64,000 nt of DNA, taken from positions 24,676,001 to 24,740,000 of the forward strand of contig CM022671.1 of the NCBI GenBank assembly GCA_012295275.1. The letters run 5' to 3'. The translations under genes and the position numbers were made by a program. Shown here in pieces: positions 1 through 64,000 of this stretch. This DNA comes from Chrysomallon squamiferum (lineage: Eukaryota; Animalia; Mollusca). Below the pieces are notes generated by a model. That model was not told the origin of the DNA. It searched no databases and worked only from the letters and a program-made list of their open reading frames with translations. Position 1 is the stretch's first letter. The number at the start of each line of letters is the position of its first letter.

Positions 1-680
1 TCTTGTGTTTATAAATGTAAAATGTATCCGTTAATCTCCTGTTAAAATATAAATATATGGTTAGGCACATTTATGGGAAAATTTCAGAAAAAAAGGGTTT
101 ATTTTACATATGTGAAACAATAAAATATAATTTAGTAGGAGCAAAAAATATTGTTACGTTTTAACTAGTACGTTATATTCTTTTAATTTATTGTATTAGG
201 AAACGTTTTGATAATTTAGTGTGTTTAATTGTCTTGTCACAGGTGACATCTTGCGGAAATACATTTGTCTAAAACCGTCACGTTTATTCATCCTTGTGTT
301 AAATGGTGTTGATACATGAACTGCGTAGGTTTAACTTGTATTAGAAAAGTAAACATTTAATTTAATTATGAAAGTACGGTTTATGCTGTGCTTAGAACTG
401 CACAGCGTAAACTCTTCGTGTTTTTATGTTTGTTATTTGTTATTTGTTTATTTCATAGGCAAACAGGTAAAAAAAACAACAACATTTAAGCACATCTGTC
501 TTAAAGCATGAAATTTGGTAACATAAATACTTTGTTATTTAAAAGGTTTCTAAAATTTATAAAATCACATATTTTGTCCACCCATCTGCAAATAATTGTA
601 ATTTTGAAATTGTAGCATTGCCAATATCACTTGCTTCCCTTTAAAATCTGGATTCAGCAAATTTCAGCATCCAAACGTAC

Positions 681-702
681 CAGCTTTCATGGTCTTTGCC
701 AT
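681..702 (-). CDS. Possible first coding exon (MAKTMKA...) of a gene continuing off the left edge
   Basis: The minus strand reads tcaattAG|...ATG GCA AAG ACC ATG AAA GCT G|GTACGT. Candidate upstream exons have good donors at 2966 (AG|GTAAGA) and 3627 (AG|GTGAGT). Only 7 codons, so the product cannot be identified. Confidence 0.25.
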
Positions 703-929
703 ATGTGCACATGTAATATAATATTAGCGATCCTAATTGATAATCAGTAGTATTGTTTCTGGCAATATTATCAGCATACATTTAAAGAAATTAAAAAGTA
801 TACATATATTTAGAAAATACATTGGCTCATAACAATTTATACACGTAGGTTTATATTCGTCTTGTATCACCTCAAGCAGGAAATTTTAATGTTAAAGAAT
901 TCTGATTTTCATATATTTATTTTACTAAT

Positions 930-1165
930 TCTTCTACTGCTGCTGCTGCTACTACAACTACTACTACTACGACTACTACTAGTAGTACGACTAGTACTAC
1001 TACTACTATTACCGCTATTAGTACTACTAGTACTACTACTGTTACTAGTACTATTATTACAACTACTACTGCTACAAGGACTACTACTACTACTACTATT
1101 ACTACTATTACTAATACCACTATTAGTACTACTATAACCTCTCTGCTACTACTATTACTGCTACT
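930..1165. repeat. (CTA/ACT)n trinucleotide microsatellite
   Basis: Directly visible; explains the poly-Leu and poly-Val ORFs 862..1137 and 917..1120. Confidence 0.95.
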
Positions 1166-1742
1166 ATTTCAATTACAACTTTCTTAAAATTAACTAAAAA
1201 AAGAAAAAAGAATGTAACATAGATTTCTGTTTTTCAAAAAATCGTTAACAAAAAGAGCTTCCTTATTTTAAAAATAAGAACTACCTCTTATTGCCCTATG
1301 TATTTAAACACGATGAAAGCGTACCAGCTGGTAACAGATACAACTTATTTTGTCCCCGCTGGGAGAGGTTGATTTTGTTGAAAGATATAAAGTAAAAAAA
1401 ACCCCAACGACAACAGAAAAAACGTCTATCACATTTCCGAAACGATTTATAAAATGTTAAGTGGATAAAATTTTGTTTACTGCTTTTTACCTCATTTACA
1501 TTAAAATGTTGATAGAGATGAAGATAGTGATAGATATATCAATACAGATAGAGACATATAGACAGATAGATAGATAAATAGAGATATTTTCAGTAGTATT
1601 TTTAGAACGGTTGTTTGTAGAAGAGTTTATATTTATGTACACAGATATTTAGTTTGCGATTATCCACAAACCAGTACTGTCTATTGTTATGTGATAGAGA
1701 TAGTGATAGATATATTAAAATATACATTGATAGACATAATGG

Positions 1743-1786
<44 letters not shown>

Positions 1787-1983
1787 CAGCGGTTGTTTAT
1801 GTTTATCTACAGTTATTTCCTTTTCAGTAATCCACAAAACAGTATAGACATGACAGTTTACGTAGTGACAGTGTGAATAACAAAATTAGCAGCAAATGTT
1901 TAAAGAGAACCTTTAGTGATAGAAGATGTAATTTAAATATATTCTGCACAGTTATTGTTATTATCATTATTATTAATATTATT

Positions 1984-2164
1984 ATTTTGCCCTTCGACCT
2001 TAATTAATAACAAAATAGGACAATTAAAAAAGTTTCCCGTTTTGCCGTAGTTGTGACGTAATCGCTTTGCTTTAACGTTTCATTTAGTGTTGTCGGAATA
2101 AATACAGCGATCATTCCAGCGTAAAGGCAGTGACGTCACGATTACTGTCGTGAAAGGGCAAAAT
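1984..2164. mobile_element. Short foldback/MITE-like element with inverted ends and CRE-like motifs
   Basis: The left end ATTTTGCCCTTCGAC pairs with the right end GTCGTGAAAGGGCAAAAT. Internal inverted arms carry GTGACGTAA and GTGACGTCAC. Confidence 0.45.
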
Positions 2165-2336
2165 GGGGCGTTCAAATGTTGTTGTTTTTGTACAATAATG
2201 TCTTGTCATACTTTGTTATTAGTGATGATAACATAACATTTATAACTCCTAAGTCCCTTTAGAAGAAGAAGAAATAATAATAATTAAAAAAAAATCAATT
2301 CCCAAGCACAGATCAAAACCCCCGAGAAAAAACAAG

Positions 2337-2370
<34 letters not shown>

Positions 2371-2379
2371 CCCCACCAG

Positions 2380-2438
<59 letters not shown>

Positions 2439-2498
2439 AACAGCAACAACAAAACAATCAAAACAATCATAAAAAAAAAAAAAAAAAAAAAAAAAGTT

Positions 2499-2537
<39 letters not shown>

Positions 2538-3089
2538 AACAACACAAAAACAAACAAACTTCCCCGAAAACAAAACAAAACCCCCCAAAAAACAACAAAA
2601 ACAAACTGTGTTTTACCATTCCCCTAAATGAAAGAACAACAACAATTTACGACCACCCACAAAAAAAAATATAGCCATCACAACATGAAATCTGTGTTAA
2701 GCGATACCATTATTACAATGTACTAAATGATGTATTTGTGTTTTTATACAAAACTAATATATTATTATAATGTACTAAATGAACGTACAACATGATGTAT
2801 TTGTGTTTTTATACAAAAATAATATACTCAAACTTGACCTCAACGCCTGACGTTAGTCTGTACACACTAGATTTTTGCTAATGAATAATCTCACTGCTGG
2901 GGGATCTCTTTTTTCCATCGACTTGTTAATCGATCGTAATCAATCAATTTGTGCATCACGTCTTACCTTTGCAGAACACTTTATTTCAATTCTGGTTAAA
3001 CCGTTTATAAACACTAATTAGACGTGTTGGGTATTTCCAGTGGTGACAGGTTTTGATAAAAAAAAAATATGTGAGAGTATTGTAAAATG

Positions 3090-3395
3090 TAGTAGAGTAT
3101 AGTTTAGTATAGTTAGTGTAGTATATAGTAGTATAGTTTAGAAACAGTATAGTAGAGCAGAGTATAATATAATGCAGTTTAATATTGTGTAGTATGCTGT
3201 TATACTGTATGGCTTAGGATAGTATAATATAGTATAGTATAGTATAGTACAGTACAGTACAGTACAGTACAGCATAGGATAGCATAGCATAGGATAGCAT
3301 AGCATAGCATAGCATAGTATAGCATAGCATAGTATAGCATAGTATAGTATAGAATATAATAGTATAGTGTAGTATACTATAGAATAGTATAGATG
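3090..3395. repeat. Compound pentanucleotide microsatellite (AGTAT/AGTAC/AGCAT)n
   Basis: Directly visible; explains ORFs 3138..3398 and 3214..3420. Confidence 0.95.
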
Positions 3396-3627
3396 CACAT
3401 TTCATACACGAAATATTCACAAAATATTTACAAAATAATTACAAAATATTTACATTTGAAAAGTGGATTATATGTACATGCACATGGTGGAGAATGGACC
3501 GACATTTTGAAATAAAACATGTTGAGAACAAATGTCCAGAGAGCGTATTTTGTGTAAAAAAAAAAAACACCCCCAAAAACAGCTGAAAGATGTGCTTTGA
3601 GAAACTGGCCAAATAAAAAGTACTCAC

Positions 3628-3900
3628 CTCTTTGCTGATAATAATTGTGTCTGCTGCAAGATCCTCACCGGGTCACGGTTCACCGAACACGAACTTTTGA
3701 CACTGAAGGAAAAGCCTTACGTAGTGTAATAAGTCAGATCAGGTATCGCGATACGTCTTTTTATTTTTTTTTCTAATTATGTGCGAAATGTAAAAGTCAG
3801 TGTGGAATTTGGGTAACACCCGCCGCGTCACCGACTGAGGATTCTAGGAGACTTTTGTTGTTAAGAGAGCAGAAGAGGTCAGATCTGCGCGTGCACAGTG
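3628..3900 (-). promoter_or_regulatory. Candidate promoter and non-coding first exon of a leftward gene
   Basis: Locally CpG-enriched patch ending in a consensus minus-strand donor AG|GTGAGTA at 3627. Confidence 0.3.
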
Positions 3901-5168
3901 TAAAAGAAAAGCAAAAGCAGTAGCGGTTTGGTGAACATGAATTTTTCTCTGTGAGTTTTTATGCATGTGAAGGAGAGAGAGAAAATAAATGCAGCACACA
4001 CAAGGCACAAAAAGACGTTTTGTGTACGAACACAAAATACAAGCTCTCAAAATTCACGAAATCAAATACATATAAATAATTATATATGTGTGTGTGTGTG
4101 TACACATTAACATACACACATGCACACGCGCACATACACGTAAATATATACAGATCATGTAAACACGTATACACACATACATACACACATATGTATATAA
4201 TTATTTATATATATTTACCTGTGTGTATGTGCATGTGTGCCTGTGTGTATATATACAAAAACTAATACATAGACACATACATTCACATATATACATACGT
4301 AAATACACACACACACCACACATACGTATATACATACATACATACATACATACATACATACATACATACATACATACATAAATACATTTATACATACACC
4401 CAGCAAATAGCTGTACATATTATGATAACCTGAATACTTGAACACAGACTATATATTACGTGTCCTTTACGATATCCAGCATACAGATCTGTGCTGAACA
4501 GTTTGGTCTGTTTTCGATTAATGTAAACAGTGGTGATAGGAAAATATATTAATATGTAAAGCATTTTATATTATTTCCATGTTTATTGTTTTATATTTGT
4601 ACATACATGTGATATGCCATTGTTTTGAGATGATAATGTAACAGCCACGCTTGAATGCCCGGAGGCAGCCATTTTCTCTTTTTGTGACGTCAGTTCGTAC
4701 ACAGATAGAGAGTAAATTTAAGTATAAAAAATGCATTTAGGCTGTTGTTGTTTATTCAGCAAGATTCTATTTCAAAAGACGGTCACGTATATATACTTTT
4801 ATCAATTATATTTATGTATGTTAGGATAGATATAAAACTTATTATTGCGTAACATTTATTCATATAAATTTACACATGAATGCGTGTCAAAGGAAACTGG
4901 TTGAAAAGTCGCAGAAAACTGTGTTATGGGGTTAGAAAACAGAGAAATAAACAGAGCAGTAACTAGCATCAGTATAACACATTCTGAAAATAATATGTTT
5001 TGTGTTTGTTCGTTTGCCAGGAGGAATGTTTGAGTCTCGACAATAGCAGTGATGGTAATAGTAACAGTAATGGCAGTAACAGATGTTGCTGATCTTTACT
5101 GTTGTACTTTTTTTTTTAAATTGTTATAATTAATTTTATTATAGAGAAATCCGAACAAGAAGTACTTC

Positions 5169-5202
<34 letters not shown>

Positions 5203-6474
5203 GTGTGTGTGTGTGTGTGTGTGTGTGAGTGTGTGGTGGCTGTGTGTGTATGTATGTTCGTATTATATAACCTTAGATAAGCAAGTTAAAGTTTACTGGA
5301 ACTGGAATAGCTAATAAGACTTGTGCTGCCATAACAAATATTCCCAGAAGTGCAATTGATACAAACATTGCTACAAAGTATCTATGTTATTTCCGTGACA
5401 AGAAAAAAAAAAAAAAGACATTGAGCAGTCATATTTAATAAAATAATAATAATAATAATAAAAATTAAAAATTATAGAACAATTTTAACAGAAATGCCAG
5501 ATAAAACATTCAGATGCGTTAGAATAGCAAAATAATTAATTTATAAAAATGATGGCTTCCAGATTTCTGCTTTCAAGTACAGAAAAATGCTAGCGATACA
5601 TCGGTTAATAGATAACTAGTGACAAAAGAAACATTGCAGTTAAATTCATGTGTGTATTTTTATAAAAAAAACAAACAAATAACTTAATATTTCGGCTAAG
5701 ATATTAAATTTGATCACACTTTACGTTCAGATGGGAAATCATATAAAACTTTTTAATTAAATATTTTCTTATTAAGTCGAAACATGTTTATGAAATAATC
5801 ATCTTTTCTATAACTTAGTGGATGACTTCTCTTTTTATACCTTTTTTATTTTTTTCTTTCGTTCTTTTTTTCTTTCTTACTGTTTTCTGTTTCTTTTCTG
5901 TTCTTCTTCTATCTATGTCTTTTATATTTGTTGACTGTAGCTAAAAGATTAAAGCTCTGTGTTGTACCGTAGACTGCTGGATCAATTCTATGTCATTATT
6001 AATAGCTCATATACGGGTTTTTTAATTTAAATTTTTTATTATTTTATTTTATTTTATATATTTTTAGTATCCTTTAATGGTTGTGTATCTGGAGGTTGTC
6101 TCTAATTAAACGTTAGCCTGAAAACCAAACATAAATATTATATCTGTAATAGTAAATAAAACCCCTTTAACTGTCTCTTTTGTCTACAACTTCTGAAGTG
6201 CATTTTAAGTACATACATTCGTAATAGCAACGATAATTTACATTAAGCAGTTATATTAAGGCCTTCTCATAACCACATGGTCTTAGGAAGTAATACACGG
6301 GGGAAAATAAATAACAGATAAGAACTTATAAAGCAGAAGCAGTGAAAGAAAACCTAGGCGAGTATGTTTTTTCATTGCTTGAATTCAGTCTACTCGTTGT
6401 TATGTCTCTTTAGTCTGACACTGCAACCACACGTATTCGATGTCGAAGTAAACCCCACTCATAATCAATATGTA

Positions 6475-6608
<134 letters not shown>

Positions 6609-6929
6609 TGAGCAATAGACTTTTGTAATACTTACTTATTTAAAACAAGCAGTGCTATATATTCTGTTATATATCGCCTTTATCTGTGTCTTCCTGTTAT
6701 CGATGTATAAACTTGTATTTTCTGCAAAATGCAGTAAATCAATCTTTATCATGTTATTTACAATTTCTCAGCGCTTGGTTTTCAAGTTGTTCGTCTTATT
6801 CAGTGATCTCAGTTTCCCCGTGTCATTATCTTATAGTTCAGTTTCTTCGTTTGTTTCTCTACAACAGGCTGTCAAAACAAAACAATACTTTTAACTAATC
6901 GGTATTTGAGTTTTTCTAATTGTGGTGTT

Positions 6930-7330
6930 TGGTTCATTAACTGTACTCAGTTTCTCAACACCTGTTTACCAACACGGCAGAACGTTCTCATTTCTCAGCA
7001 AATGACGTTACGTTTCTGATTATTTTTTTTAGATCAGTTCTCAACACCTAATAATCTGCTTCTTAATATTTGCTGTTCAGTTCTCAGCACTTCATATTCT
7101 GTTGCTTAATAGTTGCTGTTTACTTCTCAACATTTGGTATTGTGTTTCTCATCACTCGACGTTTTGTTTCTAAACGTTTTCTATTCAGTTCTCAGCACTT
7201 CATAGTCCATTTGCCAATATTTGCTGTTCTAATACAAAACATTTCATTTTCTGTTTCTCAATGTTTGCTCTTCTGTTATAAACGCTTTATATTGCGTTTT
7301 TCACCATTTGCTGTTCAGTTCTCAACACTT
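6930..7330. repeat. Degenerate ~21-bp minisatellite (consensus near TTGCTGTTCAGTTCTCAGCAC)
   Basis: Recurrent CAGTTCTCA(A/G)CAC and GCTGTT motifs, for example at ~7035, ~7071, ~7186 and ~7308. Confidence 0.6.
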
Positions 7331-7421
7331 AACAATGAGTATACTCGATAGCTGGGTGTTCCTTTTTATAAAACTTACTCTTTCAGTTGGAATCAACAAA
7401 TGGAATCCTGCTGCATAATTC

Positions 7422-7480
7422 GTTTCTTCCGGCAACCTCCGTGAGAATAAGGATCCGAGAGTTTACGTTACCATGACAAC
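7422..7480. promoter_or_regulatory. Pair of RFX X-box-like motifs
   Basis: GTTACCATGACAAC (7467..7480) closely matches the X-box palindrome GTTNCCATGGNAAC. A weaker GTTTCTTCCGGCAAC lies at 7422..7436, within a locally GC-richer patch. Confidence 0.45.
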
Positions 7481-8823
7481 GCAGGTGGCACGGGAGAGTA
7501 TATTTCTATAAGCATTGATTGGATATACTCACGAGACGGTAGTTGTATTGATTAAATCAAAGCAGTCATTTTTGTTGAACTGCTGTGTTTTATTGTTGAT
7601 CAATATGCTACATGATTGTTTGGGATTATTTTTCTGAAGCTCACGGGTAAAGCGATTGCCTTTAGGCTGCAGGATCAATCCTTATTAATTCAGAATATAA
7701 TGTAAACGTTCATACACTTATATACTCCGCAACAATGAGTGTTTATGTGCTGAATTTGCAAACATATCACCAGTGTACATTTATATACCCAGTTTATATA
7801 CATGAGAAATATCTTTCTCTTTCTCTCTCTCACTCTCTCTCTATCTCTCTCTCTGCATATGTAAACTCTAAAGATATAAAAAATATACAGTGTATACAAC
7901 TATAATACTCATACTCAGTATACACTTTGTTAATAACTAACAAAAGAATTAAAATAATAATGATAATAATAAAACAATCACAATACATTTATTTATGTCT
8001 GAGATATGAAAAAACGTACGTCTGTACCTAAAATGCAAGCACACGCCTGAAATGCGTGCTTACCCTGAATACAAAAACACATAACAGAAATACAGACATT
8101 TTTTTCTTCACATAATATACAAATAATACACGAAAGAAATTATACTGAACATACAAATGTACAATGTACCTTCATGCAAATAAAAGACATAACAAATGCA
8201 TTATCGCTGAATGCGTTTTTACTGCATGAACGAATGACCGGACAAAAAAATTAAATATAAGGATGTAATAGCTGTAAAAAAAATTGTTTCCAAGAACAAG
8301 AAAAATAGAAAAGAAAACAGGGCGTTACTTAAACGTTAAAGAATGAAAACTGAGTATTTTTTAAAGAGTTTGTGAAGAGTTTGCCAAGTCTTTACAAAAG
8401 AAAAAATTATTTTCCTTTGCCATATGAATTTGGTTTTGACTTTGAAAAGCATTTGAAGTCGATATTTCCTAGATTTTAATATTTAAATCTGTTTCTGAAT
8501 AACCGCGATGTCGAACTAACCTCTTTCGATTCGAGTCCAGCTCTTTTATAAACTTAAATAATTTTCAGCATTGCAAGTGTGTTTACTTAGGAAAATTTGA
8601 TACGGATTCAGTAAAAACAGTCTGACACAAATATAATTCCCGTTGACAAGGTCGAATTAATAAATTCGATATCGAGAAACCTAGGTAAACAGTTCCTTGG
8701 TATGGTTTAAAGGATTATGAAGCATAAGGATGCTTTGAGTCGTAGATTATTGCAGAAAAAATTCAAATAGTTCAAAATATAGTTTCTACGAAATATATGT
8801 ACTAAATTAATTAGTTAAGATAA

Positions 8824-8858
<35 letters not shown>

Positions 8859-10422
8859 TAAATATAATAATAACATCAATAACAGTAATAATAAAAATCT
8901 GTATAGCTAAAATCAGGTTTTTATAACCATCGTCATGTTCATGTCTCAATAATCGAGCTTGTGATTTTCAGATTTTTAATTTTTATTTTGTTTCCCAGAA
9001 GAATTAAAAGAGAGTAAATATTTGTTATGGCGTAGTCGAAAAACATGCTAAGCAAATAACAAAACAAAAATGAATATTTATTCAGGCTGGTTTAGGTAAG
9101 CATTATCACTCGAGTTACCCTGCACTGAATATTAAATCATGTATTATAGAAGAGCTCCAAATTTAGCTAAAATCTTGTTCACATGCCCGTACAATAAGCT
9201 TATTGACCCTTTGGGTACAAGAAAAAAACATCTTTTTGCTCCTGTATTTCAAACCATTTCTACTTTACCTTTATATCGGCTATCAAAGACGTTTTTCTTT
9301 TCTTTTTCGTTTTTTTGTCTATCATTTATATTCACTGTGTAAGAGTTTTTATGTCACGTGGAGAGTGTTGTTATGATTTTTCTTTGAACCTTTGATACAA
9401 GAGAAATTCATACTATATATATCTGTCTATTTGTCTGTCTGACTATCTATCAATCTATCTATCTATTAATCCATCCATCCATCCATGTCTCTCTATATAT
9501 CTACCTGTCGGTCTATCTGTATGTCCTGTCTGTCTATCTGTCTAGATGTCTGTTTGTCAGTCTATCTGTCTCTTTGACTAACTGTGTATGTACATACGTA
9601 CATATGCTTTTATTTATGTATGTATATGTATGTATGCACGTATATACGTACATACGTACGTAAGTTTGTATGTATCTATCATTCTCTCTCTGCCTATTCG
9701 TCTGTCTATTTATCTTTCTGTCTGTCTGTGCGTCTATCTGAATGTGATTAAATTTCATTATTTGTAGATTACTTCGCATTTACGTTATAAATAACAACAT
9801 TCACAAAGTCAGTGAGTCTCTGCATCCCTCTCAGTTACTTGAGAGTCCAGACGTGGCTCAGTGAGACTGTGATTCATTGCTGCAGCTAACTGGAAACACT
9901 GGCCCGTCAAGTGATGACATGGAATTATTCTCCTCCCATTAACTGAATAGTCAGTCTCCTGACGCCACTTGACTGTGATATAAAAAATGTCGTTATATAA
10001 AGCAGTTTATTTATTTTCTATAAAACTTTTCCAGCACTTGCATCGCATCGCCGAGTTATTGAGTGTCATTGTTTCAAAGAAATCACTCTCTTTTTTTTTT
10101 TTTTTTTTTTTTTTTTTACTACGACTGTTCCGTGGTTGTGTTCCGCTGTTTAGTTTGAGAGTTCACGAGGGCAATAATTTACAAATACCTCTGCAGGATG
10201 TTTCACTCAGTTATAATTAAAGCTTTTCACAAATATGTCAGAAGTATGTTGCTCTCGGGCTGTGAGAATGTTAAGTGTGAGAAATATATATTATATTTTA
10301 ATGATGATGATGCTGTTGTTGATGATAGTTATAATAAACATTGTAATAGAGGGTTAAACATTAAAACAGACATTCAGCTTTGAAATCCGTTGATATTTCA
10401 GAAATTTGTCAATATCGCCGAA

Positions 10423-10674
10423 ATGTTCGGAATGCTGGCTTTGGTATTTTTTCTGAGCGTTTTGAAGACAACAACAGCTCCTCCAGATTTCAGACTTAAC
10501 GACCGAAACGTAACGGGAAAACTTTCTGTCTCATATGTATCCAGACATCACTCGACAGCACAGCATAGGAAAATCGCATAACTTTTCCTTTAGTAATGCT
10601 ATTAATAATAATTACAACATCAGCAGTAATAACAACACAACAACAACAACAATAATGATGATGGCAATAATAAC

Positions 10675-10731
<57 letters not shown>

Positions 10732-11405
10732 CATATGAGGTATTTACCAACATATTTTTTTCTACGACAGTAATTTAAAAAAAAAAAAAAAAAAATATAA
10801 AAAATGTATATTATTAAATAGGTTTTGAATATTCACGGAAAAGGTAGTTAAATAATAAAAAAAAAGAGAAAGTTTTGTTCACTCTGTGATACAACGTTTA
10901 TTGTAAATGTAGTGTAAAAATGGCTTAGGTGACCCGCTGAATGACACAATCTTTAAATCCAGTAGTGTATTCAAATACGTTTATACCGTCAGCCTATTCA
11001 TTGTATTGCTGTTTCAGCGTGCACATGCACAGAGCACACGAATTACGAGTATCCACTACATTTGCGACTGTACAGGGTGTCCGTCACACGTACTCTCTCA
11101 GTCGATGCGTAAAGACTAATTAAATGGCAGCAGTGATTTTCCTTCCATATATATTATCAGTGCCAGTATATTATTCACGTCTTAAAATTTATTTTAAATA
11201 TCTCGATGCTAAAACAAATTGTCAGTTTATTGGCTTGGATAAATTGGAGGATTTGAACAGGAATTTTCCTGACGGTTGTACAGAAAAAAAAGTCCCGTTC
11301 AGCCAGAGAAGCGGGTCATCATTAGGTGTATTCAGAAAAAGCCATCTTTGTTCAGACTGCTTAGTTTCAAGGGGTTGCCACGGTAGCCAGTTACGCTCAT
11401 GTCAA
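10423..11405 (+). pseudogene. Decayed paralogue of the neighbouring M14B carboxypeptidase
   Basis: Signal-peptide-like MFGMLALVFFLSVLKTTTA followed by DF. After a frameshift comes YPDITRQHSIGKS (10538..10576), compared with FPHITRLHSIGKS in the intact gene. DLNRNFPD is at 11250..11273, then frameshifted VQPE, then FVQTA*FQGVATVASY (TAG at 11362) compared with [16 protein letters not shown]. The same ATATTTCAG acceptor lies just upstream of the ATG. Confidence 0.8.
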
Positions 11406-12547
11406 AACTATTTATTACTTTTCAGTATAATTATAGTTGTACTAGTAGAAGAATTGTGTGGTGATATATAAGTACGTAGAAATAAGAAAGAACACCATTA
11501 GCATCAGCATCAATAAATAATACATAAACTAAATAATAAACACACACACACACACAAACACACACACAGGGAAACAAAATAAAATTTTCATATTAACAAT
11601 AACAATTTAGAATACTTTTGTAGTAGCTTGTAGAATAAAAAAGATCAGTGAAGAATCTTTTTAATTGGCTGAATCACATTATATACTTTGTTATTTGTGG
11701 TTTTGAGACGAATGTGTACAACACGTTTAAGGGAATTAAAATAACTAGGAACCACAGTTTTATATACGCATCCTTTGTATTCTTTTAATGTGTACGTTAA
11801 CGAAATTTGAGAACGCGAACTTTCGTTAAACCTGAAAATAACAGCAGATGTTACGTTTAATTTTTAGGGTGTTTTGCTATCCTATCTTAAATAATGACGA
11901 CGTATGACAACAAAAAATGATAAATTTAAAAGTATCTGAGTGTCGCCATCTTCCATAGTCATGACGTCATCACGTACAGAGCTATCCGATTTGCTCTAAC
12001 GTTTGCTCAGGTGTTGTTTATCAGAGAAACTTTCCTATAAATTCACGTTTGCCATGAAATCATCACTCAAATTACAAAGAGATAGAATGGCTTATTAAAT
12101 TGTTTTTAACAGTTATATTAAATATGAATGTCATATTTTATTATTAAATAACACTAATGACCCCATGGAACCTTTTTAATACAAGTCCATATGGATTAGT
12201 TAAAAACAATTAGTGAGTGTATATGTTGTTGTATGTATGTATCTATTTTTTACGTATGTATGTTTATATGTGTAGGGATATGTGTACATATACCTACGTT
12301 TGTGTGTGTGTATGTATTTTAGGATTTGAATATTCTCTGTCTTACGTACCTCTGTCTTACGTAGCCACAACAACAAAAACCGAGGGTTTTGATAAAAACA
12401 TATAGCGGTCGACATGTTTCAAAGAATATTCTCAAATATTATTTATTTAAATCTGTCATTACATGAACTATTGTAAAAACAACGACAGGCACCAGCACAG
12501 CTACAACAACAACGACAATTGCAGTTTATGCTACTACATTTACTGTT

Positions 12548-12585
<38 letters not shown>

Positions 12586-14051
12586 CAGTCTGATGTGTTA
12601 TAATATACACATTTATGTAATACACGTATTTGATTCTATGAGGCAGGAAAAACAAAAATATACATACAATAAAAATAAATATCAGCATGCCTACCTTGCG
12701 TTATTACATAACGGGTAAAATTTTCAATAATATTCATTTTATTTTATTTTGTAATATCGTATTTTCTCTAATATACGCACTGAAAAATCTAGACTGGCTT
12801 AATAGATAAGTATAATTATTTTTCTTATTTGTTTTGTTTTAAAAATATATATATGTTGATTCAAGCACAAGACAATTTTCTTATTTATTAAAATGTGTAA
12901 TTTTATGTCGTTTTAAAATACTTGTGGTAAATCACAAATATGTTTTGATCTGATTTGTAACACAAACCTTTTGATATATATTTATTGTAGACTCTGACAG
13001 TGATTCACGACATATTTCTCAGAACATCATACATATTCAGCAGGTAAAACATTTGACACCACACAACACAAGGTTTCTAAAAATAGTAAGCTAATTACAA
13101 GGACAGATGCTACTTGAACAGAATCATATATCTACATGTACTTGTTATAAAACACAACACTCGAAAGTTAAAAAAAAGAAGAAAGAAAGGTCGTTGCTGT
13201 GAAGCTGTTCTGATTTTGCGTTGTCGTAGAAATGACGTCGTTCGCGATACAGCTGCAATAGCAGCTTCTGGTGAGATATGGAATCGTAGAGTCTGCAGTG
13301 GTTTTATTATCAGCATCATTGTCCTTGTTAGTCAATGTTTTTTGAAATTATACGACGTAAGGGGAAAAGATTATCAAGTGCAGAATGAGTGGGGAGGTGT
13401 GCCGATGTACGTGCGTTAGAACACTAATAAGCATGATTAATGTTTAAGCCGTTATTGAAGCATTCATGACACCATGCTCCCCAATCCAAAAAAAAAAAAA
13501 AAAAAAAAAAAGAATAGATAAATAAATAAATAAAAAATAGAAAAATACGGTAGTATAAAAAAGCTTTTATCATTTTAGTTATTCATTATAATTATAAGTA
13601 TTTTCTAAAACATCTGGAGCATCTGTAACCAAGTCTGTATTCACGTATATTAATATTTTTATTTATTTTTATAGGTATATAATAGTTCTGACAGAGAAAC
13701 AAATAGTAACATATTTGTAAATATGTATTCAAAATATCAGAACAAATAACGTTAAAAGTAAACTTTTGAACATTAAATTTATTTATACTTTGATTTGATA
13801 TCATTTTATTAGTAGGCTTTCGTCTCTTTATGTATCAGTCGAGCTCTGAACGTATTAAAGCAACAGAAGCGGGAAAAAGTCTATAAGTTTTATGTATTAC
13901 AAGCAAATATACTATCTTTGTTAATATATATATTCAGTTAAACTAAAATATTTTCAATAGATTTAAATTTAAAAATGCTGAAGATAAATTTCTGTAAAAG
14001 AGAATATAGTTCTCATCTGGTGATACGAAGATATTCTGAATATTTCTAAAT

Positions 14052-14101
<50 letters not shown>

Positions 14102-14259
14102 TTTAGGTCTATTAATATAGTCACAGTAAATTAAAACTAAGGACATTTCTAATTTTTCTTTTTCTACTTACTGCTAATTATAGTTTTTGTTGAAATTTAA
14201 ATTTTAAACAAGTCTTTCGTTCTCTATCTCTGTCTCACTGCTTCTGTCTCGATTTCTCA

Positions 14260-14345
<86 letters not shown>

Positions 14346-14723
14346 CATACGTATATTCACACAAACAAAATTATCTGTTAAATTTATGCTCTGAATTCTA
14401 TGAATATTTTCTAAATAAATCTATGTGTATAAAATTAAAATGTATGTATGTGCCATGTGACTGGAATCTAATAACTGTAAAGAGAAATCAAATACGCTGA
14501 GATTAAACGTTCACGAGACCAGTTCATATTATTATTATTATATAAAAAAATATTAATTTTCAAAATTTTAATTTATGAAGATAAGATAAAAATATTCAAT
14601 TAAACTGATATATTTTCAATAGACATAAATTTAAAAAACACGAAGATAAATGTCTTTAAAAGATATTATAGTTCCCATTTGGTGACAGGAAGACGTATTA
14701 TGAATGTTTCTAAATTAATTTTT

Positions 14724-14764
<41 letters not shown>

Positions 14765-14796
14765 CAATTCATTAATAACGAATCCTAGTCAAAAGC

Positions 14797-15695
14797 TATG
14801 TTGAATCAGTATTATATAACGACCTTTAGGTTATGTTGAATCGAAATTATTGAACGCATTGACTTTTAGATTATGTTAACCAGTACAGTGGTACCTTGAC
14901 TTACGACTGCACCAACTTACGAGTTTTCCGAGTTACGAGCAGTCACCCGGTCGATTTTGTGCTCTGAGTTGCGAACCAAAATCCGAGTTACGAGCTAGTT
15001 GGCCCAGCATTCAACTTGTTTGCTTCACACGATTACCTCGCCGTGGAAGCGTTTCAGTTGTGTTTTTCTCGCCTTTTCTGCAAATTGTTGCCAAATTTCC
15101 CATGGATCAATGACGATGGATCTTAAGAAACTGAGTGCAAAGGACATTTCTGAGAAGATGAAGCGGATGATGTCCATTGAATTAAAGCATGAAATTACAG
15201 AATAAAGTGCGTATGGCGTAGTACTTCAACGCTGTGTACCATACTGAAGCAGAAAGAGTCAATAAAAGCTATAACTCCAGCCAAAGGCGTTAAAATAATT
15301 TCTAAGCTGCGGGCCTCAGATCATGAAAAGATGGAGAAACCCTAACCCATATACTTAACAAAAACAATTTATTTCTTTACATTCTCTTTTATTTTGATTT
15401 TATACAATATTTGTCATTTACATATGCACTTTTCTTATTCAAAATTGATTTGATATACGAGGGAATTGAGTTACGAGCTCGGCCATGGAAGGAATTAAAA
15501 TCGTAAGTCAAGGTACAACTCTATAATCAAACCCAGTCATCATTAGGTTATGTAGAATCAGTATTATTGAATGTATTTGATCTTTAGATTAGTTTGAATC
15601 AGTATTGCTGAACATAGTGACTTTTAGATTATGTGGAACTGACAGTATTATTGAACTTAGTAATGTTTACATTGTGTAGAATCAGTCTTATTAAC
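14797..15695. repeat. ~40-bp degenerate minisatellite (GACTTTTAGATTATGTTGAATCAGTATTATTGAAC...) split by the Tigger insertion
   Basis: Units are visible at 14797..14882 and resume at ~15524..15695. Confidence 0.75.
14886..15521 (+). mobile_element. Internally deleted Tigger/pogo (Tc1-mariner superfamily) DNA transposon
   Basis: 21-bp TIRs CAGTGGTACCTTGACTTACGA and TCGTAAGTCAAGGTACAACTC (2 mismatches), flanked by TA on both sides. Residual transposase N-terminus MDLKKLSAKDISEKMKRMMSIELKHEITE* and RSTSTLCTILKQKESIKAITPAKGVKIISKLRASDHEKMEK resembles a CENP-B/psq-type HTH. No DDE domain is retained. Confidence 0.9.
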
Positions 15696-15917
15696 ATCAC
15701 TGATATATGGTAATGCTCTGCTAGTACCGTCACATGGTAATGCTCTGCTAGTACCGTCCTAATTTATTTTTGGCAGTGTATGTGCTCCATGCTTTGATTA
15801 TTCATGGTTGTTTTTATGGCACAATGACATATCGAGGTTTTAACCGATCCTCTGTTATTATATTTAGAATAATCAGATGTATTTTCAGGTTTGATTATGT
15901 ACGTTTAAGATTTAAAA

Positions 15918-15956
<39 letters not shown>

Positions 15957-16112
15957 ATTAGAAGAAATATTTTCTAGTTACATGTAGAATTTCTCAGTTT
16001 TTATATTGTTTTGGGGTATTTTGTTTAAAAAAAATCAATAAATAAAAACAAAAATCTTTTTTTGGTGTAATTAAATTAATTAATAAATAAAAAGAAAATA
16101 ATAATAAATAGA

Positions 16113-16720
16113 GAACGTGTATTAGTCAGATAATATATAACTGTCAGGACACTATGAATATTCATGACTATTGCTGCTTGTTTTAAAAAGAATGTGTTTT
16201 AGGCAGGTAGTATGTAACTCTCAGGGCAATATGAATATTAATGATTTCAACTGCTTGTTTTAAAATCAACGTGTTTCAAAAAGAACGTATTTTAGACAGG
16301 TAACATATAGCTGTCAGGGCAATATGAATATTCATGATTTCAACTGCTTATTTTAAAAAGAACGTGTTTTAAAAAGAACGTGTTTTATATAACTCTCATG
16401 ACAAAATGAATATTGACGACTTCAGCTGCTTGTTTTAATGAGAACGTGTTTTAGACACATGACATATAACTCTCAGGACAGTATGAATATTCATGACATC
16501 AGCTGCTTGTTTTAGAAAGAATATGTTTTAGAAAGGTAACATATAACTCTCAGGACAATATCAATATTCACGACTTCAGCTGATTGTTTTAAAAAGAACG
16601 TATTTTAAACAGATCGTGTTTTAGACCGAGAACATATAACTCTCAGGACAATATGAATATTCATGTCATCAGCTGCTTGTTTTAAAAAGAACGTATTTTT
16701 AAAATAATCGTGTTTTAAAC
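16113..16720. repeat. Tandem repeat of ~77-bp units, about 7 copies plus a partial copy
   Basis: Unit near AACGTGTTTTAGACAGGTAACATATAACTCTCAGGACAATATGAATATTCATGACTTCAGCTGCTTGTTTTAAAAAG, with occasional 16-bp sub-duplications. Confidence 0.92.
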
Positions 16721-16761
16721 TGATAACTTTTTTTTATATTTCAGACTGGACGTGATTCACA

Positions 16762-22003
<5,242 letters not shown>

Positions 22004-22835
22004 TAAATTTCCAAATCTGAGTATTAATTTGTTCTCTCTGATTTAAACACAGAATGTAATAAATAAAATAAAAAAATAAAAAAATAAATAAATGAAGATT
22101 AACGAACAGTACAATATTACTGAACCTTTTATATTGTAGTCTTTATCTTAAATGTGTATTTCATCATCAACACTGAATCCTCTTGGGAACATATTATCGT
22201 TAATAGTGTGTTATTTTACAACACTCACAACCGAAAGAGGGGACACAACTTACTTTGTATGCAGCTAACGTGTCTTACTATACTATTAGTGTACAGAGCG
22301 TTTCTGTCAAACTGATTGAGATCGTTCCATTCCGTCTCTAAAACATCCACAGGATGGCTCCAGTGTGTGTTATAAATATAATACGCGATTACAGTGCAGT
22401 TTAGAATAGAGTGAGGGAAGAAGCCTATCATAATTTCTGTATTTCTTTCCACTAAAGCCAGAGACGGTTTAACTTTTTCAGTCCCAACCAGATTAGAAAA
22501 TATCCTGACACTAATAACTAAAACAATCACAATAGATCTGAAAAACAAACACATCTTTTCCGGCTTTCTTCCATCATCCAGTGGCGAAGTCACATCCTAG
22601 TTTTATTTAAAACATTAAAAGAAGATTAATTTGATTACGGTATTATCTATTTTGCTGATTCAAGCAGAATCATTAAACGTTTTTGATTGTACTTGATATC
22701 TGTGGCTTAGACATATTCGCATGCATAATACTTCTCACTTATTTAGTCTCTCTGTCTGTCTATCTATCTGATACATATATCTTTATATATCTATATCTAT
22801 CTATATCTATCTATTTGTCTATATATCTATCTATG

Positions 22836-22953
<118 letters not shown>

Positions 22954-24549
22954 GAGAGAGAAAGAGAGAGAAAGAGAGAGACAGAGACAGAGAGAGATAA
23001 GGTTGCTGCGTTGTTGAATTTTTTATGTATGGTACTAACATGTTTTTTATGTATGGTTAATGACAAGGAAAAGAAAAAGAAGTATTAGCGTAAAAATAAA
23101 AAAATTAATAAATGATAAACATTATGTAAATGAATGAGGCAAGAAGTTAACAAAGAAGGTCATAGGCATCTTGCTACAAACTAGGATGCGTATCTTGCAA
23201 ACAAGAAAACCATTCATCACTGATAAAGTTAAAACCTAATAATATTTTTACTGGCACAAGATCGTGCTTTTGTTTTTTCTTTTTTTTTTCTTAAAACTGG
23301 TTGTCAAGATTTTGTTTTTAGGTTTTTCTTTGATATAATCGATTGATAAATTTATTGTTGACACTTATAATTATTTTAAATTTATTATTATTTTTTATTC
23401 AAATTTTGTTTTTCTGAAACCATAAAATATATTATTCCTGTATAAAACGGAATGTTTCTGGTGTACTGTGGTCTTTGTTTGTATTTTATTGCATCTGCAT
23501 ATGTTTTATATATGAATGATATATGAATATTAAATAAACGTTATATATGTTATCTGAAAGCAAAAAGAGTCATGAAAGCTTCATCAGATACGTACATTCA
23601 GTAGATCTGTGTGTGTGCCGGTGTGTGTGTGTGCATTTATATATATAAATATATTTATATTATATATGTTTGTATTTATGTATGTATGTGTCTATGTATA
23701 CATATCTATATCTATATCTATTTCTCTCTCTATATATATACTGGCAGAAAGAAGGATAGGCCTTCCACTAATATGTATTTTTACGATTATCTTATCAGAT
23801 AATATGCATAAACGTGTAACAAAACTATCAGTGGCGGAATTTAATATAAACACTTAACAATCCTTAAAATCTAAAACACAAAACAGAAACCGACATTTCT
23901 TTAAAAATATCAACATTTAATTTTATCCAGTTAAGCTAACAAACTTTAATAAATAAAACCAGAATAAAAACAAATAAATAAATAAAACAGTATGGCGTAA
24001 TATTTAATGTATAAACTTAAGACATTCTTTAACGAAGAATCAATACATCATTCATATCTCCTTTATTACAACGAAGTGTACGTTTTAAAAAAATATATTT
24101 ATTAAAGTTAAAGCCGAGTTTGTTTAATAATAACTGAAGACCAGACCTAGCGGCGCTGATATAAGCCGTAACTAACCGAGCTCTGTGTCATATAAATCAT
24201 TACGTTTTCAGAATGGATTCTTCTGTAATAAAGTCTAGTATAGTGACAGATGTGGGTTCATGTCTCGGTACGGAGTACTCATATATAATGAATACGGGAT
24301 AAATACTCTCATTCTGGCAGATGAATTGTCAGATATATTCAACAACGTAATACATGTGCAAAATGTAATTTTACGGCAACGAGAGGAGACATGTCGGTTC
24401 TTTTGAGTTATTATTTTGCACAAAGCTTTTAAAAAAACCATTTACGACATTTAAAATTAATTACTTCTCATTCCACGTAGTCGACATATTAATGAGTTAT
24501 TTCTAGTTAGTTGTTATGGTGGTTTTTGTGGGTTTTTTTTGCGTTGTTT

Positions 24550-24584
<35 letters not shown>

Positions 24585-24657
24585 TGTATGTATATGTGTG
24601 TTTATATATATTATTATATATCCTTAATAGCTTTGTATTTATGCCTGTCTGCTTTCT

Positions 24658-24688
<31 letters not shown>

Positions 24689-24729
24689 GTATGTATATAC
24701 ATGTATCTATCTGTCTATCTATCTATCTG

Positions 24730-24770
<41 letters not shown>

Positions 24771-24775
24771 ATATC

Positions 24776-24806
<31 letters not shown>

Positions 24807-25265
24807 GTATGCATGTATCTATCTATCTATCTATCTGTCTATCTATATATCTATATATCTATGTATATATCTATGTATGTATGTATTCAACTCCATTCAA
24901 CTCTTTCTGTGGTTCTCTTGCACAGATCAACACACACACACAGTCACCAGTGCGTTGTATTTAGTGAGATGTCTGCAGTAAAAATGACTGTTGTTATATA
25001 AAAATACACAGTGTAAAACTCTTCTACAGTTTAAACAGTCTCACTGGTCATGTAGTCAACTTTACTGTTTAATGCCCAAGTGTTTATCGTAATAACATAT
25101 AAAACGAACGACTACTCTTGTAACGTATACACCTTCATAACACGTATACTCATTTTATTTAAATACTGGAGCTTTTATAGCCTCTTTCTCTGAACTCTGA
25201 ATAAGAGTGTTTGTTCCATTTGTTTTGTTTTGGTTTTTTGCTTTCATATTTTATTTTATTTTATT

Positions 25266-25312
<47 letters not shown>

Positions 25313-25595
25313 CTTTGTAGGGTACATGTTGAATTATTCATTTATGTTGTTTCTCAGTTTACACAAAAAATAGTAAAAGTTTGCAGTGAGTGAAAGAAAT
25401 AATCAAATTTTTTTCACTGCGTTCAAACCGTGGAAGTTAACAGTTTACGGTTCTAATGACATACTGAATGGTAATATTAGAGTTAAGGAAAAACGAAATT
25501 GTTATCAGTATTACAAACAACCTAGAAAATATTTTGTAGATTTGTTCGGGCATGAACATTTGTGCTTATCTTTAAACAAAGCGAAGAATGTGACT

Positions 25596-25711
25596 TCACC
25601 GTTAAGATCGGCAGTTGATAGGACATGGGCCGTAGGATCAATCACCATAGTTCTGATTAACAGAAGGGCTATATCACAGTGGGTGTCCTTTCTCTCCAGT
25701 CTTAACGGTGA
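25596..25711. other. 116-bp inverted-repeat element (mini-MITE or RNA hairpin)
   Basis: Perfect 12-bp ends TCACCGTTAAGA and TCTTAACGGTGA, with imperfect pairing extending inward (AGGACA/TGTCCT). Confidence 0.5.
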
Positions 25712-26060
25712 TTGTATAATCATTGAGATTGTATAATCATTTCTTCTTCATGTTAAAGCAACTGCAACAGTGGAGGAAAGGCACTTAAGAAAATTATATT
25801 TTCAATAAAAGTATCTGGGAATATTTTTAATTCTGCAAAAAACAACAAAAAAACGTGTCTTTTTCGTTTTATGGTGTCTCGATGCATTATTGTTATTTGC
25901 AGAAAGAAAAAAGAGACTTTTCCAAATGTTTTATATTTTTTCAATACTTATATCAGTCTAATAGTTTAACAGCTTTTGTTTAATGCAGTCCTGAACTCCT
26001 TTCTTTTCGCAAATATTATATTTTTATATGCAATATCATCAGCATTATTTGCCGATCTGT

Positions 26061-26145
<85 letters not shown>

Positions 26146-26440
26146 GTCTCTCTCTCTCTCTGTCTCTCTCGCTCGCTCTAACTGTTTCTGTCTCAATTTC
26201 GTGAATCTGAGTAACAATAAGGTTTGCCCCTAATACGTCTGCCCACATATAAATGTCTCTGAGACACTGCACATACTTGCCAAACACGTTGGCTCTGAAC
26301 TCATAGTGAATTTCAAATGTAGAAAACACACACAACTGTTTGATAAATCGAAACGTTTGATATGTGTCAAGCACTTTAAAATCTTTCTCACATTTGTTCT
26401 GTGATCTTTAACCAGCAGTAAAGCGCCAAACAGCCATTGA

Positions 26441-26473
<33 letters not shown>

Positions 26474-27232
26474 AAAAAGAAAAAAAAAAAAAAAGAAAAA
26501 ATATTTTTAAAAAAGGAAAATGAAAAAAAAAAAAGAAAAAGAAAAAAGAAAAAGAAATCACTGAGTATGTCATTAAATAAAATATATATTTGTTTTTTCT
26601 GTCGTTTTTTGGTTTTATTTTTATTCTGTTGTTTTTGTCTGACCTCTCTCATGCTGCGACAAACTCTATTACCGCACAACTTGCGGCTGGGAAAAACAAC
26701 AGTTCTGTTGGATGGGTGAATAAGTCCCTTTATTAAATCATTTTTTTTCTCTTTTTTATAATTATTATTATTTTATTACTCTTTATTTCTATCACTTGTT
26801 AATTAAATTTTTTTTTTCTTTCTTTCTTAAATAACGAACTTTGATCTTTGTGATTCTGTTGAGCGAATGAACAAATAATTATTAAATAACACCTCAAGGG
26901 AAAAAAAAAAGAGAAAGAAATGACATCAAGACGTCTGACGGACGATATTGGGTAATTGGCTAGAATGGGAATAAAGCAGCGCGTGTGACATGGGCAAACG
27001 TGTGTCATATAATATTATAGTATCTGACATTCAGCCCACGCAGGCCAGTTCGTTATCTCTCAGCCGACTGTGAACACTCGTTGTTGTCGGGTAACACGTT
27101 TTTCTCTCTAGCGCATCCAGTATACACACTTAGGTTAAAATCTAATGGTGCGTTTTCGTTGTCATGGAGCTTACAATCTGAAGTGAACGTATCATCTGTA
27201 GGAGGTCTGGTCTAAACGCCGGCTCGCTCGAC

Positions 27233-28374
27233 ATGGAGCTGTCGGAAGATGAGAACAGCGAAAAAACCGAAGAATTAAACGATTTTGATGTAAGTAACGA
27301 TTATTTTTGTGGCTGTCTTTTGCTTCAGTTTTTAAAATTTTATTTGGCTCTCCTTCTTAAATTAGCATTATTAAAATTTAGATTCTTTTTGGCAGCATTA
27401 GAAACATCCGATGACTGTCTTGGTACATAAATAAGAATTTCAGAGTAAATAATGTTATAAATCTGCATTAAAGACAGCTAAATATGCATATTGATTCATT
27501 TCTTTTAATGTGAATTTAATGTTTGATGTATGTTTAACAGAAGCATATTAAGTGACAGATTGAAAATAATCCTGCTTGTGATGTATGTTTGTGCGAAATA
27601 ACATGATATTACTAAGAGACTTGTTCATAATGCATATGTATGATAACAAATAGTTGTAGGACAAAAAATCAACGGTGAAAATGTCAACCGACAAAATGCC
27701 AGCAGTAAAATGTCGGCTACTGAAATGGTGCCTATTTCCCAAAACTTAATATACACATACCTATCTACTGCTTCATACATACATTATATACATACATACA
27801 TATACTCATAAAATATGCTTTTGTTATTTCTGTAGATGATATTTTGTCCAACGTCATCGAATAATGGTAACATTTTGTCCGTTGACATTATGTCCCTTGA
27901 AATTTTCTCTGCATTCCGTAACAAATATAAAATACGTGCCTATGAAAATGTTGTTTATGTATATATGTTTTTATATATGTATATATCGTGTATATGATAT
28001 AATGTATGTGCATCTTTCTCTTTGAATATTTGTACATATATATCTGGTGGGTTTTTGGGGGTCGTTTTATTTTTAATTTTTTTTTCGTGCAGTAAATAAC
28101 TTTGAAAAGTGTAAAAGGCTAGATCAAAAGGCTGTGATACAGTTCTTTAAACTCATTAATATATCAGTTTACTACTGGGCTCCCACAGTCTGACAAAGCA
28201 GTCCTCTGAACAAAGCTTGTAAATGCATAATAGCTGCACTTTTAATAAAAAAAAAAAAAAAAAAAAATTAAGATAAATAGAACAACAACAGTAATAATAA
28301 TAAATAAGTAAATAAATTATACAGCTGAAACAAGAAAAAACAACAACAAAAAAAAAAAAAAAAATAAATAAAAA

Positions 28375-28405
<31 letters not shown>

Positions 28406-28648
28406 AAAATAAATAATAAAAAAAACAAAGAACAATAATAACTTATTATGGCAAATGTGCACCTACTACAGACAGTATTATATTTTAGGGTCTTATCAGA
28501 GTATCCGACGATATCAAAAATTTCAAATACGATTTAAATATGCTTTTTCAAATAATCTGTTTTCGATTTCTTAGTTATCCGGATTTCAAATCAGAGTTTG
28601 AGAACTACGAATTTCCAGACAGAAAAGTATCTAAGTGGCCAATCAACA

Positions 28649-28736
<88 letters not shown>

Positions 28737-29660
28737 GTTGTTGTTGTTCTTGCTGCTGTAGCTATTGTTTTTGTATTTCGTCATTATTATTATTATTATT
28801 ATGCAAATGTGCATCAGAAAAATATGCTGACTGTGCCTGTAATATAATTAAAGTATATTAAGTAAGAATCACTCTGTGGCAGCAGGCTGTTCTTGACGAG
28901 GTTTAATGAAAACAAAAGGTCAAACAAAACAATCTCGATCACCAAGCAACCTGACCCTGTACTTTTAATACTGTAAAATTATTATCATAAGTGTCGTTCT
29001 CGATCGCGACACGGCAAATCTGTCGTAAACATTTTATATTTACATAAACTGGGATTGTGTAGATATTACAACCCCTCTTTAGTCTGTCAGATTTTTCAAT
29101 TGAATGTCATTATAAATACACAAGAAGAATATTTTAGCCCAAACTGTAAATTTGCTTCGAGAAAGAAAAAAAACCCACAAAAAACAACGGATGCGTTAGT
29201 CACTTAATAATCGAGGTTTCTTGTTGTTACATTAGCATAGTCTCGAATTTCCCCACATGTCATGTCATGTTGTAGTGAAGGTTAAATTGATATAGTGCCA
29301 TTCACAAAATTTTATTACTCTTTACTTTTATTTTTCTCGTGTTTTTAAGCTCCACTGTAACAACAGTATTGGGGAATATTAACGTCGGCTCTTATAAATA
29401 ACTGTAGAAAAATGTCGTCTTGTTTAGAGATAAGTGTTTTCTGTGTAAATAACTTTTATGTGTTTACTTTGTAGTTACAGACAACGGTGAAAAACAAAAC
29501 GAAAATGTATTTCTATTTTTTCTTTAATCAGAACTTTAATTTTTTTTTTTCGAAATTAATTTTTAATTATTTAATTAATTTATTTATTATCAATTTTTAA
29601 TTATTTTTTTATTTTATTTTTAATTTTTTTTTAGGCAATGTTTTTTGTCTTGAAATTTGT

Positions 29661-29742
<82 letters not shown>

Positions 29743-30858
29743 ATATTATATGTAAGTACGTATATTTGTGTTTATATGTGATTATGTTCATTTGTCAAAG
29801 CATTTGTATTTCACAGTACTTCTTAGGTATATATATATATATATATATATTTTTTTTACATGGATATCATTCTGTGTTACTAAAATAATAACATGAGAGG
29901 TAGTTTCATATATTACTACTACTACTACTACTACTACTACTATTATTAACTAAACGCTAATAAGTAATAAGAATAGTAAGAATAATAAATAAATAAATAA
30001 AACTTTTACTTTAATATAATTTTTCAAGAATGCTGTCCAAAACGTTGGAATAATAATAATTACACCATCATCATCATCCTGGACGTCGTCGCCAACATGC
30101 CCTACAGATAAATACATGACTTGCTCTATTTAATTACCGAGACGCCAGCCCCCTTTGTATAACACTAAACAGTCGATGTAGTTGTATGACGAGTGTCGTT
30201 AAACACTCTGCCATTTACTCACCCGCCTTTAATCAAATTAACGACTTCAAACATGGAATCTGCGGTTGCGTAAATAAATTTAAAAAAAAAAATACAGTAA
30301 GTGCAATAGCAGTTGGACATGCACTGACAAGAACATGCGGAGTTCCGAACACACCACGTTTGTCTGGCACGCACTTGTTTTTACTCCAGTGACTTTTGTT
30401 CGTACGCGCCACAAGCTTTCAAGCCATTGAGTAAAAAAATGCTTTCAGTCATGCAATTTAAAGTGAATCCGTTGGTGCAAAAAACACGTTGTTAATTATT
30501 CATTTTGCATAAAGTGCTTTTGCTGTGTTGAAGTTTTTATGTTATAGGAATGAATACAGACACCCAAAGGAACGAACGTCTGATTTAATTAAAGTAAATG
30601 CAGTTAAAATTGTACCTTTGACGATACTGAGAAATAGTCTAAATATAGTCTGCAATACTTACAGATTAAATTTTTTTTTTTTTTTCATCCTGTCTTAATT
30701 AGTAAGTCAGTATAGCAACAAATGAGTACATTTCAAAAATATGGTCGCTTCCATTTTGTCTGTAGTCGTTATGTCATCAGTTAAAGGGCAGAGCGATTTG
30801 CTTGTCTGAAAAAATACAGTCATCGGTCCCACACATACAAGAGTAAAATGGCGGCTAT

Positions 30859-30941
<83 letters not shown>

Positions 30942-31142
30942 TACTTTGTTATGAGTGCCGAAAACAATAAAAGAATAACTAGGAATTTGTAAGGAATTAT
31001 ATAATTATTTATACCGCAATAGGTACACTTTAAAAAAACATAAAAAAGCAACATCTATTGATATATAGCTAGGTGTTGGTTTTTGTGTTATTTTACACAC
31101 ACACATACAGAGAGAGAGAAGAGAGGCAGGGAGGGAGGGAGG

Positions 31143-31211
<69 letters not shown>

Positions 31212-31362
31212 ATTTCACTGAGGTAAACCAGGTAGGCTGAAGAACAGAAATTGATACATCCTGTTTACCCTTGCACCTGTTGATTTTTAAATTACCTCAG
31301 CTCAAAACTGAGTTATACTGACAGAATGCATAAATAAAAAGAAGCCTAAACAAATAATTCCG

Positions 31363-31398
<36 letters not shown>

Positions 31399-33452
31399 AG
31401 AAGAAGAAAAACAATTAAGCTTCTACTCAGTGAATTACAAAAATGATTTATGACAAAGCGGGGGCTGGGGTGGGGTGGTGGGTTAATTCGCTTGTTTTAT
31501 TTTTAGGTCTCAGTTTTAGTTACGTAATGGGAAAATGAATAAATAATCGAAAACGCTGATAGCTATCAATGGAATGAAATTTATGTGCAGACTGTAAAAT
31601 GGCGAAATGGAACACAATACCTTTAACGCTTTACGTCGATGTTACTCAACCAGGCGCCAAGCTGTATTCACGAACAAATTATTTTAATGAAAGCTTCGTC
31701 TCACGCTTTCGAGCGTTATCATAGATCATCTGCAAAAACGTCAAAAAGGATTAAATCACCTAAGAGTTTATTAATTTTTCAAAGAAAGCGACATGTATTA
31801 AAAAAAAAAAAAAAAAAAAAAACACAACAACACACGAAATATATGGATTTTATCTATCTGAGGAAAGACTGAAAACACAACTCAAACAAATGACTCATAA
31901 TTTAATATATATATTTTTATTCTTTCTCAAGTTGACTGTTTGGCTATGTTAAACTCCTTTATCATTACATGAATATCTAGTTTATCACTGTAACTAATAT
32001 TTGTTCTTTAAAAGCTTGATCTCAGGTCACTAAATAAAATGTCCGTCTAACTTCAAAACACACACGCACACACACACACACACAGACACACTGAATATGA
32101 TCGTCATTATTATCACCTCCTTATGCTTATTCATATTATTATTCATATTATTATTAGTGTTGTTGTTGTTGCTACTGAGTCGAAGTCGTAGTGACCGGTG
32201 GAAGTTTTCTAAAACAATATCTGTTCTTTATAATATCGATATGGACGAAAAGTAAAACCACCGATTTTATATTTTACTTGATTCTAACCAAAGTTACCTT
32301 AATGCTACATTTAGTAACATGGCTTTGTTTCCTCACGTTCTCTATCGATTACGACCCGTTTTATGACGTCTTTAGTACTATGACGTCATCACACGACATC
32401 TTAACGAAATTGACGAGTGCACCGAAGTAGCTGTTTCCGTACCGTTTCTATGTGTAATCATTTCTCTTGGATCATTATCCTAGCGCTTTTCTCTCAGTGG
32501 ATTAAAAACCTTGGAAATAACTTAAAAACCCGTGAAGAAATTTTGCTTTCGTATTTTCTGTAAAATTTATTGGTACTTCCACAAACTGTAGTCACGGATT
32601 TATTTTCAGAATGAATGGCGAACGTTTATCGCAAGGAAACAAGGTTAGTCAAAACGGCGTTATCTCAAAACCAGTCTTTCCAGATCTATTGTTCTCATAG
32701 TATTGCTTTTTAGTCCGGTTAATTAACAAACGATTTTTACTTTTGAAGATATTTTGGATTAACTGAATAAATGGTATGTCTTTTGCGTATATTTACTCTA
32801 TCTTTTTAAATTTACAAATATATAAGGATATATTTGGAACCATTTAATTAATTCGAAATTTTTTTTTTTTTAAATTCAATTTTGTTTTCTACATAATTAT
32901 TCACTTTTTGTGAAAAAATCATGGGCGTTTGGCATCTTGTATAAATTTAGTGCGCTAAAGTGCGTTTTCGTGTAAACAACAAACATTTTATAAACGTACA
33001 GACGCTGAAAAAATCGACAGAGAGACCCATATAGTAAATACTCCTTTTATTCCTAATATAACTTTATTTTCTTTCACCAATTTCGCAGAATGCAATTGCA
33101 TGTCATGTCTACTCATTATATTTTGGTAGGCGAAAGAAAACAAATTTCCTGAAACAAATGCAAGAATTATAAATAAACTGTTAGTTATAATTAAGGAAAC
33201 CATTATGTCGAAGTAGTGTAATAAACAATGTTTTTACGTTTGTGAAGTTATTACGTTGTTTATGAAAAAGGAAGTAATATTTACAAACACGATCTTACGT
33301 TTAACATTAATTAGTTGATTAAGCAGGTCTTTCAAAGATAAAAAGCTTCGGGGTGTCAGCAGAGGAGGGGTGGCAGTTGTGTCAAATATTCTATAATTTC
33401 CTAATATTAAACCTGTGAAGGAAAGAAATGTACAGTGAACATTCTAAAACAA

Positions 33453-33503
<51 letters not shown>

Positions 33504-34559
33504 GAGCGTTCTTCTTCGTATTTCCTATGAGCCTTATTGCTGTAAAAATATATGTCCTGAATATCACAGAGTCAGTTGTAAATTATTTTATTTCTCAGTA
33601 TTAGCAAATAAATATAATTTGTGTAGCGGAACGTCGGGCTCAATAAGGCTTCAGCATGCATCATTAGCGAAACATTCATTTTCATTTTAACGACAAAACA
33701 CGGTACTGTAACATGCAAATTACCATAACACGAACACTTTGTGAATTCATAAACATTCTTGAACCAAAACGGAACATAAGTAAGTGTTTTCATTTCTTCT
33801 GAAACCTTTGTCCTCGACTGGCCATGCAGTTTATGATCAATAAACGCCGATCGTTGATGGGTCAGACATAGAACACAGTAGATCGCGAACTAACATGTTT
33901 TTACACTTGTTTTCTTTTTATCATTATATTAAACTGCTCTGTCGTCTTTGACTGAATACTTGTCAGTTTTGACAGGTTAGTAGAAATAAAAATTTCAGTG
34001 AATCGTTCAGTTGTGAAAATATTTATTTATTTATTTATTATAACTCGGTTTAATCCGGTAATAACAATCGATTAATAATAATAATGATGATGATGATCAT
34101 AATAATAATAATGATGATGATCATAATAATAATAATAATAATAATAATGTTATAATAATTGTAGTCGTATTTCTTCTTCTTCTTATAAATAGTAGTAGGT
34201 GTTATTTTACATATTTAAATACAAATATTATACAACGTAACATGTTAAAGCAGTTTTATTGCTACGAAGAAAAGCATAAGGTGGCCTAACCTTCATTTAA
34301 CAGGAAGTAATATAGCTCACATATTTGTTTGTTTTTTGTTTGTTGTACTTATTATTATTATTATTATTATTTATTTTATTTTATTTTTTATTTATTTTAA
34401 AGAGAAAAATTAATGCCGCGCCTCGCTAGAATTATTCTGAAAAAAACACCCAACAAGTAACCTCCCAATAAAAAAAACAAAAAACAAAGCCCCCCCAAAA
34501 ACAATAAAAAAAACCCCCAAAACACCCCCAACCCCGCAAAAAATTCCAAAAACAAAACA

Positions 34560-34593
<34 letters not shown>

Positions 34594-34682
34594 AAAAAAT
34601 AAATAAAAAAAATAAAGAACTGGCGAAAAATAGTGCTTGAGAGGCTGCTAAATCCTCCTAACATGAAAAAAAAAAAATAATA

Positions 34683-34724
<42 letters not shown>

Positions 34725-35215
34725 AAGAACAACATCAATACACACACAAAACCATACACTGCAGCGCCACTTCTTTTGCGACGACGACGTTTCTTGCCAG
34801 TAGGGTCTACACATTAGTTTTGACCTGTTACAATTAACTGTTAGCTAATTTTCTCATTGTTGTATGTATATAGCAAATTTAGAACAGTTTCTCGCACCAA
34901 CTGTTTGCCTATCTCGGGTATTTTGGTTTCTCTTTGGGTGTTTGTATACAGCAAACTGGAAAACAGCTTTCTGGTCTGTTTATTATGTTTCTTAGTTTGG
35001 TAACTTTTCTAATTAAATGATCCTAAAGCTAAGTTAAATGTTAGGTTTACAACTTTATACTTACCTAATATACGCCGTCAAAATTAACTTTGAATTTGTG
35101 TTTTATATTCACTCAGTATACAAATTACTTATAACTGTACAAGAGTGTTGCAGATTTTATAAAGATTTAGAGATTAAACTGTATGAATTTAGTATGCAGT
35201 TATTCATTCATTCAT

Positions 35216-35258
<43 letters not shown>

Positions 35259-35506
35259 CATCATTATTATGATTATTATTATTTCTTTCGCTATTACAGA
35301 ATATTATTACATAAATATACATATATATTTTTTTTCGGTATTTGCAACTGTTTTAATTATGTTGCTTTTCTAACAGAGTTAATTTTGCAAAATACCGCAA
35401 TACCTACTTTTACGAAATTACACAAACACAACCAAAAAAACAGATGCACACTCTGATCTGCATATGTATGTATGTATGTATACATATAATAGTAGTAAAT
35501 ATCTTC

Positions 35507-35537
<31 letters not shown>

Positions 35538-36054
35538 CCAATTCTTACTCAGGATGAAACCGGCCCAGAGGTAAGCCAGACCGACCCATCGTTATTAAAA
35601 CCGAAGGAGCGAGTCGACCTTGCCAAGCTGTGCTGGCTGCTAAACGACGCGGGAACACAGGCTTTGAGGATAACTTTCAACAACATCCACCCGCCCATCT
35701 CCCTCAAGGAACACCTCGCCCACTATCACGTGAAGGCCGTTTTACAGAGGTTGTTAGAATCCAGAGTTCTGAATCAAAAGCAGTGGTCGCTGCTTTACCC
35801 GCAGGGGAACAGGCAGTCCACGTCACAGCACTTCGATTCCAAACTGCTGTCCATCTTGCTGGAAACCATCTGTCACATGTCTCCGCCCTACCCAGGCGGC
35901 TGGGACACGTGGCCGCTGCAGATAGACAAAAGTATGAGCGCTGATCTAGTTCGTCTGCAGAAAAAATTCATACAGATAGGATCTTTAAGTTAGTGAATTT
36001 ATTTATTATTATTATTATTATAGTTGCTGCTTTTGTTAGTGTTATTTTCTTTTT

Positions 36055-36086
<32 letters not shown>

Positions 36087-36503
36087 ACTGTTGCTATTAT
36101 TATGATTAATATTGTCATAATTACTGTTGTCGTTGTTGTTTATATTGGTTTTGTTACATTAATACCTTTTCTTCTTCTTATGATTATTAGTATTAGTAGT
36201 AGATCTGATATTAATATTAATATTTCTTCTTCTTATTATTATTATTAATAGTATTAGTAGTAGATTTAATATTAATATTTCTTCTTCTTCTTATTATTAT
36301 TATTAATAGTATTATTATCTTGTTGTTGCTGCTGTTGTTGTGTAATGAATAGCAGTTGCAGTAACAGTAGTAGTAGTAGTTGAAGCAGCAGCAGTAATAG
36401 AATTAATAATAACAATAGTAATAGTAACAGTAATAATGGTAGTAATAGTAATAGTAGTAGTAGTAGTAGTTATAGTAATAGTAATAGCAGAAGTAGTAGT
36501 AGC

Positions 36504-36543
<40 letters not shown>

Positions 36544-37106
36544 TGGTAGTAGTAGTAGTTAGTAATACTAGTAAATTTAGAAAGAATGAAAAACATTAAT
36601 AACTGTCCGTTATTACATGTCAAACATAACTTTCCCAGGATGAGGTACAAGGAAGGAAATCTACCTTTGGATCAGAGAATGAATTTTAAATAGTAACTCT
36701 TAGTTCTTTCAACAGGAAACAGCTAGTTTGTCACCATGGTCTTTAATACGATTTTTTTTTTTTTTTTTTTTTTTTTACACCTCTAGGTGGCGTTCGAAAC
36801 GAGGAGTTTCCGGTCCTGTGGGAACAGGTAACAGACGTACTGGAGCGTCTCGGAGGCCACTATGTGAAGGTGCAAATCCAGCGGATTGAAAACGAATCCA
36901 TTCCTGGAGAAATGGTAGACCATTACATACGTTTGGTGAAGGAACTCTGGAGCTACGGACACGACAAAAGCATCAGACGTCTCAGACTACTTTATGGAAC
37001 TGCCAATAAATCGAAAATAGCTACTATAACCGCTGTTGAAAGCAAAACGAAAGCAGATGAAACGGAAGGTTTATTATTATTATTATTATTATTATTATAA
37101 ATATTA

Positions 37107-37166
<60 letters not shown>

Positions 37167-37970
37167 TCATTTTAGGCTTCAAAAGAAAACAAAAATAATT
37201 TTATTTTATTTTACGCTTTATGTCTCTGTACGTTTGATCGGAGATTAAATTCATCTTACTGTACGATTATCGTAAATGCTTCGTGTCTGTTAGAAACGGC
37301 AATAAAAGATCCCGTGTTGAAAAAGAGTGACAGCGTTTGTGCTTTTTGTCATCATTAAACGTTTTTGGAGAAATCAAGTAGTATTTTGAATATATATATT
37401 ATATATATATATATATATATATTTGTACAAGCAATTGTCACAAACAGTAACATATTATTTTGACCAGTGCTAAATAAAAATACAATTTCACTGTTTTATT
37501 TATTATTTATAATTTTTTAATAGTTTTTTTTTATTGTACATGCAAACATAAAAATATTTTTAAAATTATTTTCTTTTCACCTTTGCGAAATAAATCGCAC
37601 ATTTTTTAAACATTATTTTCATTGTACAAACAGATTTTGCTCACTTTTAGGTCTGAGTCTGGAAGATAAAACGGTGTTGACGAGGATGTCTAAATTTTTG
37701 GCAGACAACATCATTGCCGAAGATATTCTCGATCGTCTTCAGCAGGGGCAGTTAATCAAAATAGCCGACAGACAGGAGATCATGTCACATGCGAAGAACG
37801 CAGATCAAGTGTCGTTAATAGTGGAAAAGATTCAAAATTCGAAACTTTCGTATGGACTGAAATTGCTTTGCGATGCCCTGAAATTTAAATATCCAACAGT
37901 TTATGATGCTTTGATGAAATGCAGAAAAACGGTCTACAAACAAGGGGTGAAAGAAACGATAGGTAAGCAG

Positions 37971-38003
<33 letters not shown>

Positions 38004-38565
38004 AAATTTATGATTTGGAAGTGAAATTCTTGCCAGAGAAGAAATTATTCTGTACATATTTACCTTGGTTCTTTTATGTAATGTCTGGGGGCTTTAAAGT
38101 ACGCTGTAAATATAATTTCACATAATTAGAATCAATATAATTGATAAGAATTATGTAAAAGCACATGCCGTCATGTACAGTGTACATAAATTTCTGTTTT
38201 AAGACACATCGGTATTCAATTTCTGTAGCAACTGTTTTTCTATCACGCACAGTTATTGTTTATAATCTTGCTTACATATAATATAAATATACTTTGTTTC
38301 ATCACTGGACGAGATTCTTTAACTGATTGAATTTAAATGTATTGTTAATCTGATCAGGGATTTTGATATTTTACAGACTTAGTAAAAGTTTGTCAAGATG
38401 TTTTGACGACGGAGTACAAAAACGTGTATTCCAACTATTCTCCAGTTCCCTGGATAGAGAGTATGTGTATCGAAGTCTACGACTATTACATTCCTCTCGA
38501 CATAATCGATCAGCAGGGGTAACTTCACTTCTGTCATCGATAAATGAATTTATACTATTTACAAA

Positions 38566-38608
<43 letters not shown>

Positions 38609-38739
38609 GGAAATAAATAAATAAAAATTAAGAAAAATGAGAGAGAGAAAAAAAGTCAAAACGAGAAAGTGAAAAGGAGAGTATGTATGTTAGAGAATGA
38701 AACAGAGTGAGAGAGAAAATGTCTGTATGTGTGGTATAT

Positions 38740-38789
<50 letters not shown>

Positions 38790-38829
38790 AGAAAGACAGA
38801 GTCACAGACAGAGACAAACGCAGACAGAC

Positions 38830-38881
<52 letters not shown>

Positions 38882-41132
38882 AGACAGACAGACAGACAGA
38901 CAGAGATGGAGATCGCTATAATAGTATTGCTATGATATTTTTAAATTTAGAAACAAAGTGCCCCTGAGTGACATGCTGCCTGCTAAAAACACAGTAGGAC
39001 ATGGGAAAAAAGTCATCCTAGAAGGAATGTCTGGCAGTGGGAAATCCATCTTGGCAGCCGTTTTGGCTTCTTTGTGGGCAAACGATAAGAATTTCTTTAA
39101 TCATAAGTACGACTTCTTTCTTCTCATCGATGCTGAAGTTCTCGAAGAAGACTTCTTAAAATCAGTTTACAAGATGCTGCTTCACGATAACGGAAAGCTA
39201 AGTTTGAAAGAGTTCTGGTCAGTTTTGGAAGATAACGCTCGCAATGTGATGATCATTATAGATGGTTTTGATGACCGCACCGATTGCCAGGAGCTGATCG
39301 AGATTATGAATGGAACGAGACTGCGAAAAAGTACTGTGATGGTGTTAGTCACTCCAGAGATGCACGTTCGCAAATTTTTAACTCCCGATTATATGCTTTT
39401 TAACACAGGACTGGATGAAGATAACATGATGCACTTCGTCACGTTATATTCTAAGCTCCTTCATTTTAATCCAGATAGATTTGAGGCTTTCAAGGAATAC
39501 CTTAAAAAGAAAGACTGGCCTTTGCTCATACATTTGTCTTCCCCTTTCATTTGCCTGATGCTGCTCTTGGTGTATCATACAAACAAGCACATCAACTTGC
39601 TGAGTCTCAATACTTTGACCAGCCTATGTGAGCAGTTCTTCTATGTAATGTCGCAAAATGTTTGCAAAAAACTAAGCCTGGCTTTCATCGGCAATGAATT
39701 TCCCACTGCGGTCAATGACATAATGCTGGATTTAGAAAAAAAAGCTTTCTCGACTCTAATTTTAAACAAACCACCTGTCATAGAAGGGGAAACTTACAGA
39801 CGCCTGTCTGGTGTTTCCCTCTCTAGGCACGCGATTAGCAGCAGGAATATCGCTAAATCCAAATTTAAATTCATTTGCTCAGTGATGACAGACTTCCTTG
39901 CAGCCCGTCACATAGCAGATATGACGTTTGAAGATATGTTAAGAACGATTAGAGAAAACAAATTCTTGAAGAAATCGCGCTATGCTCAGCTCGTTGGATT
40001 TATATGTGGTATATACGGACAAGATACGGAAACACCAACCCTGGGCTTACTGTTCCGCGAACTCGTCAGTGGATGTTACCAGACTCATTTCAAAGCGTCA
40101 ATGAAAGAAGAAGAAAGTGAAGAGTATTCGGTGAAGACGCTTTCCGAACCAACATCAGCCCATATTTTGAATTACTCGCACATTCTGCACGGAGTCTCAG
40201 AATGTAGCGGGAAATATATTGCATCTAACATTGCGGGCACGACAGTAGCTCAGGTGATTTTCGTCAGAAGAGAAGGACTTTTTCACACCAATACGATTTT
40301 AGGAATGTCTCACCTTTTTCAGTCTCAGATCTGTAATGTAACACACTTAGAGATAAACCTCCTTCCTGTGTATCTTTATCAGACGCAGGTGTACACGCGA
40401 TTTGGAGAGGCACTTGGAGCAAACGAATTCCTAGCACACTTGAGAATTTACTGGTGGTCATTAGCTGTTTTGGCCAAATTCCTGAAAGTGCTAATGTACA
40501 ATGCCAAATCTTTGGAAACTCTACATATCGAGGACTGTACAAAAGCACCGTTGACTAAAATTGCAGCTGCCACATGGGATGACCTTCGTGATGTCTGTGA
40601 AAACCTCAGACATTTAAAGAAGTTCATGTTTCATAACTGTAAAACTGCTGCGGTAATTTGTCACGTTTTCCAGAAAATTCCAAACACTATTCAGGAACTG
40701 GACTTCACTGGAAGTCCATTCAATCTCATGTGTGCCAGCGAAGTGGCAGCATACCTGGAAAAATCCAGCTCGTTAAGACTTCTCAATCTGTCTAACACAA
40801 AACTGCAGAGTTCGGGACTAAATGCTTTAGCGCAGGGAATAAAACTCTCAAATTCTATACAAGAACTGAACATTTCCCGAATAGATCTGGACAAGGTAGG
40901 CATTGCTGCTATTGCTGAATCTATCAAGTTAAGCACCTCGCTGGTGACCCTTGACCTCAGCCACTCTGAACTGACCTTCTACATGTGTCAAAAGCTCGCT
41001 GATGCTATTCTCCACTGCAGGTCCATGAAAAAACTAATTCTTGTTTCGTCTAAAGTATCTTCACACGGACGTGCGGCCATCTCTTCAATAACCCATCGCA
41101 AAGTGAACCAACTGAAAGTTGTCGGATTGTGA
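27233..41132 (+). CDS. NLR-family protein: DZIP3-like HEPN, CARD/death fold, NACHT, LRR; ~1136 aa
   Basis: Exons 27233-27289 (or alternative 32611-32643), 35553-35988, 36787-37068, 37651-37962, 38377-38518, 38951-41132; all GT-AG, 3411 nt in frame. HEPN_DZIP3-like segments: LAKLCWLLNDAGTQALRITFNNIHPP, LNQKQWSLLYP, FDSKLLSILLETIC, GWDTWP, SADLVRL, WEQVTDVLERLGG. The CARD-like exon reads LTRMSKFLADNIIAEDILDRLQQGQLI...LLCDALK. Walker A GMSGSGKS, Walker B IIIDGFDD, HD1 SPFICLML, WHD FKFICSVMTDFLAA. RI-type LRRs include IQELDFTGS, LRLLNLSNT, IQELNISRI and LVTLDLSHS. The first exon is less certain than the rest. Confidence 0.88.
27653..27917. mobile_element. Foldback MITE with ~15-bp subterminal repeats in NLR intron 1
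   Basis: The left arm has repeats of GACAAAATG(T/C)CAAC; the right arm has the inverted copies CATTTTGTCC and GTTGACATTATGTCC. Confidence 0.55.
32611..32643 (+). CDS. Candidate alternative first coding exon of the NLR (MNGERLSQGNK)
   Basis: TTTTCAG|A ATG AAT GGC ... AAC AAG|GTTAGT. It is phase 0 like exon 27233-27289, and is preceded by a CpG-rich patch with TGACGTC motifs at ~32170-32440. Confidence 0.45.
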
Positions 41133-41767
41133 AAATCCACGTTTCCTTCACAAATACAAAAATCAAATTTGTTTGTATAGATATTGAAACATTTCATAAA
41201 AAACATTACTTTACTTATTTAATGCAAATTTATAAAAACAAAACGGGAAGAAAAAATATAATAAATTAAGAAAGACAAAAAAAGTATTTGCTTAGAAAAA
41301 ACAAGTAAAATAACTATGATGAAATGTATAACGGATGTATATAATTTATATAATTTTACTAATATTTGCTTCATGTATATAATTTATTACACTAATATAC
41401 GATGCTTTATTTTTTTTTTTATATATATTTTTTAAAATTTATTATTATTAATACACATTTTAATTTTTATTAAATGTTATTTTTTCACCTTTTTACATTT
41501 TAAAAACTAATGTTAATGAATTTTAAATAAAATAATAAAAGAAAAAAAGAGAAAACTTTACAAGTGTTATTTTTTCTTTATTTTTTTGAATGCTTTATTA
41601 AATAAACAATGAAATTTATTTCAGAAGTTGTTTAAACTCATATTCGTACTTAGACTTGAAAAATACACATTATATACATATTATACTGTAATTATACAAT
41701 AAACCATATTACTAAATAAACATTTATATTTAAAAATTATAAGAAAGAAGAATAAAAACCATATATA

Positions 41768-41801
<34 letters not shown>

Positions 41802-42211
41802 TAAGAAAGAAAGAAGAGAGAAAGAAACGAAAAAAAAAAAAATAAAAAGCATATACAAAATAAAAATAAAACGAATTTAAAAAAAAATAATGGAAGTAAA
41901 TATATAAAATAAATAAATAAATAAATAAATAAATAAACAAATAAGTTTCGGAGATGTCGTAACTTCCTTAACATCTGATCGAATAACTGTTTTTGTTTTT
42001 ACGATTTTGATATTAATATACATGAAGGTTATTCTGGACTAGAACAAAAATTCGTAGCATTTATAATTTACTTGGCGTTTGAGTGTATGATTTTGTTGCA
42101 CCCATGATGAAATATGTGACACACACAAACATATATTGTGAGAGGTGACTGAAAATGGCACCATTGTGCCTGAATAAATCTGTGTACAAATATATCTAAA
42201 TACTTCCGCTG

Positions 42212-42246
<35 letters not shown>

Positions 42247-42482
42247 AGGATTCATATTCTACTAATAAATGCTATAAAAATTAAAAGCCGTGGAGGTGAT
42301 GAAATCTGATATGGAGATATCTTAAAAGAATTTGAAAAATCACAGTAAAAACATTATTTTATTATTTTAATTAACAGAAATAACAGAATTTTAACGAAAT
42401 GCAGAAATTTCTTCACAATCTGATTATTTCCGTATTTTTCTTTCATGATTTCCCTGTAACTTAAAGGATAAATTATCTTTTA

Positions 42483-42532
<50 letters not shown>

Positions 42533-43187
42533 TGATGATGATGATGATGATGGTGTTGGTGATGAAAATAAAAAGAAGAGAACTAACATTGACAGTGTGA
42601 TATTTCTATATACTTAAACGAATAGCTCTATTATATATAAACACATATTTCCATATTAATCCTTATATATATCGAAACATTAGTCTTTAAAATGAATAAT
42701 TTACAAATATTTATCCTAACTGGATTAGAACTAATTAATATTCCGCTTCAGTTCCTAAGTGGCTCAAGTTTTAATTATTAATATTATATTTGTTTTTCAA
42801 ATTAAATTTTATTATAATGTTATCCATATTGGCGGTCAATTACTGAAAGGCTCAATTATATAATCAATTATAGAGACATTAAAATAAACCATTTAGAATA
42901 ATTACAACAACAACAACAAATCAAATGAAATAGCAATTAATATAGTCACACTTATTAGTTAAACGTTAAGGGAGATAACTCTAATAAACTAAATAGTACA
43001 TCAGGCTAATTTTTTTCAAAATATTCATCTTTTCCCTCCCGCTTTTGGAGGCAATAATTTTGGAAACAGTGATTTTGAAATTCTTCTGTGTGATAAAAAC
43101 AGTTAAAAAATCAGACGATATAACTTCAGCAAAATCATGTGACTGGTGATATCAAAATAGCACAAACGTCTATCTCTGCCTTTGGTC

Positions 43188-43739
43188 ATGAAAGTATGCA
43201 TTCGCTTGTTTGCCGAGATGAGCAAACGATTATTCGAATCGAAACATCATACGCAAATATATGCGAAATATAGACCGACATATGGCCAAAAAGTTTATGA
43301 CAAAATAATAAATTTTTATCAAGAAACTTGCAATGATTTTAAACTCGCTTTGGATGTTGGTTGTGGTTCGGGTCAAGGTACTAAACCATTGGCCAAGTAT
43401 TTTGAGAGTGTCATAGGTATCGATATTAGTGAAAAGCAAATAGAAGCTGCTTCAACGAATATTGCGAATATAAAGTTTCAGGTGGGATCTGCGGACGATC
43501 TTCGTTTCCTTGGAGACAACAGCACTGATTTGATAACAGTAGCCCAAGCTATTCACTGGATAAACACTGAAGGTTTTTATACCGAGGCAGAACGAGTGTT
43601 AAAACCAGGAGGTTCCATTGTTGTTTATGGTTATGGCATCTGCAACCTTGATAACAAACTAGCGCAAGATATTTTCATAAAGGTGGATTAGACTGTTTTC
43701 TAGTTCATAATTTTGAATTAAAAAAAATTTTAATTTTTA

Positions 43740-43777
<38 letters not shown>

Positions 43778-45226
43778 TTTTGTAATTATTAAATTGGAAT
43801 TAAACAGTCTGTTAAAATTTTAACTTTAAAACAATTAAATAAAAAAATAAATATGGTTAAAAAAATTATTATTATTATTATTATTATTTATTACAAGACT
43901 ACAATTTACTATTTATAATTATTTATTTTCTCCTGGTACCATAATTACTTATTTATAATGCAATGTAAATATATTAGTTTTAACTAAGAAAACAATTACG
44001 TGTAAACATTTACAGTTTTAAATATATTTTTATTTTTATTTTATAAAATTAGTAAAATAATATTAAATCTATTTCAGTTTTTTAGAGAGACTCTAAATGG
44101 ATATTGGGACAGTAGCAGAAAGCATATTGACAACCATTTGCAAGAGTTCACATTACCATTTGCTGGTTGGAAAAGGTATTTAAAACAGGAATAGCAACAA
44201 CAGCAAGAACCCCAAAAAAAAAAAACCATACTAGATGATTATTTATTTATATTAAGATCATAAAAAATAAAAAAAAAAAAAATGATAAAAATAATACTAA
44301 AATAAAAATTAAAAATAAATAAATATATATAATTAAGAGAAAAAAAAAAAAAAAATTATACCACCTTATTCATCCTGCCTTAATAATTCAGACCAGATGT
44401 AATATTTATACTGGTTAAACACACTGCTGATCATCTTTTTAAGTGTTGTTATTATTTAATAGAGATGACAGTTTAAAGATGGTTGAAGACTGGTCTATTG
44501 AAGACTTTCTAGGTTATTTGTCATCAGGGTCTGGTTATCAAGGCTATTTGAAGGCAAACCCATCAACTAGAGTACTTGATGAAATGAAGTCGAGGTATGT
44601 TATGAATTTTATTATATACGATTCATTTAAGTTGTTTTTAAATTTCACTAAATGTTGTCCACTAAATGTTGTGATTCTTTATGGAATGTATTTTAAATTG
44701 TAGCAGAATAGAAATGATCAAGTAATATTAAGCATCAACATACAAAGAAAATTAAGAAAACTCACACTCAGTTATATCTTAGATAGCATTTTACTGAGAG
44801 TCAGTGTAGTCAGAAAAAAAGAAAAGAAAAGCATACTCACTTTCAGTTGTGCAGATTTAACATTAATGAATAATTCAAGGATTTGCACTAAATAGTTATC
44901 TACCCACTTATGTGCTTTGAGCTCCAAATGAAGATAAGGTCAACTAGAACAGGCAAATGTCAGTAGAAGATTAATTTTATAAACAATGGTATGTTGATTT
45001 AAGTGGCAAAGGTTTATTGAAGCATGTCATGAATATTTCATTGTATTTTAATTGCTGCTAACATATACTTCTGATTTATCAGCTAACATCCTGCATCTAT
45101 TCTAACAGCTTCAGTTTCTTTAGGTTCAGGGAGCTCTATGCTGATCAAGGTGATGGAGAAAGGAAAGTTCACATAGAGTGGCCTGTTTTTATGTTGATGG
45201 GACATAAACCTTCACATAGACAGTAG
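43188..45226 (+). CDS. Class I SAM-dependent small-molecule methyltransferase (Methyltransf_11; DDB_G0268948/Tmt1-Crg1-like), copy 1, 275 aa
   Basis: Exons 43188-43682, 44078-44175, 44463-44594, 45124-45226 (828 nt). Motifs: YAKYRPTY, motif I ALDVGCGSGQ, VIGIDISEKQI, DLITVAQAIHW, RVLKPGG, C-terminal WPVFMLMGHKP. A second in-frame Met at 43218 (MSKRLFE) may be the true start. Confidence 0.92.
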
Positions 45227-46365
45227 CATGCTTAATTAAACTCCAAGATAAATTACTGTACAATATAATTTGTATGCTTGAAGATGTAATCCTTTGGATA
45301 CACAATGAAAATAATGTACTCCATAAAGGCAAACGGCAAACAGGACACAACAGAAGATAAAATAAAACATATCCTTGATACACCTTCCCATTTTATCCAG
45401 GATAGGTCCTTCGTATCATCTGTATGCTTTTGTCAGAAAAACAAAATCAGTTTGATATTTCATTTAAATTAAATCTGTTCTACTGAAGAATAAACCATAC
45501 TTAGCACCTTTTAAAAGAACAGTTCTTCAAAGCAAAGGATTTTTATTTTCCAGTCTGGTTTCAGTCTGTTATGAGAATGAGTAGGCTGTGGTACAAGGAA
45601 AGATAATTCTCATAACCAGTCTTCTGCATAATGCCACTGGACTTTATCCATTCCATCATTTCATCTAGATCCATATGAATAGTTTATAAGTAACCATAAT
45701 ACATACACAGGTATTTGTGAAAAGATGTACATGAGAGGTCCTGTTCTGCTATTATTAAATAAAACATTCTGTCCAGAAATATTTCATTATTATCTGTTAG
45801 CTAATGCTGGAGGCAAAGGAAGAATTCAGAATCGTATTAACTTTATCAATGCTAAGATTCACATTCATGTGAGAAAAGACTAACAATCAACACGTTACAT
45901 CCTGTAGAGTTTATTCACGTAACAGTTTAAACAAGACCTCACAACACAAAGTACATTTCACAAAGATCATTGGAAGTACAATGTAGCATCATTATGTTTT
46001 TTCTTCAACAGGACTACAAACTTAGTAAAAAGTAAGAAAAAGATGTGCAAATATTCAGTTTAAAAAAAAGAATTAAAAAAAAAAAAAAACCTGAGGAAAA
46101 GGAATGCTGAAAAGTAACAATTATTTGCGCTAGTTTTGTTCTCTGTGACTGAAAATAAATATTGGAATGTTAATGTATATGGGTATGAGAATTATACATT
46201 AATAATTAAAAATGCAAAAAAAGAAAAAAAAAGAAAAGGATTTAAAAAATAAAATGTAAGTAATAACAGAGTTTTAACGAATGCAGAAATTTCTTCACAA
46301 TCTGATTACTTCCGTATTTTGCATTTCTTGATTTCCCTGTAACTTAAAGGATAAATTATCTTTTA

Positions 46366-46403
<38 letters not shown>

Positions 46404-47049
46404 AGATGATGATGATGGTGTTGGTGATGACAATAAAAAGAAGTGAACTAACATTGACAGTGTGATATTTCTATAGACTTAAACGAATAGCTCTGTTATA
46501 TATAAACACATATTTCCATATTAATCCTTATATATATCGAAACATTAGTCTTTAAAATGAATAATTTACAAATATTTATCCTAACTGGATTAGAACTAAT
46601 TAATATTCTGCATCAGTTTCTAAGTGGCTCAAGTTTTAATTATTAATATTATATTTGTTTTTCAAATTAAATTTTATTATAATGTTATCCATATTGGCGG
46701 TCAGTTACTGAAAGGCTCAGTCATATAATCAGTTATAGAGACATTAAAATAAACCATTGGGAATAATTACAACAACAACAAATCAAATGAAATAGCAATT
46801 AATATAGTCACACTTATTAGTTAAACGTTAAGGGAGATAACTCTAATAAACTAAATATTACATCAGGCTAATTTTTTCAAAATATTTATCTTTTCCCTCC
46901 CGCTTTTGGAGGTAATAATTTTGGAAACACTGATTTTGAAATTCTTCTGTATGATTAAAAATAGTTAAAAAATCAGACGATATAACTTCAGAAAAATCAT
47001 GTGACTAGTGATATCAAAATACCACAAACATCTATCTCTGCCTTTGGTC

Positions 47050-49249
47050 ATGAAAGTATGCATTCGCTTGTTTGCCGAGATGAGCAAACGATTATTCGAA
47101 TCGAAACATCATACGCAAATATATGCGAAATTTAGACCGACATATGGCCAAAAAGTTTATGACAAAATAATACATTTTTATCAAGAAACTTGCAATGATT
47201 TTAAACTGGCTTTGGATGTTGGTTGTGGTTCGGGTCAAGGTACTAAACCATTGGCCAAGTATTTTGAGAGTGTCATAGGTATCGATATTAGTGAAAAGCA
47301 AATAGAAGCTGCTTCAACGAATATTGCGAACATAAAGTTTCAGGTGGGATCTGCGGACGATCTTCGTTTCCTTGGAGACAACAGCACTAATTTGATAACA
47401 GTAGCCCAAGCCATTCACTGGATAAACACTGAAGGTTTTTATACCGAGGCAGAACGAGTGTTAAAACCAGGAGGTTCCATTGTTGTTTATGGTTATGGCA
47501 TCTGCAACCTTGATAACAAACTAGCGCAAGATATTTTCTTAAAGGTGGGATTAGACTGTTTTCTAGTTCATAATTTTGAATTAAAAAAATGTAAAATTTT
47601 TTATTAATTTTTTATTATTATTATTATTTTTTAACTTTTTGTAATTATTAAATTGGAATTAAACAGTCTGTTAAAATTTTAACTTTAAAACAATTAAATA
47701 AAGAAATAAATATGGTTAAAAATTATTATTACAAGACTACAATTTACTATTTATAATTATTTATTTTCTACTGGTACCATAATTACTTATTTATAATGCA
47801 ATGTAAATATATTAGTTTTAACTAAGAAAACAATTACGTGTAAACATTTACAGTTTTAAATATATTTTTATTTTTATTTTTGAAAATTAGTAAAATAATA
47901 TTAAATCTATTTAAGTTTTATAGAGAGACTCTAAATGGATATTGGGACAGTAACAGAAAGCATATTGACAACCATTTGCAAGAGTTCACGTTACCATTTG
48001 CTGGTTGGAAAAGGTATTTAAAACAGGAACAGCAACAACAGCAAGAAAAAAACACAACAACAACAAACCCCAACCCAACAACAACAAATAAATAAATAAA
48101 CAATCAATTAAAATAAAAAAGGCAGTTTACTATTAATGTTTATTTATTTCATTCCCTCCAAAACGCCACAAATCCTTACAAAATACAACAAAAAGTTTTT
48201 TATAATCGTACTAGATGATTATTTATTTATATTAAGATCATAAAAAAAAATAATAATAAAATGATAAAAATTATACTAAAATAAAAATTAAAAATAAATA
48301 AATATATATAATTAAGAGAAAAAGAAATAAAAAAATATACCATCTTATTTGTCCTGCCTTAATAATTCAGGCCAACTCTAACATTTGTATTGGTTAAACA
48401 CACTGCTGATCATCTTTTTAAGTGTTGTTATTATTTAATAGAGATGACAGTTTAAAGATGGTTGAAGACTGGTCTGTTGAAGAGTTTGTAGGTTATTTGT
48501 CAACATGGACTGGTTATCAAGCCTATTTGAAGGCAAACCCATCAACTAGAGTACTTGATGAAATGAAGTCGAGGTATGTTATGAATTTTATTATATATGA
48601 TTCATTTGTTTTTAAATTTCGCTAAATCTTTTCCTAAAAAAATGTCACTAAAATGTTACAAATATTAAGAGGTATGGTTGTCAGTCTTTATGGAATGTAT
48701 TTTAAAATGTAGCAGAGGAGAAATGATCAAGTAATATTAAGCATGAACATACAAAGGCATTATTCATTTAAGAAAACTCACATTCAGTTATATCTTAGAT
48801 AGCATGTTACTGAGAGTCAGTGTAGTCAGAATTTCAGAAAAAAAGAAAAAGAAAAGCATACTCACTTTCAGTTGTGCAGATTTAACATTAATGAATAATT
48901 CAAGGATGCACTAAATAGTTACCTACCCACTTAAGTGCTTTGAGCTCCAAATGAAGATAAGGTCAACTAGAACAGGCAAATGTCAGTAGAAGATTAATTT
49001 TATAAACAATGGCATGTTGATTTAAGTGGCAAAGGTTTATTCAAGCATGTCATGAATATTTCATTGTATTTTAATTGCTGCTAACATATACTTCTGATTT
49101 ATCAGTTAACATCCTGCATCTGTTCTAACAGCTTCAGTTTCTTTAGGTTCAGGGAGCTCTATGCTGATCAAGGTGATGGAGAAAGGAAAGTTCACATAGA
49201 GTGGCCTGTTTTTATGTTGATGGGACATAAACCTTCACATAGACAGTAG
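47050..49249 (+). CDS. Class I SAM-dependent methyltransferase, copy 2, 275 aa
   Basis: Exons 47050-47544, 47916-48013, 48442-48573, 49147-49249 (828 nt). Same motifs as copy 1; the exon-2 acceptor is AAG rather than CAG. Confidence 0.9.
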
Positions 49250-50079
49250 CATGCTTAATTAAACTCCAAGATAAATTGCTGTACAATATAATTTGTATGC
49301 TTGAAGATGTAATCCTTTGGATACACAATGAAAATAATGTACTCCATAAAGGCAAATGGCAAACAGGACACAACAGAAGATAAAATAAAACATATCCTTG
49401 ATACACCTTCCCATTTTATCCAGGATAGGTCCTTCGTATCATCTGTATGCTTTTGTCAGAAAAACAAAATCAGTTTGATATTTCATTTAAATTAAATCTG
49501 TTCTACTGAAGAATAAACCATACTTAGCACCTTTTAAAAGAACAGTTCTTCAAAGCAAAGGATTTTTATTTTCCAGTCTGGTTTCAGTCTGTTATATGAA
49601 TGAGTAGGCTGTGGTACAAGGCAAGATAATTCACATAACCAGTTTTCTGCATAATGCCACTGGACTTTATCCATTCCATCATTTCATCTAGATCCATATG
49701 AATAGTTTATAAGTAACCATAATACATACAGAGGTATTTGTGAAAAGATGTACATGAGAGGTCCTGTTCTGCTATTATTAAATAAAACATTCTGTCCAGA
49801 AATATTTCATTATTATCTGTTAGCTAATGCTGGAGGCAAAGGAAGAATTCAGAATCGTATTAACTTTATCAATGCTAAGATTCACATTCATGTGAGAAAA
49901 GACTAACAAGCAACACGTTACATCCTGTAGAGTTTATTCACGTAACAGTTTAAACAAGACCTCACAACACAAAGTACATTTCACAAAGATCATTGGAAGT
50001 ACAATGTAGCATCATTATGTTTTTTCTTCAACAGGACTACAAACTTAGTAAAAAGTAAGAAAAAGATGTGCAAATATTC

Positions 50080-50115
<36 letters not shown>

Positions 50116-53100
50116 GGAAAAGGAATGCTGAAAAGTAACAATTATTTGCGCTAGTTTTGTTCTCTGTGACTGAAAATAAATATTGGAATGTTAATGTATA
50201 TGGGTATGAGAATTATACATTAATAATTAAAAATGCAAAAAAAAAAAAAAAATAAAAAAAGAAAAGGATTTAAAAAATAAAATTAAATAAAAAATAAAAA
50301 GTAAGAAAAAACAGAATTATGTATATTTTTAAAGGCTCAATTAATGTATATACAAATAAATTTCAAAAAGATCTGTGAATTTAAAAAATTTCTCAAAACA
50401 AGATTTACTTGTTAATAATAATAATGTGTATTTATTTAAGAAAGGAAAAATAAAAAATAAAAATTTAAACATTTAAAAATTGTGTATAATTTAATCACTT
50501 TATTTTATATCAGAATGTGTTTATTTTTACTTTTACTTTTTTTTTCAAATGTATTATTCACTATTGTGAGCAATAATTTTCCCCGAAACTTTCAAATAAA
50601 TTTTATGTCTGAACACAATTATAATGTTATTTAAAATCATTAGCAATTTCTAAATGAAATATTTATAAAAACAATTTGTATTAATATACTACTTTCTTAA
50701 TTTGTAACATCTGCATGACTCAAAACAGGAAAAATAAATGTAAATGTATAAATAATAGTTTGTAATATATATTTATTACAAGTTAAAAAATTCTATTAAC
50801 AAAAATCTATTTGCTGAAGTTGAACTGGAGATTAAATTACGAAAAAAACAAAACATGGATTGTTATCAAGTAATGATTCTATGATGCCACAAAAATACTT
50901 TGAAAACAATAACAAAATATAACAAGTATAAATAAATACACAATGTCGATAATATTAAATAAATAATTGCACATACCAGGTAAATATAATAATTCACAAC
51001 ATCACAAAGATTGTCACAAATCATAAATATATAATGCTAGCAAAAACAGGAGTAGAGCTAAAAGTAAAATGTATTTTGAAAATGCAGTTTGATTGTTTGG
51101 TTTATAAAGACTTGTAAGAAGGTGTAGCAGTTTATTACACTTGTGTTCCGGAAGGCTAAAACTGTAAACTATACTAAATATACAAAAATGAATTAACTTT
51201 TTTTTTTAGGTGTATTAGTTTTCTTGCAAAATTTATTTATGAATATGAGAAATTACAATTCATTAATGGATTAGGAAATGCCATTAAAATATTGATGATG
51301 CATCATTAGTTTAGATATTAAATAGATATTTTAAATGTATGATTATGAAGAAAGGTGGGATACTTTTGAGCAGTAACATCATTCAGTTAATGTTTCAGGA
51401 ATGTAAAATATGAAATGGGATAAGTTTTTTTTCCCTTAAACTAATAACAAAACAAACTGATCTCTGATATTGAGGAAATTTATATTTATATATATATTAA
51501 AAATGGAATAATATTTTATGAACTTGTAATGAATAACATGGATGACTAAACTGAAAAAGATTTTATTTTTATCATTTTGCTAATTTTTCATAAAATGTGT
51601 TCATTTATTTAAATAAACAATGAAGTAGGGAAAAGATGATTGTGTGAAAAAATTTAAAAAAGAAGAAAAATAATGAAGTAGAAAAGAATAAATATATAAT
51701 TTCCTTAAGTATTATACTAAGGACAATATGGGATAAACAGAATGTGAATTAAAAAATGGAATATTTCTTATTTTAATTGCTGAAATATTAAAAAGGGGTA
51801 AATTTTAAATTTAAAAAAATAAAAAATAATAAAAGCAAGCAATAATAAATAATTTAGGTGGTTTTTTTGGCAGTAAAATACTAATCTTGTATGTGTAACA
51901 TATGTTCAAGTGCTAATAAAAAAAATGAAATAAAAATGAAATAAAAGCAAAATAAAAGATAAAACAAATTTTCTTACACATATTGTCAGTCTTAATGCAT
52001 GCAGATTTTGGCATACACCAAAAATAGAATAAGAATTTTGTTAAAAGAAAAAAGAAGAAAAAAGAAGAAAAAAAAAGCCAACAAAAAAGACCCCAAATAA
52101 CAATACTGAACAGAGATTAATATATCTGCAACACACTTGACAATAATAAAACTATGTACAGCATGTATGTCACAGTTTGATATATCACATTCTAAAAGAT
52201 CACTTTAGTCATACAGCTTGTGGTAGTCACAGCCTTGTGGCATTTTGTAAAATATATTCTCTATAAAATCAACTATACAGTAAACAATATATTTACAGTT
52301 TGATAATATCACTGATACAAATACGATTTATAGACACAATTTAAAAAAAAAAAGTATCCTCAAAAACCCTCAAAACCCCACCAAAACCCCAGATGCTTTT
52401 AATGTAATCATTTCATCTTTTTTGGAAAGCATTTTATCATGTTAAAAGATATATATATATTTTCATATTGAAAACTTGCAGCTTAAAGGATTTTAACAGT
52501 GTGATTATATTGGTGGGGATTTAATGCAGAGTATGATTAATTTTTAACAACAAATAATATTTTCTCCAAAATAAATATTAAGTATTTTGTTTCAAATCAA
52601 AATAATCTTTATAAAGCACAGTTCAAACATTTTAACACAAATATTGTTATAAATGCTGCAATTCCATGAATATCCAATACCTTATCACATTAGAATATTT
52701 TAATACACCCTGTATAATTAAGTGCTTATTCATATGCATTAATATATGTCATATAAAACAATCCAATAATATATTTATATACACACCAGTAACATGTTTA
52801 CAAAATAGTGTACACTTTTACAACAGAAAATAATATATAATTTATATATATACATTATATATATATATCTTTTACATGTAAATATTTATCATTTGAAATC
52901 AGTTTTCAGTGATAATGTTATTGGTAAATTCAATATCTTATTTCCTTACCTTGCAACCAAACCATTAATTTTGAATAAAAACATAGAATAGATCAATCTT
53001 AAACACAAGCTAATTTATTTCATTGTTTAAAAAACAAAATAGTATTTGAATGTTTTTGAATTATTTTTTTCTTCTAATAATTATCAAAAAAATAAATAAA

Positions 53101-53863
53101 AATAAAATAAAAATTTTCAGAGGGCAAAATTAATTATATAACAAAGCAAAAAAAAAAAAAGCAAAAAAACCCAACAACAACCTTTAACTGATGCATTCAG
53201 AAAGAATAATCTAAATATATTCACAATAAACCATTAATCAAATGTGCTGACGTAAACAATCTGTCATCACCCAGACAATTTTATTTAACAGCATTTTTTC
53301 CCTTACAAGTCAAGCTGACTCAATTTTTAGTAGAAATTGATTTTCATTAAAGAAAGAAGAATTTTGAAAGGTTAATGAACAAATTTTTAAATCAGTTTAT
53401 CAGCTGGAATATTTCACTAATAACAAAACAATACCTGGCAAAACATGCCTGTCATTTCATAATAAACTACAATTCACAACTTGTACACTGTGTGCGTAGG
53501 ACTTAAAACAAATATAATCAGGTTAAAACAACATAAATATTTAAATAAAACAGTTTACCCATACATACAAACATGCACATACTTCCAACAACATTCTAAT
53601 ATCAAATAACAATAACAAAAACAATGAAATTTTTTAATTCTGCAACCTAAAATCAAAAGACTGATTATTACAACCCCGAAAACGCAATATTTCCACATTA
53701 TTTTAAGTACTAATATTTCGTGTATTTTAATAACAGTGACATACAGTGTATGTAAAATAATGGATGGTAATTGGAGAAGAACAATAAATAACAAAGAAAA
53801 ACTGTATTGTATATCAGTATTTAACAAACTGGTGTCAATTTCTGATGAATTTATTTGAAATTT

Positions 53864-54146
53864 TAGATTAAGCATGCCTTATCTGAAATTCCGAAAGCGA
53901 AAAATATCTGAAAGGTTCAATGAATGTGAACTTTGTTTTATGAAGAAAATTATTTAAACAACTGAATAAAATCTACATTTCAATGTCTACACGTGCAAGT
54001 TGAAGAAAAGTAAATAGTTTTAATTAATGTTCAATCTTTTATTTCATTCTCAAGCTACTTTCTCATTAAATTCCAAAATCAAAAAATATTGTGAAATCTA
54101 AAATCCTTTCAGAATCTGGCATTTCAAATAAAGGATGCTCAGTTTA
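53864..54146. mobile_element. Old Tigger-like MITE (Tigger4/Zombi-type termini)
   Basis: Left end TAGATTAAGCATGCCTTATCTGAAATTCC matches the reverse complement of the right end, TAAACTGAGCATCCTTTATTTGAAATGCC, at about 22 of 29 positions. Subterminal AAATC(C/T)GAAA-like motifs; TA follows the right end. Confidence 0.55.
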
Positions 54147-54543
54147 TACAGAAGAAAAAAAATATACATGTCACTGTTCTTTTTCATTTAATTTATTTTT
54201 TACTTAGTTTTATGCACTAAAAGGCACTAAAAGAGAGGAAAAATATCACTAGATAATTATGCAAAGAAAGTAAGTAATTCAGGATTTAAGTAAGTTGCCA
54301 CAGATCATAGCTAAAAAGCAGAAATACAGATAAAATGAGTTAACAATATCACTGGATGGAAAGAATTGAAACTCGTACACACACACACACACACACACAC
54401 ATACTCAGATTAAAAATACCAAAATATAATATCAACTACAACAAAATGAAAATAAATAAATAAATTTAAAACAGATCATCACATTAAGTAGCAGGTATAT
54501 GCAAAAAGGTGGGTAAAACAAAAAGACTTAGTGTATCTTGTTG

Positions 54544-54574
<31 letters not shown>

Positions 54575-55229
54575 AAGAAAAAAAGCTTACTTACAAACTG
54601 TTCACTGCTAAGAAATGATTCAATTTCTGTACATAAGACAATAGCTGATTACAGACTAATATCTATTTTTGATTAATAAATATATTGCTTTCCAAACAAA
54701 TATACCTCATTTCTACAGGTATATTTATTATCCTGTTCATCAATAATATTTATATAAAAATTATTTGGAACACAAGTGATATTTATACCTTGAAAGAAAC
54801 CTTGTTCATCCCTCATATATATATTTATTTCTACCAGAGAATAACAAATAAAATTATTATATTAATATATATACACATATACATAGACTTAGTTTCATTC
54901 AAGATAATAATAATAATAATAATAATCCAGAAAATTTTAATAGTATCCATATTTAATGAATATTAATAGTTGAATTAAAATAAAATTTCCATAATGTGTT
55001 ACCACATTATGGTTACATAATATGCCCTCATTTGCATTAAATTATAGTTGAATACATATATGTATTTATTCATGTAGCTATAAAACTATACTGGAAATAA
55101 ATAGGGATATATTTACAATATTTTACAGAAAAATGTGGTTGTGTTGTTTTATTTTGATTGCACATAATTATTTTTTTTGTTGGCCAGTGTTTGAAGAATC
55201 TTCTATTTCAGTTGTCTTCTTCCCTCTGT

Positions 55230-58200
55230 TTATTTATTTTCAATCAGAGTCTGCAATCTCAACACAAGATCTCGAGAGATCTTCAGTACTTGCTTTGCAT
55301 TGTGTCGCTCAGCCATTTCTAACATGAATAATTAAAAAATACAAAAGAGAGTTTGTGAAAATAGAAATAATAAATTCCTGTCTGAGCTGAAAATGATAAA
55401 AACAGAGATAATAAATTCCAGTCCAAGTTGAAAAACTTTATTTGGAAACATGTTAAATTTGAACACAGTTGCCATACTTGTGGTAAAGGTACCTATATTA
55501 ATGGAAGTAGACATCCTGTGTTTTATTTTACATTAATATCATTAATGTTTTACATGTTCTTTGAAATCAGAACATTTTAAATATTTCCACAACTGATTGA
55601 CAATGGCTAAATAAATAAAAAATACGGTTCTTGTGTATGTTTTTGTAAAAGAACAAGAACTCTGTACTCACCATTGAAGAATTTGATGATGTCGGTGAAA
55701 TCCATGTTGTTGTCGAGGATGATGTCTCTGTAGTACTCAACCAGAGCCAGAGCGATAAAAAGCACAAAGTGAGATGAACTGATGTGCTTTGCTGCCCATA
55801 TCGTCTCCCAAACAGAAAACACGTCTTCATACACCAGCTCTGTTTTAACAACAAAAACATGCTCAGTTATTCTGTCATCAACATAAAAAATAACATAATG
55901 TTCTGCATTCTGGATCATGGATCTTATTTCAAATCGACTTGAATATCAGAAACCAAATGAGATATTGCAATACTATTTCACTGTTCTAATATAATCTTAA
56001 ATGTCAGTACAAAAAGAAAGACAAATAAATAATCAGACAAAATACACTCCATTGGTCTTATTTACCAGATTCAATAATTCTGCAACAGAAAAAAATAATG
56101 AATAGGTCTTTTTTTTCTTTCACTGAAGATTCCTGACTATCAGTATAATTGAAAACTAGGAAACCTAACAGTAAAAATTCTTTCAATTAGAGAAAAAAAA
56201 GAAAAGAAAAAAAGATGAATAAAAAAATAAATATATTTTGCCACATCAAAAGATTTTTATTAATATCATATTAAATTTTAAACAAATATTATGTTTTATA
56301 GAAATATAAAACACCATACCTCTTTTAAAATCCAAGAGAAACCACCGGTAACAGAAGTAGAAATGAGTGTAGTCTCCATGCTGATGCATGTGTTCAAACA
56401 GCTCAGAGTCCAGAATCTAATAAAACACAGAATTAAATATAGTTAATTAAATCTTTAAAAATTTGGTTATCAAACTCAGTAACGGTAATTGTTATTTGCA
56501 AACACAATAAAATTCAAGACACGAGAATTAAAATGGAATTTTAAACTGTAACACAATTCTGTTTAAAGATAAGAGTTTAAACTTTCAAACTGATAGTTAA
56601 TTAAATTAATTTTATAGAATTGAAATGGAAATTAGTTATAATATTTATAATTTGGATTTGGTTTCAATATAAGACTACGGTAGTGACAATTAATTTATGA
56701 AAAATGAATTAGATGACACAGACACACACACACACACGCATGCACACACACATAAACTTATCTACCTGTATAAGAGATCTCATGTTGGCAAAGTGTGTAT
56801 CCATGGCTCCACCATGTGGGAAGTTAGCTGACATTCTCTTCATCAGCTCACAGAAACAGCTGTAGGTTAATGCCTCTGAAATATTTAAAACATATATATC
56901 ATTGGGCTACTTATTCATTACATATCCGAAACACAAGTCATATTTATCTACTAAATCGTAAATTTGTGAAAATACTTAAATTCTAAATATTTTTTTTTTT
57001 ATCAAATATTAATTTCTTTAGCAATTTGAAATGAGTTTATAGTCTGAGATGAAGTTACTACCAAACCATATATTTGTTTCCTTTTCTCATTCATATGTAT
57101 CGTACTTTAAGCACTCTCAAATTTAGATAGATTTACATTGTTAGATTAAGAGCAGCTGTAAAGAATTTTAAACAGAAATTCTCCTTTGACAGAAGTCACT
57201 GAATATAAGTAATAACAGCAACAACAACAACAACAACAATAATCTTAATAATAAAATGTAAGTACTTTCAATAAACTTATTTAATGATGTAATTTTAAGC
57301 TAAACATGTTAAAGAACAGTGGACTACTAACCATCATCAAAAATGACGAGAAGAGGAGCAACCAAGTCACACATTCCTTGTACATATCCAACATCAAGAT
57401 GCTGCCACACGTAACTATTGACAAGTAAAACAAATATTTAATTAATATTATAAACATACACATTTATTTATCAAAAGAAATATTGCTTGCAAGAAGTGTT
57501 TAAATGACCTGTAAATAATATTTAACTGTATATAATGTATATAAATATTTGCTATACAATGAAAAACATCTTAGTACAAAACTATAAAATGACTCTCCAA
57601 ACACAAAAAAATCAATTAAAAAAAACCCCCACTCACGTGCACATAACATTGCGTAGTTTTTCCAGGTTTTCGTGACTGAAATACCAATAGTTTCTGTCAC
57701 ACCTCTGTACATCTTTGTCTATTCTGTGCCAGTTCAGAGCTACATCCTCAAGCAGTTCATTCTGCAAATATACAAAAACTTTTATTTTATATAATTTGTA
57801 ATGTAAGTAGACTTGGTGGTGTTTTCTCTGACATTTTCTCTTTTGTCATGACAATACTTCATCTATTTATCTATCTATATATATATATATATATATAATA
57901 GAATAACAATAAAATGATAATAAATGAATAAATAAATATAAAAATAAATGAGTAACTAATAATAATAATAATATAATTAAAAACAGAATAAAGTTACTAA
58001 ACAGTTACAAATTTGCATATCATATCTGTGGATATTTAAGGATATTTCTATGATGGAAAATTTCAGACTCCCATGTATTCTGTGAATTATAAACAGTTTT
58101 CTTCTTATAGTATAACATGTTATATTCAGCTTTCTTTCTGACTGGGGGAACGGCACCTAAAGATAAATTTTTTTATGACCTGAGGAATGATCGGACAAAT

Positions 58201-58322
58201 AATCTACACTTTACTTGATGAGTTGTTTCTAGTTCTACTCAGTGCTCCAAATAGCAAACTGCTGCTAATTTACAATAACTGAATGTCATCAGTGTGTTTC
58301 CTCTTTTATAACAAATTCTAAA

Positions 58323-58363
<41 letters not shown>

Positions 58364-61281
58364 ATAATAATAATAAAAAGAAAAAGAAATAATACTTACA
58401 GAATAAATTCCACCATGAGAAGCTGGGGATGCTGGTGAAACCAAGCTCTCTTTAGAGGCAGACAAATGTCGACTTCCCTCTGTCAAAAAAATTTAAATTT
58501 ATAAAATAAATTATCCAAAGCCCATTAAAAATACAAAACTGTAAAATAACATACAAATTATTTAAGTATTTTTATGAGCATGAAATTTCAATAACCTTTT
58601 TCTTTATAAAATATTCCATCATTTTGTCTGAAATGGTTGCTAAATGAAATATGGGATGAAAAGATGACAAGATGCAGAAAGAAAAGATGAAGAAACAAGA
58701 TAATATAAAGCAACAGATCTACAAAGACATTTATGCACAAAAGACCAAACAATAATAACAAACTACAAATTTATACATTTCAATAAAAAACAGTTAGAAC
58801 GTTTTATTTTCTAATGAAACCATTAAAACTATTAGAAAAGTTAAAAAATAAATACAAATAATAATGAAGAAATATATAAATTCTAACATGCAAGAAAGAC
58901 AATGATTGATTCAAAAAAAAAAAATTTTTTTTTTTCAAATCAAAGCATTAGAAATCAAATAAAATTAAAATATTCAATCACAAATGTGAAATGATAAAAC
59001 CAGATACACATGCTGTATTTAATAACGCAATTTTAGGGGAAAAAAAAAAAAAAATTAATAAATTACAGAAATATCAAGGTAAGGAAGCAAAACAGTTCAT
59101 GGAGCCAAACAGTTGAAAAGAAAAAAAACATCTGTAAAATATATTAAAATATGCTAAAAAAACCAAAAAAAAAAAAGCAAATAAATCATGCAAATTCACA
59201 GTTCGCTTGAACAGTGGAAAAAAGAATCATGCTGCAATGAGATAGGGTCATTCATTGAAAACAGCAAAAATGAAATGAAAAGGGAGCTGGGATGCTCATA
59301 CCCTTTAAATGAACGCCACTAAACTGTCCTTTTCCACTTGGTAATCTCTCTTGATATTCATGTGGAAAACAGATTTAATTTCATAAACCTTCTCATTCTT
59401 TGATTTTTGTCTATATCTGATACTGAATTATTTAACATGTGTCTGATATTCTAAAACATATTTACACTGGTATTGATAAATGAATAAAAAGTAGACCTTT
59501 AATTAATATAATTAAATGCAATGTTACATGACAAATCAATGAGTAAGAATTTGTTTTTTATTTCATCAAACTGTCATGGACTAGTAATAAGATAGTGAAT
59601 TAAATCAAGTAATTGTTTTTTTACAACTAATACTGAGTCTTTATTGTGCAATTATGAATTAGCTATTCTACATTTTATTATTTTTAAATGTCAGTTAATG
59701 TGATGGCATTAAGCTTTGATATAAATGGCTAATGATGAAAGCTAAATACAATAGAGTTGAGAAGAGAAAAAGCTCATTCACAAACCAAGTGAGTCATGCT
59801 CAAACGCCGAAGTCATACCATCTTCCACAGTGAGAGCATCTGCTGAATGGGCCTGTTCACTGGATTTTCCAGCACCCACTGCAGCATCATCGTGTTTGGG
59901 ATCCTGTTCTTGTGTTCCATTCACATCCTCTTCAACCACAGCACTGTCTATGGATAGTTTTGTCACCACGACACAGTCATCAGCACTGCCTTCCTGTTCG
60001 GCTTTTGAGTTTTCTATCATTTCACAGTCCTCCAGTGAATCGAGTTTTGACCTGTCAGTTGATGAACCACCTCGCGTTATCGAATCTCCCAGGCCATCGT
60101 CGGGACTGTCCGTCAGTGAACTGATTCGCCGAACGTGGACTGGGGTGTCCGTCTGCACAACCTGGTCCTGTTTCTGAACTGGACAACCGACATCACTGAC
60201 ACTTGACCGTTCTGCTGTTGGTGTTGTCATAGCTGTAGAGCTTTCCTCAACCACGGTCTCGGGGTGAGAGAACTCCTCGGAGTCAAACGACTCAAAGACG
60301 TCATTGCTCAGATTGGAATCTTTTCTTGCCAAAGGAATGTGTCCATCATTACTCTCCTTCGAAAGCTTGGCCAGGTTTGCAGCCATGATCTCCTTGTCTC
60401 GTTGCCGGACAATAGCCTCAACAGCCAGCCACTCAGACATCACTCTTTCATACTCATCTTGTATGTGAGAGTCTCTTGTTTCTCGTTCTGATGGTTCACT
60501 GCCAAACTTGTAATGTCCTAACAAGTAGGGCCACACCTTGAAAGTAATTTGTAACACAAATTTAGAGAAATAATTTATTGAACATTTTCTTGTTCTTTTA
60601 TTATGAATAAGTTATTTTTATTTTCTGTTTTCATCATGCAACAGTTAGTTGCTAAACCCTATTCATATTATAATTAGAAAATGATATATTTAAAAATACA
60701 CGTTATCTTAAAACCTATCTTCAGCAACTTCATACGTATATTAATTATTAAGAACTTAACTGTGCTACTGCTCAGGATTGCACTTTGTTTCTTGTTCAGT
60801 AAAAGTGGATCTAGTTACTTTAATATTTAATATGTGTTTGAAATAATACTATATTGGTATAAGTTAGCTTGATGCTAGGAGAAAGTTCATATCACATATT
60901 GTCTGAAAATAATTTTGACATCAAAGATGTGCTGTGCTGAAATATAAGACAGTACTGACTGCTTAAATCCATGGAAAATAAAAGTGAAATGAGAGAGAGG
61001 TATTTTCTCACCTCTTTCCTCAACTCGTGACAAACACCACCATAATACACAAGACGATAAATTTCTCCTGAGTTGATAACCTGAAATAACAGATTTAATA
61101 ATAATAATAAAAATAAAAATAACACCACCACCACCAAAACAAACAATTTTAATAATTCTAACTTCAAATATATATCCAAATAGCTTAGAGAAAAACTAAG
61201 AATATCCCACTGAAGTAAAATCTAAGAAATATCTACAGTATAAATTAGTGAGTATTTCACTGCTTCTTTTATTAGTTTTAA

Positions 61282-61327
<46 letters not shown>

Positions 61328-64000
61328 TTTCTGATTTTTACCCTGTATATCTGATTATAACAAAGTAAATTTTAAACTTACTACTCCATTATTATTGAGC
61401 TCCTGCCACAGTTCTTTGGTCAGGCCTCCCATGGCATCATGTGGATTGTCGGCAGCTACTATTTTCCCATTGACCAAACCTGACAGGTGTGTGCGGACTG
61501 TCTTCAAGTGACGACAATGTGCAAGCCCTGAAACAAATTTTACAATCTCAATAAAAAAGGAATCACAAATTAAAGGACAAATCAATCTTGAATCACTAGA
61601 AGAATAAGTTTCAAATAGATTCTGTTTTCCTGCCTAAAGCGAAAAAGATAAAAAATTATCCAAGAAAAGTTCCCTTGCTGGTTTTAGATTATGACTGCTC
61701 GTGGCGTGATGGCAGTAGATTTACAAATTTTTATCATGATTGTACATTCATTCATTCTTTGGCTGGATATAAGAAGAAAGGTTAATTAAAATTAATCTCA
61801 TAAAGTTTAGATAATGATAAAATGGGATTTTTCACCTCTTAGAATGGAAAAAAAAAATAAAAAAAATAAAAAAGTAAATTACAATTAAATAAAATAATAA
61901 TAATAAAAAAATAAAAAAATAATAATACATTGGGACTGTTTCCAGAGTGTTGCTATAACCATTAACAGGAATCTATTTAATACTCACAACCATAGAATGC
62001 CCTCGATATGATTTGTTTCCTCATAGTGTCACACAACTGTTTTATGTGTGCTCTGAAACAAAATGGTAATTTGTTAACAAGATTACAAAAGATAAAAACC
62101 CCAAACAAATAACAAAGAGGCAAGAATAATGATTAAACAAAATTTAAGGCTATACAACCTTGTTTAATACATACCCTTTCACGCATCGAGCATTTGACAA
62201 CTGTTACTCATATTTTAATGTATCTTTAATATTGTTATTGTTAAATTTGTAGCACAACTTCGGTTGTTCCGTTATTAAATTTAACAATGGTCTTATAAAA
62301 TCTGACAATTGTAGTAGATCAGATATTTGTATTGTTAAATTTAACAACAGTAGTACCCATTTTTTTAAATTGTTTGTCACTGGTTTAGTAATTGTAATTG
62401 TAATATATTCTTATGTTTAGAGTTTACATGGAACATCTCTTCAATAGTCATGCTTTTTATCTGAAGAAAATCAAGTTTGTATGCAACATCAGCTTTAAAA
62501 TAAAAGTGAGTGGTACTGGTTTTAATATTTTCATAAACAATATAATGTATTTCCATTCTCTCATATTTAATTAAACAAAGAAACCAAGATATTTTGACAA
62601 AACCAAAAAAAATAAATAATAAAATAAACAGTGAAAAGAAAAGAAAAAAGAGTTACATAAAATAATTCAAGGAATATTTCTAAGTTTGTGAATATTAAAT
62701 GTGAATTTTAACTTAATTAAAGTAAAAGAAATAACATTAAATACAATAAAATAAAATAAAACGAACACTTTATTTTCACACCAAACTTTGGAAAAGACAA
62801 ATGTAACAAATTGTACAGCCATCAAAACAGAGGAAAACAACCAGGTAATATGTATATATCTAAAAATATTATTTAAAACATGCACTTAAAATCTTTTTTA
62901 CAGTTAATATTTAAATCAAAGATAGATTTAGAAAAAGGTTTTGAGAAAAGAAATGAAATTTAGAAAACATTAATATATAAATACGATTTGAAATTTTGCA
63001 GAAGGGAACAATAATTATAAAAGGACATTGACTGAAAAAAGGTTTCACTATCTTTGATTTCAGTATAGCAGATAGTAAATAGTTTCATTATTTACTGGAA
63101 ACAGTGCACAACAGAATTATAAATTTCATTTAAATTTTGGATTTAAAGTGATCTAGCCAAATTCTAAATACAAAGAATGAGATTTTAAATTTGGCAGCCA
63201 AAAATTTGTAGATATCGTCATTTCCAGTGTGAGATGTGGAAACCCAGTGTATGTATTTGTGATCTGAGACACATACAGGTACCTGTGGTTGGCCCCGCCC
63301 TGCACCATTGTCTGGGAGAGGCAGGTGTTGTTTTGGACTTCCTGTGACTTGGCGTATGACTGCATGGATGACTGAGTTAGAGGACTCGGAGGTAACTGAC
63401 GGCGCATTGCCCAGGGCGACTGGTCACATGGCTGTTTAGCTTTCGGATCCATCATTTCTGGAGCTGAAGTAATAATAACAAAAATAATAAGAAGAAGAAG
63501 GATGATGATGATGATGATGAGGATGAAAATAAATAAATAAATAAATAAGAAATAAACAATTATATATATATAAAAATATTTTGTATTAGCAACAACAGTA
63601 ATAAAAGTAATCTTGAAATTAATTTTTGTGCTTTACAGAAAATAAAAATAAAAGAAATTGTTAAGAGAGTAAACACAATAAACACATATAAGCAAAACAA
63701 ACCTACATTTTGTTCTCACATTATTAATAAAAAAATATATGTTAGTATTTTACATGTTGATATGTTATGACACATGAAACACAGTCAAACAAAATGTATA
63801 AATAATAAAACATAAAGATCAAACAAGTTTCAAGTTGACGTGTTACAGAAGGTACATTCATCTCCAGTTTGGATGAAGAGTGTGTTTTAGAAAAATAAAT
63901 GTCACCTACTAATGGAATTTGGTTTGAATGATGAAATTATTCGAAACACATAATCTGTAGCTTCTTCTTCATCAGCACTGGAACTGCTGCTTCCAAGACT
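55230..64000 (-). CDS. SGSM1: Small G protein signalling modulator 1/2-like Rab GAP (TBC domain), 5'-truncated by the window edge
   Basis: Exons in transcript order: 64000-63910, 63463-63283, 62052-61988, 61527-61382, 61080-61012, 60536-59786, 58479-58400, 57761-57637, 57414-57332, 56875-56766, 56416-56320, 55839-55672, 55318-55230. Motifs: [57 protein letters not shown], Arg finger [12 protein letters not shown], Gln finger [22 protein letters not shown], and C-terminus [15 protein letters not shown]...QTLIENK*. Likely co-orthologous to SGSM1 and SGSM2. Confidence 0.95.

What the first reader, a model, noticed from the sequence alone, without database searches (positions are those of the whole stretch)
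35553..41132. NLR with tandem HEPN and CARD N-terminal modules (HEPN-CARD-NACHT-LRR)
Seen: one continuous spliced frame joins a DZIP3-like HEPN domain, a CARD-like exon, a NACHT domain and RI-like LRRs; the ORF track shows only fragments. Established: NLRs are STAND-ATPase immune sensors that oligomerise to activate an N-terminal effector. CARDs recruit caspases or adaptors, and HEPN domains are dimerisation-dependent RNases in many prokaryotic and eukaryotic defence systems. Inference: an invertebrate receptor coupling an RNase-fold module to death-fold signalling. I do not recognise this four-domain order from characterised proteins. It is the strongest candidate for an undescribed system here.
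Basis: partly seen in the sequence, partly recalled or inferred. Interest (0 to 1): 0.82.

Follow-up and report, generated by a model that had tools for sequence, protein, structure and literature searches.

The report
Ancient mollusc NLR, dead RNase domain
This snail-type gene encodes an immune-receptor-like protein shared with other molluscs, worms and brachiopods, whose RNA-cutting-type domain lacks the usual catalytic residues, so it likely signals through its caspase-recruiting domain rather than by cutting RNA; the domain order itself is already in print.

Summary
The gene is real. Five GT-AG exons (35553-41132) give an open frame with HEPN_DZIP3, CARD, NACHT and LRR modules. RNA contigs show the exon 1-2 junction and two alternative first coding exons (1128 and 1136 aa); junctions 2-4 rest on homology. 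It is not undescribed. It is the orthologue of Aplysia LOC101849611, already published as NACHT + LRR + death-like + DZIP3-HEPN, and of catalogued Lottia, Capitella and Lingula NLRs. It sits in a 100/100-supported lophotrochozoan NACHT clade whose mollusc part follows the species tree. The RNase reading fails: 0 of 22 family HEPN domains keep the catalytic Rx4-6H motif, against 5 of 9 coral ones. The NACHT switch is also eroded: winged-helix His in 1 of 39 family rows versus 24 of 24 others, sensor-1 Arg in 8 of 40 versus 25 of 25. Best reading: an ancient, apparently single-copy CARD-signalling NLR with a pseudo-RNase head and a non-canonical nucleotide switch. I did not find that double erosion in the papers searched. 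No function has been tested. The scan had not noted this gene on other DNA. New member of a known kind.

The parts
27233..27289 (+). Alternative first coding exon B (ATG, 19 codons, GTAAGT donor); gives the 1136-aa isoform
   Evidence: Loose end of one RNA contig (run X2, depth 5.5) maps here uniquely; open frame
32611..32643 (+). Alternative first coding exon A (ATG, 11 codons, GTTAGT donor); gives the 1128-aa isoform. Untranslated part probably starts near 32405-32411 (inferred from loose-end length only)
   Evidence: Loose ends of RNA contigs in runs X1 and X3 map here uniquely; open frame
35553..35988 (+). Exon 1: most of the DZIP3-type HEPN domain; the catalytic Arg position is Phe (35967-35969) and there is no His after it
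   Evidence: PF18738 E 1.8e-21; covered by RNA contigs in 3 of 3 RNA runs; motif alignment
36787..37068 (+). Exon 2: last HEPN helices and a variable linker
   Evidence: PF18738 E 1.4e-6; exon 1-2 junction in the X1 contig
37651..37962 (+). Exon 3: CARD
   Evidence: PF00619 22.1 bits, under cut-off; orthologues pass; the abalone model's residues 242-343 match caspase-9 CARD chains, Z 14.8, rmsd 1.6-1.9 A, 92-100 aligned
38377..38518 (+). Exon 4: pre-NACHT helix and PxPW motif
   Evidence: Colinear with P0001; motif table
38951..40268 (+). Exon 5, first part: NACHT (Walker A 39024-39047 intact; Walker B 39252-39275; sensor 1 without Arg), HD1, winged helix (Cys at the conserved His position, 39876-39878), HD2
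   Evidence: PF05729 E 1.2e-12; closest solved NACHT by sequence is NLRC4; motif counts
40269..41132 (+). Exon 5, second part: about 11 ribonuclease-inhibitor-type LRRs and the stop codon
   Evidence: Family profile hits ribonuclease inhibitor E 9.7e-25; 11 repeat strands in the abalone model; 0.92 of exon-5 words held by RNA run X1

Best explanation
The gene encodes this snail's copy of an ancient lophotrochozoan HEPN-CARD-NACHT-LRR protein whose HEPN lacks the catalytic Arg and His, and which likely works as a cytosolic NLR that signals by clustering its CARDs onto a CARD-bearing caspase or adaptor, with the HEPN predicted to serve as a non-catalytic binding or regulatory cap. Shown: gene structure, four modules, orthology, loss of the RNase motif, and erosion of the NACHT hydrolysis and ADP-lock residues while Walker A, the first Walker B Asp and the HD1 Pro are kept. 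Inferred: it still binds nucleotide but is not gated by the usual ADP-His lock, so the off state would be set by the HEPN cap, the LRR or a partner protein; ligand sensing, oligomer formation and caspase recruitment are inferred from NLR precedent only.
For: Same four-module order in molluscs, a brachiopod, a nemertean, two annelids and a flatworm. NACHT tree: 40-row clade at 100/100, bivalves and gastropod groups sorting as the species do, window sister to Gigantopelta plus one unnamed row. Rx4-6H in 0 of 22 family HEPNs versus 5 of 9 coral HEPNs; PMC3710099 section 6 states the His is essential where mutated; pearl-oyster DZIP3-HEPNs keep the motif in 194 of 202 (PMC9646362). CARD fold confirmed on the abalone orthologue and the CARD is among the two best-conserved modules in mollusc pairs (HEPN 56%, CARD 54%, NBD 40%, LRR 36%). 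NACHT residues, family versus other rows: winged-helix His 1 of 39 versus 24 of 24; sensor-1 Arg 8 of 40 versus 25 of 25; extended Walker B Glu 6 of 40 versus 25 of 25; Walker A Lys 32 of 36 versus 25 of 25; first Walker B Asp 40 of 40. PMC11508797 predicts an NLRC-caspase-GSDME route for this group in silico.
Against: No experiment on any family member turned up in the papers searched. An apparently one-to-one, slowly changing gene is unlike the expanded pathogen-sensing NLR families, and fits a non-immune scaffold as well. NLRC4 also lacks the sensor-1 Arg yet is a working inflammasome (PMC2323615 table), so that residue alone says little. HEPN conservation is partly general to the fold: mollusc versus coral HEPN identity (36%) equals mollusc versus other lophotrochozoans (34%). 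The family keeps its own conserved His residues (positions 54 and 108), so an alternative active site is not excluded. Folds were predicted for orthologues, not the window's protein.
Confidence: 0.55

Rival explanations
1. A conserved non-immune scaffold (developmental or housekeeping), comparable in logic to oocyte NLRPs or NLRX1/CIITA, where both enzyme folds have become structural.
For: One row per named mollusc species in the tree; papers count one NLR in Lottia, Crassostrea gigas (PMC3879445) and Aplysia (PMC9334734). Human NLRs without the winged-helix His are NLRP6, NLRP8, NLRX1, CIITA and NAIP (PMC2323615). An oyster gene 'CgNLR-2' rises 16.7-fold at morula-gastrula and ignores challenge (PMC4346834).
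Against: CgNLR-2 could not be tied to this family (supplement unreadable). A well-conserved CARD argues for death-fold signalling.
Confidence: 0.22
2. A negative regulator or decoy: the dead HEPN and eroded NACHT bind and damp active HEPN-NLRs or caspases.
For: Both catalytic centres eroded; active DZIP3-HEPN NACHT proteins are expanded in pearl oyster (PMC9646362).
Against: The gene is kept in species reported to have only this one NLR (Aplysia, Lottia), which leaves few NLRs to damp.
Confidence: 0.13
3. One reading: an activated oligomer brings HEPN domains together to cut RNA while the CARD signals death, here through a non-canonical active site.
For: Family-specific conserved polar residues in the HEPN: His108 20 of 22, His54 18 of 22, Gln136 19 of 22, Tyr113 21 of 22, none shared with 9 coral domains. 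PMC3710099 notes HEPN families using an upstream His instead. Arg kept at the catalytic position in 3 of 22 (Lingula, Tubulanus, Capitella).
Against: In the cited alternative-site families the motif's basic residue is kept; here it is lost in all mollusc rows and in the window (Phe).
Confidence: 0.08

Closest known systems
Aplysia californica NLR LOC101849611 / XP_012937299.1 (PMC9334734)
   Same: Orthologue (P0010; inside the 100/100 clade). [quoted passage not shown]
   Different: Different species; Aplysia has also lost the Walker A Lys. The passages read do not discuss the lost HEPN motif or the wider orthology.
Lottia NLR Lotgi1|152683, Capitella Capca1|207210 (PMC3879445); Lingula LaNLRC XP_013410021.1 and the Brachiopoda-Mollusca-Annelida NLRC branch (PMC11508797)
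   Same: These are P0007, P0045 and P0038, members of the same clade; exon organisation grouped with genes having NACHT and LRR on one exon, as here.
   Different: Both papers describe death-fold/CARD-NACHT-LRR only; 'HEPN' has 0 occurrences in either main text.
Expanded DZIP3-HEPN-NACHT(-LRR) proteins of corals and pearl oyster (PMC8260672, PMC9646362, PMC8662601)
   Same: Same HEPN family at the N-terminus of a NACHT protein.
   Different: Those are multi-copy and mostly keep Rx4-6H; the five coral NACHT proteins scanned have no CARD hit and keep the winged-helix His. They fall outside this clade.
Vertebrate NLRC4 and NOD2
   Same: NLRC4 is the closest solved NACHT by sequence (E 1.8e-5); NOD2 is the closest by fold for the abalone model (Z 30.3, rmsd 5.7, 702 aligned); CARD-NACHT-LRR order.
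   Different: No HEPN; both keep the winged-helix His (H443, H603), whose mutation in NLRC4 is activating (10.1101/2022.07.19.500537). Orthology to either was not tested.

Membership tests
NLR (NACHT-LRR receptors) | NACHT domain | tested here: met
   PF05729 48.4 bits, cut-off 26.7
NLR (NACHT-LRR receptors) | C-terminal LRRs | tested here: met
   Weak in the window by Pfam; family profile hits ribonuclease inhibitor E 9.7e-25; orthologue model matches NOD2/NLRP3 over 345-1124
NLR (NACHT-LRR receptors) | All modules on one transcript | tested here: inconclusive
   Junction 1-2 seen; contig length fits the whole mRNA; junctions 2-4 supported by gap-free homology only
NLRC (CARD-bearing NLR) | CARD N-terminal to the NACHT | tested here: met
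   Window 22.1 bits (under cut-off); orthologues 26-48 bits; caspase-9 CARD match Z 14.8 on the abalone model
Canonical ADP/ATP-switched NLR | Walker A GxxxxGK[S/T] and first Walker B Asp | tested here: met
   Intact in the window; Lys 32 of 36, Asp 40 of 40 in the clade
Canonical ADP/ATP-switched NLR | Winged-helix His (FxHxxxQE) and sensor-1 Arg | tested here: not met
   Window has Cys and Thr; His 1 of 39, Arg 8 of 40 in the clade
Canonical ADP/ATP-switched NLR | Ligand-triggered oligomer that activates a caspase | not testable with these tools
   Needs experiment
DZIP3/hRUL138-like HEPN domain | Profile match PF18738 | tested here: met
   76.9 + 28.6 bits on two exons, cut-off 27
DZIP3/hRUL138-like HEPN domain | HEPN fold by structure comparison | tested here: inconclusive
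   Elysia fragment model: best match Csm6 (4rgp_B) Z 6.5, rmsd 4.0, 115 aligned, within the range of generic helical bundles; no Foldseek hit at E<=0.001
Active HEPN RNase | Rx4-6H catalytic motif | tested here: not met
   0 of 22 family domains, window included; 5 of 9 coral controls have it
Lophotrochozoan HEPN-CARD-NACHT-LRR orthogroup (Aplysia LOC101849611) | Falls in one clade with the published members | tested here: met
   40-row clade 100/100; 24-row subclade 100/98 holding all named molluscs
Lophotrochozoan HEPN-CARD-NACHT-LRR orthogroup (Aplysia LOC101849611) | Single copy per genome | tested here: inconclusive
   One copy in the window; no genome held; databases are clustered; Macrostomum has several records

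The most novel reading that the evidence does not exclude
The conserved NLR of molluscs, annelids, brachiopods and nemerteans is a double pseudo-enzyme: its ADP lock has been given up and control has moved to the dead HEPN, which binds RNA (or a partner) through a family-specific surface and then frees the adjacent CARD. That would be an NLR triggered from its N-terminal RNase fold, a mode not shown for any animal NLR in the papers I could search, and the core inflammasome-like sensor of a large part of the animal kingdom.
Probability: 0.15. Interest if true: 0.75.

Novelty: new member of a known kind. Interest (0 to 1): 0.36.

Why it matters
Many molluscs are reported to have only one true NLR, and this is it. 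Whether invertebrates have inflammasomes is an open question (stated in PMC11508797), and a single conserved gene in oysters, mussels, abalone and Aplysia is the obvious one to knock down. The sequence shows two things that change how to test it: the HEPN should not be assumed to be an RNase, and the NACHT lacks the residue that holds other NLRs off. The architecture itself adds nothing new.

Tried and rejected
Whole genome: none held, so copy number and synteny are open. A second laying of RNA contigs returned nothing, so junctions 2-4 remain unseen. Homologue search with exon 5 alone found only 2 proteins among 7995 candidates; the Gigantopelta query found 33 among 7993. Complex prediction of two HEPN copies (abalone residues 18-205): no answer, score 0.00 in both runs, alignment not used, controls not folded; it bears neither way. 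Foldseek on the isolated HEPN model found nothing at E<=0.001; the wide structural search gave only Z<=6.5. Supplement of PMC8662601: 0 hits for HEPN or three accessions in the 1 file held. Supplement of PMC4346834 unreadable. PMC7773633 and PMC8195603 passages gave nothing on this gene. Search for 'CgNLR' gave 6 papers, 4 irrelevant; 'pseudo-ATPase' had 0 occurrences in the 10 listed papers. Earlier scan notes by place and by sequence: nothing. First attempt at exon A was off by one base, corrected. Rejected: separate genes for HEPN and NLR (gap-free orthologues; an unnamed 1164-aa orthologue with all four modules sits on a 4115-nt contig); a lineage-specific expansion of the coral or pearl-oyster type (tree); a pseudogene (open frame, spliced RNA).
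Full report
OBSERVATION. The window is AT-rich, repeat-laden animal DNA. Between 35553 and 41132 five exons with GT...AG introns join into 1117 codons without a stop. Pfam finds HEPN_DZIP3 in two pieces on exons 1 and 2, a CARD just under cut-off on exon 3, and NACHT with weak LRR hits on exon 5. The model aligns to Gigantopelta LOC121367661 without a gap over residues 14-763 at 53% identity, and at 49% over the LRR part. That protein carries HEPN, CARD (29.7 bits, above cut-off) and NACHT.

RNA. Five public runs hold exon 5: four RNA runs of one study and one run of unrecorded kind. I laid 3 of the 4 RNA runs and the unrecorded one on exon 1. In X1 a 3856-nt contig leaves the genome at the exon 1 donor and continues with exon 2; the X2 and X3 contigs end inside exon 1; X5 runs through both borders like DNA. 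Upstream, X1 and X3 continue into an exon at 32611-32643 and X2 into one at 27233-27289, both starting with ATG after an in-frame stop. Exon B rests on one low-depth contig. The X1 contig length fits the full spliced mRNA plus 269 nt of 3' UTR, but junctions 2-3, 3-4 and 4-5 were not seen directly because the second laying returned nothing.

FAMILY. The Gigantopelta query returned 33 proteins; 16 score 600 bits or more, the 14 with a source name are molluscs, and the next scores 84. A profile of 13 of them searched against 1.84 billion representatives added full-length relatives named as Mizuhopecten, Lingula, Tubulanus, Owenia, Capitella and Macrostomum, all with HEPN, CARD and NACHT above cut-off. 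For the tree, 129 proteins covered 250 or more positions of a NACHT-to-winged-helix profile; I dropped 14 near-duplicates and used 65 of the remaining 115: the 44 family-like rows and 21 chosen others. Macrostomum did not pass the coverage filter and is not in the tree. Forty rows form a clade at 100/100; 4 of the 44 fell outside and were counted with the others. Within it a 24-row subclade (100/98) holds all named molluscs, bivalves and gastropod groups sort as the species do, and the window is sister to Gigantopelta plus one unnamed row (midpoint root). This is the pattern of a one-to-one orthologue, but copy number could not be counted; there is one copy in the window.

HEPN. PMC3710099 (section 6 read) defines Rx4-6H as the active site and reports the His essential in RNase L, RloC and PrrC. 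In the alignment, coral domains read Arg-Asn-x4-His where the window has Phe and no His. The motif is present in 0 of 22 family domains (two of them fragments assigned by HEPN similarity only) and in 5 of 9 coral domains; 3 non-mollusc rows keep the Arg without the His and 2 bivalves have a His without the Arg. Pearl-oyster DZIP3-HEPNs keep it in 194 of 202 (PMC9646362, passages). Against a clean 'dead' call: the family has its own conserved His54, His108, Tyr113 and Gln136, absent from corals (numbering of the 1117-aa body), and the same paper allows alternative sites, though in families that keep the motif's basic residue. The HEPN is the best-conserved module among molluscs (56%), but mollusc-coral identity (36%) matches mollusc versus other lophotrochozoans (34%), so part of this is fold constraint.

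NACHT. Walker A is intact in the window; the first Walker B Asp and the HD1 Pro are invariant in all 40 clade rows. The winged-helix His is in 1 of 39 (5 of 39 allowing two columns either way) versus 24 of 24 other rows, the sensor-1 Arg in 8 of 40 versus 25 of 25, the extended Walker B Glu in 6 of 40 versus 25 of 25, and the Walker A Lys is replaced in 4 of 36. PMC2323615 (passages) assigns the His to phosphate coordination of ADP and lists NLRP6, NLRP8, NLRX1, CIITA and NAIP as lacking it; it also shows NLRC4 lacks the sensor-1 Arg. 10.1101/2022.07.19.500537 (passages) states that mutating the His activates NLRC4 and bacterial NACHTs. So nucleotide binding is probably kept while hydrolysis and the ADP lock are not under the usual constraint (inference).

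STRUCTURE. An AlphaFold2 model of the abalone orthologue (pLDDT 83.7) matches NOD2, NLRP3 and NLRC4, has about 11 LRRs, and its residues 242-343 match caspase-9 CARD chains at Z 14.8. The isolated HEPN model of an Elysia fragment (pLDDT 88.8) has Csm6 as best match at Z 6.5, which is inconclusive.

MECHANISM. Most likely a cytosolic NLR that, once released, clusters its CARDs and recruits a CARD-caspase or adaptor, with the HEPN as a non-catalytic cap or binding module and the off state set by something other than the ADP-His contact (0.55). Rivals: non-immune scaffold (0.22), negative regulator (0.13), RNase through an alternative site (0.08). All steps after the sequence features are inferred.

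WHAT IS KNOWN. [quoted passage not shown] PMC3879445 (passages) lists Lottia 152683 and Capitella 207210 as NLRs and counts one NLR each in Lottia and Crassostrea gigas. PMC11508797 (passages and section 5) includes the Lingula protein, finds a Brachiopoda-Mollusca-Annelida branch and predicts an NLR-caspase-1-GSDME route without experiments. PMC8662601 (section 7) reports HEPN-NLRs in nine invertebrate taxa; PMC8260672 (passages) reports coral expansions; PMC3710099 (passages) lists DZIP3-HEPN fusions to CARD, NACHT, death and LRR. PMC4346834 (passages) mentions a developmentally induced oyster NLR whose identity lies in a supplement I could not read. I found no statement of the lost HEPN motif or eroded NACHT switch in this family, and no functional study, in searches and the passages above; the library lacks most subscription journals, and supplements of most of these papers were not seen. 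Two earlier scan notes on protist HEPN-NACHT-WD40 genes agree that HEPN-NACHT fusions are known; none covers this gene.

VERDICT. Observation confirmed, interpretation partly supported. A new member of a known kind. The modest added value is the recognition of one old orthogroup with both enzyme centres eroded and two first exons. Interest 0.36.

Noticed in passing
window 42376-50293 (+): Tandem duplication of about 3.6-3.9 kb at 94-95% identity, each copy with a SAM-dependent methyltransferase gene (ORFs 43161-43691 and 47005-47607; Methyltransf_11 E 2.7e-23 for the first).
   Followed up: partly
window 55607-60611 (-): Exons of a probable Rab-GAP (TBC) gene; 55607-55942 hits TBC1D15 at E 0.004. 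Resemblance to SGSM proteins is recalled, not tested.
   Followed up: partly
window 32381-32388: A perfect TGACGTCA palindrome (CRE-type site; name recalled) about 25 nt before the inferred start of exon A, with a near-copy at 32364; the 8-mer occurs 4 times in the window, so chance is possible.
   Followed up: no
proteins P0004, P0010, P0003, P0044: Walker A Lys replaced (Gln in Haliotis, Asn in Aplysia and P0003, Met in P0044) in separate branches of the tree.
   Followed up: partly
window exon 1, about 35793-35825, and orthologues: A loop after the LYP motif of the HEPN is basic in most family members (2-7 Lys/Arg in 18 of 22) but not in corals (0-1) or in the window (1); a possible RNA or membrane contact.
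   Followed up: no
proteins P0001, P0013, P0015: Long acidic insertions: about 140 residues in HD2 of Gigantopelta, and in the winged-helix region of Babylonia and Nucella.
   Followed up: no
proteins P0079, P0089: Some coral HEPN-NLRs have also lost the catalytic Arg while keeping the His; P0079 has two HEPN copies.
   Followed up: no
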